Positions 1 to 64,000 of a DNA stretch of 64,000 nucleotides are shown piece by piece. Position 1 is the first letter of the stretch. Each line of letters begins with the position of its first letter. The stretch spans positions 15,623 to 79,622 of the forward strand of contig SUUQ01000003.1 of the NCBI GenBank assembly GCA_015062445.1. Reading direction: 5' to 3'. The position numbers and the translations under genes were made by a program. The notes below the pieces were generated by a model. The model worked only from the letters and a program-made list of their open reading frames with translations, was not told the DNA's origin and searched no databases. This DNA is from Alphaproteobacteria bacterium. GTDB lineage: Bacteria > Pseudomonadota > Alphaproteobacteria > Rs-D84.

Positions 1-573
1 GGGCAGGTCACGACGACATGCGTCCAATTTCGTGCCAAACAGCGTGTCTGTGTCGCCCGCACATTTTGTAAAGTCAGATCCACACTTTTCCATCATGCAG
101 GCACGTAAATTCGCATCACACGCATTTTGACCAGATGACAGAGATTTTTTCGTCTGGGTCGCCGCCGCAGTCGATGCATCAAGCGCATCCAACGCCGCAC
201 GTTGTGCACGGATGGCATCTGCCAGGGCGCTGCCGGATGTGTCGGTGCCTGGGGTGTTCGTATTCAGTAATTCGTCAAATTGTGACGATTTGTCTGTGAT
301 AATTGTTTCTGTTTCTGTTTCGGTTTCGTCAGTGTCGCTGATGTCCGTGGATTCTGATTGGGGGGCCGGGTCTGGTTGCGATGTGTCAGATTGGGCAGCG
401 GTGGTGGCCTGGATGCGGGCCGCCATCGTTGGCATGCGTGATGCTGCAACAGATTTGCGTTGGGTGCGGGATACGACCGTCGCCGCATTCGTATCACAAA
501 TGCACAGCAATCCGCACAGGGCGGATATTAATGATGCGGATAAAATATTTTGCGACTTTTTCATCTGTGTGCG
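1..573 (-). CDS. Secreted cysteine-rich protein, member of the paralog family; N-terminal part only, as the gene continues beyond the window start
   Basis: Manual translation of the minus strand from ATG at 571-573 is open to the window edge: MKKSQNILSASLISALCGLLCICDT.. (signal peptide), acidic TDETETETE linker, then NACDANLRACMMEKCGSDFTKC, which matches the C-x2-AY-x2-CMD-x-FC family motif. Absent from the ORF track because it has no stop in the window. Confidence 0.5.
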
Positions 574-579
574 TGCCCC

Positions 580-1443
580 TTAGTCAATCGTGCTGCATGC
601 AATTTCATAGAATTTACACAGCTGGGTTGCCATTGAACGTTCTGATTCATAGCCAGCACCACAGCCGTTCTTCATGTTGTTCTGGCAGACGGTTTCAATA
701 CAGCTGTCACGGGTCGAATTGTCCGTGCAGCCCGATTTTATTTGTGATAACCGCTTTTGACGGGCGGATTTATATGTGTCAACAATCTGGGCCAATATTG
801 TGTCTGCGTTCTTAATCGCATTGTCACGATCCGATATTAACTGTGAACGAATGTCAGACAGATAGTCGTCACAGCCAGTCGTTTCAACACCGCAGGCAGA
901 AAAAAATTTGTCAAAGTCACTGTCCGATTCGCAATTGCGAAAGTTCGCAGTACAGTGCTTGTCAGATATCAAACATGCACGTATGGATGTTGAACACGTT
1001 GTACGTGATTTTGATTGGGCCATCTTGTCCAGTGTTTGATCCAACTGGGCAGAAACACCCGCTGCACGACACGATTGTTCAATTAAGCTGTCATAAGTTT
1101 CAGATACGTCATCGGCAGTGCAACCAGATACCTTTTTTATGCACTGACGGGCCGCCCAGGCATATCGCTGACCAGGGTCAGATGGGGCAGACTTTAATTC
1201 CTTGTCCGATATGTTGTATTTGGCAGATGCACCAACCGATACAGATCGCATGCCAGTCTTGGGCGGTGTCCCAGCCCCAGATGTGCCACAATACTGGCAC
1301 CGGGCAGATGGATTCGATGATACGTTTATCGCACATACAGAATCAAGACAACGCGTCAAATTCGCACGTGAACATGTGGGCGCAGCATTGGCACCACTGA
1401 ATATCAACAGGATTGGTAATAAAAATAATGTGTGTGTTTTCAT
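580..1443 (-). CDS. Secreted cysteine-rich protein (paralog family), 287 aa
   Basis: Signal peptide MKTHTLFLLPILLIFSGANA and about 30 Cys. The motif C-x-SDKHCTANFRNC matches CIADKGGCGANFENC in the 42837 paralog. Confidence 0.6.
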   Translation of the reverse strand: MKTHTLFLLPILLIFSGANAAPTCSRANLTRCLDSVCAINVSSNPSARCQYCGTSGAGTPPKTGMRSVSVGASAKYNISDKELKSAPSDPGQRYAWAARQCIKKVSGCTADDVSETYDSLIEQSCRAAGVSAQLDQTLDKMAQSKSRTTCSTSIRACLISDKHCTANFRNCESDSDFDKFFSACGVETTGCDDYLSDIRSQLISDRDNAIKNADTILAQIVDTYKSARQKRLSQIKSGCTDNSTRDSCIETVCQNNMKNGCGAGYESERSMATQLCKFYEIACSTID

Positions 1444-1580
1444 ATTCTCTCTGTCAGGGGTATTATATCAAAAAATCAGTGGAACTGCAAAGAGAAAAAC
1501 CGAAAAACAAATCGGTTGACAAATCGCTTCTGTTTGTCTATGATTGTGCGTAGAGTTTAATTAAATAAAAGGATTTTAAT

Positions 1581-2279
1581 ATGGCAACTGGTTCCAGAAA
1601 ATGGTGGATTGTACATACTGCAGCAGGTGTTGCGGCGGTACTGTTGATGGTTTTTGGCGTTTCACAATGCAGTAATAAAAATGCAGAACGCAGTGAAAAT
1701 GATGATTTGAAAAAATCTGTTGTTCGGTCCAGTGCTGCACTGGATTCCGCCAGGGCAACTGTCGAACGGGTTCGTAATGTAAATGAATATCTGGTTCGCG
1801 ATAATCGCGCCAAGGCAGATACAATAAAAATGCAACGTGATTCAATTATCGTGCTGAATGATTCACTGGATGTGGTGAATAAAAAGCTGGTGGATTGCCG
1901 TAATTCTAAAAAGAAAAAGCAGGTGCCAGTGAAAACAAAGCCACAGCCAAAACCAGTGGTAAAGCCACAGCCAGCAAAACCGCAGCCAAAAGATACTGTT
2001 GTGATTGTTCTGGATAATACAAAAAAGTGCAATGATGATGTAAGGGTTGAACTGGATAATTCAAAAAATTCAGGAAATATCGTTGTTTCAAAAAATCCAT
2101 GCCAGGGAACAGAAGTGGTATTGAAAAATGGGGCGGTTAATAACGGTAATATCGTTGTCGGTGATAATAATAATGTTGTTATCAATAATAATGTTATCGC
2201 AGATACACTGAACCAGATGAAACAACACCAGGCAGCATATGGATATATCCGTGTAAAACGTGTATATCGTGTAAAATAA
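1581..2279 (+). CDS. Membrane-anchored hypothetical protein with coiled coil and Pro/Lys-rich linker
   Basis: N-terminal TM helix, a KPQPKPVVKPQPAKPQPK linker, and an Asn/Val-rich C-terminus. An RBS-like sequence lies upstream. Confidence 0.5.
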   Translation: MATGSRKWWIVHTAAGVAAVLLMVFGVSQCSNKNAERSENDDLKKSVVRSSAALDSARATVERVRNVNEYLVRDNRAKADTIKMQRDSIIVLNDSLDVVNKKLVDCRNSKKKKQVPVKTKPQPKPVVKPQPAKPQPKDTVVIVLDNTKKCNDDVRVELDNSKNSGNIVVSKNPCQGTEVVLKNGAVNNGNIVVGDNNNVVINNNVIADTLNQMKQHQAAYGYIRVKRVYRVK

Positions 2280-2396
2280 GTATGTTTTGTTAATGTCGTC
2301 AGTGGCCCATTGTATATGGGCCTTTTTTTGTGCTTTTTTTGGCTGGACATAGAAAAGTATTTTGTGCTAGGATTTGTTTGTACAGAGAGAATATAT

Positions 2397-5300
2397 ATGA
2401 AATTTGTTAGAATTTTAATCTTTTCATTGTTTTTGATGCCGGTGGCTTCGTTCGCGGCAGGCAGTGATTTTATGTTGGCTGCACAATTGTTGGCCGCCGC
2501 CAAGGCAGCAGATATACAACAGGTGCAAAGCTTGGTTAATAATGGGGCTGATGTGAACTTTGTTGATTCAACAGGTGTTTCAATCGTTTGTACGGCCTTG
2601 ATGAATAATGATGTGCGGGCGGCACAAATACTGCAGATGTATGGGGCGGATGCGTCACAATGCGATCGGCAGATAAAACAATATAATAAAAAAAATAAAC
2701 CAAAAACAGATTCTGGGGGATTGTTCAGTGGACTGTCGTCCGCCCAGGGGATTGCATTAGCGGCGGCGGGGGCCGCCGTTGTCGTAGGTGGATTGTTCTT
2801 GCTGACCGATGTGCTGGATCCGGGAAATGATAACGATTCGGGATCGGCTGGTGGTGACAGACCAAACAATAATCCTGATAATGGTGAAGGGGGGGGCGGG
2901 GCATCAAACGAAGCGTTCGCAAAATTGCCGTATGGGCCAGCATGTGACCCAGTAACAGGCGTGTGTAATAATGTTAATGACTGGAGCCCCAGTGGTGATT
3001 CTGTGCGGGCACAAGATTTCGCCGTGATGAAACCATGGAACTATTTGTTGATGACGTTTGCATATAATGCCTTGGCGCGTGGTTATTTGGGGCAGGATAC
3101 GGTTCGTATCACGTCTGATAAAACACCGTATGATTTGGGGGATTTGCCATGGGTCGGTGATGCGCCAGGTGGCGGGCAACCCGTAAATGTCGCAATTATT
3201 ACTGAAAATGGTGTGAACCCAAGTGGCAGTTTGGCAGATGGTTATATCGATTGGGTGGATGAAAGTCAGATTAATCGTGTGCAATCTGTGTGTAAACAGT
3301 ATGGCAGTGCACCAACAAACTGCAAGGATGCGCTGGCAAATGCTACAAAAATTTCGCGCAAGTTTGCAAATCGTACAAATATGAACGATTTAAATGATGT
3401 CAGCGAACAGGCAAAGTATGATTTTTCAGGACATGGGACTGTATTTGGTGATGCCAGCGCATTAGAGAGTTTGACCGGCAAGGTTGTCGCAGGTTGGGAA
3501 TATGGTGGTCGGGCAACAGGCGATTTTTATGGTTTCGTGCCAAATGGCACTTTGGCGGTATTTCGTACAGGTGGTGGATGGGGCGTTGATGTAAATGTTG
3601 GGACTGTTACACATGCAGTTGATGCCAGTGCATGGACGGTTGATGATACGTTTACTGTTGCAGGTACTACATATAAAATTACCGAGCTGGCAGATGGTGC
3701 TTTTTCGGCTGTGAATGTGGCGGATGAAACACAGGTGTTGGCTGGGAAGCAAAATGGATTGGTGCTGAATTTCAATGTTAATGATGTTCAATATGAAGCA
3801 GATTTTAATGGTGCTGTTAATTCCTTAAAACAAATTGATGTTATGAATTATTCGGCAATGCTGGCCGCTGCCCAAGACAAGGTTGATGGTGCGGCGCTGT
3901 CGGGGGTGATTGCAAATATTGCACAAAATCCACAGTCGACAAATGCAAATTACTTGAATTTGAACGGTATTGCAAATCTGGTGGTGGTGGGAAGTACAGA
4001 TGCGGACAAGAAATCTATATATGCGGCGGCAATCGATACATACTATGATTTGGACAAGTCGAATAACGATACTGTTAATACACAGGGGGATGATGCAGAT
4101 GAGTTGTATGAATATCTGGGGAATAATCAAGAACAAATAATTGTCAATTCTGTTGGTGCGTACAAAGTCGGAATTGGTGAAGGAATGTCGACAGAAACAC
4201 TGGTCGCAACATTTGAAAATTATGCGCCGTTGTTGTATCCAAATATGGAACATTTGTTTGCATCTGTGGTGGCTGTGCAAACACAAAAGGGGACATCTGC
4301 TATCAGTTCAATTTCAAGTTATTCTGGACCAAATTCAACAACAGGAAAAATCCAGTTGTCGCAATGGAATGGCTTTTCTTCGCGTAAATGTGGAACGGCG
4401 GGATTGGCAGTAAATGGGGTTGACCCGTGGTGCTTTGCAGCGCCTGGAGTTAACAGCGAGACGGCAGTGGCGGCAATGGCTGGTGGAATTGCAACTGTGC
4501 AGACCGCGTTTTCATACCTGAGTAATAAAGAAGTATTTGCCTTGTTGGCATTGACAGCGGATGGGGCATACCTGGGGACCAATCCATCCACTGGACGTGC
4601 GTGGGCAGACCAGGCGGAATTGGTGTCCTATTTACAGGGGAAATATCAGTTGCCAGCCGATTCGTATTATGTGTCAAATTCAGAATATTTGGATGCGTTC
4701 AAAGATGTCTTTGGATATGGGCTGATTAATTTGGAACGGGCAACACGACCAGGAACAACAATCTATTATTATGATGGAAATAATATTGTGTCTGGGGATG
4801 GTAATGCGTACTGGCGTGCGGCAACGAATACAGTGTTTCGTGGTTCGTCTGTGTTGAATCTGCGTGGTGCGGAAATAAATGTGCCGTTCTTTGATGTATT
4901 AAGCAGTGTTGATGGAGAAATGGTATTGCCACGTGTCTGGAATAATCATATCAGTTTGGGAAATGCTGATGAGCGGGGATTGTATATGGGGGATGTTCTG
5001 GGGGAATTGCAGACCAAAAAAAGTGTGGCAAATCGTACCAAGATTGGAAGTCTTGGGGTGAAAATGTCGTTCGCACAGCGGTCGTATGATGATAATATGA
5101 ACGGGTTAGATAACCTGGTGATAGAGTTTGATGCCGGAAAGTGGGATTTCGCAGCGTCATATCAGCACCATTTAACAGACGGTGCATCACAATTTGATGG
5201 TTTGGCCAATCCAGTATTGGCCATGGCATCAAATGCAGTTGTTTCTGATGTGATGTATCGTTCTGGAAAATGGATGCTGGGCGGACGGGTGTTTTCCGGG

Positions 5301-5984
5301 ACAGTTACTGATGAAGGTTTGATGGAAAATGATCCAACAATTGCATCGCAATATATGCCCGCAACATTGGGACTGATGCGGGGGGGGCAATCAATGCTAA
5401 AATGGAGCAATAGTCGTTTTGACTTTGTGACAGCGGTTGGTGCAGTTAATGAAACAGATACTTTGTTGGGGGCATATTCGGATGGATTGTTCAATCTGGG
5501 CAATGGAAATACGATGTATGTTGATGCGTTGGCAATGTATCGTGTGTCTGATTCTGTTGATTTTACAGCACGGGCAACATTTGCACGTACGGACACGGAT
5601 GCAAATGGTCAATTTGTTATGGGGATGTCAGATATTGAGTCTAATGCCTTTGCAATTGGTGCGAATGTTGGAAAATGGGAATTGACTGTGGCACAGCCGC
5701 TGGCGATAACAAATGGTTCTGTTAATTATGCAACAGCGGATTATGATGTTGTCAAGGTTGATGACTATAAATATGATTTGGTTGTAAATGATACAGGTGT
5801 CAAAGTGTTGGATTTGAGCCCGGAGAAACGAGAATTGCGCATTTCGGGAACATATCGCCATAATTTCGGCGAATTTACGGATGCGGCATTTGGATTCATT
5901 TATCGGATAAATCCAAATCATACAGATGAGTTTGGAAATGAATCGATATTTATGCTTAAGATGACACATCGATTGGGAATATAA
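2397..5984 (+). CDS. Large envelope protein: signal/TM, ankyrin repeat, Gly-rich region, possible degenerate subtilase-like region, beta-rich C-terminal domain
   Basis: Start moved to the internal ATG at 2397 (MKFVRILIFSLFLMPVASFAAG signal, preceded by agagag). Ankyrin-like AAKAADIQQVQSLVNNGADVN, a TM helix GIALAAAGAAVVVGGLFLL, S8-like remnants GHGT and GYGLINLERA, and a 300-aa beta-strand-rich C-terminus. Confidence 0.55.
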   Translation: MKFVRILIFSLFLMPVASFAAGSDFMLAAQLLAAAKAADIQQVQSLVNNGADVNFVDSTGVSIVCTALMNNDVRAAQILQMYGADASQCDRQIKQYNKKNKPKTDSGGLFSGLSSAQGIALAAAGAAVVVGGLFLLTDVLDPGNDNDSGSAGGDRPNNNPDNGEGGGGASNEAFAKLPYGPACDPVTGVCNNVNDWSPSGDSVRAQDFAVMKPWNYLLMTFAYNALARGYLGQDTVRITSDKTPYDLGDLPWVGDAPGGGQPVNVAIITENGVNPSGSLADGYIDWVDESQINRVQSVCKQYGSAPTNCKDALANATKISRKFANRTNMNDLNDVSEQAKYDFSGHGTVFGDASALESLTGKVVAGWEYGGRATGDFYGFVPNGTLAVFRTGGGWGVDVNVGTVTHAVDASAWTVDDTFTVAGTTYKITELADGAFSAVNVADETQVLAGKQNGLVLNFNVNDVQYEADFNGAVNSLKQIDVMNYSAMLAAAQDKVDGAALSGVIANIAQNPQSTNANYLNLNGIANLVVVGSTDADKKSIYAAAIDTYYDLDKSNNDTVNTQGDDADELYEYLGNNQEQIIVNSVGAYKVGIGEGMSTETLVATFENYAPLLYPNMEHLFASVVAVQTQKGTSAISSISSYSGPNSTTGKIQLSQWNGFSSRKCGTAGLAVNGVDPWCFAAPGVNSETAVAAMAGGIATVQTAFSYLSNKEVFALLALTADGAYLGTNPSTGRAWADQAELVSYLQGKYQLPADSYYVSNSEYLDAFKDVFGYGLINLERATRPGTTIYYYDGNNIVSGDGNAYWRAATNTVFRGSSVLNLRGAEINVPFFDVLSSVDGEMVLPRVWNNHISLGNADERGLYMGDVLGELQTKKSVANRTKIGSLGVKMSFAQRSYDDNMNGLDNLVIEFDAGKWDFAASYQHHLTDGASQFDGLANPVLAMASNAVVSDVMYRSGKWMLGGRVFSGTVTDEGLMENDPTIASQYMPATLGLMRGGQSMLKWSNSRFDFVTAVGAVNETDTLLGAYSDGLFNLGNGNTMYVDALAMYRVSDSVDFTARATFARTDTDANGQFVMGMSDIESNAFAIGANVGKWELTVAQPLAITNGSVNYATADYDVVKVDDYKYDLVVNDTGVKVLDLSPEKRELRISGTYRHNFGEFTDAAFGFIYRINPNHTDEFGNESIFMLKMTHRLGI

Positions 5985-6016
5985 AAAATCCCCAGAAATG
6001 GGGGATTTGTTTTTTT
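5984..6016. terminator. Bidirectional rho-independent terminator between convergent genes
   Basis: AATCCCCagaaaTGGGGGATT hairpin flanked by A and T runs. Confidence 0.5.
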
Positions 6017-6018
6017 CA

Positions 6019-7419
6019 TTATTTTTTGTAATACCGTTGGACTTCGTTCATTACAAAATTAAACAGTTTGCCGGCCTGGGTGGTGGCAGGCATCGCCCAG
6101 TCATGTTGCATATATGGCATGGCTGCAACCAATATAAAACGTGCCATAAAATGGAATATGCGGTTTTCCTGGTGCTTGGACAATTTAACAGGGGCATTGG
6201 AAACACGAAATACTTCGTTTTCAATTGCATCGTCCAGTTTTTCATTTATGTTGTCCAGAATTTTTTGTGGATAGTACAGTTTGCATTCTTTTGGAAAACC
6301 TTCGAACATGGATGCGGCATCCCCCTGGGAATACAGCAGATTCCAGCCAACACGATCAAACAAATCTTCCAGGCATTGGCATATCATGCGATTGTATGCC
6401 TTGACCCCGTCTTCATAATAGTCGGCCAGTTTTGCTTCTAGTCGGTCTGACTTTTTGGATTTGTTCTTGCGTGCCGTTTCGTATACGTCGTGTGTTTTGT
6501 TTTCAAATTCAAAGAACGTACGTACCTGGCATATAATTTCCATCGGAATTATGTGGTCTGCGTTTGGGCCAATGTTCAAGATAATCTTGGCATCACGATA
6601 ATTACGTGGGTTCTTCATGTTATAAAAACTGTCACGGACAGATAATATGCGGTCAGGCATCATGGCCTGGATGCGTTCAATAAATGTACGTGCCTGGGGA
6701 ATCAGGTCAAACAGGCATTTTACGCGCCAGACATCCTGCAGTCGCATGCGTGGACGGGCAACCTGATCCAGGGCACGTACCAAGTCAACAGCAATCTTTT
6801 CATGGCCAGATCCAATAATGGATAAAACTGTTTCAGATGGTGTAGAAATGTACCGTTCATTCAATTTTTCACGTATTTTGGTGGCAATGGCATGGGCGGA
6901 TGCTTCCCGTTCGTGAGATGCGATAACACGGTATACTGTATCGGATACTTCGTCGACGTATGATGCATAGTATTTGCCAGTGATTTTATCCAGTGCACGG
7001 TCTATTTTCTTTTGTGCACCAACAATAACAGTTACAATTGACGATACAGCCAGGTCAATTTTATGGCCTGCAGAACTGGTGAAAAATTGATTTCGCATCG
7101 GGTCTGCGTCCAGACGATGATTTACAACGTATGGTGACAATGGGTTCAAATCTGCAATACGAATCGGTTCGTCAATCGCACTGTCTGTGGCATAGTCGTA
7201 TTTCATAACTGCTGCCTTGGGGGCACCAAAGCATTTGCCCAGAACATAGAAAACCTCGTGGAACCAGTGTAGACTGTCCGAATACAGGATTTTCAAATAT
7301 TCGGCCGCTTCTTCGTTTATCCGACCGTCTGCAACGGCACGGGCAATCGCCGCCAAATTATGGCGGTCGTTATCTGCAGAAATATCGTGGGCCCAATTTT
7401 CAGACCCGATTAAAGACAT
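6019..7419 (-). CDS. RelA/SpoT-homolog (RSH) synthetase-like nucleotidyltransferase protein, 466 aa; candidate small alarmone synthetase or toxSAS-like protein
   Basis: Central region matches the order of RSH synthetase motifs. RPRMRLQDVWRVK compares with RelA GREKHVYSIWRKM. DLIPQARTFI compares with DVRAVRIV. FYNMKNPRNYRDAKIIL compares with DYVANPKPNGYQSIHTVV. GPNADHIIPMEIICQVRTFFEFENKTHDVYE compares with GPGGKTVEIQIRT..AAHWKYK. No HD hydrolase motif was seen. Confidence 0.55.
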   Translation of the reverse strand: MSLIGSENWAHDISADNDRHNLAAIARAVADGRINEEAAEYLKILYSDSLHWFHEVFYVLGKCFGAPKAAVMKYDYATDSAIDEPIRIADLNPLSPYVVNHRLDADPMRNQFFTSSAGHKIDLAVSSIVTVIVGAQKKIDRALDKITGKYYASYVDEVSDTVYRVIASHEREASAHAIATKIREKLNERYISTPSETVLSIIGSGHEKIAVDLVRALDQVARPRMRLQDVWRVKCLFDLIPQARTFIERIQAMMPDRILSVRDSFYNMKNPRNYRDAKIILNIGPNADHIIPMEIICQVRTFFEFENKTHDVYETARKNKSKKSDRLEAKLADYYEDGVKAYNRMICQCLEDLFDRVGWNLLYSQGDAASMFEGFPKECKLYYPQKILDNINEKLDDAIENEVFRVSNAPVKLSKHQENRIFHFMARFILVAAMPYMQHDWAMPATTQAGKLFNFVMNEVQRYYKK

Positions 7420-7440
7420 TTTTTGCCCCCTGATGGATGT

Positions 7441-8916
7441 TTATTTCATTATTGGAAACAGGATGACGTCACGTAATGTGGGTTGGTCAAAGATAATGCT
7501 GGCCAGACGGTCAACACCAACACCAACACCGGAAATCGGCGGAAATCCGTGTTCCATCGCACGTACAAAATCATTGTCTGGGTTAAAGGCCTCTTCGTCA
7601 CCATCGGCAATGTTTTTCGCCTGTTCTTCGAATGCAGCCAATTGCTGGATAGGGTTCACAAGTTCTGAATACCCCTTGCAAATTTCTGCACCGCATACCA
7701 ATAACTGGTACATGTCAATACGACGTTCGTCTGTGTCATTGCGACGGGCCAGTGGTACCATGTATGCAGGATAGTTGTACAGGAATGTCGGATTTACAAT
7801 GTTGTTGCGTATCTTGCGTTTGTAGACATAGTCAACCAAGGCGGGAATGGATTTCAAATCTTCCAGTTCCGACATTGGGAACATGCCGGCATCAACCAGT
7901 TTTTGACGTAGTACGTTGACGTCATCAAAGTCCAGGATGTCACAACCAAAGAATTCATTCATCTTGGCGGTGTAGTTAATCATTTCGTATGATGAAAAGT
8001 CCAGCTGGGTTCCCTGGTATTCAATCTGTAATGTGCCACGGCACTTGGTCAATAATTCTTGAATCAGGTCCCAGGTGAATTTGATGTTGTCATTGAAATC
8101 CCAATAGGCAGCATACCATTCCACCATGGAAAATTCTTGCAGGTGCATCGCATCCATACCTTCGTTACGGAAATCCTTGGCAACTTCGTATACACGGTCA
8201 AAACCTGCGCCAATCGCCATCTTTAGGAATAATTCAGGCGAAATGCGTAACTGAAAATCTGCGTCCAGGGCATTGTGGTGGGTCGTAAATGGACGGGCCG
8301 CCGCACCAGATGCAATATTCTGCATAATTGGGGTTTCGATTTCCATAAAACCGTGGTTGTTCATGAAGTCGCGCCAGTATTGCATCATCTGGAATCTGCC
8401 CAATAATGCGTTGCGGGATTCTGGATTAGAGATAATGTCCAAATAACGTTGACGATATCTGGTTTCCATGTCTGTCAGACCATGATACTTTTCAGGCAGT
8501 GGACGTAGGGCCTTGGACAAAATTTCATAGTTCGATACACGTACGGTTAATTCGCCCGCAGTTGTGTGATACAGTTCGCCAGTGATGCCAATAAAGTCAC
8601 CCATGTCAACGTTGGCTTTCATAAATTTATAATTGTCTTCGCCCAGTTCTTCACGTGACATCGAAAATTGAATTTCGCCATTGATGTCATAGATGCGACC
8701 AAACATCAATTTGCCCAACCAACGCAGCGCAGTTACACGACCCGCCAAACGTACGGGGGTGCCATCTGATAAATTGCGGGATTGTGAAATTGTGTGAGTG
8801 CGGTCAAATTTATCTTTCCAGACAACGCCATCACGGGCACGAATGTTTTCTGCCTTTTGCAAACGTGCGGTTAATTCGTTTGTTGAAATTGGTGTGTTGT
8901 TTGTTTTTTCTGACAT
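7441..8916 (-). CDS. lysS: Lysyl-tRNA synthetase, class II
   Basis: 491 aa with class II motifs FRNEGMDAMHLQEFSMVEWY and a C-terminal GGVGVGVDRLASIIFDQPTLRDVILFP typical of LysRS. Confidence 0.9.
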   Translation of the reverse strand: MSEKTNNTPISTNELTARLQKAENIRARDGVVWKDKFDRTHTISQSRNLSDGTPVRLAGRVTALRWLGKLMFGRIYDINGEIQFSMSREELGEDNYKFMKANVDMGDFIGITGELYHTTAGELTVRVSNYEILSKALRPLPEKYHGLTDMETRYRQRYLDIISNPESRNALLGRFQMMQYWRDFMNNHGFMEIETPIMQNIASGAAARPFTTHHNALDADFQLRISPELFLKMAIGAGFDRVYEVAKDFRNEGMDAMHLQEFSMVEWYAAYWDFNDNIKFTWDLIQELLTKCRGTLQIEYQGTQLDFSSYEMINYTAKMNEFFGCDILDFDDVNVLRQKLVDAGMFPMSELEDLKSIPALVDYVYKRKIRNNIVNPTFLYNYPAYMVPLARRNDTDERRIDMYQLLVCGAEICKGYSELVNPIQQLAAFEEQAKNIADGDEEAFNPDNDFVRAMEHGFPPISGVGVGVDRLASIIFDQPTLRDVILFPIMK

Positions 8917-9079
8917 TTTATTTTGACCTTGTGTTTTTTGTTAAAAAAAACGGGTGCAGAAAGTGCGCCCGTCAGTGTTTGCTGATGGTCGCACATTTTA
9001 ATTGAAACGTTTAATACAATTTTTCATTGTTATTGGTGCACCCTGGTTTTTGTATAAAACCGCCACAAGGGCGGTTTCG

Positions 9080-9135
9080 AATTCTGGTGCGAGCAAAGGG
9101 GCTCGAACCCTCGACCTCAACCTTGGCAAGGTTGC
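9080..9135. repeat. attL: 56-bp direct repeat, a displaced copy of the 3' ~51 nt of tRNA-Gly plus 5 nt
   Basis: aattctggtgcgagcaaaggggctcgaaccctcgacctcaaccttggcaaggttgc is identical to 38461-38516. Confidence 0.65.
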
Positions 9136-9272
9136 CGCTTTGTCGCTGTGTTTTACACTACTTGCCTGATATAATGCCCGCATTTCCGCCAAAAGTCAAG
9201 AATAAATTTAGCATCAAAAAAAATATTTTTTTATTTTTGTGTCATTTTTGTGTCATATATGTATTTTTTTAC

Positions 9273-9301
9273 TTGACTGTGTGTATTATTGTGTGTATAA
9301 T
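9273..9301 (+). promoter_or_regulatory. Sigma70-like promoter for hicAB
   Basis: TTGACT, a 17-nt spacer, then TATAAT, about 25 nt upstream of hicA. Confidence 0.4.
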
Positions 9302-9325
9302 TATATCATAAAGAAAGGCAAAGAT

Positions 9326-9514
9326 ATGAACTATAGCAGTAAAGACCTGATAAAAATGATAGAACAAGATGGCTGGACATTGGTTAATACAACGGGCAGT
9401 CATCATAAATACAAGCACCCGTCAAAGCCTGGACAAGTGATAATCCCGCATCCACGCAAAGACATACCAAAGGGAACGGCAAACGCAATAAAAAAACAGG
9501 CAGGATTGAAATAA
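9326..9514 (+). CDS. hicA: HicA mRNA interferase toxin
   Basis: 62 aa from the internal ATG with an aaagaaagg RBS. Shows GWTLVNTTGSHHKYKHP...IPHPRKDIPKGTANAIKKQAGL, the HicA signature. Confidence 0.8.
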   Translation: MNYSSKDLIKMIEQDGWTLVNTTGSHHKYKHPSKPGQVIIPHPRKDIPKGTANAIKKQAGLK

Positions 9515-9542
9515 TCCTGCCCCCAACAAAAAAGGATAGACC

Positions 9543-9929
9543 ATGAAAAAATATGTTGCATTATTTGAATTTGGAGAAAACTCGGTCGGTGTTGTGTTTC
9601 CTGATCTGCCAGGTTTAACCAGTGCCGGAGATAACTTTGACGATGCGTTCAAGAACGCACACGAAGCATTGTCATTATATGCGGACGGCGAAAAGAATAT
9701 GCCAAAACCTCGCACATTAGAACAAATCAAAGAACAATGGCCAGATTGGCAGGAATGGAAAGACAACTACGAATTTACCGCAGGTATCGTTGATTTGGTG
9801 CCTTTGAGCACCAAAAGCAAAAGAATCAATATTACTTTGCCGGAAGATTTGCTGTACAGAATTGACAATATCACAAACAATCGTTCTGGTTTTATTGATT
9901 CTGCTGTGCGTAGAGCATTAGCGGCATAA
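9543..9929 (+). CDS. hicB: HicB antitoxin
   Basis: N-terminal HicB fold (KKYVALFEFGENSVGVVFPDLPG) and a C-terminal RHH-like INITLPEDLLYRID...AVRRALA. Confidence 0.8.
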   Translation: MKKYVALFEFGENSVGVVFPDLPGLTSAGDNFDDAFKNAHEALSLYADGEKNMPKPRTLEQIKEQWPDWQEWKDNYEFTAGIVDLVPLSTKSKRINITLPEDLLYRIDNITNNRSGFIDSAVRRALAA

Positions 9930-9960
9930 GAAAACCCCGCCATCAATGGCGGGTTTCTTT
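9930..9960. terminator. Bidirectional terminator between convergent hicB and endolysin
   Basis: AACCCCGCCatcaatGGCGGGTTT hairpin. Confidence 0.5.
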
Positions 9961-10396
9961 ATGGATGAAAAAATCGTTTCCCCGATTTTGGAGGTACAGA
10001 TTGCATATGCACCCACTCAGGAGTGTCGTCAAAATGCTCGCACCACAATCCCGCCTTTTCTAAAACATCAACATTTTGATTTATCCAGTCCTTTAATTTT
10101 CTGTCAGCATCCCATACATCTATCGCACATCCTGTTAAATGACACGATTTCATTGGGACCTTAGACATAATAAATACCCCATCAGAGAAAGGCGGCATTT
10201 TTAAGCATGCTCTATTGCGATAAATATTTTCTTGCTTTGATTTTCCACGCAAAAAAGACACACAGACACGAGGAAATGGACAATTTAGACTATTTACCCG
10301 TTTAATTAACTCTTTCGCATTCTGCCTTATTTCCGGTGTAAATTCTTCGGTTTCTATATCAGAGACCAACAAACACTCTTTAAGTGTAAATCTCAT
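9959..10396 (-). CDS. Phage endolysin, peptidase M15 (L-Ala-D-Glu peptidase/VanY-like) family
   Basis: SCHLTGCAIDVWD matches the HxxGxAxD zinc-binding motif of M15 peptidases. Its position at the end of the lysis cassette fits. Confidence 0.6.
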   Translation of the reverse strand: MRFTLKECLLVSDIETEEFTPEIRQNAKELIKRVNSLNCPFPRVCVSFLRGKSKQENIYRNRACLKMPPFSDGVFIMSKVPMKSCHLTGCAIDVWDADRKLKDWINQNVDVLEKAGLWCEHFDDTPEWVHMQSVPPKSGKRFFHP

Positions 10397-10535
10397 TTCT
10401 TTTTTCCTTTTTTCGTGATAGGTGGTGCATACTCTATTTTTGCGTATTTATAAAACTCTGCGCTGGTTGGCATATTATAATGCCGTATTTTTTCGGGAAG
10501 AAACTCAGGTTTATAGTGCAAATATTTATTTCTTA

Positions 10536-10715
10536 TCAAGCGTTTTGTAATTCCTTGCATGTTTTATTATTCTCGTAAATAGATTTAGTTAATTCTTTGC
10601 TGATGATTTTCCAATCATTAGCCGTTCCATAAATGGGAGTACAAACATATTCAATCTTTGATGGTGTAGTTTTCGTACAACCACTTACGCATAGCATCAT
10701 AACCAAGGCTCGCAC
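10536..10715 (-). CDS. o-spanin (Rz1-like outer-membrane lipoprotein), overlapping the i-spanin gene in another frame
   Basis: GTG at 10713-10715 gives (M)RALVMMLCVSG|CTKTTPSK... with the lipobox VSGC, a short Pro-containing mature peptide, and a start embedded within the Rz frame. Confidence 0.45.
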   Translation of the reverse strand: MRALVMMLCVSGCTKTTPSKIEYVCTPIYGTANDWKIISKELTKSIYENNKTCKELQNA

Positions 10716-10890
10716 TACTTTCTTTGCTTGATTGTTGGGCCTTGTTGATGATTGAGATTGTTCCTGAGATTGTCGAGTTGTCCTTTTTTGCCTGATCCAA
10801 ACGACAATCTTGTCGCCCCATACGGTAAGCCCCAAGAATAAGCCCCACACAAAAAACACAGCACCCCAAAAACACGTAGAGTTTTGACAT
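10651..10890 (-). CDS. i-spanin (Rz-like), N-terminal TM anchor
   Basis: 79 aa: MSKLYVFLGCCVFCVGLILGAY is a TM helix followed by a charged periplasmic domain. It lies immediately downstream of the holin candidate and overlaps Rz1. Confidence 0.5.
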   Translation of the reverse strand: MSKLYVFLGCCVFCVGLILGAYRMGRQDCRLDQAKKDNSTISGTISIINKAQQSSKESSASLGYDAMRKWLYENYTIKD

Positions 10891-10891
10891 A

Positions 10892-11410
10892 TCATTTATT
10901 CTCTTCCTTTAAATTATTCGCATCATATCCAACAGCATCTTTTAGTTTTTTGTTTGTGATCTGTGTTAGTATGTAAAAAACCCTGTCCCCCGTTGCGTGA
11001 TAAAAATTTTCAAGAATGCTGTAAAACTCAATTCCGCAAATGAACCCGGTAAAATATCGGGAAACTGATACTTGCAATATCAATTCAAGCATTCTAGCAC
11101 ATATGATAACCATCATATAACTATAACTTTTATTCAACGACTCTCTGAACCGCTGGCTTTGCCACGTTTGACCTCGTTTTCGAGATACCCAACACCCTGT
11201 AATAAAATCTACTATTATAAAAAAGGCACATGCACACAACCACCATTTCAAAGGGCCGAAGAATGCTAATACTCCGGCCCAAAATGCATACAATATATTT
11301 CCTGCATGTAGTTTATCTATGATTCTAAACATCTTCGTCCCCTGCGGTTTCGCTATTTCCAAGTGTTCCAAAATCCAATACGAATTCATAATCTTCGGGA
11401 TTCTCAACAC
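10892..11410 (-). CDS. Holin candidate (multi-TM small membrane protein); start uncertain, since internal ATGs at 11389 and 11332 are possible
   Basis: 3-4 predicted TM helices (ILYAFWAGVLAFFGPL, WWLCACAFFIIVDFITGCWV, YSYMMVIICARMLELILQV). It is the first gene of the lysis cassette. Confidence 0.4.
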   Translation of the reverse strand: MLRIPKIMNSYWILEHLEIAKPQGTKMFRIIDKLHAGNILYAFWAGVLAFFGPLKWWLCACAFFIIVDFITGCWVSRKRGQTWQSQRFRESLNKSYSYMMVIICARMLELILQVSVSRYFTGFICGIEFYSILENFYHATGDRVFYILTQITNKKLKDAVGYDANNLKEENK

Positions 11411-11624
11411 AAGGTTTTACTTGCCAACCCTGCATAGCCATAAAAACAGCATTCAGTTTGAACCACGCAACACCCCCCAACGCAATTTCGATTCCGCCAG
11501 GCGTTTCTCCATCATGAATACGCAACATGTGTGAATCTGTATCTAAAGTAATTTCTCCAAGGGCACCAACAAATGTCTTGTGCTCTTCACTTGTTCCTCG
11601 TCTAAATTGAACTTGTCTTGCCAT
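11325..11624 (-). CDS. Phage tail-fibre-associated small protein with QFRRGT motif
   Basis: QFRRGTSEEHKTFVGALGEITLDTDSHMLRIHDGETPGG resembles the conserved N-terminal domain of many phage tail fibre and structural proteins. Confidence 0.4.
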   Translation of the reverse strand: MARQVQFRRGTSEEHKTFVGALGEITLDTDSHMLRIHDGETPGGIEIALGGVAWFKLNAVFMAMQGWQVKPCVENPEDYEFVLDFGTLGNSETAGDEDV

Positions 11625-11633
11625 AATGCCTCC

Positions 11634-13451
11634 TTACAATGTTCCATAGTCTAAAGTTTCGCCATCTGTTACAGTATCAGTAATGAGACCATAATCTTGT
11701 GGCCCTGTTAGTTTTTTATAAATCTTTGACATTTCGTCTTTTGTTACCAGTGTTTGCACAGTGTTTTCTATATCTGTCTTTATTTGTCGTGCAGTCTCTG
11801 CACTGGTGGCCGCACTGGCTGCAGATGCACTGGCATTCGAAGCGGATTGTGATGCGCTGGTTGCGGATGTACTGGCATTTGTTTCTGATTTTGCCGCATT
11901 TGTTGCGCTGGTCGCTGAATTTTGTGCCGAAGATGCGGCTGCAGATGCAGAACCTGCCGCAGTTGTTGCAGATGCCGATGCATTTGTTGCAGATGTGCTT
12001 GCTTTGTTTGCCTCTGTTTTTGCTTGGTTGACATACCCTTGCAGCAGACTTTCATTTTGTTTTGTTGTTTCTGCAGAAGTTTGGGCTTCTTCAGCGGATT
12101 TGGCAGATGCATTTGCCGAACTTAGAGCATTTCCTGCACTGTTTGCGGCATCCGCTGCACTGTTAAAAGCATTTGTTTCTGATTCTGCGGCAGACGATGC
12201 AGAAGCACCCGCTTCTTGTGCATGATATTTTGCACTGTATTCATCATCTATTACAGGCCCACTTGTCTTTGTTGCCCATTCTTTGGCATTTTCTTCATAT
12301 GTTTTCGCATTTAATGAATGCTGTTCCGCATTTTGCTCTGATGTTGTGGCCTGTGATGCGGATGTTGCGGCATTTATAGCACTTGTTTTTGCACTGGTCG
12401 CATCATCTTGTGCTTGTTGTGCAGACGTAGTAGCGGATGATGCACTGTCTGCTGATTTGCGTTCATTTTCTGCTGTATTTTCTGCGGCGGCTTTTATTTC
12501 TGCGGCATGTTCATCAAATCCGATAACCGACATAGAACCATCGGCTTCGATAAATACCTTGCCACGTGTATTTTTGTCATCTCCCTTAACTAGACCACAG
12601 GAATCATTGGTCGCAATACTTACTGTATCAATTCCTCTGTCTATCCAATGATTACCACGTTCGTCTGTATTCTCATAATATGTTATTGCGTGATTATTTT
12701 TTTTGTTTAATAAGGTTGTGCCTACTGGCGGAACTGTCCCAATTCCCACCTTTGCGGCAGATTCATATGCCCTTTGATAATCTGTTTCTGTTGCTTCTTC
12801 TGCAAGTTCCACCTGATATGTAGTCGCTTTGTTTTCAAGTGACATTAATCTTTTTGTGTGATCTTGAATCGCCCTAAAAGTTTCGGGATTCATCATACCA
12901 ACCTGTTCAGAATTGGCAACAGGTAACGGTGTTATGCGGACCGTGTCCTTACCGGTTGTTGTATCCCTTGAAACAGTCCTGACATTAATAACCTCTGGTC
13001 GTATATCTAGTTCGGCAGAGTATATAACGGTCGGCACAGTATCTTTTGCTACAGATGCAGTTCGTATAGATTCTATGGAACGGCGAATTGCGGATTCTGC
13101 GTTTTCTGCCCTGAGGGCTTCGCTTGTTATATTTGCAGCATTTTTTGATAATTCGGACAAAATTCCGTTTATTTTATTGAGGCACTGTTCCCAAAATTCT
13201 AAGAATGAAAGGGTTTGCCCCGTTTTGAATTTTACAGCGTTTTCTTCGATTGTAAATGCTTGGGGTGCAACCTCATATATATTTTGCGAGTTTCTTTTTA
13301 TCGTTTTTTCGTCAAAATCAACTTCAAGTTTCAACGCAAAGCCATGCGGAAAAGACAACGGATCGTTTGGATTAAAATTTTTTGGATCGATCCATAAACG
13401 ATAGTATTTGTTTTGGCGAATGAGTTTTATTTGATTAGTTGTTTCCGGCAT
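11634..13451 (-). CDS. Phage tail fibre protein with long Ala/Ser/Thr-rich low-complexity repeat region
   Basis: 605 aa, positioned between the lysis and structural modules. Carries SATTSAQQAQDDATSAKTSAINAATSAS.. repeats. Confidence 0.55.
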   Translation of the reverse strand: MPETTNQIKLIRQNKYYRLWIDPKNFNPNDPLSFPHGFALKLEVDFDEKTIKRNSQNIYEVAPQAFTIEENAVKFKTGQTLSFLEFWEQCLNKINGILSELSKNAANITSEALRAENAESAIRRSIESIRTASVAKDTVPTVIYSAELDIRPEVINVRTVSRDTTTGKDTVRITPLPVANSEQVGMMNPETFRAIQDHTKRLMSLENKATTYQVELAEEATETDYQRAYESAAKVGIGTVPPVGTTLLNKKNNHAITYYENTDERGNHWIDRGIDTVSIATNDSCGLVKGDDKNTRGKVFIEADGSMSVIGFDEHAAEIKAAAENTAENERKSADSASSATTSAQQAQDDATSAKTSAINAATSASQATTSEQNAEQHSLNAKTYEENAKEWATKTSGPVIDDEYSAKYHAQEAGASASSAAESETNAFNSAADAANSAGNALSSANASAKSAEEAQTSAETTKQNESLLQGYVNQAKTEANKASTSATNASASATTAAGSASAAASSAQNSATSATNAAKSETNASTSATSASQSASNASASAASAATSAETARQIKTDIENTVQTLVTKDEMSKIYKKLTGPQDYGLITDTVTDGETLDYGTL

Positions 13452-13460
13452 AATGTTATC

Positions 13461-14237
13461 CTATAGTTGTCTGACTCTTATGTATCCAGCATATCCGGTT
13501 GCTTTGATAAACGATGTTCCGTTCCATCCACAATCCCCCGCTTTCCCACGGGTATTATCTTCTGGCCAGTTATCATTGGTTCTACCATTAGTTGCCGCTC
13601 TACTGGTGGCAGATGATGCACCCTGACTTGATACACATTGACTGTTATTGTTTATTAAAATGTTTTGAACGGCAGTCCCTGTTAAAGTATTGGTTCCGAT
13701 TACCCCAACATTTCTATTACAGCCGGTAGTCGAAGTCGCTGTCGTGCTTCCTGCGGTTCCGCCACCTGCCTTTGCAGTTAAATTTGGGATGCCGGCAATC
13801 GTTGTATCGCCACCTTTGACACCTGTTACAGTGCCACCAGATGCCGATGAAAAAGTTCCTGTGTTTGTTGCACCGCCTGAACCAACGGTTATTGAAACAG
13901 AAGCCGGCTCTGTTAAGATCGCAACAAATTGTAATGTCCCGCCAACACCGCCTTGTGCATAATGGTGGGTGCCCGAAACACTGCTCCTACGACCTGAAGC
14001 ACCACCGCCCGCACCAATTAGAGTAAACTCAAATTTACCAGCGGTAAGATTCAAGGTATAAGAACCAGATTCTTTTGATTCAAAAATTAAAATTGGGTCT
14101 CCGGTATAAAACAAATGTGCTTTGCCATCGATACCAACATAAGCCCGTTTTAATTTATGGGCCGCCTTATTAATACCAACATATATCACACCTACTTTTT
14201 TTGCCTTGCCATCAACACCGACCAATACTTGAGTCAT
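13461..14237 (-). CDS. Glycine-rich phage tail fibre-like protein
   Basis: Carries GAGGGASG...GGVGG...GSGGATNTG glycine-rich repeats typical of phage fibre proteins. Confidence 0.5.
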   Translation of the reverse strand: MTQVLVGVDGKAKKVGVIYVGINKAAHKLKRAYVGIDGKAHLFYTGDPILIFESKESGSYTLNLTAGKFEFTLIGAGGGASGRRSSVSGTHHYAQGGVGGTLQFVAILTEPASVSITVGSGGATNTGTFSSASGGTVTGVKGGDTTIAGIPNLTAKAGGGTAGSTTATSTTGCNRNVGVIGTNTLTGTAVQNILINNNSQCVSSQGASSATSRAATNGRTNDNWPEDNTRGKAGDCGWNGTSFIKATGYAGYIRVRQL

Positions 14238-14252
14238 TTCTTGCCTTTTTGG

Positions 14253-14573
14253 TTATTCATAAACAATTAAAATTTGTCCCGTTGCCAATGCACTGCCAAC
14301 CCCAGGGTCTGTTGCTGTTGCTTTTATGTTTCGTACCGCAAAATCTGTGGTGGGGGCTTCATCTAATGCTTTTGTCGTCCCTGTAAATGTTCCACCGCTT
14401 TTTGGCATATATGTCTTGCCAGTTTCCAGTGTTACAAAATATGCCTGTAAAAAAGCAATCAACAGAGCAAGAGAAACCTTGTAAGAAACTCCCTCTTGTT
14501 CTATTTCGATTTCCATCCCAGTTTCCATTTGCGGCTGTGTAATCGCTGTTAAATCGCTGATTTTCTTACTCAT
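14253..14573 (-). CDS. Phage structural protein (tail fibre proximal/adaptor), hypothetical
   Basis: Co-oriented ORF tightly packed in the tail module. Confidence 0.4.
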   Translation of the reverse strand: MSKKISDLTAITQPQMETGMEIEIEQEGVSYKVSLALLIAFLQAYFVTLETGKTYMPKSGGTFTGTTKALDEAPTTDFAVRNIKATATDPGVGSALATGQILIVYE

Positions 14574-15108
14574 TGTCGTTACCTGCTATTGTTTTTATTG
14601 TTATTTTTGTAAAAATGCCATCAGGGACTATTTTTGACAGCAATCCCCTGATGTTATCTATCGTTATAATTTGATTAATGATTGGCACAACACGTTTGTC
14701 GCCGTCATCAACAATACGTAATTCGCCATCTGTAGAAACACGATCCACAAGCCCCCCACCAACATAAATGATTGAAATTTCTAAAACACCAGGTGCCGGT
14801 GTTGATACATTAAATTCAATATCTGCATTGTCGCCAAAGATTAATTTAAAAATCTCTATGTAAAAGTTAAATGTGCCGACTTTTTCGGCATTAAACATAA
14901 TGTAATTGGCAACTTTTTCCCATTGTTCATCTGTCAAATAACCGCCAATATCAGAATAATTTTTCGCAACCCTTAAAAAAGATTGAACCCTGTAAGGGTC
15001 CTGTAAAAAATTTGATATGGCGGTACTGCGTTGTCTAAATAAAGAGTCGAATAGTGTCCAAAACTCTTTACCGACCGCACCATCTTTTTCATTAAAAAAT
15101 TCTGCCAT
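14566..15108 (-). CDS. Phage structural protein (baseplate/tail), hypothetical
   Basis: Co-oriented ORF with a 4-8 nt overlap with its neighbours, which is typical of phage late operons. Confidence 0.4.
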   Translation of the reverse strand: MAEFFNEKDGAVGKEFWTLFDSLFRQRSTAISNFLQDPYRVQSFLRVAKNYSDIGGYLTDEQWEKVANYIMFNAEKVGTFNFYIEIFKLIFGDNADIEFNVSTPAPGVLEISIIYVGGGLVDRVSTDGELRIVDDGDKRVVPIINQIITIDNIRGLLSKIVPDGIFTKITIKTIAGNDNE

Positions 15109-15110
15109 GA

Positions 15111-15917
15111 TTATACCGCTTGGAATAGAACATTGATATTGTCAAAAATCAACTTGTTATTAAAAAGTGTCGGACGGATTTCAGATGACCATTCTTCAGT
15201 TCCCACATCGGACCACTCCAACTTCAGTTTTAATGCATAAGGAGCATCTTCTGATATTTGATACATCAAATCTGGGACAAATGGTGTTCCATAGCGATAT
15301 CGTGTAGATAATTTTGCTCGTAAATCTTCTGCGATATCATCTGCCGGTGGAATTGACTTGCCGTTATTGTTTGTATAATAAACAGTCAATCGTAGATTAA
15401 CTGTTACATCGGTTGGTTCATACCACCGCCATGTTATTGTCTGGCCATTATTTAATACAGCGGTTGCCGATTTATTGCCCTCTGACCAGATGCCGCCTGC
15501 CACGCTATTTGTTAAAACATTCACAATTTTTGCTTGTATGTCTTGGGTGGATGTATCCGCAAAGATACACACGGCAATTTTACCTGCATTATCTTCTGAT
15601 ACAGGTCTCACAGATGCCAATAGGCCATTACGTTCAAATTCACCAACAATACCGTCTGGAACACATGCGGGATTCTGCATTCTTGCATTAACTTGGTCAA
15701 AGAAATCAGACAACTTTACCCAGACATCGGCAAATTCAGCATCGCCGTCAATCAATGCTTGAATCATTGGGTATAAAATATCATACCACTGTGTGCCAAT
15801 AAATGAATCTGCCGTATATGTTGTGCCGTAACGTTCATTTATCTTTGGCATAAACAAATTGAACATCCATTCTTCAAATGTTGGTGGCACGTATCCTGTT
15901 TTTGTGTTGTAGGGCAT
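15111..15917 (-). CDS. Phage tail/baseplate protein, hypothetical
   Basis: 268-aa ORF in the structural operon. Confidence 0.45.
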   Translation of the reverse strand: MPYNTKTGYVPPTFEEWMFNLFMPKINERYGTTYTADSFIGTQWYDILYPMIQALIDGDAEFADVWVKLSDFFDQVNARMQNPACVPDGIVGEFERNGLLASVRPVSEDNAGKIAVCIFADTSTQDIQAKIVNVLTNSVAGGIWSEGNKSATAVLNNGQTITWRWYEPTDVTVNLRLTVYYTNNNGKSIPPADDIAEDLRAKLSTRYRYGTPFVPDLMYQISEDAPYALKLKLEWSDVGTEEWSSEIRPTLFNNKLIFDNINVLFQAV

Positions 15918-16201
15918 TATTTATCCTTTATTGTAATTGTTATCTCTGACATAAAATCGTCTATAACAGTTTTTGCATCTGTTATTGATATTGAATAATC
16001 TGCCATTCTTTTCAAGATATGGCTTTTTAGTGTGCTACTTTGTAATTGGTAATCGCCATTGATAAAGAAATCTAAATCAATTCCAAAGTCTGCAGCATAA
16101 TTTTTATTACGTAATTGGACGGCCAATAAATTTAGTGCTTTGTATTTGTCGCCATTTTTATCCAATTTCACATCTGGTCCCAAAGATTTGATGTCAATCA
16201 T
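15917..16201 (-). CDS. Phage structural protein, hypothetical
   Basis: Start/stop overlap with neighbours (ATGA). Confidence 0.4.
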   Translation of the reverse strand: MIDIKSLGPDVKLDKNGDKYKALNLLAVQLRNKNYAADFGIDLDFFINGDYQLQSSTLKSHILKRMADYSISITDAKTVIDDFMSEITITIKDK

Positions 16202-16560
16202 TTCATTTTCTCTTTAAGTTTATTCATATCGGATTTTATTTGCGATGCCGCTTGTTTTATCTGTGCGGCTCCACTTCCGGCTTTAGTAGCCGTTTGTGTT
16301 GTGGCAGAACCGGTTGTAACGGCCCCCACTACGACAGATTCAATATTGTTCAAAGCATCACACAGGCTTACAACACCGTCTAAAACAGCCATTAAATCTT
16401 TCCAGGCATCCAGCGGAATGTACACCGCCTTATCTTTGTCCATAAGAACAATACCGTCCGATGTCCCTTTACCGGCACCGGCAATATCTGCATAGATGGG
16501 AAAACCATCTTTCGATATAACTTTTTGCGATTCTTGTATCTTGGCTTTTACAATGTCCAT
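16198..16560 (-). CDS. Phage structural protein, hypothetical
   Basis: Co-oriented and translationally coupled. Confidence 0.4.
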   Translation of the reverse strand: MDIVKAKIQESQKVISKDGFPIYADIAGAGKGTSDGIVLMDKDKAVYIPLDAWKDLMAVLDGVVSLCDALNNIESVVVGAVTTGSATTQTATKAGSGAAQIKQAASQIKSDMNKLKEKMK

Positions 16561-17012
16561 AATTCAACCCCTTGAATTAGGCACGCATCGCCCTCAGGTT
16601 TCCAGGAAATAACACAGGACCTAAGACGGCCTTGCGTGCCTACTTTTGCCCCCGCTTGAGGTATGCCTTTACTTGTTATACGCATACCGTCAAAATTCAG
16701 CCCTGACGAAAGCATAATCGAAGACATAGGGACAATCTCTCGTAAAGTTAATGAATATACCCACTTGTTTGCCCCCATTACATCGGACTGAGAACCTGAA
16801 TATTGAACGGTGGCACAATCTTTATCCACCAACGAATATGTCGGGGCATTAACCAGCGCAGGGAAAGTATAAAACCCATTATGGGGCACTAAATCCAATC
16901 CCCTGTCTCGTGCCAGCATTATATCCATTGGGCCATCTGGATAAAATTCATAATATCCATTAACTATATATATTTTCATTGATACCAATCCTATATTTGC
17001 CATTGTTATCAT
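16548..17012 (-). CDS. Phage tail protein, hypothetical
   Basis: Co-oriented ORF. Confidence 0.4.
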   Translation of the reverse strand: MITMANIGLVSMKIYIVNGYYEFYPDGPMDIMLARDRGLDLVPHNGFYTFPALVNAPTYSLVDKDCATVQYSGSQSDVMGANKWVYSLTLREIVPMSSIMLSSGLNFDGMRITSKGIPQAGAKVGTQGRLRSCVISWKPEGDACLIQGVELWTL

Positions 17013-17217
17013 GAATTAAACAGTAGTCGCCACGTGCAAAGATAGTTTTGCCCCCGACAAGCGATAGATAGACATTATCTATAACCACTCCGAAGACATT
17101 TCCTGTTTTTATTACACGCAGTTTTAACTGTATGCCGCCAAAATCACACAAATGCGTTTTATCAGGGCATTCTGTCGGTGGCATCACGTCATCTAAATAA
17201 AAAGTATTGTATGTCAT
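16960..17217 (-). CDS. Phage small structural protein, hypothetical
   Basis: Co-oriented and overlaps its neighbours. Confidence 0.35.
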   Translation of the reverse strand: MTYNTFYLDDVMPPTECPDKTHLCDFGGIQLKLRVIKTGNVFGVVIDNVYLSLVGGKTIFARGDYCLIHDNNGKYRIGINENIYS

Positions 17218-17750
17218 AGTATTACTTTCCCCGCATCAGACATCATTTTTACATCTGTCGCCTCATTCTTTGATGTATCAAACCCTAATGAAGCGGGATT
17301 GGTTGTAATTGTAAAAGTAATATCCAATAAATTGTTGTTTTCTGCATTTGGAAAAGATTGGTAATCGGATATTTTTCCGTTAAAAACCAACGTTTCGCCA
17401 TTTATATATGAAACATCATACTCAAAATCCGGACTATTCATGAACTCAAAACATTTTTGGACCAGTGGCAATACAATTTGAGCAAAAGAAGAATCTTTCC
17501 TACAGGTATAAGTAGCGGTTACTTCGTGATCCATGCCCCGCTGTAAAATCTTGTCTCCAAAGTTTTCTGTACGAATACTAAATGTATTTTTATCTCCTTT
17601 ATCGACAAGACCGAATGATTTTGAAAGAGGCACAGGAACCGGAACACCGATTTTTATTGTTTCGGACAAGAAACTAGCCCATGACAAATCTGCTCCAAAC
17701 ATCTTACTGAAATTAAAAATCAACAGCGGTGGTGCAACATTACTAAGCAT
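17214..17750 (-). CDS. Phage tail protein, hypothetical
   Basis: Co-oriented ORF. Confidence 0.4.
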   Translation of the reverse strand: MLSNVAPPLLIFNFSKMFGADLSWASFLSETIKIGVPVPVPLSKSFGLVDKGDKNTFSIRTENFGDKILQRGMDHEVTATYTCRKDSSFAQIVLPLVQKCFEFMNSPDFEYDVSYINGETLVFNGKISDYQSFPNAENNNLLDITFTITTNPASLGFDTSKNEATDVKMMSDAGKVIL

Positions 17751-18763
17751 CAGTCATTTACCCCTTTCTTGTTTTGATTATTTGTTTTTGTCTGCTGGAT
17801 TGCCGAGGAATTATCTTTCGGCATCGCCATACCGATAATAAAGCCCTGATTTTGTCTGTGTCGTTCTGGGGCCAATGGAGTATTGTTGAACATTACGTTG
17901 AACACAGAGGTCACTGCCTCAACAGATTCACGCAACGCATCCATAGTGGATACTGTTCTTTTGATGTCTCGGGCCCATGTAGAGGCAATACCTCGCATTT
18001 CACTATCAAAAACATTTTGGATGTTTGTTATAAGATTGCGTTCAATAGCATAATTCCGCATCTTTAAACTGTCGGCCAGTTCTTTGTTGCCCAAACGATT
18101 ATAACGGACGTTTTGCAAATCCAGTTCATCGTTCAAATCCGCCATATCTTCCCAGTTCTGTCTTGTGGTTGCTGGTCCAAGCCGTTTTTCTATCGCTTCC
18201 CAATCAGACAAAACAAAATCTGCAAATCGCCCACCGGTACGCCCCAGTGCCTTATACATTTCAGCATTTCGAACTTCGGGGGGCGCTTTTTTCATAGCGG
18301 CCACGAATTGAATAAAAGCATCAAATGTATTATCACTATATGTGTCCGCACCTACAACACCGTTCGCCTTTGCTTCACGTATGTAATTGCCAAACCTGTC
18401 TATCGCATTATATAACTCGGCTTGAGTTTTAATACCTGTCGCCAATGCGATATCTTCTAATCGCCCGAGTCTTTCAGCACTTACGCCATAAAATCCCGCA
18501 CGAGTAACCGTTTCATCTGCTCTGGATAATCTGTTCGTTATTTTTGAAACAACATCATCTCTCAGAGCATTGGCAGAATCTAATATTTTCCCGACACCGA
18601 CTGCGGCGGCAAACGCAATACCGGCTTTAGTAAATCCTGATGTTAAAGCATTTACTATAGATGGAGACGAAAAGGTTTTTTTGACATCCCTTGTCAGTTT
18701 ATTGTTGGCAGATTTATCTAATTCGGGCGATATTTTAATTACTTTCTTTGATTCATTCGCCAT
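17750..18763 (-). CDS. Phage tail or internal virion protein, helical (short tape-measure-like?)
   Basis: 337 aa, Ala-rich N-terminus and predicted helical. It is the longest non-fibre tail-module ORF. Confidence 0.4.
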   Translation of the reverse strand: MANESKKVIKISPELDKSANNKLTRDVKKTFSSPSIVNALTSGFTKAGIAFAAAVGVGKILDSANALRDDVVSKITNRLSRADETVTRAGFYGVSAERLGRLEDIALATGIKTQAELYNAIDRFGNYIREAKANGVVGADTYSDNTFDAFIQFVAAMKKAPPEVRNAEMYKALGRTGGRFADFVLSDWEAIEKRLGPATTRQNWEDMADLNDELDLQNVRYNRLGNKELADSLKMRNYAIERNLITNIQNVFDSEMRGIASTWARDIKRTVSTMDALRESVEAVTSVFNVMFNNTPLAPERHRQNQGFIIGMAMPKDNSSAIQQTKTNNQNKKGVND

Positions 18764-18841
18764 TTGAAGCCTCTAATATCGCAACATTAATTATATTTTC
18801 CAGCGATGCGTCCAACATACGCAACGCAGTATCCGTCAATT

Positions 18842-19279
18842 TTATTGAGAAATCGGGGATACTGTTGGTTCTATCCCCTCCCAAAAAAAACATTTGATGT
18901 CGCTACATTTTAACAACACCTCAGCGATGGCTTTTATTATTTCATCTGGAGTCATCGCATGAATTTGTTGAGAATATTCAACACCTGTATGTTTTACAGT
19001 GGCAAAATCCAAAATTGTAAGGACATCATCGCCCTGAAAATCATAGAACATAGCGGCTCTACGCAAAATACGTCTCTTTTCTTCCGGAGATTTGGTTTCA
19101 AATTCCGTCAAAAAATCTTTTATACTGGCCGCATGTGTAGTTGGCAAAATAGCATATGCAATTAGCACTTGCTGATATAATTGATATACTCTAACCGATT
19201 TTAATCCACGCAATTCTATGATTTTCATAATGGCATCCCTTATTCGTCTTTGGGTTCTGTATCCTTGATACGGAAGCAT
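18842..19279 (-). CDS. Phage structural/assembly protein, hypothetical
   Basis: Co-oriented ORF. Confidence 0.4.
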   Translation of the reverse strand: MLPYQGYRTQRRIRDAIMKIIELRGLKSVRVYQLYQQVLIAYAILPTTHAASIKDFLTEFETKSPEEKRRILRRAAMFYDFQGDDVLTILDFATVKHTGVEYSQQIHAMTPDEIIKAIAEVLLKCSDIKCFFWEGIEPTVSPISQ

Positions 19280-19671
19280 TCTATGTTTAATGTAATAATT
19301 GTACTATCGGACCCCTCAGCAACCGCACCTTGACGGGGTTCAGCAGAGAATATTGCATTTGCCCATGTGCGTGTTGCTCCATTCTTGCGATTAACCAAAA
19401 CAAAGTCTATTCTTGTTTCTTCACGATATAATTTACGCAAATATTCGCCCATAGACTTAGTAGATTTGAATTGAAAGGCCTGTTGTATTGGCTGACCGTT
19501 TCCCTCTACATAAACAATACCCAAATCGTCTTCGTTGGTACCGTTTCCACGTGTTAAATGACGGCCTTGTGGATCTGATGCCTCAGGAATTTCATGCAAC
19601 CCCGGAATGTGCGTTGTGACCCCATCTGCAATAAGACTTAAGTCGCAATCTGTTATTGGAAATTTAAACAT
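19240..19671 (-). CDS. Phage structural protein, hypothetical
   Basis: Co-oriented ORF. Confidence 0.4.
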   Translation of the reverse strand: MFKFPITDCDLSLIADGVTTHIPGLHEIPEASDPQGRHLTRGNGTNEDDLGIVYVEGNGQPIQQAFQFKSTKSMGEYLRKLYREETRIDFVLVNRKNGATRTWANAIFSAEPRQGAVAEGSDSTIITLNIECFRIKDTEPKDE

Positions 19672-19682
19672 AATCTATCTCC

Positions 19683-20600
19683 TTATTCTGCCTGAATTGT
19701 TGCTTTGATTCTCCACCAAGCACGTGGTCTTTGCATATCAATTTGCGAAGATGCTTCAAATTCATCTTTTGCCAAATCAACCGTTACGGTCCCATAATCA
19801 ATTTGCCCATCGTTGATATATTGATCCATGACACGTGTTTGCAGGTCCTGCTGTACCAATTTTGCATCTACGATGGTATAATTTGGTTTATTGACCGATG
19901 CATAACGCAACCATTCCGACTGTAAATTGATTTTGATTTCTTCTATAACATAAGGGGCACGAATTGCTTGTCCGCCAGCCACCAAAAATGCCAATCTTGT
20001 GCCATATTGTTCTGAATCCAACCCAAATGAAACACGATCATTAAATTTGCTTTCCGCTAATGCAGATGTTGTTACACCATCAGACACTGGCAGAGTTATA
20101 GCCTGTTGGTCGTTCCATGTATTATCTGACAATAACTTACCGAACGCATAGAACATATTGCGAATATCGCCATTATATGCACAATGATTTACCTTGGCAG
20201 CAAAGGTCTTTGCCTCTGCTTGGGATACAAAGTTTGCCGCAACGACTCCCTTAAACCCTCCTAATTGCAGTGTGGAGATGTCTAATTCTGTGAAATCATC
20301 ACCAATCAAGATGGTAAAACCATCAGTCCAATTATTAATTAATGGTTCTGCATCTTCTAACATCTCTACAGCCAACAGATAAATACCCTGTGTGCTGGCA
20401 TTCATAAAATGCTGTACCGCTTCATCATTTGTAAATTGTGATGCCTGCGTGGCATTTTCAACGAATGTAATCGTATTAGTTTGGGCACCGTCTTTTGCTT
20501 TTACAATCGCCAATGCGTTATGCAAATATCCTGTATTTGCCAGCGATGCAGCGACAGACAGTGACACTTTGAAAAAATAATCTAATAATGCATCAGACAT
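19683..20600 (-). CDS. Phage major tail/tube-like protein, hypothetical
   Basis: 305 aa, sitting between the head-completion genes and the tail genes. Confidence 0.4.
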   Translation of the reverse strand: MSDALLDYFFKVSLSVAASLANTGYLHNALAIVKAKDGAQTNTITFVENATQASQFTNDEAVQHFMNASTQGIYLLAVEMLEDAEPLINNWTDGFTILIGDDFTELDISTLQLGGFKGVVAANFVSQAEAKTFAAKVNHCAYNGDIRNMFYAFGKLLSDNTWNDQQAITLPVSDGVTTSALAESKFNDRVSFGLDSEQYGTRLAFLVAGGQAIRAPYVIEEIKINLQSEWLRYASVNKPNYTIVDAKLVQQDLQTRVMDQYINDGQIDYGTVTVDLAKDEFEASSQIDMQRPRAWWRIKATIQAE

Positions 20601-21015
20601 TTTGTTTCCCTATAATGTTGTAAATCCACTGAATGCCTTTCATCTTTTTCGGTGGATTGTATTGTTCTGTAAATTCAAAGATGAACCCGAACTTTTGGGC
20701 GGTCAGTTGATTGTCGCCGTGGTCAAATCCCTCTTGAATCTTTGTTGTTATAACGAAAGTTCCGGGTGTTTTTTTTCGTGCCAACTGATACTTTTCATAC
20801 AATCTGCCCAACGGCATTTTGCCCAATGGGTTAATTATCATAATTTCTCCGGACACAAAAAATGTTCTTTGGTCTCCGACAGTGCTTTCTGTTACTGGTT
20901 CTGGAATTATCCAAGCACAATTTTGTGTTTTTGCCCCGACCGGTATCCCCCAAACAACTTTTTTCAGGTTAAAAACACTACAAATTTTATTTTCCAATGC
21001 TTTTTTATACGCCAT
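20593..21015 (-). CDS. Phage head-tail joining protein, hypothetical
   Basis: In the position expected for head-completion genes. Confidence 0.35.
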   Translation of the reverse strand: MAYKKALENKICSVFNLKKVVWGIPVGAKTQNCAWIIPEPVTESTVGDQRTFFVSGEIMIINPLGKMPLGRLYEKYQLARKKTPGTFVITTKIQEGFDHGDNQLTAQKFGFIFEFTEQYNPPKKMKGIQWIYNIIGKQNV

Positions 21016-21475
21016 TAGTCAATCTCGCTTTTATCGTATTAAACATTCGTCCAGTACGCACCATTACCCAGTCAAAACCTTTCCACCTAGCATATTTGGT
21101 TTCGTTGGAACCAAATTTGTGTAATGTAATCGGATTACGCAACCATGCCGATAACGCATTTAAATATCTTCGCTTACTTCGGTCATCGTTGGCTGATATT
21201 TGTTCTGCCATAGCGGTGGTAACATCAATCAATGCTCGGTCGTCATGTTCTATCGTATAATCAAACCAGCCATATTTCTTGTCGTTAAATTCGGCAACTT
21301 GAGCAACAGAAACCTTGCTTTGCGGTCCGGTCATCATAGCGGCACCGCCATAAAAAGATTTCAATCCTTTTTTTGCAGTGGCTTCCATTGTGTTATTGTC
21401 AAGAATACCAACCTCAGCCTCGGCACAACGTAAATCATTTTGCGTAATCAATGGGTCGATGTGCGTTACTTTCAT
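21005..21475 (-). CDS. Phage head-tail connector-like protein, hypothetical
   Basis: In the position expected for head-completion genes. Confidence 0.35.
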   Translation of the reverse strand: MKVTHIDPLITQNDLRCAEAEVGILDNNTMEATAKKGLKSFYGGAAMMTGPQSKVSVAQVAEFNDKKYGWFDYTIEHDDRALIDVTTAMAEQISANDDRSKRRYLNALSAWLRNPITLHKFGSNETKYARWKGFDWVMVRTGRMFNTIKARLTNGV

Positions 21476-21481
21476 ATGAAC

Positions 21482-21730
21482 TTATCCTAATGAGGCACCG
21501 ATAAAAACCTCTGATTGTGGGTCTATTTGTGCGTTTTTATCAATTTCGTTATACCAATCCTGCAGGGGATTACCAATAGTTCCACGAGCATTTAATACCG
21601 TCAGCAAATCATCCCGCCAGTAAAATGGACGAATGTTCGCCCATTCGTCATCGGTCAAATTTGGTTCCCCTATGCTCGTTAATTTTAAATCGATTTCATC
21701 ACGTGTGATATTTGTGATGTTTCCTGACAT
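21482..21730 (-). CDS. Phage small head protein, hypothetical
   Basis: Lies downstream of the capsid gene. Confidence 0.35.
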   Translation of the reverse strand: MSGNITNITRDEIDLKLTSIGEPNLTDDEWANIRPFYWRDDLLTVLNARGTIGNPLQDWYNEIDKNAQIDPQSEVFIGASLG

Positions 21731-21756
21731 GATAATCCCCTTAAGTTTATTGGTTA

Positions 21757-22662
21757 TTAGGCCGCAAATTTAACAGCCAGGTTCGTGATGCCACCTTGGA
21801 TACCAGGTTTCAACTGAACAGACCCAATCTTAAAGCGAGACCAATCAAAGTCGCCACTTTCAGATTCATTTGACCCGATCTTGTCCAAATCTGGATATTC
21901 TGTTGTATCCATTTCCATTGTGCCGTTTGCGATAATTGCCAGACCGTTTGCATCAGCCAAATCTGTATCTTTTGTCAGCAATGCTGGAACATCGATAACA
22001 TTTACATATTTAGTACCAAAGCCCTTGATCAGGTAACTACGCAAAGTTGTTGCATCTGTCGCTGTATTGGCATCTGTCAAATATGCCTGCAAGTCTTTAC
22101 CATAAACCAAAACGGTCAATGAGTCGCTTGCAGAATTTGAATCGATAGATTCTTTAATTGCCAAGCCCATATCTTTTACGGCTTTTGCACGTGCTTCGAA
22201 TGTTTCCGATGCCTTTGGCAAAGTTACATCCGCCATAGTTACACGCAACGGATCATCCGCATAAGATTTCAACAAACCTTTGTTGCCGAAACCGCCAACC
22301 ATCGCCATACGGTCCCAAGCGATTGTCAATTCACGGATAATAGCATTGTGGCAAGATTGACGATTGCCGTTCTGCATTTGCGATGTGCGGAATCCTAAAT
22401 ACATACCAACTGCCGCAAATGTTTGACCGATTGGATAAAACTTTGCGTGATTCACTTCTGTCATTTCTGTGTTGAATACAGTTGGAACGATAGAACGAGA
22501 ATCTAAGATATCTTTCTTTGTGATAACCTTATCCGTATTGAAATCGTGTACACGAATTTGAGACTGATAGCCCCCCATCAAAGCCATAGTCAATGACTGA
22601 TACGATGGGACAAGACATTCACGATATTCTTCGATTGTTATTGGAGTTTGACGTTTGTCCAT
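21757..22662 (-). CDS. Major capsid protein candidate
   Basis: 301 aa, downstream of the scaffold and decoration genes, with an RBS-like sequence upstream. Confidence 0.5.
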   Translation of the reverse strand: MDKRQTPITIEEYRECLVPSYQSLTMALMGGYQSQIRVHDFNTDKVITKKDILDSRSIVPTVFNTEMTEVNHAKFYPIGQTFAAVGMYLGFRTSQMQNGNRQSCHNAIIRELTIAWDRMAMVGGFGNKGLLKSYADDPLRVTMADVTLPKASETFEARAKAVKDMGLAIKESIDSNSASDSLTVLVYGKDLQAYLTDANTATDATTLRSYLIKGFGTKYVNVIDVPALLTKDTDLADANGLAIIANGTMEMDTTEYPDLDKIGSNESESGDFDWSRFKIGSVQLKPGIQGGITNLAVKFAA

Positions 22663-22664
22663 AT

Positions 22665-23006
22665 TTATTTACCTTTTGTTTGAAATTGTTTTTTTGCTGC
22701 TTTAGGTGTAATATTTAAAATGCCAAGATTCATAATCTCTGGCACGTTAACATCATCTATTTTGCCACCATCTATGATATCTGATGGGGTTTCGTTGATT
22801 TGCCCCATATCTGTTATCTCTGGTGCCGCCTGTGCAGGGTTTGTATCTGCAGACGGAACATCCGTATTTTCTTCAGGTGCTTTATCCACAGGTGTTACAT
22901 CCACTGGATTTGAAACAGCGGGCATCACACCTGAATTTGTTTCAGGTGTTTGCGCTGGTTGCGTTATCTCTGGTGCCGCCTGTGCAGGGTTTGTTCTCTT
23001 TGCCAT
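22665..23006 (-). CDS. Pro/Ala-rich head protein with duplicated NPAQAAPEIT segment
   Basis: 113 aa. An internal direct repeat of about 27 nt is present at the DNA level. Confidence 0.4.
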   Translation of the reverse strand: MAKRTNPAQAAPEITQPAQTPETNSGVMPAVSNPVDVTPVDKAPEENTDVPSADTNPAQAAPEITDMGQINETPSDIIDGGKIDDVNVPEIMNLGILNITPKAAKKQFQTKGK

Positions 23007-23022
23007 GGCATCCCCCTAAATA

Positions 23023-23478
23023 TTACAAGCCGCCTAAGAAGTTAATGCATACGCATTTGCGGTTGTATGCCCATTTGCCCTTGATGTTTGTGGTAACACC
23101 ATCATCACGCACCTCTGCACTTGCAAAAGTTGCGGCGACCGCTGTGTTCGCAGAACTGTTATCAGTGTCTGATGCTTGCCCCGCTGGTGTTACGAATACC
23201 TGTTTACCAATAACTGGGGTACCAATCGCACTATCTGCCTGAACCCAAACAGTTTTACCTGATTCAACAACAGCAACACTTACATTGCCATGTCCTTTGC
23301 CAGTTACGCCAATCGGGGTGCCGGCATTGACACTTACGTGTTCTTTATCGCCCGACAAACCGACAAACAAGCCTTCTTCTACTTGAGTAGCATTGCCTGT
23401 TTCTGCGCCCTGTAATTTGTAAGACCCTACAACATCGCTTTTCCCACGACGTTCAGGACTGCCTAATACTGTAGCCAT
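23023..23478 (-). CDS. Head decoration/cement protein candidate (DUF2190-like)
   Basis: Gly/Val-rich beta pattern, GLFVGLSGDKEHVSVNAGTPIGVTGKGHGNVSVAVVESGKTVWV, in the position between scaffold and capsid. Confidence 0.4.
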   Translation of the reverse strand: MATVLGSPERRGKSDVVGSYKLQGAETGNATQVEEGLFVGLSGDKEHVSVNAGTPIGVTGKGHGNVSVAVVESGKTVWVQADSAIGTPVIGKQVFVTPAGQASDTDNSSANTAVAATFASAEVRDDGVTTNIKGKWAYNRKCVCINFLGGL

Positions 23479-23509
23479 AATTAATCCTTTGTTTTATTAA
23501 TGTGTTAGT

Positions 23510-24121
23510 TTATTCCTGGGCTTTTTTGGTTGGAACCATTATATGCTTGGGAATTTCTCTGTTTGAACTGGAACCAGCAGAATTTGCAATGGCGATTTGC
23601 TTTGCTTTTTTCATTTGCTTATTAATTTCTAGTCCAGATTCAATAACTGTCCAATATTTTGCTGATTGTGCTCGTTTATCCGCTTCTGTCAGCCCACGAT
23701 AGTGTTCTATTTCAGCCTTGGAACCATCGGGCAAATTGTCTATATTTGCTTGCAACTGGATAAACTGATCTATCAAGTTTTTACGAAACTCGTTTGCACG
23801 ATCAACTTCGTTTTCGTTTTTGGTGTTGTTGGTCAGTATTTCCATCAACTTTTCGCCAATAACACCACCAAATGCTTCTGCATTCTCTTTTACAAAAGAA
23901 TGCACCATGCCGTTAAACTTTACACTGTTGGCAATAGCGGACTCTCTGGCCTTATTTGCAGCATCTTCTGCGGCCGCTTTTTGTGCTTTTGCGATAATGT
24001 CATCATCGTCATTATTGTTTTTGGGATCGCCATCATTGTTGCCATGTGATTTTAATTTATCGTCAACAACTCCCGTAATTAAATCTCGGATTTTATCTAA
24101 ATCCTCTTGTTCTAATGCCAT
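23510..24121 (-). CDS. Scaffolding protein candidate
   Basis: Highly charged and helical, with an acidic DDDD tract, positioned upstream of the capsid gene. Confidence 0.5.
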   Translation of the reverse strand: MALEQEDLDKIRDLITGVVDDKLKSHGNNDGDPKNNNDDDDIIAKAQKAAAEDAANKARESAIANSVKFNGMVHSFVKENAEAFGGVIGEKLMEILTNNTKNENEVDRANEFRKNLIDQFIQLQANIDNLPDGSKAEIEHYRGLTEADKRAQSAKYWTVIESGLEINKQMKKAKQIAIANSAGSSSNREIPKHIMVPTKKAQE

Positions 24122-24145
24122 ATTGCTTTCTCCTATGGGTTTGTA

Positions 24146-24682
24146 TTATTCAACGGCTTTTTCCAGCCACTCAATTCCGCATTGACATCCGTAACGTTCA
24201 CCCGGCATATTGCCGTCTTTATCGCCATCGCCAACCGGAAAAATGCGACCGTATAAAACCTGATGTTCAGGGTCCGGATTTACAGCAGAACTGGGCAACC
24301 AACGGTAATATCCACCTTTGTGCTCTTTTTTTTCTGCCTGAACTTGTGCATATACAACTGCATCTCGCACACGTTGCTTTAATAACACACCGTCCTTGAT
24401 TGCTTCCGTTTTATATGCTTTGATCCCCATTTTTTCCAAAATGCGGCCACGTGCTTTATATCCGGCCAAAACAGCAGAAATCGTTTCTGTCAAATCCTTA
24501 TTTGTAATCGCAGAACGGGCCACTAATGTTTTGATTATCCGTTTCTGAACAGTCAGATTATTCAGCCCGCCTGAGACAAAATTTTTGTTCCATGTCTTTT
24601 CGGGCAGAATCTCGTTTAAGAAATCGTCAGGCATAAATCGCCCAACGACCTTATATTTATTTTTCTTTACTCTGCGAGCCAT
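24146..24682 (-). CDS. Minor head protein, Mu F / SPP1 gp7 family
   Basis: C-terminal ERYGCQCGIEW resembles the HPNCRC signature of the family. Lies next to the portal gene. Confidence 0.5.
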   Translation of the reverse strand: MARRVKKNKYKVVGRFMPDDFLNEILPEKTWNKNFVSGGLNNLTVQKRIIKTLVARSAITNKDLTETISAVLAGYKARGRILEKMGIKAYKTEAIKDGVLLKQRVRDAVVYAQVQAEKKEHKGGYYRWLPSSAVNPDPEHQVLYGRIFPVGDGDKDGNMPGERYGCQCGIEWLEKAVE

Positions 24683-25688
24683 CTTTTATCTCCAAGATTT
24701 TTGTCGCAAATTCTCGTATTTCATCAGGGGTTAAAGAATCCAATGCCTCTAAGGTGGCAACTGTACGCACCTTGGATTCCAGCGCACGCCATTTTTCTTG
24801 ACGATACTCAACTTGCTTAATGCCGTACAGATTTGTAAGTATCGGTTTCCAAATAGATAAGAAATATGGTTCTATTGCTTCTGATTCTCGGTTTATATCT
24901 GCATCTCCAATAACAGATGCACCTGTGGTGGCAACACCAGAGATGTATGCGAATGGCAATCCTGTTTCCTGTGTAATTTCAGAATATATTTCGTCTCTGG
25001 CCACAACCAACGGATCTGTGTTTACAGATGACATTGCTTCAACCCTGTCGTTCGCATCCAACAATACTGGGTCTCCATTACGCAGCGCATCCACAATCGC
25101 ACGTGCCTGTTTTATCGCAGAATCAGCATCCGCCTTATTAATCATTTCTCGCAAATTGGATATCTGCAATTTCAAGGATGCAGACACATTTACCGCAGTT
25201 GTCCGAGACATATTTACCATATATAACTGCAAATAATAGTGTCTAAGGATTTTGGTTAATTCATAATCCTTGAAACTGATGATGATTCCTTGGCTAGATT
25301 TTGAAACCAAATCATAATCTTTTTTGATAAGATTTGTTTCCGTTTTTGTCGCTTCTCTCAGAACACCATCTCGCCATACCAATGCCTTAGTGCCACCACT
25401 AAACATTGTACTGGCTATGTACGATACTAGCCCCTTGTTGTTTTCACTGTTTTCAAAGCAATCATAAAAACTACGTTCTATTATTGCTTTGCTTTTATGA
25501 TCCCATATTGAACGTTTTATACAATCACGCAATATGCGTTTGTATAACCCCTCAATCTTCAATCTTATAAAAACATCAGCCGAAACCTCGGTTTTAAATG
25601 GATATTTCTGATCTAAAGAGATGTCGGAATTTGCACGTCCCACCAATCGGGCAAAACCATTATTTATTCTATCTGAAAAAGAAGCCAT
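24657..25688 (-). CDS. Portal protein candidate
   Basis: Immediately downstream of terL and upstream of the MuF-like gene. At 343 aa it is short for a portal. Confidence 0.45.
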   Translation of the reverse strand: MASFSDRINNGFARLVGRANSDISLDQKYPFKTEVSADVFIRLKIEGLYKRILRDCIKRSIWDHKSKAIIERSFYDCFENSENNKGLVSYIASTMFSGGTKALVWRDGVLREATKTETNLIKKDYDLVSKSSQGIIISFKDYELTKILRHYYLQLYMVNMSRTTAVNVSASLKLQISNLREMINKADADSAIKQARAIVDALRNGDPVLLDANDRVEAMSSVNTDPLVVARDEIYSEITQETGLPFAYISGVATTGASVIGDADINRESEAIEPYFLSIWKPILTNLYGIKQVEYRQEKWRALESKVRTVATLEALDSLTPDEIREFATKILEIKDGSQSKEK

Positions 25689-25689
25689 A

Positions 25690-27060
25690 TTATTTCTCCA
25701 CTCGTATTAACCGCATCGCCTCCATAAGTCCTGCAACAGAGTCCGGAGCATCGTCGTGCGATGCAGAAGCATCATAATCACACACCTGTGACACAAACTC
25801 TCGGTTTTCTGCCACATCATCAAACGTAACGATATCTACAGAATTACAAAAAGCCGCCGCCGCTTGTATGCGTGCAATTTTCGGCATAGTATTATGAACT
25901 CCTCGTACAGAAACAAGGCCGCCCATACTTTCGTTGCTTAATTCTCGTGCGAGTCTTACCGGCATATCGCCGACACCGTTTGTTTCTATCGTTATATCGG
26001 AAACCCCAAAATACTGACAATATTTCAAGAAATCTCCATTATCAAAGATTTCATAATATGGTTTTTTCCAAACAAAACCCGTTATCTGCAATCTTTGAAA
26101 GCACATAGCACCTATGCAAAATGCTGTATAGTCGCCCCCTTTGTGCGATGGGTCCAAGTATGCAAAAACTGTCCCATTTGGATTCCAGTCGTCTTTTTTT
26201 GTTATCTTGGCAAACAAAGATTCATTGGCCGCTGATAAATCCAACTCATAGTTAATTGCGTAAAGTTCTGGGGCCATAGACCGCTTTTTCTGTTCTAACT
26301 GTGCCGCTGTGAACAGTCCCGTCACTCCAACTGGGTATTTGTGCACATTTTTAAATCGGGTGGTTCCATCATTACGGTGCCAAGGGGTGCAAAAATTAGC
26401 CCTGACACCACCACGATTTAACGTATTTTCCAGTTCATCAAGAAATCTATGTGTTTTTGTTCGTTCTGCCTCGCTGTATCGGTCATCCTTATCAACAATG
26501 TCGTCTGTCGTGACATCATTAAAGTGCTTTCCTGTGATACTACCGTTAATTCCGCATCCATACAATGCAGACTCTCCCTTGATGGGCTGATAATAATTCG
26601 TGTCTATCTCAGTGTCTGTGGCACGTGTTAAAACGATTGGGAACCCCCATATCATTTCAGATAATTTTACCAGTGGCAAAGAACGCAGATGTCGTTGCGT
26701 GCCTCGCACAACCTCACGCACCTTTTCGTCTGTTTTGCGAAAGAAACCATAATTTCGCCTTGGAAACAAAATCAATTTAAGGGCAAGCCCGACACATAAA
26801 ACAGATGTTTTAAAACTTTCACGATGCCCCATTATCGTAATTTCACTTGAATTACGCAAAAAATCAACTAGCCATTGCCCATGCATTTCGCTGGTATCAG
26901 TCAATCCTAGTTTGTGCAACAACGCAACCGGTTGATTAAAAATATAATCAACTGCCGCCTGTCTTCTTTTTTTCTGGGAATAAGATTTCGTTTTCAAAAC
27001 TATCGGCCTCATTTTGGTCAATATGGCCCATAACCTCAACTTTGTCGGTGGGTTTTTCAC
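25690..27060 (-). CDS. terL: Terminase large subunit
   Basis: Walker A-like MGHRESFKTS and a nuclease domain (FAYLDPSHKGGDYTAFCI, HDDAPDSVAGL). Confidence 0.8.
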   Translation of the reverse strand: MKNPPTKLRLWAILTKMRPIVLKTKSYSQKKRRQAAVDYIFNQPVALLHKLGLTDTSEMHGQWLVDFLRNSSEITIMGHRESFKTSVLCVGLALKLILFPRRNYGFFRKTDEKVREVVRGTQRHLRSLPLVKLSEMIWGFPIVLTRATDTEIDTNYYQPIKGESALYGCGINGSITGKHFNDVTTDDIVDKDDRYSEAERTKTHRFLDELENTLNRGGVRANFCTPWHRNDGTTRFKNVHKYPVGVTGLFTAAQLEQKKRSMAPELYAINYELDLSAANESLFAKITKKDDWNPNGTVFAYLDPSHKGGDYTAFCIGAMCFQRLQITGFVWKKPYYEIFDNGDFLKYCQYFGVSDITIETNGVGDMPVRLARELSNESMGGLVSVRGVHNTMPKIARIQAAAAFCNSVDIVTFDDVAENREFVSQVCDYDASASHDDAPDSVAGLMEAMRLIRVEK

Positions 27061-27286
27061 CCAAGGTGTCCCTTATCGCTTCATAAGCCCGAACATCACC
27101 AGACACTGCCTTATCTATCAAGGCCTGCGTAACCGCATCCAGCGAATTGCCAATCAGTTTTTCCAGTGCCTCACGCATCAGTTTTTTCTTTTGACGTGCT
27201 TCGCCAGATTTTTTTCCGCCATTTCGACCTCGGTTTCTTGCTTCTTCCTTGGTTCGCACCGGCTTAAGATTGTTTTTTGTTGCCAT
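26948..27286 (-). CDS. terS: Terminase small subunit candidate
   Basis: Basic N-terminus and helical, immediately upstream of and overlapping terL. Confidence 0.5.
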   Translation of the reverse strand: MATKNNLKPVRTKEEARNRGRNGGKKSGEARQKKKLMREALEKLIGNSLDAVTQALIDKAVSGDVRAYEAIRDTLGEKPTDKVEVMGHIDQNEADSFENEILFPEKKKTGGS

Positions 27287-27677
27287 ATTTTATCTCTGTT
27301 TAATAATTTTAAGGATGGGGCGGGAAAGGAGGATCAAGAATTGTTCTGCAAATGCAATCACTGAAGCACACAAGGTGCAAATAAAAAACCGCCCCACAAA
27401 AAACCTCCGTTATCCCTTTCGGGGCGGAGGTGGAACATCTGTATCAATAGATCACGTGTCGTAAAACCTAGTGGGCCGGTGTAGCAAAACGAATTACGAG
27501 AACCGTTTTCCGACCCATACGTAAATGAATTATTATACAATAACTCATTATGATGTATTGTAATCTATAAATCGTAAAAAGTCAAGACAAATCAAATGTA
27601 ACCTATTGAAAAACCGCAGAAATCAGCATATTACAAAACACAAATCGGGGGACTTTTTTTAGGTTCAGAAAAATGTC

Positions 27678-28286
27678 TTATTTTATGGTTTCGATGTTTT
27701 TACATATGCTTATCGTGGCGGCATAAATTATTTCTTCATCGGTTGGCAACTGATGGTCGGTATTTTTTATCTGTACTTGCCAATTTGCGTATAGAAATTT
27801 ATACCATTTACTGGACATGCTGATCGGGATTCCTGTAATATTCTTTGCCTGTTCATTTCTTTCATTTATCTTATTGGCCGCAGTCAATTTATCCAACGCA
27901 TCTTTCCACTGAACAAATGCCTCAAAGTAATCGGCAGAATATGTTGCGACCACTGGATCTCTTCGATATGTCAACTCATTTATTGAATCTACAAAATTTT
28001 CAAACCCATATAAAAACAACTGATTGCTGACCCCGTTTTGTTCTGCAATATTCATAATCTTGAAAATATATGATGGCGTACTGTTATATGTTGTGGCTAA
28101 TCCAATAAGAGATTGAGCAATATTTGACAATTCTTCTATTTCCGATGGTATTGAATCAACGTCTGTGTTATCGCAAATGGAAAAATCGTATTTTGGATAA
28201 TCAAACACGGGATGATTTGGTTCTTGTCGTTGGGGGATGGCTGTGCAACCGAACAAAGCAAAACCCAGAGCGACCAAAAAACGCAT
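27678..28286 (-). CDS. Prophage-encoded lipoprotein (possible superinfection-exclusion or moron)
   Basis: Signal with lipobox ALGFALFGC|T. Co-transcribed downstream of the repressor gene. Confidence 0.55.
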   Translation of the reverse strand: MRFLVALGFALFGCTAIPQRQEPNHPVFDYPKYDFSICDNTDVDSIPSEIEELSNIAQSLIGLATTYNSTPSYIFKIMNIAEQNGVSNQLFLYGFENFVDSINELTYRRDPVVATYSADYFEAFVQWKDALDKLTAANKINERNEQAKNITGIPISMSSKWYKFLYANWQVQIKNTDHQLPTDEEIIYAATISICKNIETIK

Positions 28287-28769
28287 TTATCTATCCTTTC
28301 TTGTAAATACTGCGGAGTTTATCGCCAGCATGCCGGACAATATTTCTTTGATACGAATTGGATCCTGATAATTTCTTTCTGAGAAATGTTTTACCAACTG
28401 TTTGCGTTGCTCGGAAGACATCGTCAGACAATTTTCAGACAAAAACTCATCTATTGCATCAATTATATCAACCAACAGGGCAGAATCTATTGTTGTAACG
28501 GCTTCAGATGTTCCGGATTCTAAATTAATTTGATTTGTCCAATCGTTATTATATGCCATTAAATTATTCACAGGGATACGCAGTAATTCCGCAACCCGTG
28601 GAATTTTATCTTGCGGGAAATTACGTATCTTACCACCATTGACAGGTGTTCCTTTGATCATTTCAGACAATCTTGTCGGGGCCCACGCAATAGCATTAGC
28701 AAATGCCAAATTCGTTGTAAAGCCGCATTTTTTTATTCTGTCTGGCAACCAGTCCCACTTTTTGTCCAT
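28287..28769 (-). CDS. CI-like phage repressor (HTH) candidate
   Basis: HTH-like GFTTNLAFANAIAWAPTRLSEMIKG. Divergent from the early operon, with a palindromic operator in the intergenic region. Confidence 0.55.
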   Translation of the reverse strand: MDKKWDWLPDRIKKCGFTTNLAFANAIAWAPTRLSEMIKGTPVNGGKIRNFPQDKIPRVAELLRIPVNNLMAYNNDWTNQINLESGTSEAVTTIDSALLVDIIDAIDEFLSENCLTMSSEQRKQLVKHFSERNYQDPIRIKEILSGMLAINSAVFTRKDR

Positions 28770-28842
28770 AATTACATCCTTTGCCTATAATTTTATCATT
28801 TTGCTCCCCTTTCTCAATTCCATTATTGTGTAATTTTTAACC

Positions 28843-28871
28843 TTGACTAACTTACATTATAATGTAATAAT
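28843..28871 (+). promoter_or_regulatory. Early rightward promoter (TTGACT-17-AATAAT) with embedded operator palindrome TTACATTATAATGTAA (28852-28867)
   Basis: A perfect 16-bp palindrome fills the -35/-10 spacer. Related sites recur at 32544-32612. Confidence 0.45.
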
Positions 28872-28956
28872 TTACACCAAGGAAAGGAAAAATTATGAAA
28901 ACACCAACTTATGCGTTGTGTGCATCAGCGGTTCCTTTGAATAAAGGATAACGCAG

Positions 28957-29595
28957 ATGTCCCAAAAAGCAAATGTTTATGATATCTTTCAGCGACTATC
29001 TGCTGAAAAACAACATAAAATTGCTATGGCAATCACAGAATATTTGTTTGCCGATATTCCTTTATGCTCTGAAGACGAAACAATTCAAGTCATTTTCTCT
29101 TTTATTCAACCTATGCTACGTCCAGTTCGCTCCGGTCGTGGTGGTTCCCGTATTGGTGCGGGTCGTAAATCAAAAGAATCAAAAGATTGTTTGAATTCAA
29201 ACAAAGAACAAATTAATACACTTCCCCCCACACCCCCCATTACAGACAATTACAATCCAGATATATATAATAATATTATTAATAATAATATAACTACAGA
29301 CTGTATAAAAACACAGGTTTCAAAAGAATCAAAAAAATCAAACGACTGTTTGATTTCTGTGAAAAAAAATTCCCATACAACAACCAAGTTTATTCCGCCA
29401 ACCATAGAACAAGTTGCCGAATATTGCAAAGAACGCAACAACAACGTAGATCCGGAACATTTTGTCGCTTTCTATGAAGCAAAGGGATGGCAGATAGGAA
29501 AAAATCCTATGCGTAACTGGCGTGCGGCAATCGTCACATGGGAAAAACGCAACAATACACAACAACATAACACCAATGATGATTTTCATCTGTAA
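28957..29595 (+). CDS. Phage replication-associated protein with conserved phage C-terminus (Phg_2220_C-like)
   Basis: C-terminal EHFVAFYEAKGWQIGKNPMRNWRAAIVTWEKR matches the F..YY...GW......M.DW.A..R.W pattern. Confidence 0.5.
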   Translation: MSQKANVYDIFQRLSAEKQHKIAMAITEYLFADIPLCSEDETIQVIFSFIQPMLRPVRSGRGGSRIGAGRKSKESKDCLNSNKEQINTLPPTPPITDNYNPDIYNNIINNNITTDCIKTQVSKESKKSNDCLISVKKNSHTTTKFIPPTIEQVAEYCKERNNNVDPEHFVAFYEAKGWQIGKNPMRNWRAAIVTWEKRNNTQQHNTNDDFHL

Positions 29596-29615
29596 AAAAA
29601 TACGCAGGAGGGAAC

Positions 29616-30206
29616 ATGCAACACGACATCGCCAAGGAATACATATCAAAACTGACAGACTTGTATGCATTGTCAGAAAATGTAATTGCTAAAATGCAAC
29701 AAAATGCCGACAAAATAACCTCCGCATTCAAGGGATATTCTTGGGATCATATAGAATGGGCTGTTGATTTCTACTATGTCCGAAAAAATGACAAGACATA
29801 CCCCCGCATGGCACAAATCTTAGCAATTCTAAACACGAACAAAGAAATTAAGCGGGTTGAAGACGATCCTTTGGAATGCAAAGAACTTGTTATGCCAACC
29901 ACCCGGATTTGGGATTTGCAAAAAGTGTTTGCGGAGGTATGTCGTGCCGCACACAGACATGGTCTGGCTTATTTTGAGTATTTTGACAAAGTCGAAAAAA
30001 TCAAGATGGGAAACAAGTCTTATATAAAGCAAATTAATCGTCCTGATGGAACAACAGAAAACATTCTCTGTTTTCGCAATTACGATTGGGACGATGCTGT
30101 AAATACCGCTCGCCAAGCATTCCCCAGCGAATTTAATAAATACAAATATATGTCCTGTTGGGAAAAGTACGCAATGGCATACAAACTGGGAACACTAAAA
30201 ATATAA
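29616..30206 (+). CDS. Phage early protein (replication module), hypothetical
   Basis: Co-oriented with the replication gene. Confidence 0.4.
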   Translation: MQHDIAKEYISKLTDLYALSENVIAKMQQNADKITSAFKGYSWDHIEWAVDFYYVRKNDKTYPRMAQILAILNTNKEIKRVEDDPLECKELVMPTTRIWDLQKVFAEVCRAAHRHGLAYFEYFDKVEKIKMGNKSYIKQINRPDGTTENILCFRNYDWDDAVNTARQAFPSEFNKYKYMSCWEKYAMAYKLGTLKI

Positions 30207-30219
30207 TTGGAGACCAATA

Positions 30220-30630
30220 ATGTTCTTTCAAAATATCACTCAAACAGAAAACATTACTAAATGGGTCGCATCGCAGATAGATGCCACTCGTTCAGTAACC
30301 AAATACGGTTGGGACATAACGATAACCCCTCATAAAAAATCCCGCACGAACCAACAAAACCGCTTTTTGATGACCGTATTAAACAACATTGTTTTATTCG
30401 GCCAGCGCACTGGATACGTGTGCCCCGGATTACAGCAATGGGCTATGCAGCCAAGCATTTTGAAAGAGTACTGGAAATACCGCTTGGGGTGTCTTTCAAC
30501 CGCAAAATTATCTACCGCCGAATTTGGACAATTTATAGACCAGATTCAGGCCACTATGGCATCAGAAACAAACGGCAACTATGAAATTATCACTCCGCCT
30601 GATGAGTATTCGCAATTAATCAACAGATAA
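30220..30630 (+). CDS. ninB: NinB/Orf-family recombination protein
   Basis: RTNQQNRFLMTVLNNI and STAKLSTAEFGQFIDQIQATMASE match the NinB motifs. Confidence 0.55.
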   Translation: MFFQNITQTENITKWVASQIDATRSVTKYGWDITITPHKKSRTNQQNRFLMTVLNNIVLFGQRTGYVCPGLQQWAMQPSILKEYWKYRLGCLSTAKLSTAEFGQFIDQIQATMASETNGNYEIITPPDEYSQLINR

Positions 30631-30645
30631 CCAAAAGGATTTAAC

Positions 30646-30861
30646 ATGCACGACCCAAAAGAACGTATATTAATAGATTTATCTTATGAAGATTTCTCCA
30701 ATGGTATTTTGTCGGCCCTAGAAAAGGACACTGGGGCAATACCAATAATTCCCGAAATTATACGCATATTGAAAATAAAAATGCGAAAAGAGGCAATACG
30801 AAACCAAAGATGCAACAACCTGAAACAGAATAAACAAGGGATGAAAAATGGAAAAATTTAA
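30646..30861 (+). CDS. Phage hypothetical small protein
   Basis: ORF in the early operon. Confidence 0.3.
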   Translation: MHDPKERILIDLSYEDFSNGILSALEKDTGAIPIIPEIIRILKIKMRKEAIRNQRCNNLKQNKQGMKNGKI

Positions 30862-31174
30862 CACAGCAGAACAGTTATGGTTTTGGTTTGTGTATTCCAA
30901 ATGTGTCAGAACGCCATTTTCTAGAACCTTTACAACAACAAAAAGGCCTTGCGAATTGATGGATGTTGAAATACTGATCACAAAATTGTATCTGTCCGGC
31001 AAGATCACACGTGAACAACTTGAAATTATGCGACTTTACGCAGATAAACGTAGGTCGCCAAACCCTAACATTTACACAGAATTCCGTCATTGTATCTTAT
31101 GGGATAAAGCAATGGCGACAATAGAACACTTTGCCAGATTGTGTGGCTGGATTTACCCAAAGGAAACGACATGA
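30848..31174 (+). CDS. Phage hypothetical protein
   Basis: ORF in the early operon. Confidence 0.4.
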   Translation: MEKFNTAEQLWFWFVYSKCVRTPFSRTFTTTKRPCELMDVEILITKLYLSGKITREQLEIMRLYADKRRSPNPNIYTEFRHCILWDKAMATIEHFARLCGWIYPKETT

Positions 31175-31350
31175 ATAATATTGGTGGCGTAATAGTTAAT
31201 AGATTTCATCCGAACTTTAGAACATTTTACGATAAATTCGAGGATGCACGACAGGCCTATAAAACAATGGCACAGCCATTTCAAAAGTTTTGGTATTTAT
31301 TGCCATGGATTAAAGATGTGAAAGGAGGAACAAGTGTCAGAACAAATTAA
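31141..31350 (+). CDS. Phage hypothetical small protein
   Basis: ORF in the early operon. Confidence 0.3.
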   Translation: MWLDLPKGNDMNNIGGVIVNRFHPNFRTFYDKFEDARQAYKTMAQPFQKFWYLLPWIKDVKGGTSVRTN

Positions 31351-31867
31351 ACCTTGTGCCATTTGTGGAGAATATCCTTATTTTGACGACCTTGCTCCAT
31401 TTGCCGTAAAATGCAAAAACAATAAATGCACTAATGGCATTGATTATGTCGCTCGCTCTCATTCTCTTGACGATCTTGTGTCAAAATGGAATGCATTGCA
31501 ACATAATGAATTTTTTATTGTTATTCCGCATGAATTACCGGCATTAAATGAAATTCTAGGTGCAACAAATTCTAATCGTTATGTCGGTGCTGCATTAAAG
31601 AAGAAATCTATGCAGTTGGTGGCACTTTATCTGCCAAATAAAACCTTGCCGACTCCGCTAACGGCGGATTTTTTATTTTACTCAAAGAACGCAAGAAAAG
31701 ATCCGGACAATATCGCTTCAGGTGCCACAAAAATTATTTTTGATGCAATGCAACAAAAAGGCATCTTGGTAAATGACGGTCAAAAACAAATACGTCAATT
31801 ACACTACAGATTTGCGGTTGATAAAAACAACCCTCGCATAGAAATAACTCTAAAGAGGGCTATGTAA
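31334..31867 (+). CDS. rusA: Lar-like zinc-ribbon domain fused to RusA Holliday-junction resolvase
   Basis: N-terminus PCAICGEYPYF...CKNNKC...LVSKWNALQ is Lar-like. C-terminus KNARKDPDNIASGATKIIFDAMQQKGILVNDGQKQIRQLHYRF matches the RusA catalytic motif (D..DN..K...DAL.....DD.QI). Confidence 0.6.
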   Translation: MSEQIKPCAICGEYPYFDDLAPFAVKCKNNKCTNGIDYVARSHSLDDLVSKWNALQHNEFFIVIPHELPALNEILGATNSNRYVGAALKKKSMQLVALYLPNKTLPTPLTADFLFYSKNARKDPDNIASGATKIIFDAMQQKGILVNDGQKQIRQLHYRFAVDKNNPRIEITLKRAM

Positions 31868-32253
31868 TGTTTCAGAAGACATTTTTTGACGATATATATC
31901 GCCGCAAGATTATTTGCGGCAAAAATGCCGACAAAAAAATGTCTGTATTAAAGCGACTTATGACATTGTCTGCATACGGCACATCTGGTCAATCGGCTAA
32001 ACTTGGCGGTATCCGTGGTGGCGGAATGTCATTGCCGGCTTTGGAACGTAATGCAGCATATCTGATACACAGGGCAAGGATTCTCAATCTGTGCTCGGAT
32101 CCGGATCTACGTATATATTTGGAATATTACAGTCGCCACGACACAAATATTCTGACCGACATTGCCGCCGGTAAAATAGAAACCAGATTTATCCGTGCTG
32201 TTTTAAACGAAGCACTTGATGAAATATGCAACAAAGAGGAATGTTATGAATAA
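31867..32253 (+). CDS. Phage hypothetical protein (late regulator position)
   Basis: ORF coupled to the rusA stop (ATG overlaps TAA). Confidence 0.4.
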   Translation: MFQKTFFDDIYRRKIICGKNADKKMSVLKRLMTLSAYGTSGQSAKLGGIRGGGMSLPALERNAAYLIHRARILNLCSDPDLRIYLEYYSRHDTNILTDIAAGKIETRFIRAVLNEALDEICNKEECYE

Positions 32254-32542
32254 TGATTATCTTGGCTCATTATCCAGATATGCGGCTTGGGCAGGCATAA
32301 CACTGGATTGTGCAAAAAAACGGCTCAAACGAGGACAGATTGTTTTTTCCGACAAATATCCACATTTGGTTGATTTTATTCGAAGTAATGCAGTGGCAAA
32401 AAAACGTGGTCGTCCCCGCAAATCCACAGCAAAACGAAAAATCCACGTCAGTTGGTGGATGGACGCTGCCGAATATGCAGAATTAGCCCCTTTACATAAA
32501 AAACACATTGAACGCAGAAAAAACCGCCAAAACTTTCCCTAA
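32216..32542 (+). CDS. Phage basic DNA-binding-like protein, hypothetical
   Basis: Lys/Arg-rich tract KKRGRPRKSTAKRK. Confidence 0.4.
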   Translation: MMKYATKRNVMNNDYLGSLSRYAAWAGITLDCAKKRLKRGQIVFSDKYPHLVDFIRSNAVAKKRGRPRKSTAKRKIHVSWWMDAAEYAELAPLHKKHIERRKNRQNFP

Positions 32543-32543
32543 A

Positions 32544-32616
32544 TTACATTATTTTGTAAAAACTTACACTATTATGTAATTTTTTTATTGACCTGCTTAC
32601 ATTTTAATGTAATAAT
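32544..32616 (+). promoter_or_regulatory. Second repressor-operator cluster: three palindromes TTACATTATTTTGTAA (32544-32559), TTACACTATTATGTAA (32564-32579), TTACATTTTAATGTAA (32597-32612) overlapping a TTGACC-17-AATAAT promoter
   Basis: Same consensus, TTACA-N6-TGTAA, as the site at 28852. Confidence 0.45.
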
Positions 32617-32650
32617 TGTCGTGTAGCAAAACAACAAAAGGAGAACCTAC

Positions 32651-32890
32651 ATGACAAAAACTACAAAAATTATCTTTTATTCAATTCTTACAATTATTGG
32701 CTCTTTTCTTTGGTTCAGTTGGGTTGATGCCGCTGGTGCCAATGTTCGACAAAATGATTCTTGCGCCTATTTAGCGGATATTTCTGATCGTGCTTATTGG
32801 GAATGCCATGGTGCTTCCTGCTTGTCTCGTTGTTCATCTATTAACCCTGATTTGCCCGAATACTGCGACTGGGTCTGTGCTAATGCATAA
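32651..32890 (+). CDS. Small secreted cysteine-rich peptide (79 aa; 8 Cys in mature part)
   Basis: Signal peptide [27 protein letters not shown], then a Cys-rich 50-aa mature region. First gene after the operator-controlled promoter. Confidence 0.5.
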
Positions 32891-32946
32891 AAATCGTCTT
32901 TGGGGTCGGGACTCCAACACGGCCCCTCAACATTGGAGATAAAAAA

Positions 32947-33756
32947 ATGTCAAACGAATTAATTTCAACAACAACATCTGGATTCACACAAGAACAGGTT
33001 GATTTAATAAAACGCACAATCGCAAAAAACTCTACGGATGACGAATTGGCAATGTTCTTAGGAATTTGTAAGAGAACCGGCCTTGATCCTTTTGGTCGTC
33101 AAATATACGCAATCAAAAGATATGATTCTCGTGAAAAACGTGAGGTTTTATCAACACAAGTATCTATTGACGGCTTAAGATTGGTCGCAGAACGAAGTGG
33201 AAAATATGCAGGGCAAAAACCTGTTGAATGGTGTGATGACAAGGGGAATTGGGTCGATGTGTGGCTTACATCTACACCACCTGCGGCGGCCCGAGTCGGG
33301 GTTATGCGTTCCGATTTCAATGAACCGTTATATGCGATCGCCCGATTTACTGCTTATGCACAAAAAAATCGTGATGGTTCTCTATCCAATATGTGGGCCA
33401 AGATGCCAGAACTTATGATCGCAAAAGTAGCCGAAGCATTAGCATTACGCAAGGCTTTCCCACAAGAATTATCCGGTTTATACACTCGTGAAGAAATGGA
33501 CCAAGCAGATAATGCGCCTGTTGCAGTGCCTAATATACAAGATGCGGTTGTTGTTGAAAAGACACAACCGGCACCACAAGAACTGCCAGACGAAGTGTTA
33601 CAAGAAATCAATAGTTGTCAGGACATTGTTGCGATTGGTGCTGTTCTGCGTAAATACGCAAAAGAATATGACGTTGCCTTGTTATCTGCGGCCGGAACCG
33701 CACGAAAAAAAGAACTGTTAATCGAATTAGAACAAAAAGGTGGTACAAATGAATAA
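32947..33756 (+). CDS. recT: RecT-family single-strand annealing recombinase
   Basis: [25 protein letters not shown]...[12 protein letters not shown] matches RecT-family conservation. Confidence 0.7.
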
Positions 33757-34672
33757 TGAATTAGGCGATCGCAGTCAATACATTGGCGGTTCAGATATTG
33801 CCGCAATCTTAGGAATTTCTCCTTGGAAAACACGTAATGCTTTGTTGCGTGAAAAAATAACACAAGAACACCGTAATTTTTCTACGGCCGCAACTCGTTT
33901 CGGGCACGACAACGAAAGCACTCTGATAAATTTTGATGCTTTGACAGTTGGCTATGAAACGGATGCTGAAACCCCTGTAATTGAAAATCCAAAATTCGGA
34001 CCATTGTCATTTGATTTCCCTATGATATTGCACCTTGACGGAATGGGGACTATGCCAGATGGCGAACGCATACTTATAGAATGTAAAACATCTGGAACGG
34101 CTTTCAATGGTACCTTGCCTGAATATTACAAACCTCAGGTTCAAACATATTTAGCCGCATTAGAAAATCAGGGTGTGCATCGTGCACGTATTGTGTTCGG
34201 TCTGCGTTCAGAAGACAAAATTGGCGAAACTGAGGGCTTTTGGGTTGAAGCGGACAAGGATTATTTCCAAAACACGATCGTCCCAGCAGTTGCTAGTTTT
34301 TGTCTAGAGGTTAATGCCGGCAGACAACGCATTGCCGCAGGCGAAAGTATTGACGATATATTGCCTGTAACCACAGCAGATGCGGTTGCAATTATGGGAG
34401 ATACCGCAATTCAAAATGTCAGCAATGCTTTGGACATGATTGAACACTACAACTCTATTGTCGATGAATTCAAAAAGACTCTAAAAGAGAAAATGGAAAC
34501 TGCGGGTATTACGAGTGCACGTTTTGGAAATTATGTTGCCTCCATTACTGCGGCAACAGTCCGCAAAACATTAGATACTGCCGCAATCAAGCGGGATTAT
34601 CCGGGAACTTTTGACCGTTACACAAAAGAAACCAAAGTCGCAAGTTCTTTGCGTATAACAAAAAAGAAATGA
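33740..34672 (+). CDS. YqaJ-like viral exonuclease (PD-(D/E)XK)
   Basis: [19 protein letters not shown]-terminal motif. Paired with recT, as in phage recombination modules. Confidence 0.7.
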
Positions 34673-34684
34673 AAGGAGTAAAAA

Positions 34685-35020
34685 ATGTCTAAAAACTATC
34701 GTGTTCAAGTCGGTAACGTAAAAGTAGCGGCTTTTTGGAATGAGCCACAAGGACAAAACACCAAAGGATACTATTCTTGTCAGGTTGTGCGTTCTCGGAG
34801 AGACCAAGACGGACAATGGATTGATGAAAAAGTATCATTATTTCCAAATGAACTGATTGCTTTAAATGCGTGTATTGATCAGTTACAACGTATAATCACG
34901 CATCCTGAAGCATTTGAAATAAACCGTAATCAGAATGGTGCCAGTGCACCCGCACCCACCACACAAACTCCGGCACCCGCACCAGCGGCTATGGATGTTG
35001 GTGATGATATCCCATTTTAA
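34685..35020 (+). CDS. Putative ssDNA-binding protein with SSB-like acidic C-terminal tail (..DDIPF)
   Basis: Ends in MDVGDDIPF, preceded by a Pro/Ala-rich linker. Follows recT/exo. Confidence 0.45.
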   Translation: MSKNYRVQVGNVKVAAFWNEPQGQNTKGYYSCQVVRSRRDQDGQWIDEKVSLFPNELIALNACIDQLQRIITHPEAFEINRNQNGASAPAPTTQTPAPAPAAMDVGDDIPF

Positions 35021-35056
35021 TAAAAGACAACAGAAAATAAAGGAAAGGATAAAAAA

Positions 35057-35641
35057 ATGACAAATACAGTTCAAAACGCACCAACAAAATTGGAGACGAA
35101 TCTTGAAAATAATCAGATATGTCGTGATGCAACAACTAATGTATTCGACCGTCTGATTAAATGGTTGCCTTTACGTGAGGTTGCAGAACAGGCGGCGGCT
35201 AATTTAATCGCTCGTATGGATACCGCAGACTTTTTTACAGAAAAGTATGCCCTGACCGAAAAGCAAAAAGAATATATTCGTCAAAATATCGCATCTATAA
35301 TGCGTGAGGCAGGAGACCAAGTCGTAGCAAAGCATACAGAATGGGACAAAGAAAACAAGGAGTTTATCGGAAATACCATTGTAGAAGAAATGATAAAGAT
35401 ACCAGAACAGACAATGGCCGCCTTGGGTCGTGTTGCAAATCGTGGTGCCGTATTGGCTATGACCGCAATCAAAGCAAATGCGGGTTCTGACAAAGCCGAT
35501 GAAATCACTATGCGTAAATCAAAAGAAACTGGCGATATAACAATCCCAACACGTGGCGTGTTCATCAGCACAAATTGCATTGAGAGCATCAAGGAACAAA
35601 TAAACATTATAAACAAAGATATCGACATAGAGGTTAAATAA
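35057..35641 (+). CDS. Phage hypothetical protein
   Basis: 194-aa ORF with an RBS ggaaagg. Confidence 0.45.
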   Translation: MTNTVQNAPTKLETNLENNQICRDATTNVFDRLIKWLPLREVAEQAAANLIARMDTADFFTEKYALTEKQKEYIRQNIASIMREAGDQVVAKHTEWDKENKEFIGNTIVEEMIKIPEQTMAALGRVANRGAVLAMTAIKANAGSDKADEITMRKSKETGDITIPTRGVFISTNCIESIKEQINIINKDIDIEVK

Positions 35642-35832
35642 TGGGGCTTGTTGGTGGGCCTGAGCCCACCAACAATAAAAAAAGAGGGATGATAATGTTC
35701 TGTGCAAAATCAAAAAAAGGTACGTTAAAAATGCCAGTTTGCATAATCGGAAAATGCAAATCAGAAATAAAAAGAAAACTTACTCAAATGGGGTTTGATA
35801 CACGAGATTTTGAATTCGAGGAGAAAAAGTAA
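35641..35832 (+). CDS. Phage hypothetical small protein
   Basis: Coupled ORF. Confidence 0.3.
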   Translation: MGLVGGPEPTNNKKRGMIMFCAKSKKGTLKMPVCIIGKCKSEIKRKLTQMGFDTRDFEFEEKK

Positions 35833-36032
35833 TGAAAGGGATTCAATATTATGGAATATGCAACTGCACATGCGATTATTGTAAAAAAAGAAAATCAGTA
35901 ATAACGTTAATTTTAGGGGGCTCGTTTGGTGGAATTTATATTTGCAGACAGTGTGCTACAAAAATACAAAAAAGTGCATACCAGATTGAAAAAAACGCAT
36001 TGTTGCGGCAAAGACAAAATAAAGGCAAATAA
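35832..36032 (+). CDS. Small zinc-ribbon protein (CxxC..CxxC)
   Basis: CNCTCDYC ... CRQC. Confidence 0.35.
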   Translation: MKGIQYYGICNCTCDYCKKRKSVITLILGGSFGGIYICRQCATKIQKSAYQIEKNALLRQRQNKGK

Positions 36033-36033
36033 G

Positions 36034-36234
36034 ATGGCGATAACCGTTGCGATTTTAATCAATGGCAGACCTATATTGGCACGTTCTGCCGTAAACATAA
36101 CACCTGAACAGCCATATGGTGCGGTACATAAATATAAGGTTGATGACGGTTCCGTTGTTGAACACGTCCGGTCTGATGGTTGCGTGGCATTGGCTCATAA
36201 ACTGCTAGATACGATAAAAGAGGTTACAAAATGA
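36034..36234 (+). CDS. Phage hypothetical small protein
   Basis: Internal ATG at 36034 just after the upstream stop. Confidence 0.35.
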   Translation: MAITVAILINGRPILARSAVNITPEQPYGAVHKYKVDDGSVVEHVRSDGCVALAHKLLDTIKEVTK

Positions 36235-36551
36235 CACCAGAAGAACAAGATATGTATGTTTATGCACTAAGATATTGTCTTGGTCGTCTGACGTATGCAC
36301 CATCCACCTGTGCAGAGGAAATCCAGCGCAAGATAAAACAGTTGTCGCAAAAAACACTATTTGTAATGGTCGAAAGCATCAATCAAGACCTTGTCTGTAT
36401 GAGTGATGTTTATGACAGGCCCGAAAACAAACACATAAAGCAAACGTGGCTGTCATTAAAAAGTGCCTTGGAAAACAGATATATTATAAAAAAACAAGGG
36501 TCAGATAACTCAGGACAATTCAAAAAAAACGAACAGTCGGTTATAAATTAA
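36231..36551 (+). CDS. Phage hypothetical protein
   Basis: Coupled ORF. Confidence 0.4.
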   Translation: MTPEEQDMYVYALRYCLGRLTYAPSTCAEEIQRKIKQLSQKTLFVMVESINQDLVCMSDVYDRPENKHIKQTWLSLKSALENRYIIKKQGSDNSGQFKKNEQSVIN

Positions 36552-36680
36552 AACCAACTGAAAATAAAGGATAGGGATATGAAATACGGGCTTATAACAT
36601 TTTGGTTTATCTATTTCCTTACTTTGTATTTATATAACCTTTCCGCTTAAATCGGAAAACTGAACATAAGGAACAATAAA

Positions 36681-36899
36681 ATGATTGTTTATGCAATAAA
36701 AGATTTAGATAGAGGGCTGTTTTGGAATCGCATCCACAAGGATTTCAGACCCTTGGCACAAAACACATTATTCGTAAAAGACACAGGGCAAGCGAGACGT
36801 GCATTAGACCCAAGGTGTATAAGCGGTGTTGTGCGTGATATTTACAAAGACAGAAATCTGGCCGCCGTAAAAATTGAAATAAAAGAACATAAGGAATAG
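36681..36899 (+). CDS. Phage hypothetical small protein
   Basis: ORF with an RBS. Confidence 0.35.
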   Translation: MIVYAIKDLDRGLFWNRIHKDFRPLAQNTLFVKDTGQARRALDPRCISGVVRDIYKDRNLAAVKIEIKEHKE

Positions 36900-36903
36900 C
36901 AAC

Positions 36904-37113
36904 ATGACAACATATGAAGCAAAACTAATAGTTGATGAGCAAGTAAAGGCGGTTGCCACTGGGCCAGATATCGCTGGGACTTTGGACATAGTCTTAGAAC
37001 ATTTGCCTGACAACATGGAATACAAAATAGAGATAAATATCGTTGTGCAAAGTAAAAATGGGAAACCTGTTGCGATGTACTGCGAAGAAAATCATTCGTC
37101 TATGATTGGATAG
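36904..37113 (+). CDS. Phage hypothetical small protein
   Basis: ORF with an RBS. Confidence 0.35.
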   Translation: MTTYEAKLIVDEQVKAVATGPDIAGTLDIVLEHLPDNMEYKIEINIVVQSKNGKPVAMYCEENHSSMIG

Positions 37114-37142
37114 ACAACACAAAAGAAAGGAAAGGATGACAG

Positions 37143-37439
37143 ATGAAACAAGAACAAAGGAAATATGTCGGTATAACACAGGCGGCGAAAATAGTCGGAA
37201 AATCCTATAAGGGGTTTATGAAAAAGGTAGATTTGGGTCAAATCCCTTATTTTATGGACGGAGACCGCATGTGCTTTTATATCGATGAACTGACAAAACA
37301 ACCGGAATCACAATGTCATATAAAATCTATAAAAGAAAAACATCGCCGGTCTATTATGCGAGAATCTCGGTCCGCATCAACGGCCAGACAAAACTTGAAA
37401 GGTTCTCAACTCACGAATCTAGCCGAGATAAGGCCTTAG
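37143..37439 (+). CDS. xis: Excisionase-like HTH protein
   Basis: YVGITQAAKIVGKSYKGFMKKV...IPYFMDGDRMCFYIDEL is AlpA/Xis-like. Lies immediately upstream of int and overlaps it. Confidence 0.55.
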   Translation: MKQEQRKYVGITQAAKIVGKSYKGFMKKVDLGQIPYFMDGDRMCFYIDELTKQPESQCHIKSIKEKHRRSIMRESRSASTARQNLKGSQLTNLAEIRP

Positions 37440-38332
37440 AAATCGCACGAATGGCGGAACAAAAACTGCTTGCCCATAATGGTGCAGTTGATATCACAAT
37501 AGAACAGGCTTTTGGGGAGTTTTACAAACGAGAAAGCCAAAACTATACCGCCCCCAAAAATATTTATTATGCATTATCTCAATTTTCTGCATTTTTTGGG
37601 GGCCTCAGACCCTTTTCTTCTCTTACAAACGCAGACATAAATAATTTTATTTACTCAAGGCAGGTCGAGGGACGTGCCCCAGCAACTATAAATCGTCAGT
37701 TAGTCATATTGTCCAAGGTAATTTCAACCTGTAAAAAGAAATGGGGCTTTGTTGCCCCTGATGTGCATCCACTAGAATTTAAATTACGGGAACCTGACGG
37801 ACGTATTGGTCTCGTGAACGACGACGACCGACAGAAAATAATGGATGCTGCCGCACCACACTTAAAATTGGCTATGCAGATTGCTTATTATACAGGACTT
37901 CGTAAAGGCAACATTTTGTCGTTGCGCTGGGATGAAATCGATACCGAACGTTGGTCTATAACAAAATTCATAAAAGACAGCAACTTTAAAGGTGGTCGTG
38001 CCCATACAGTATTTATCCCTGATGCCCTAAAGAGCATTCTGCAGGCAATACCGCACACCTGTGATTATGTTATCGCCATAGACGGGAAACCAATCAAAGA
38101 CCTTAAAACAGCATGGCATGCCGCCTGCCGCAGAGCGGGTATTCCGCATCGCAAATACACCTTTCACGATGTCCGGCATGGATCAGCGACAGCGGTCGTT
38201 CGTACAACAAATTCGTTATATGCCGCCCAGGTATTTTTAGGGCACAAATCTCCCAAAATGACCCAACGGTATGCTAAATTTTTAGATGAAGACAAGATAA
38301 GAATCGCACACTCTGTGTTTGACAATAAATAG
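37313..38332 (+). CDS. int: Tyrosine integrase
   Basis: C-terminal HDVRHGSATAVV...LGHKSPKMTQRYAKF gives the R..HxxR..Y catalytic residues. Lies adjacent to attR and tRNA-Gly. Confidence 0.85.
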   Translation: MSYKIYKRKTSPVYYARISVRINGQTKLERFSTHESSRDKALEIARMAEQKLLAHNGAVDITIEQAFGEFYKRESQNYTAPKNIYYALSQFSAFFGGLRPFSSLTNADINNFIYSRQVEGRAPATINRQLVILSKVISTCKKKWGFVAPDVHPLEFKLREPDGRIGLVNDDDRQKIMDAAAPHLKLAMQIAYYTGLRKGNILSLRWDEIDTERWSITKFIKDSNFKGGRAHTVFIPDALKSILQAIPHTCDYVIAIDGKPIKDLKTAWHAACRRAGIPHRKYTFHDVRHGSATAVVRTTNSLYAAQVFLGHKSPKMTQRYAKFLDEDKIRIAHSVFDNK

Positions 38333-38460
38333 TGTGTCATTTTTGTGTCAAAAAATTTTATAAACTTTTATCATTTTGTAAAAAACATTGAAATTCTGGG
38401 AAATTTAGAAAAACAAAAAAACGTATAAAAAAAGGGCTTCAAATCGCTGAAACCCTTGTA

Positions 38461-38516
38461 AATTCTGGTGCGAGCAAAGGGGCTCGAACCCTCGACCTCA
38501 ACCTTGGCAAGGTTGC
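38461..38516. repeat. attR: 56-bp direct repeat identical to 9080-9135
   Basis: Exact repeat that forms the 3' portion of the intact tRNA-Gly. Confidence 0.65.
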
Positions 38517-38542
38517 GCTCTAGCCAACTGAGCTACGCTCGC
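38466..38542 (-). tRNA. tRNA-Gly (anticodon GCC)
   Basis: Manual fold: acceptor GCGAGCG/TGCTCGC, D arm GCTC-AGTTGGCTA-GAGC, anticodon stem CAACC/GGTTG with loop TTGCCAA, T arm GAGGG-TTCGAGC-CCCTT, and an encoded CCA. Confidence 0.85.
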
Positions 38543-38599
38543 ATTGCTGGTATATATTGACATATATTTTTTGTATTTGCAAGTCTTTTTTGTAAAAAA

Positions 38600-38630
38600 A
38601 TAAAAATCCCGCCGGGGCGGGATGATTTAT
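38600..38630. terminator. Rho-independent terminator
   Basis: ATCCCGCCggGGCGGGAT hairpin. Confidence 0.5.
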
Positions 38631-39355
38631 TCTGAAAAATATTGCTGCTTTTGCGTTTGTGATGTCTTGTACATTGCGTCAAATTTCGATTCTGCCGCCG
38701 CCAACGATGCGGGGTTATCACCCAGGGGCGCATCGTAATCAGCACCGTTTAGTGTAATAATTCTGGTTGGTTCTTGTTTGCTGCCGCATTCAATATAATA
38801 TTCAGATGGATTATAATATTTGCCATAGCATTTGCCATTGTCAACAAAGGCATAACCCATTTCGGCCAATGTTTCGCAGTTTGGATTTTCGCCAGTTGTT
38901 GATATTTCGCCGTTTTCCAAGAATTCATCTGGATTGGATAAAATGCCAGAACACCATACGGGTACATAGGTGTTGCCAACATATGCCATAGAGCCGCCTT
39001 CGGCGGTTTTTCGGCGGCCAAAGCAATCACCGTATTCGGATAATTCATTTACGTCAAAATCATTGCGGATGTTTTCGCCACGCAATATCGCACTGCGTTC
39101 CATTGCGACAGCATCGTCGCCAGTCGGATTTTTCAACGCGTCTGCGCAGATTAATTTTAATCCCCAACAGTTTCCAGATTTGTCCCACGATTCGGGATTG
39201 CCCATTTCAATAAAATAACCTGCGGTCATGTTGGTATAGCAGTTCGCTGGATTTATACGACATACGGTTGGACGTAACCACCATGGTACAACATCTGCGT
39301 GTGATGCCGTTATAATGCATAATGAACAAAATGAAAGATATATTAGTTTTTTCAT
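38627..39355 (-). CDS. Secreted cysteine/tryptophan-rich protein (start moved to internal ATG at 39355)
   Basis: Signal MKKLIYLSFCSLCIITASHA preceded by an aggaaagg RBS, with about 16 Cys. Confidence 0.5.
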   Translation of the reverse strand: MKKLIYLSFCSLCIITASHADVVPWWLRPTVCRINPANCYTNMTAGYFIEMGNPESWDKSGNCWGLKLICADALKNPTGDDAVAMERSAILRGENIRNDFDVNELSEYGDCFGRRKTAEGGSMAYVGNTYVPVWCSGILSNPDEFLENGEISTTGENPNCETLAEMGYAFVDNGKCYGKYYNPSEYYIECGSKQEPTRIITLNGADYDAPLGDNPASLAAAESKFDAMYKTSQTQKQQYFSE

Positions 39356-39411
39356 GGTTCCTTTCCTGGTTGTCGTCATTTTATCAGATTTTCCCCTGTG
39401 TTGCCAGTCTT

Positions 39412-42360
39412 TTATTCGGTTGTCCCATCGAACCAAAATGAGTATATCGTTTGGTTATTCATGGTGGCATATGTTGGAGATTTTCCATCGTTGATGTTAA
39501 AGAAGTTGCCTGCGGGGTCAGAACTTGTATGTTGCAGGGTTGAATATAGTCCAAGTTTGCATGATGGGTTTGTCGAGCAGGTTGCGCGCGCAACATCGGA
39601 TGGCCATGTTGGTTGTTCGCCGCATATGGCAGAAACTGTTTGAGTCGTTGGCGTTATGGCACCATTTGGGCAACATCCTGCGTTTGTTGTGTTGTTAAGT
39701 GTTAGAGTGACAGTCGCACCAGCCGTGCATGATAAGCTGGGGCCACTGTTGCTGCCACTGGAACTGCTGCCTGTGCCACTGCCTGTGCCACTGCCTGTGC
39801 CAGTTGTTGCGGATGCAGATGTGGTGGTGGTTGCGTTGGGATCTGTGGCGCAGAAACCCCATTTTGTGTTTGCACCGGTTTCATCATAAAATGCCTTGTT
39901 TTGTGTGTGGCCGGTGTCGTCATGTTTCAGGTCGGGGTTGGTTTGGTTTAGCCCCAGAATAGTGGAGTTTTCCTTTTCGCATGCCTGCTGTAGGTTGGCG
40001 GTGTCGGTGGCATCTTTGCCGGTTATTGTGTTGCAGTTTTTGATTTTGTCAATCCATACGGTGTTCACCCAAATGCCGCCCCAACGTTCACATTCGACAG
40101 ATAATGATTGTGCCATTGATACACGGAACTTGTCCATGACCATATTTATGTCTTGCATAACTGTGGCAGGTAATTCGTTTGTATTTTCAGATGGACGGGC
40201 ACATGCCTGACGTGCGTGACGAACCAGTTTGTGATACATACTGCCAACATAGTCGGGACCGCATATACCGTATTCGAATTTGTTTATGTTGTTTTCAAGA
40301 ACTGGCGCTGCGGTTCCGCCATCGCATCTGTACCCAGTGTAACATTCTAAGCACTGGTTACCAGGTTTTTTGTTTGGATCTGGTTCGTTGTTATAGGCCA
40401 GGAAATATCCGGCTTTGCACGATGTGTATATGCGACTGCCAACCGGGCACATGTATGCAGGGCGGGTTGGGGTAAATGTCGAATCTGGGACAGGTTCGCC
40501 ACCACCACTGATACCAATGGTGTTCGATGTGGTTTCATTCTTGGTTATGTCATTGCATATAGTAATTTGGGCATATTTTTGTTCGCCGGGGGCATACATG
40601 CGACATGCGTATGGGTATCCGTGTGTAGAATCGTTGTCGGGTGGAATACACAGCGTGTTTGCAAAATCTTGCAGGGCTGTGGCACAATTGTTCGCAATTT
40701 GTTGCGTGGTTATGTTCTTCATCGCGTTTAATAATTCGGCAAAACCATTTGGGCCGCCACCGTACAGGTTGCTGCAGGCGTCCAGTTTTTCACGACACAT
40801 TTCTTCGGATAATTCTAGTTGGGTGCCCAACAGTAACTGTTCATCGGTATTGCTGAAGTCTTTTAATGATTGACGTTGGCTGTCATAGCAATTGTTTACA
40901 ACGTCCAGACACTCTGTTTTGACCTGGCGGATGCGATCTTGTTGACCTTGGTATATTTCGCTGATTGCCTGGCGCAGAAATTCGTCCCAGACGGTGTCTG
41001 CAATGTCACGACAAGTGTCCAGTCCGCGTTCGGCAAAAATACGCTTGCGATTTAATTCGGCAACCAGCAGACGGTTCGACTGATTCGTCAGAACATCACC
41101 AGATAATGATATTTGTGATGTTAACTGATAAAAGTTTGGGCTGTAAATCGGTTCGCCCGTTTCAATGTTCAAGTATAACCCAGTTATGTCCAGACAGTGT
41201 ATATAATCTGTGCCACATGCAGTGTCGGCTGTGATGTCTTGGCGAACCTGGGCGATGCAGTCGTGGATTGTGCTGGAATTGTGTGCGTTATAGGTTTCCA
41301 GGCGGGCAATGTTCATTGCGTGTTCGGTATTGCGGATGTTGCTGTTGGCATTGGTTAGTTGTTTATCCAGGTTGTCAATTAACAGTGAACAGTCGTTCTC
41401 GATATACATGCCATATGCAGATACAACCATTGTTTGGGTTTCTGAACTGGGGCATTTGTCCGCGACAAGTTCGGAACACTGGGCGTGAACTGCGTTGTAT
41501 AATGCTTCGCCTGTCAGGTTGGCGATGTTGACACCACCCGCAAGATCCGTTGTGGCCCAAATCGCGTTGATGTCGCCGGCAATGTCCAGGGTGCCTTGGG
41601 TTGATAATGATTTCTTTTTTGTATCGTAAAGGATTTCACTGATGCCGGACAAGTGTGATGCACTGGCAGATTTATCGCGGGTTATGGATTGTGTGTATTC
41701 GCCGGCAGATGCGGACATCATTGCGTTTACCTCGCCTGCGGTCTTGTCAATAATGGCCAGGTTCAGGTTGGTAAAATCTTGTAATTGATCAGATGCCTGG
41801 GACAGGGCACGCTCGCGTGATTGAATTTCGGTTAGTTTTGATGAGCATATGCACCGGCGATACGTATCGCTTGCTGTTGAACAAAACTGATCCATGCAGG
41901 TGAAATATGCATCGCGACATGTGTTATAGCCAGTGCCAAATGTTATGGAATCGTGCGCAGACATGGTAATTGTTGCGCGGGAATTGGTCGCAGATCGGGC
42001 CGCACGACCAGCAGATGCGTTTACTGCCCCAGAACGTGATGTGCCAGTTATCCCGCCAGCGCGGGGGGCAGGTGTCTTTTTGGTTGCTGTGCGGGCAATG
42101 GTGGTTGTGGTACTGCGGTCATTTGTTGCAGTGCGTGATGTCGTTTTGGATGGGGGTGTGGCTGTGCGCGCAATTGTTGTGCGTGCAACTGTGCGTGGTA
42201 TCAATGGACGGGTGACGGTGCTGCTGCTGTTGTTGGCGGTGCGTGCGACTGTTTGTTTGGATTGGGGGCCGCGTACAGGTGAATTTTCATCGCGAACAGC
42301 GGCATTGGATATACCAATGCCCAATATCAGGGTCAGGATAAAATAATAAACCTTTCTCAT
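39412..42360 (-). CDS. Large secreted cysteine-rich protein (paralog family), Ser/Thr/Arg-rich N-terminal low complexity and (GSGT)n tract
   Basis: Signal MRKVYYFILTLILGIGISNA and the family motif CRDAYFTCMDQFCSTASDTYRRCICS. Confidence 0.6.
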   Translation of the reverse strand: MRKVYYFILTLILGIGISNAAVRDENSPVRGPQSKQTVARTANNSSSTVTRPLIPRTVARTTIARTATPPSKTTSRTATNDRSTTTTIARTATKKTPAPRAGGITGTSRSGAVNASAGRAARSATNSRATITMSAHDSITFGTGYNTCRDAYFTCMDQFCSTASDTYRRCICSSKLTEIQSRERALSQASDQLQDFTNLNLAIIDKTAGEVNAMMSASAGEYTQSITRDKSASASHLSGISEILYDTKKKSLSTQGTLDIAGDINAIWATTDLAGGVNIANLTGEALYNAVHAQCSELVADKCPSSETQTMVVSAYGMYIENDCSLLIDNLDKQLTNANSNIRNTEHAMNIARLETYNAHNSSTIHDCIAQVRQDITADTACGTDYIHCLDITGLYLNIETGEPIYSPNFYQLTSQISLSGDVLTNQSNRLLVAELNRKRIFAERGLDTCRDIADTVWDEFLRQAISEIYQGQQDRIRQVKTECLDVVNNCYDSQRQSLKDFSNTDEQLLLGTQLELSEEMCREKLDACSNLYGGGPNGFAELLNAMKNITTQQIANNCATALQDFANTLCIPPDNDSTHGYPYACRMYAPGEQKYAQITICNDITKNETTSNTIGISGGGEPVPDSTFTPTRPAYMCPVGSRIYTSCKAGYFLAYNNEPDPNKKPGNQCLECYTGYRCDGGTAAPVLENNINKFEYGICGPDYVGSMYHKLVRHARQACARPSENTNELPATVMQDINMVMDKFRVSMAQSLSVECERWGGIWVNTVWIDKIKNCNTITGKDATDTANLQQACEKENSTILGLNQTNPDLKHDDTGHTQNKAFYDETGANTKWGFCATDPNATTTTSASATTGTGSGTGSGTGSSSSGSNSGPSLSCTAGATVTLTLNNTTNAGCCPNGAITPTTQTVSAICGEQPTWPSDVARATCSTNPSCKLGLYSTLQHTSSDPAGNFFNINDGKSPTYATMNNQTIYSFWFDGTTE

Positions 42361-42456
42361 CCGAGTGTACTGTACAGGTATATGTTATCAAAAAATGTAA
42401 TCACAGACAAGAAAAATGAATGAAAAATACAGAAAAAAACCCACCGATTGGTGGGA

Positions 42457-42705
42457 TTAATTTGATGCGGTGTCGGTGCCAGGACGGGTGCGTTCAACAA
42501 ATGTTATGCGACCCTTGTCCAAATCGTATGGGGTCATTTCAACACGAACACGTTCGCCAACGTTAACCCATATGCGCAGTTTGCGCATCTTGCCACAGAC
42601 AGTCGCCAAAATTTCATGCCCGTTATCTAGCTTTACACGGAACATTGTGTTGGGCAGTTTGTCTTCGACAGTGCCACTGAATACGATTACATCATCTTTT
42701 GCCAT
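42457..42705 (-). CDS. infA: Translation initiation factor IF-1
   Basis: [55 protein letters not shown] is near-canonical IF-1. Confidence 0.9.
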
Positions 42706-42836
42706 TGTTTATTCCTAAGTGTTTTATTCGTGATATCCTATAATAAATACTGGAAAAATGCAAGCGGTTTTTATCTGCTTGCACCCGGGGCGAACATCTG
42801 ATAAAATAATACATAACTTATGTAGGGTGGAGTCGA

Positions 42837-44987
42837 ATGAATATAAGAATTCTTGCATCATTATTGGTTTTAATTCCTGGGGCGGCGTTCGCAGCAGAAC
42901 GTGATGCAAATGCACGTGTCGGTGTACAGCGTGTTTCAATGGCGGGTGTGCGGGGGCCAAATATGGCGAAAAATATTCAGGCAACCTTGCCACTGAATGG
43001 TGGTGGACAAATTGAAAATAATGGTGGGCAAACGCCACCTGTTCAGCCAGATTCAGGGGGTGTTAATCAGCCAACAGATGATGTTGAACAGAAACCAAAT
43101 GGCAGTCAGGACTGTCGCGAGGCATATCGGGCATGTATGGATGAATTTTGTCTGCTGGATGAATCCGAAGGGTATAGATGTGCGTGTTCTTCAAATATTA
43201 ATCAGTCAAAGTCGCTGATACAGGAAATTCAGAAAATCCAGGAAGAGGCAGATAAACTGTATACCGAAGGTGTAGAGCGAGAACAACTGGGGGCGAAAGT
43301 TCGACTGGTGTTCGGTGAAAGTGAAGCAGCAAAGAAAAGTTCGCGCGCATCAGGGCTTAGTTTTACTGAGTGGTTGAACAGTGGAAACGAAACAGATGAT
43401 GAAGCGCTGGATGCCGATGAAGATATTGGTGATGGGCTGTATGCAATGGCATCAGAATACTGTGCGTCAGAACTGGAATCGTGCGGAACCAAGGCAGAAA
43501 TGGAAGAAATGCTGTATTCGCGTCAGATTGTTGCGGACTGTAAGGGATTTAGTTCATATCTGACAGAGCAAAAGGCAAATGCGCAGGCAAATAAACGCAC
43601 CGCAGAGGCGGCTGTGCGTCAGGCCAGATTAGCAATGTTGGACACAACGAACCGGTATAATCGTGGTGAGTGCCTGTTGGCATATCGTTCATGTATTGCA
43701 GATAAAGGTGGTTGCGGCGCAAACTTTGAAAACTGTTTGGATGTTGATTTGCTGGGGCGGCGTGCGAATGCCTGTGAAAATGTGCTGGATCAATGTCTGG
43801 CAGTCAAAGATTATGTGTTGCAAGATTGGGCGGCCGAAGCAGAATCAATACTGGTAGATGCGGCAAAGTATGCAGATAAATATCGCAGACAGACATGTCT
43901 GGCGCAAATTCAAGTTTGTTTGGAAGATGGTTGTTCAACAACAACAAATTCTGCGTGTTTGACAGATGTTAATGTCGCAGCAGGGGTGTGTCCAATTATT
44001 GACGAATGTAATGAAATTATCCCAGGAATTAAGGCCGTTGTAAATGACAAGTTGGGGTATCTGCGTACGCAATTCTGTCAGAACGATATCGATGCATGTT
44101 TGCGTGATAAGTGTGGTGAAAACTTTACTGCACCAGAATGCGTCGGAAAAAAGGTTTCTGAAATTGTTGAAATGTGTCCACAAAATATGTTCCCATCATG
44201 TAAAAATGAAACACAGTTCGATATAATTGTGTCGGCGGCGGTGCTGCAGATGGATTATCAGATGATGCAGGGATGTATTAACTATTTCGGGGAACAGTTG
44301 GGTAAAACGTGCGGAACGGATATGGCTTGTTTGCCGTCTGATGATACGGTTATGGGGCTGACTGAAATCCCAGCAGATGAAGCCAGTATGATTGAACTGA
44401 GAACACGGGTGCGTAATAATGCCCAGTTGGCAGTCGATGAATTCTTTAAGCAATTTGAACAGGATATAACAGTCGCGGCCTGTGCAGATGCAAAAAAACC
44501 AGCAGGACGTAGCAGTCTGGGGGATAGTGTTTTTAATACGGCAAAGTTAATTGCAGAAATTGGTGCGGAAAATCGGGCAATGCGTGAACTGGAATCGAAA
44601 ATTGCAGAACTGTCGCGCCAGCAGGATTTGGCGGCTGCAGAAGCAAACTGCTATGCCACGTACAAGGTGGAAACACCAGATGAGTCTGATAAAAATTATA
44701 GCTATATCCGCAGTGTTTCGTTTGAACCAAGTTTACGCAACTGTCATGTGTGCCGTATGCAGCAGGTTTGTGAAACAGGTGGTGAAACCAAGGGAACTGC
44801 AGGGTTGAAGGGACTGGCAGGCGGATTGTCTGCTGGGGCTGCGGCAGGTACAATGGTAACACCAGGATGGGGAACTGCCATCGGTGGTATTGTTGGTGCA
44901 GTTGGTGGATTCTTTGCGGGACGCAGTGGTGCAGGTCAACAAGATTTCTGTCAGGAAATTGAAAGCTGTGAAGATATAAATATGTAG
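42837..44987 (+). CDS. Large secreted cysteine-rich protein (paralog family), 716 aa
   Basis: Signal peptide, then CREAYRACMDEFCLLDESEGYRCACS, CGANFENC, CENVLDQC, CHVC, and a C-terminal CEDINM. Confidence 0.65.
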   Translation: MNIRILASLLVLIPGAAFAAERDANARVGVQRVSMAGVRGPNMAKNIQATLPLNGGGQIENNGGQTPPVQPDSGGVNQPTDDVEQKPNGSQDCREAYRACMDEFCLLDESEGYRCACSSNINQSKSLIQEIQKIQEEADKLYTEGVEREQLGAKVRLVFGESEAAKKSSRASGLSFTEWLNSGNETDDEALDADEDIGDGLYAMASEYCASELESCGTKAEMEEMLYSRQIVADCKGFSSYLTEQKANAQANKRTAEAAVRQARLAMLDTTNRYNRGECLLAYRSCIADKGGCGANFENCLDVDLLGRRANACENVLDQCLAVKDYVLQDWAAEAESILVDAAKYADKYRRQTCLAQIQVCLEDGCSTTTNSACLTDVNVAAGVCPIIDECNEIIPGIKAVVNDKLGYLRTQFCQNDIDACLRDKCGENFTAPECVGKKVSEIVEMCPQNMFPSCKNETQFDIIVSAAVLQMDYQMMQGCINYFGEQLGKTCGTDMACLPSDDTVMGLTEIPADEASMIELRTRVRNNAQLAVDEFFKQFEQDITVAACADAKKPAGRSSLGDSVFNTAKLIAEIGAENRAMRELESKIAELSRQQDLAAAEANCYATYKVETPDESDKNYSYIRSVSFEPSLRNCHVCRMQQVCETGGETKGTAGLKGLAGGLSAGAAAGTMVTPGWGTAIGGIVGAVGGFFAGRSGAGQQDFCQEIESCEDINM

Positions 44988-45009
44988 TCAACCCACGGGA
45001 GAGAGAAGT

Positions 45010-47475
45010 ATGAAATATAAGTCTGGTTTGTTATGTTCGGTGATGGCAGGATTGATGCTGTTGCCGGCATATAGTGTGGTGGCAGCGCCAAAGAAAGTCA
45101 GTAAACAGTCTGCAATTCAAAAGGGAACATCTGTTCGAACAAAGGCCGATGCCAAGGGGCTGTATGATCAGGCATGTTATGATGCATATTATGGATGTAT
45201 GGATCAATTTTGTATTTCTGATAATGAAAGTGGTGGCAGTTGTGCATGCAGTGATTTACATGAAAAATACGAAAAACAATTCGCAGAAATTCAAGAAATG
45301 ATGGTCGAGGCCGAACGAATCGCAACGGTCGAAGTGGAAAAAGTCAAGGCAGGTGCACAGGCGGATATTATCTTTACAGGTACCAGACAATATGATGAAA
45401 ATGGTAACTTGGTCGATGTTGATGATATATCGGTTGAAGATGAAAAAGAAAAAAAACGTGCAGATTTAATGGCGCTGTGGGAAAATAATTTTGATGCAGA
45501 TCAGGATGATGATATTTGGGGCAGTGAAGGTATTGATTTTTCTGACCTGACTGGCAGTGCACTGTACAAGGCGGCAGAGGAGTTGTGTTTGGAACAAGTG
45601 CCAGAAGAATGTGATGGAGATATATCTTTGTTGCGCAATATGTATTCCAGACAAATTACATCTGATTGTAGAGGGTTCGAAAACAGTTTGGCCGCAAAAA
45701 AGTCCGAGGCAGAATTGGCAATAGCAAATGCAAATGCAGATGTCCGTACGGCATTAAAAGAAAGCTTTGACGAGGCAAATAAATATGATCTGGGACAGTG
45801 TATGGTTCAGTTCAAAAAGTGTATGCAGACCGAGGATGCCTGTGGTGATAATTGGGAAAACTGTGTTTCAGTAATTGCATCTGAAAATATGCAAAATAAT
45901 CAGGCAAAAAGTACTGCTGGGTCCAAGGTTGCAACAGTTGATAAGTATGATATTACGGAATCAACAATGGAAATTATGACCGCAAAACGTACAATTTGTG
46001 AAAATGTCTTGGGACAGTGCATGGCAGTGCGGGACATGGTTTGGCCAGCATTCCTGCGCGAGGCAGCACCTACAATTAAAGTGGCAGAAGCGGCCGCAGA
46101 ATCAAAATTCCGTCAGTCTTGTCTGACAAATATTTCAAACTGTATTCAACGGGCGTGTAAAGATGATATTGCCGGTAAAGGGGTAGATTCAATGGATGCA
46201 TGTCTGTCACGACCAGATATGGCACGCAGTTTCTGTAAAGTTGAAATTGACCCATGTGAAAGGATGGAGCCGTTGATTTGGGGGTATGTTGTCGATAAAC
46301 TGGCCGCAATGCGTGTCGATGCGTGTACCCAGGAGGTTAAAGATTGCTTTACCGCAGATACACGTTGCGGGGAAAATTTCCAGAACTGTATTGGTATGGA
46401 CTATGAATTTATCCATGAGATTTGTCCGATTGACAGTCTGGTCGTGTGTAAAGCCAATAATCCAAATTTCTCGATGGATGACTTAGATTCGATGTTGATG
46501 GGACTGTATCTGAATATTGATAATTCTGCACTGGATCAGTGTCAGGAAATTGTCGACAGAAAAATGGCTGAAATTTGCGGCAGTACAACAGACTGTAACA
46601 GATTTGCTGCAGATGATACAATCGGTACAGGCAGTTTGCGTTCCCAGAAAGATGGAAATGTCTATCGGGTTACAGGTATGATTTCGTTCGGTTCAATTAA
46701 AATGGGCGATGCATCTGGAAAAACCCAGGATGTTGGTGATGATGCATCTGTAAAACTGGGGCCGGGTGAAATCGGTGTCCAGGAATACCTGGCCCAGGTT
46801 CGTGAACGTAATGCAAATGTTGCAAATGCAGAAGCAATCATTTCAACAATCGAAGCGGAATTGAATAATATCGCAGGTACAATTAATCGTACAATTGAAA
46901 TGATTGAATCTGACCCAGAAGTACAATTCTGTGTGTCGGGACGTGATTTGTCACAAATTACCGGCAAAAGTGGTCAGAAGACAACGGCAAGATTCCCGAA
47001 CCTGTTGAACCAGGTTAAAATGCAAATTGCAATTTCGGCACTGCGTCAGGCACAAGATAACTATAATGAAAAGTTTAATGGCGCAGTTGCAGATGCGACC
47101 AAGGATGCATCGGCAGATCTGGCAGAATATATGTGTCATAAGATTGCACAAAGTGGCGGATTGGCAATCGGGGCAGTTGGGGTTGATACACCATTGGCAC
47201 CACCATACGCAATTTCATATGATGTTGGGACAGGGTTGACGGCCCAGGATTTGACACAAGGCGGAATAGGTGAAACATCATTCAAAAGCGATAATGGCAG
47301 TGGTATGTCAAAAGAAACAACTGCGGTCTTTAATCGTGATGCAAGAATCTGTCATGTGTGTACAACAATTACAACACAAAGTTGTACGGTCAAAGGGGGA
47401 AATTGGTTCCGGAAAAAGAACACCAGTTGTACCACAGAAACAAAAGACCCAATTTGTGAAGATATTCAAATGTAG
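45010..47475 (+). CDS. Large secreted cysteine-rich protein (paralog family), 821 aa
   Basis: Signal peptide, then CYDAYYGCMDQFCISDNESGGSCACS, CGDNWENC, CENVLGQC, ICHVC, and a C-terminal CEDIQM. Confidence 0.65.
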   Translation: MKYKSGLLCSVMAGLMLLPAYSVVAAPKKVSKQSAIQKGTSVRTKADAKGLYDQACYDAYYGCMDQFCISDNESGGSCACSDLHEKYEKQFAEIQEMMVEAERIATVEVEKVKAGAQADIIFTGTRQYDENGNLVDVDDISVEDEKEKKRADLMALWENNFDADQDDDIWGSEGIDFSDLTGSALYKAAEELCLEQVPEECDGDISLLRNMYSRQITSDCRGFENSLAAKKSEAELAIANANADVRTALKESFDEANKYDLGQCMVQFKKCMQTEDACGDNWENCVSVIASENMQNNQAKSTAGSKVATVDKYDITESTMEIMTAKRTICENVLGQCMAVRDMVWPAFLREAAPTIKVAEAAAESKFRQSCLTNISNCIQRACKDDIAGKGVDSMDACLSRPDMARSFCKVEIDPCERMEPLIWGYVVDKLAAMRVDACTQEVKDCFTADTRCGENFQNCIGMDYEFIHEICPIDSLVVCKANNPNFSMDDLDSMLMGLYLNIDNSALDQCQEIVDRKMAEICGSTTDCNRFAADDTIGTGSLRSQKDGNVYRVTGMISFGSIKMGDASGKTQDVGDDASVKLGPGEIGVQEYLAQVRERNANVANAEAIISTIEAELNNIAGTINRTIEMIESDPEVQFCVSGRDLSQITGKSGQKTTARFPNLLNQVKMQIAISALRQAQDNYNEKFNGAVADATKDASADLAEYMCHKIAQSGGLAIGAVGVDTPLAPPYAISYDVGTGLTAQDLTQGGIGETSFKSDNGSGMSKETTAVFNRDARICHVCTTITTQSCTVKGGNWFRKKNTSCTTETKDPICEDIQM

Positions 47476-47477
47476 CA

Positions 47478-47510
47478 TTCAGACGGGGCAAAGTCGCCCC
47501 GTCTTTTTTG
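47478..47510 (+). terminator. Rho-independent terminator
   Basis: GACGGGGCaaagtcGCCCCGTC followed by a T run. Confidence 0.5.
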
Positions 47511-47588
47511 GTAAAAAATCCTGGACAAATTCTGGTCTGTGTATGATATAATTTGTTTGCAATTAACTTTAACCAAGGGAGTTTTCAA

Positions 47589-47975
47589 ATGAAAATATTT
47601 TCAATGTCTGTGTTGATGTCCGTTTTGACGATTGGATTGGCGTCTGCAAATTTCCAGGGACCAGATGCCGCCGCACCAGTGGCAACAAATTCCAAGGGCG
47701 GATTCGTCAGCGGTGCAGAAACAATCGTTACTGTCAAGCAGGTAAATGAAATGCGGGATGATGTTCCGGTTATTATCAAGGGACATATTGTTCAACGTAT
47801 GGGCGATGAAAAATATCTGTTCGAAGATGCAACGGGGTCAATCACTGTTGAAATTGATGATGACGATTGGCGGGGACAGACAATTACACCAACTGATACA
47901 GTAAAAATGTATGGCGAAGTTGATCGTGGAATATTCAAGACTGAAATTGATATAGACTATGTTGAAAAAATCTGA
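47589..47975 (+). CDS. YgiW/YdeI (BOF, bacterial OB-fold) family periplasmic protein
   Basis: TVKQVNEMRDDVPVIIKGHIVQRMGDEKYLFEDATGSITVEIDDDDW..VKMYGEVDRGIFKTEIDIDYVEKI matches the BOF family pattern. Signal peptide present. Confidence 0.75.
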   Translation: MKIFSMSVLMSVLTIGLASANFQGPDAAAPVATNSKGGFVSGAETIVTVKQVNEMRDDVPVIIKGHIVQRMGDEKYLFEDATGSITVEIDDDDWRGQTITPTDTVKMYGEVDRGIFKTEIDIDYVEKI

Positions 47976-47983
47976 ATAAAAAA

Positions 47984-48012
47984 CTAATCCCCCAAATCGG
48001 GGGATTTTTTTT
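47984..48012. terminator. Bidirectional terminator
   Basis: AATCCCCCaaatcGGGGGATT flanked by A and T runs. Confidence 0.5.
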
Positions 48013-49093
48013 AGTCAATCTGGACAGGTGTGATGGTTTGACGTTTGACCGTGTCCAGGGGATGATATTGAAATGGTACGGCAACAAAGTCTATGTCGTG
48101 CATGTCGATGCTGCGAATCGTGCGGTTGTACATGGTGTGATAGTATATCCGCATGTTCTGCAGGTCGGTCGCAATTGTCCACTGGGTTGCCGCGGGCATG
48201 TCGTTGGGGGCCCTGCCGACTGCAAATTGCACGCCCAATGGAACGTTGACGTTGTCCAATATCTGAAATGCCTGTTGCATTGCGTTATATGCGTTGCTGG
48301 GGGGCAGTGAATAGGTTTGTAAAAATGCAGCACGTACAAATCGTGATGGTGGGGTAAAGTCCCCAGGTAACCCCAAAAATCCAGCCCCAGAACCAAATGC
48401 ACGCAATGTTATTGGGCCGAACTTGGTTGGGCCTGCACCGCCAGGATGCAGATTTACATAGTTGTTCAGATTTGTCATGTGCCATGGAAAGCCCGGTGAA
48501 TTTGTTAATACACCAATTTCATTTTCGTAAAAGTTGGGACGACCATCAACAATTTCCATAACAACTTGGCGGCCGGATGGCTCGGTTATGCGCCAGTGGA
48601 CAGTCGCTGCGGATGGGTCTACGTTGATAATGCGAACATTGTTTATCGCTGATTTTACCTGGTCTATGCTGGAAAATCGAGACAGTATCCAGGATACAAC
48701 CTGGAAATCGGCCAAAGATATGTCTTGGTCGTTTTCGTTGTATGGTTCATATTCGCCATAGTTGGGAAAGTAAAACAAGGCCGCAGATAAACCGGCTTCG
48801 TTCGTGCCGTCAATCACAAATTCTGGTTGCTGGACCGCCAGACCAACATATCCATACAATGATATAAATGACAGACCGTCCATTTCACCGTTGGGTAATA
48901 ATGATTGCTGGGCATGGCCACGGGGGACGATTGTGTACATGCTGTTGTTTTCTGCGCCAGACCAGTCCATCGTACGGGCCGCAATTGTGGCACCGTCTGT
49001 GGATTTTACTGTGATGCCTGTGCAGGCAAATGCCGCAGGTGACAGTAAAAACATGGCTGCGGCAGTGGTTAGTATTGTTTTGCGTGTGTTCAT
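48011..49093 (-). CDS. Choloylglycine hydrolase / linear amide C-N hydrolase family (Ntn-hydrolase) protein
   Basis: Signal peptide ending ..AAFA|CTGITVKSTDG, giving the N-terminal Cys nucleophile. Length and pattern fit the CBAH family. Confidence 0.7.
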   Translation of the reverse strand: MNTRKTILTTAAAMFLLSPAAFACTGITVKSTDGATIAARTMDWSGAENNSMYTIVPRGHAQQSLLPNGEMDGLSFISLYGYVGLAVQQPEFVIDGTNEAGLSAALFYFPNYGEYEPYNENDQDISLADFQVVSWILSRFSSIDQVKSAINNVRIINVDPSAATVHWRITEPSGRQVVMEIVDGRPNFYENEIGVLTNSPGFPWHMTNLNNYVNLHPGGAGPTKFGPITLRAFGSGAGFLGLPGDFTPPSRFVRAAFLQTYSLPPSNAYNAMQQAFQILDNVNVPLGVQFAVGRAPNDMPAATQWTIATDLQNMRIYYHTMYNRTIRSIDMHDIDFVAVPFQYHPLDTVKRQTITPVQID

Positions 49094-49189
49094 GTGATTG
49101 TACCTCCAGATATAAACAAATTATTTATGTCCTGTTGAGTTTGGGCAATAGGAACCATTGCCATACAGAATAATTGACAGGGGGAAAGA

Positions 49190-64000: not shown

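What the first reader, a model, noticed from the sequence alone, without database searches (positions are those of the whole stretch)
6019..7419. Stand-alone 466-aa protein with a RelA/SpoT-like (p)ppGpp/(p)ppApp synthetase core: candidate toxSAS-type defence or effector protein
The central ~130 aa reproduce the order and spacing of RSH synthetase motifs.
- RPRMRLQDVWRVK vs GRxKxxYSIWRKM.
- D-x4-R (DLIPQARTFI) vs DVRAVRIV.
- FYNMKNPRNYRDAKIIL vs DYVANPKPNGYQSIHTVV. The His of YxSxH is replaced by Lys.
- GPNADHIIPMEIICQVRTFFEFENKTHDVYE vs GPGGKTVEIQIRT...HW.YK.
There is no HD hydrolase domain. About 230 aa of unknown N-terminal domain and about 150 aa of unknown C-terminal domain flank the core. 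This is the architecture of fused toxSAS/antitoxin anti-phage proteins (CapRel-like) or of (p)ppApp-synthesising toxin effectors. The gene lies right beside a prophage attachment site.
Basis: partly seen in the sequence, partly recalled or inferred. Interest (0 to 1): 0.65.

Follow-up and report, generated by a model that had tools for sequence, protein, structure and literature searches.

The report
Divergent RelA/SpoT-like enzyme, core gene
This gene encodes a very divergent relative of the bacterial "alarmone synthetase" enzymes, but it is a vertically inherited core gene co-transcribed with lysyl-tRNA synthetase in tiny-genome gut bacteria, not a phage-defence toxin.

Summary
The 466-aa ORF (6019-7419, minus strand) is real. 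Its centre does have the RelA/SpoT-homologue (RSH) synthetase fold. Two independent AlphaFold models (the query, and a relative about 21% identical) both retrieve only small alarmone synthetases, CapRel and Rel at the top of the PDB. Profile-profile alignments to SAS2 (E 2e-4 and 7e-4) give one consistent register. The catalytic Asp (D229), Glu (E294) and acceptor-stacking Tyr (Y274) are invariant across the family. No member reaches the Pfam RelA_SpoT threshold.

The defence/toxin interpretation is not supported. The host is Candidatus Enterousia, with genomes under 1 Mb. A relative was found in 276 species-representative genomes. The gene lies 3-35 nt downstream of lysS in 82 of 83 loci, tracks Tgt phylogenetically, is under purifying selection throughout, and has no antitoxin or immunity neighbour. 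Its C-terminus is all-helical and conserved, unlike CapRel's. The nearby att site exists only because a prophage integrated into the tRNA-Gly gene upstream of lysS.

Best reading: a lineage-specific housekeeping pyrophosphokinase, probably an alarmone synthetase. The acceptor substrate is undetermined.

The parts
6019..7419 (-). Whole ORF, 466 aa including the stop codon: a divergent RSH-fold protein.
   Evidence: ORF list and translation. 615 homologues of about 466 aa, all annotated 'hypothetical'. AF2 model pLDDT 79, pTM 0.78.
7039..7419 (-). N-terminal region, aa 1-127: three helices (9-64) carrying family-invariant I34 and nearly invariant N21 and I25 (Y46 is invariant in the 18-sequence alignment), then three short strands.
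   Evidence: Secondary structure. Invariants. Homologous between the two subfamilies from residue 13 onward (hhalign probability 99.3%).
7081..7119 (-). Loop HRLDADPMRNQFF (aa 101-113). It is the most conserved stretch in the Enterousia clade, is modelled with low confidence, and is absent from the distant subfamily. Its function is unknown; it may be a substrate or partner-binding lid.
   Evidence: Invariant columns. pN 0.029. pLDDT below 50 for residues 104-124. Gap in the distant subfamily.
6967..7035 (-). True first synthetase motif (aa 129-151): a beta-strand, then K137...R141...K145 at the start of a helix. It is equivalent to the RSH motif R-x-K...S...K, which binds the donor-nucleotide phosphates.
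   Evidence: K137, R141 and K145 are invariant in all 37 family sequences. hhalign of the distant subfamily against SAS2 aligns PRMKKAERAIEKL with SRVKSFESIVNKL. Strand-helix topology. pN/pS 0.085.
6757..6966 (-). Helical insertion between motifs 1 and 2 (aa 152-221). Its length varies across the family, and it is longer than the equivalent linker in SAS enzymes.
   Evidence: Four helices, 149-218. Length variation and the deletion in P0123. YwaC has about 28 aa between the motif-1 Lys and the motif-2 Asp (sequence printed).
6460..6756 (-). Synthetase motifs 2-4 (aa 222-320):
- strand with D229 and R232 (RSH D-x-x-G-x-R)
- N270-x-R-x-Y274-x-D276-x-K278 (RSH K-x-N-G-Y-x-S-x-H)
- E294 strand (RSH E-x-Q-x-R-T)
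- H310-x-x-Y313-E (RSH H-x-x-Y-K)
   Evidence: Alignments to YwaC/SAS2. Invariance of D229, R232, Y274, K278, E294, H310 and R317. Pfam RelA_SpoT sub-threshold hits on this region in P0126 and P0159.
6022..6459 (-). C-terminal all-helical region (aa 321-466). It includes a long helix (325-363) with invariant Y342 and nearly invariant N343. Its role is unknown. It is not a CapRel-type pseudo-ZFD.
   Evidence: DSSP shows helices only. pN/pS 0.26 for 321-366 and 0.15 for 367-466. Pseudo-ZFD definition from PMC9712102.
7441..8916 (-). lysS (class II lysyl-tRNA synthetase). It is the upstream gene of the same transcription unit, 21 nt from the ORF start.
   Evidence: Pfam tRNA-synt_2 and the anticodon-binding OB domain. 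Spacer sequence. Adjacency with a 3-35 nt gap in 82 of 83 loci.
5986..6008 (.). Bidirectional intrinsic-terminator hairpin immediately after the ORF stop codon. It marks the end of the lysS-ORF unit.
   Evidence: Terminator scan: 8-bp stem with T-runs on both strands. Sequence.
8915..8944 (-). Promoter-like site upstream of lysS (TTAACA-18-TAAAAT). This is a consensus match only.
   Evidence: matching 10 of 12 positions. The scan found no more promoter-like sites than in shuffled sequence, so this is weak evidence.
9080..9135 (.). attL of the neighbouring prophage: a 56-nt exact copy of the 3' part of tRNA-Gly (attR 38461-38516). It is not part of the gene's system.
   Evidence: tRNA-Gly(GCC) at 38466-38542. 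Integrase at 37313-38332. In relatives, tRNA-Gly lies about 170 nt upstream of lysS.

Best explanation
The ORF encodes a highly divergent, lineage-restricted member of the RelA/SpoT-homologue (RSH) synthetase superfamily. RSH synthetases are Mg2+-dependent pyrophosphokinases.

**Shown**
- The central part has the RSH synthetase fold: aa 129-151 plus 222-320, interrupted by a helical insertion of about 70 aa.
- The residues that do chemistry in RSH enzymes are invariant across the family: the Mg2+-binding Asp (D229), the catalytic Glu (E294), the Tyr that stacks on the pyrophosphate-acceptor base (Y274), and a cluster of basic residues (K137, R141, K145, R232, K278) plus H310.
- The gene is a vertically inherited chromosomal gene of Candidatus Enterousia (order Rs-D84, genomes under 1 Mb).
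- It lies 21 nt downstream of lysS, with no predicted terminator in between and a strong hairpin after it.

**Inferred**
- The gene is transcribed with lysS, from the gene layout and the terminator scan.
- The protein is catalytically active. It transfers the beta,gamma-pyrophosphate of ATP to the 3'-OH of a purine nucleotide held on Y274. This would make an alarmone-type product, (p)ppGpp and/or (p)ppApp, for endogenous growth control.
- It is a housekeeping small alarmone synthetase with extra N- and C-terminal regulatory domains, not a toxin or defence protein.
- Co-expression with LysRS would tie its level to expression of the translation apparatus.

**Not determined**
- The acceptor substrate. 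The acceptor-loop residues differ from those of guanine-specific RSH enzymes.
For: **Fold**
- Foldseek of the query model against the PDB: 47 of the top 50 hits are RelQ, RelP, SAS, CapRel, Rel or SpoT. Best E is 7.9e-4. The best superpositions cover 123-146 columns at rmsd 3.2-4 A with TM about 0.5 per target.
- An independent model of a relative about 21% identical (P0154, pLDDT 90.6) gives 23 hits at E <= 1e-3, all RelQ or RelP. Ranks 1-30 are all RSH enzymes.
- In the viral structure library, the best hit and four more of the top 13 are annotated RelA/SpoT or YjbM proteins.

**Sequence**
- The family profile's only PDB hit is YwaC/SAS2, E 0.013.
- hhalign of the family against a SAS2 profile gives E 1.8e-4. 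The distant subfamily against SAS2 gives E 7e-4 over 126 columns, including motif 1.
- RelA_SpoT is the only Pfam family touched by more than one member.

**Catalytic residues**
- K137, R141, K145, D229, R232, Y274, K278, E294 and H310 are invariant in 37 sequences that go down to 18% identity.
- The Asp and Tyr equivalents (D90 and Y128 of FaRel2) are the residues whose mutation abolishes activity (bioRxiv 10.1101/2021.04.30.441581).

**Core-gene status**
- 276 species-representative genomes carry a relative.
- Host genomes are 0.75-1.0 Mb (PMC12306168).
- lysS is adjacent in 82 of 83 loci, and its 3' end is adjacent in the 83rd.
- The neighbourhood is housekeeping: queA, tgt, csp, cysS, rpoD.
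- Distances track Tgt, rho 0.70.
- pN/pS is 0.2 with synonymous sites saturated, and every region is constrained.

**Operon layout:**
Against: - Sequence similarity to RSH enzymes is at the detection limit. No member reaches the Pfam gathering score (best 15 bits against 27). The merged profile loses the YwaC hit in HMMER. hhalign probabilities are only 26-48%.
- Active-site positions are remodelled.
  - The Arg of R-x-K is Ala135 in Enterousia.
  - The Gly of D-x-x-G-x-R is Arg232, and the Arg position is Lys or Thr.
  - These two Arg residues coordinate the ATP adenine in CapRel (R79 and R116; PMC9712102).
  - So donor binding may differ, or activity may be lost.
- The acceptor loop reads N-x-[KR]-x-Y-x-D-x-K, not K-x-N-G-Y-x-S-x-H, so guanine specificity cannot be assumed.
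- The protein evolves about 2.7 times faster than Tgt or within-class LysRS.
- The lysS linkage is confined to Enterousia. More distant relatives follow ruvB, tgt or alr. Co-transcription may therefore reflect genome compaction and not function.
- I could not test whether these genomes also encode a canonical long RSH.
Confidence: 0.55

Rival explanations
1. tRNA 3'-CCA pyrophosphokinase with an endogenous regulatory role. Like FaRel2, PhRel2 and CapRel, the enzyme would pyrophosphorylate the 3' adenosine of uncharged tRNA. Here this would be a regulated housekeeping brake on aminoacylation, functionally coupled to LysRS.
For: - The RSH fold and the invariant Asp and Tyr are the same residues required for tRNA modification by FaRel2.
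- The acceptor loop is not the guanine-type K-x-N-G-Y.
- tRNA-related neighbours recur: lysS in Enterousia, overlap with the 3' end of tgt in P0130, a tRNA_edit gene beside P0154, a U32-family gene after P0125, and thrS within 3.1 kb of P0155.
- The motif-1 and motif-2-4 segments are basic, with pI 9.6-9.8.
Against: - Neighbourhoods are not conserved across the family. Two intermediates follow ruvB.
- In genomes under 1 Mb, translation genes are a large share of all genes, so such adjacency is expected by chance.
- The whole protein is neutral (pI 6.9).
- No small alarmone hydrolase or other eraser gene is seen nearby.
- ORF466 and LysRS do not co-evolve. LysRS has two allelic classes that ORF466 ignores.
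Confidence: 0.15
2. Catalytically inactive RSH-fold pseudoenzyme. It would be kept as a structural or nucleotide-sensing protein, for example one that binds an alarmone or ATP and regulates a partner.
For: - The two adenine-sandwiching Arg positions of RSH enzymes are not conserved at the aligned positions.
- The E-x-Q-x-R strand is E-I-I-C-Q-V-R in Enterousia, with a 2-residue shift.
- There are large extra domains and a hyper-conserved, apparently flexible loop (aa 101-113). These fit a binding role.
Against: - The catalytic Asp, Glu and Tyr, and five basic residues, are invariant over sequences only 18-20% identical. This is hard to explain without catalysis.
- Motif 1 is among the most constrained segments (pN/pS 0.085).
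- R141 and R232 are invariant and could replace the missing Arg residues.
Confidence: 0.12
3. Either a fused toxSAS/antitoxin anti-phage protein (CapRel-like), or a toxic (p)ppApp-synthesising effector delivered to other cells.
For: - The RSH fold with long extensions in one polypeptide. CapRel is the second-ranked PDB hit.
- A prophage lies 1.7 kb away.
- Enterousia is thought to live off other cells (PMC12306168), so effectors are plausible.
- Exported alarmone synthetases also lack immunity genes (PMC12691689).
Against: - It is a core, syntenic, vertically inherited gene.
- There are no PADLOC or PHROG hits.
- The C-terminus is all-helical and conserved, not a variable beta-sheet pseudo-ZFD. 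The CapRel superposition is global nonsense, with rmsd 24 A.
- There is no antitoxin or immunity neighbour in any context.
- The sequence shows no signal peptide and no PAAR, LXG or MuF-type delivery domain.
- The gene is outside the prophage, which targets tRNA-Gly.
Confidence: 0.08

Closest known systems
Housekeeping small alarmone synthetases RelQ/SAS1 and RelP/SAS2 (for example B. subtilis YjbM and YwaC; PDB 5DEC, 6FGK, 6EWZ)
   Same: - Best structural matches for both models.
- Same order of motifs.
- Mg2+-binding Asp, catalytic Glu, acceptor-stacking Tyr and the H-x-x-Y helix are all conserved.
- Chromosomal, with no antitoxin.
   Different: - Below the Pfam RelA_SpoT threshold.
- More than twice the size, at 466 aa against about 210.
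- N-terminal extension of 127 aa, a helical insertion of about 70 aa between motifs 1 and 2, and a helical C-terminal region of 146 aa.
- Altered motifs: D-x-x-R-x-K in place of D-x-x-G-x-R, Y-x-D-x-K in place of Y-x-S-x-H, and the R-x-K arginine lost in Enterousia.
- Restricted to uncultured Alphaproteobacteria.
CapRel (fused toxSAS-antitoxin anti-phage protein; PDB 7ZTB, 9ERV)
   Same: A single polypeptide with an RSH synthetase domain plus a C-terminal extension. It is a high-ranking Foldseek hit.
   Different: - In CapRel the synthetase domain is N-terminal. The antitoxin is a three-stranded beta-sheet pseudo-ZFD with a YXXY hinge. That domain is the least conserved region, and the gene is carried on prophages (PMC9712102).
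- Here the synthetase core is central. The C-terminus is all-helical and constrained. The gene is a syntenic core gene outside the prophage.
toxSAS toxin-antitoxin modules (FaRel, FaRel2, PhRel, PhRel2)
   Same: The RSH fold. The Asp and Tyr required for FaRel2 activity are conserved. tRNA as an acceptor is not excluded.
   Different: toxSAS are defined by conserved two- or three-gene operons with an antitoxin (PMC7229694). No such partner is seen in any of the contexts examined.
Secreted or exported (p)ppApp/(p)ppGpp synthetases (Tas1/Apk1, SaEAS; PDB 8VX3)
   Same: SaEAS is the single best PDB match by E-value (7.9e-4). Like exported alarmone synthetases, this gene has no adjacent immunity gene.
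   Different: Those proteins carry a Sec signal peptide or a PAAR, LXG or other delivery domain (PMC12691689; PMC7229694). This protein has an acidic, hydrophilic N-terminus and no such domain.

Membership tests
RSH (RelA/SpoT homologue) synthetase superfamily | Synthetase-domain fold: a five-stranded mixed sheet with flanking helices. | tested here: met
   Two independent AF2 models (pLDDT 79 and 90.6). Foldseek top hits in the PDB are exclusively RSH enzymes, with E down to 4.7e-5. In the viral library the best hit and four more of the top 13 are annotated RelA/SpoT or YjbM proteins.
RSH (RelA/SpoT homologue) synthetase superfamily | Significant match to the curated sequence model (Pfam PF04607 RelA_SpoT, gathering score 27 bits). 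| tested here: not met
   The query has no hit even at E <= 10. The best family member, P0126, scores 15 bits, E 0.031. Profile-profile comparisons to SAS2 give E 1.8e-4 and 7e-4 with probabilities of 48% and 26%.
RSH (RelA/SpoT homologue) synthetase superfamily | Mg2+-coordinating Asp on strand beta2 (D-x-x-G-x-R) and catalytic Glu on strand beta5 (E-x-Q-x-R). | tested here: met
   D229 and E294 are invariant in 37 sequences and align to D87 and E154 of YwaC. The flanking Gly, Arg and Gln are not conserved in Enterousia.
RSH (RelA/SpoT homologue) synthetase superfamily | Acceptor-stacking Tyr in the G-loop motif (N-G-Y-x-S-x-H). | tested here: met
   Y274 is invariant and aligns to the Tyr of PNGYRSLH. 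His is replaced by the invariant K278, and Ser by the nearly invariant D276.
RSH (RelA/SpoT homologue) synthetase superfamily | Donor-ATP binding basic residues: R-x-K...K of motif 1, and the Arg of D-x-x-G-x-R. | tested here: inconclusive
   K137 and K145 are conserved, and R141 and R232 are new invariant Arg residues. The two canonical Arg positions are Ala135 and Lys234 in the query.
RSH (RelA/SpoT homologue) synthetase superfamily | Pyrophosphokinase activity (ATP to the 3'-OH of an acceptor). | not testable with these tools
   Needs an enzyme assay.
toxSAS toxin-antitoxin systems | A conserved bi- or tricistronic operon with a neutralising antitoxin gene (PMC7229694). | tested here: not met
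   The upstream neighbour is lysS in 82 of 83 Enterousia loci, and ruvB, tgt or alr in relatives. Downstream genes vary: csp, an autotransporter-like gene, U32, Sel1, GIY-YIG.
toxSAS toxin-antitoxin systems | Toxicity on expression, dependent on the synthetase active site. | not testable with these tools
   Needs expression experiments.
CapRel-type fused toxSAS | A C-terminal pseudo-ZFD antitoxin/sensor domain: a three-stranded beta-sheet with a YXXY hinge. It is the most variable region (PMC9712102). | tested here: not met
   Residues 321-466 are helices only in both models. pN/pS is 0.15-0.26 there, no higher than the rest of the protein.
CapRel-type fused toxSAS | Location in prophages or defence islands, with a patchy distribution. 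| tested here: not met
   The gene is outside the prophage (attL 9080-9135). Its position is fixed and its distances track Tgt. No PADLOC hit.
Secreted (p)ppApp/(p)ppGpp synthetase effectors (Tas1/Apk, EAS) | A delivery signal (Sec signal peptide, PAAR, LXG or MuF domain) and, for toxins, an adjacent immunity gene. | tested here: not met
   No such Pfam domain. The N-terminus MSLIGSENWAHDISADNDRH is hydrophilic. No conserved neighbour.
Long RSH (Rel/RelA/SpoT) | An N-terminal HD hydrolase domain plus C-terminal TGS, ZFD and ACT regulatory domains. | tested here: not met
   No HD, TGS or ACT hits in Pfam or NCBIfam. The protein has 466 aa with non-matching flanks.

The most novel reading that the evidence does not exclude
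This family is the only alarmone-type synthetase left in the reduced genomes of Rs-D84 Alphaproteobacteria, and its remodelled donor and acceptor sites give it a non-canonical substrate. One possibility is housekeeping pyrophosphorylation of tRNA 3' ends coupled to LysRS. Another is a nucleotide other than GDP or GTP. Either way, a chemistry known so far from toxins would be serving as a normal regulatory device in an obligate symbiont.
Probability: 0.15. Interest if true: 0.75.

Novelty: new variant of a known kind. Interest (0 to 1): 0.45.

Why it matters
RSH enzymes are catalogued mainly with sequence HMMs (PMC7229694). No member of this family reaches the Pfam RelA_SpoT threshold, and every member whose source gives a name is labelled 'hypothetical'. 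It may therefore be missing from surveys of the stringent response.

It shows that the RSH synthetase fold persists, with conserved catalytic residues but re-wired nucleotide-binding positions and new flanking domains, as a core gene in bacteria with genomes under 1 Mb. Obligate host-dependent bacteria are generally reported to have lost RSH enzymes. That last point is from my own knowledge of the RSH literature and was not tested here.

If the protein is active, it would indicate that alarmone-type (or tRNA-directed) pyrophosphorylation is retained in a lineage with a very small genome. It would also provide a natural variant for studying donor and acceptor specificity.

The case is also a warning: an RSH-like core next to a prophage is not evidence of a defence function.

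Tried and rejected
**Searches that found nothing significant**
- Single-sequence searches of the query against Pfam, NCBIfam, PADLOC, PHROGs and PDB sequences.
- The profile of close homologues against the PDB gave only chance LHCA2 matches.
- The distant-subfamily profile and the merged profile against the PDB by HMMER gave only a weak, probably spurious, PHF3 match to the N-terminal helices. Merging the subfamilies did not improve on the 18-sequence profile.
- Rfam over the whole window found no leader or riboswitch upstream of lysS, only the two tRNAs.
- phmmer with the YwaC core against all stop-to-stop segments of the window and 91 loci (1.06 Mb) found no canonical RSH. This is uninformative for whole genomes.

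I used A1 instead.

**A search of limited value**
- The last homology search, seeded with YwaC, returned only close RelP orthologues at 62-97% identity. The RSH-side profile was therefore narrow, which limits the hhalign probabilities.

**Ideas considered and rejected**
- That the N-terminal region is a degenerate HD hydrolase domain. It is too short, contains strands, and has no HD motif or Pfam hit.
- That the lysS linkage proves a functional coupling. It is not conserved outside Enterousia, and LysRS and this protein do not co-evolve.
Full report
**1. The observation.**

The ORF is real: 6019-7419 on the minus strand, ATG start, 466 aa. An AGGGGG Shine-Dalgarno-like element lies 8 nt upstream of the start codon.

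On its own the sequence matches nothing. Searches of Pfam, NCBIfam, PADLOC, PHROGs and PDB sequences gave no hit, or only noise, even at E <= 10.

**2. The family.**

The protein has 615 detectable homologues in a 5.8-billion-protein collection. The best 120 are 73-100% identical and almost all are 463-476 aa long. Every one that carries a name is a 'hypothetical protein' from an Alphaproteobacteria metagenome-assembled genome.

An exhaustive HMMER search of 1.84 billion cluster representatives found only 48 clusters, so the family is narrow. It has three tiers:
- **The Enterousia clade.**
- **Intermediates** at 34-59% identity (P0121-P0126, P0130).
- **A distant subfamily** at about 20% identity (P0154 and relatives). 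A dedicated search found 44 clusters, again all unannotated and alphaproteobacterial.

The two ends of the family are clearly homologous over residues 13-363 (hhalign probability 99.3%, E 1e-20).

**3. Is the core an RSH synthetase? Fold evidence.**

An AlphaFold model of the query (pLDDT 79, pTM 0.78) was searched against the PDB with Foldseek.
- 47 of the top 50 hits are small alarmone synthetases (RelQ/SAS1, RelP/SAS2, the exported SaEAS), CapRel, or the Rel/SpoT catalytic domains.
- The best E-value is 7.9e-4. The best superpositions cover 123-146 columns at rmsd 3.2-4 A, with TM about 0.5 per target.
- The first non-RSH nucleotidyltransferase, Cid1, appears at rank 48.

Because these E-values are marginal, I modelled the distant subfamily independently (P0154, 32-sequence alignment, pLDDT 90.6, pTM 0.87). 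It gave 23 PDB hits at E <= 1e-3, all RelQ or RelP, with a best E of 4.7e-5. Ranks 1-30 are all RSH enzymes.

The viral structure library gives the same answer. The best hit is the Sinorhizobium phage phiN3 RelA/SpoT family protein. Four more of the top 13 are annotated RelA/SpoT or YjbM, from uncultured Caudovirales phages, Fadolivirus and an unclassified virus.

**4. Is the core an RSH synthetase? Sequence evidence and verdict.**

- An 18-sequence family profile has exactly one PDB sequence hit at E <= 10: B. subtilis YwaC/SAS2, E 0.013.
- RelA_SpoT is the only Pfam family touched by more than one member, 3 of 18. Of the ten members re-scanned individually, P0126 (15.0 bits) and P0159 (10.8 bits) match it, over the same core region.
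- hhalign of the whole family against an 18-sequence SAS2 profile gives E 1.8e-4.
- hhalign of the distant subfamily against SAS2 gives E 7e-4 over 126 columns.
- All alignments agree on one register.

However, the family fails the curated Pfam threshold (27 bits), and hhalign probabilities are only 26-48%. Homology rests mainly on structure prediction plus motif conservation.

**5.

| Position in this protein | Aligned position in YwaC/SAS2 |
|---|---|
| D229 | Asp of H-D-I-A-G-V-R |
| R232 | the Gly of that motif |
| K234 | the Arg of that motif |
| Y274, D276, K278 | Y, S, H of P-N-G-Y-R-S-L-H |
| E294 | Glu of E-I-Q-I-R-T |
| H310, Y313 | E-H-K-I-Y-Y |

- The distant subfamily keeps a cleaner E-x-Q-x-K at the beta5 strand.
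The strand-loop-helix VTVIVGAQK137KIDR141ALDK145 (aa 129-151) corresponds to S-R-V-K-S-F-E-S-I-V-N-K-L of SAS2. This is shown through the distant subfamily alignment PRMKKAERAIEKL / SRVKSFESIVNKL and fits the strand-helix topology of both models.

The resulting architecture is:
- an N-terminal region of 127 aa: three helices, three short strands, and a low-confidence loop;
- motif 1;
- a variable helical insertion of about 70 aa (152-221);
- motifs 2-4 (222-320);
- an all-helical C-terminal region of 146 aa.

Across 37 sequences that go down to 18% identity, the invariant residues are I34, K137, R141, K145, D229, R232, Y274, K278, E294, H310, R317 and Y342. These include the Mg2+-binding Asp and the acceptor-stacking Tyr. 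Mutating their FaRel2 equivalents (D90, Y128) abolishes activity (bioRxiv 10.1101/2021.04.30.441581).

Some canonical positions are not conserved.
- The Arg of R-x-K is Ala135 here, and Lys or Arg in the distant subfamily.
- The Arg of D-x-x-G-x-R is Lys234 here and Thr in the distant subfamily.
- In CapRel the corresponding R79 and R116 coordinate the ATP adenine (PMC9712102).
- The invariant R141 and R232 may compensate. This is an inference.

The acceptor loop (N-x-[KR]-x-Y-x-D-x-K) also differs from the guanine-type K-x-N-G-Y-x-S-x-H. The acceptor cannot be read from the sequence.

**6. Genomic context: the host and the lysS unit.**

The host is Candidatus Enterousia, according to the record titles. 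This is order Rs-D84, with genomes of 0.75-1.0 Mb, and it is thought to depend on other cells (PMC12306168). One closed chromosome is 958,618 bp (L057). 276 species-representative genomes encode a relative.

In the window the ORF starts 21 nt after the stop codon of lysS (class II LysRS). No terminator-like site lies between them. An 8-bp bidirectional hairpin sits immediately after the ORF's stop codon (5986-6008). A promoter-like site lies upstream of lysS.

Across 83 loci, lysS is directly upstream on the same strand with a 3-35 nt gap in 82. The 83rd locus (L017) keeps only the last 33 codons of lysS. The wider neighbourhood in a relative is queA, an M16 peptidase, tgt, tRNA-Gly, lysS, this gene, csp, cysS and rpoD.

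**7. Genomic context: relatives and the prophage.**

Outside Enterousia the linkage changes:

| Relative | Neighbourhood |
|---|---|
| P0122, P0126 | follow ruvB |
| P0130 | overlaps the 3' end of tgt |
| P0125 | followed by a U32-family gene |
| P0154 | beside a tRNA_edit gene |
| P0155 | follows alr |
| P0159 | followed by a Sel1 protein |

No context is a defence island or a phage. None offers a conserved small partner gene.

The 'att site' is explained as follows.
- 9080-9135 is a 56-nt exact copy of the 3' part of tRNA-Gly(GCC) at 38461-38516.
- An integrase lies at 37313-38332.
- HicAB, a holin and tail-fibre-like genes lie just inside attL.
- The prophage therefore spans about 9.1-38.5 kb. 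It lies on the far side of lysS.
- It is there because tRNA-Gly is the native neighbour of lysS, about 170 nt upstream in L001 and L057.

**8. Evolutionary behaviour.**

- Against the window copy, the median pN/pS is 0.195, compared with 0.098 for lysS. Synonymous sites are saturated (pS about 0.73), so the true ratio is lower.
- Every region is constrained. The strongest constraint is on the loop HRLDADPMRNQFF (pN 0.029) and on motif 1 (pN/pS 0.085). The C-terminal 100 residues have pN/pS 0.147.
- Pairwise distances track those of Tgt (Spearman rho 0.70), which indicates vertical descent. The protein evolves about 2.7 times faster than Tgt: mean distance about 0.25 against about 0.09.
- LysRS splits into two deep allelic classes that neither Tgt nor this protein follows. 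This argues against tight co-evolution of LysRS and this protein.

**9. Interpretation.**

The most economical reading is a catalytically competent, lineage-specific RSH-type pyrophosphokinase with a housekeeping role. It is probably an alarmone synthetase with extra regulatory domains, expressed from the lysS transcription unit.
- The fold, the motif conservation and the core-gene status are shown by the analyses above.
- Activity, the donor and acceptor, and the physiological role are inferred.

The rivals, with my confidence in each, are:
- A tRNA 3'-end pyrophosphokinase used as an endogenous regulator (0.15). Recurring tRNA-related neighbours and a non-guanine-type acceptor loop favour it. 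The adjacency is not conserved, and it is expected by chance in tiny genomes.
- An inactive pseudoenzyme (0.12). The lost canonical arginines favour it. The invariance of Asp, Glu, Tyr and the basic cluster argues against it.
Synteny, vertical inheritance, the helical conserved C-terminus, and the absence of partner genes, delivery signals and PADLOC or PHROG hits all contradict it.

**10. Comparison with known families and novelty.**

The protein works like a small alarmone synthetase and belongs structurally to the RSH synthetase superfamily. It does not pass the curated sequence model and differs at several motif positions.

It is not a member of the toxSAS toxin-antitoxin, CapRel, or secreted-effector groups. 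The defining features of each were tested and not met (see the membership table).

I rate it a new variant of a known kind: an unannotated, architecturally distinct RSH subfamily confined to uncultured, reduced-genome Alphaproteobacteria.

Interest is moderate (0.45). It is not categorically new. It is nevertheless a clean case of an RSH-fold enzyme that HMM-based annotation has not named, kept as a core gene in a genome under 1 Mb, with an altered nucleotide-binding site worth testing.

**11. Limits.**

- I could not inspect model coordinates to confirm that the invariant residues cluster in a cleft.
- I could not scan a whole Enterousia genome for a canonical Rel/SpoT.
- The RSH-side profile was narrow.

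Noticed in passing
window 7441-8916 (lysS) and loci L001-L086: LysRS of Ca. Enterousia falls into two deep allelic classes (mean amino-acid distance 0.089 within a class, 0.246 between classes; bimodal), although lysS always occupies the same locus. The flanking Tgt and the 466-aa protein do not follow the split. This suggests in-situ allele replacement or recombination at lysS.
   Followed up: partly
window 9080-38516: A prophage of about 29.4 kb sits in a host whose genomes are under 1 Mb.
- attL 9080-9135 and attR 38461-38516 are a 56-nt exact repeat of the 3' part of tRNA-Gly(GCC) (38466-38542).
- A tyrosine integrase lies at 37313-38332.
- HicA/HicB (9239-9929) sit just inside attL.
- Other phage-like genes: a holin (10892-11410), an Ala/Ser-rich 605-aa fibre-like protein (11634-13451) and a Gly_rich_2 protein (13461-14237).
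- Relatives L001 and L057 have tRNA-Gly about 170 nt upstream of lysS with no room for a prophage between them.

   Followed up: partly
window 7081-7119 (aa 101-113 of the ORF): The loop HRLDADPMRNQFF is the most conserved stretch of the protein in Enterousia and the intermediate relatives (pN 0.029). AlphaFold nevertheless models residues 104-124 at pLDDT below 50, and the loop is missing from the distant subfamily. It may be a partner- or substrate-binding element.
   Followed up: partly
window 2310-5984, 39412-42360, 42837-44987, 45010-47475, 49871-54697, 58517-61888: Several very large ORFs (1224, 982, 716, 821 and 1608 aa) have no Pfam hit. The 1123-aa ORF at 58517-61888 ends in an Autotransporter beta-domain. 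This fits the many unknown surface or membrane proteins reported for Rs-D84 genomes (PMC12306168).
   Followed up: no
window 580-1443 (minus strand): A 287-aa Cys-rich protein with an N-terminal hydrophobic, signal-like segment (MKTHTLFLLPILLIFSGANA) and no Pfam hit. It may be secreted.
   Followed up: no
L017 4462-5977: This is the one Enterousia genome in which lysS upstream of the gene is reduced to its last 33 codons. A 414-aa minus-strand ORF occupies the space. It could be an insertion, a rearrangement or an assembly chimera.
   Followed up: no
L006 10066-11217 and L005 2116-3243: In the distant subfamily, the gene is followed at 2-20 nt by a protein of about 380 aa. That protein has no Pfam hit after P0155 and has Sel1 repeats after P0159. 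It may be a subfamily-specific partner.
   Followed up: no
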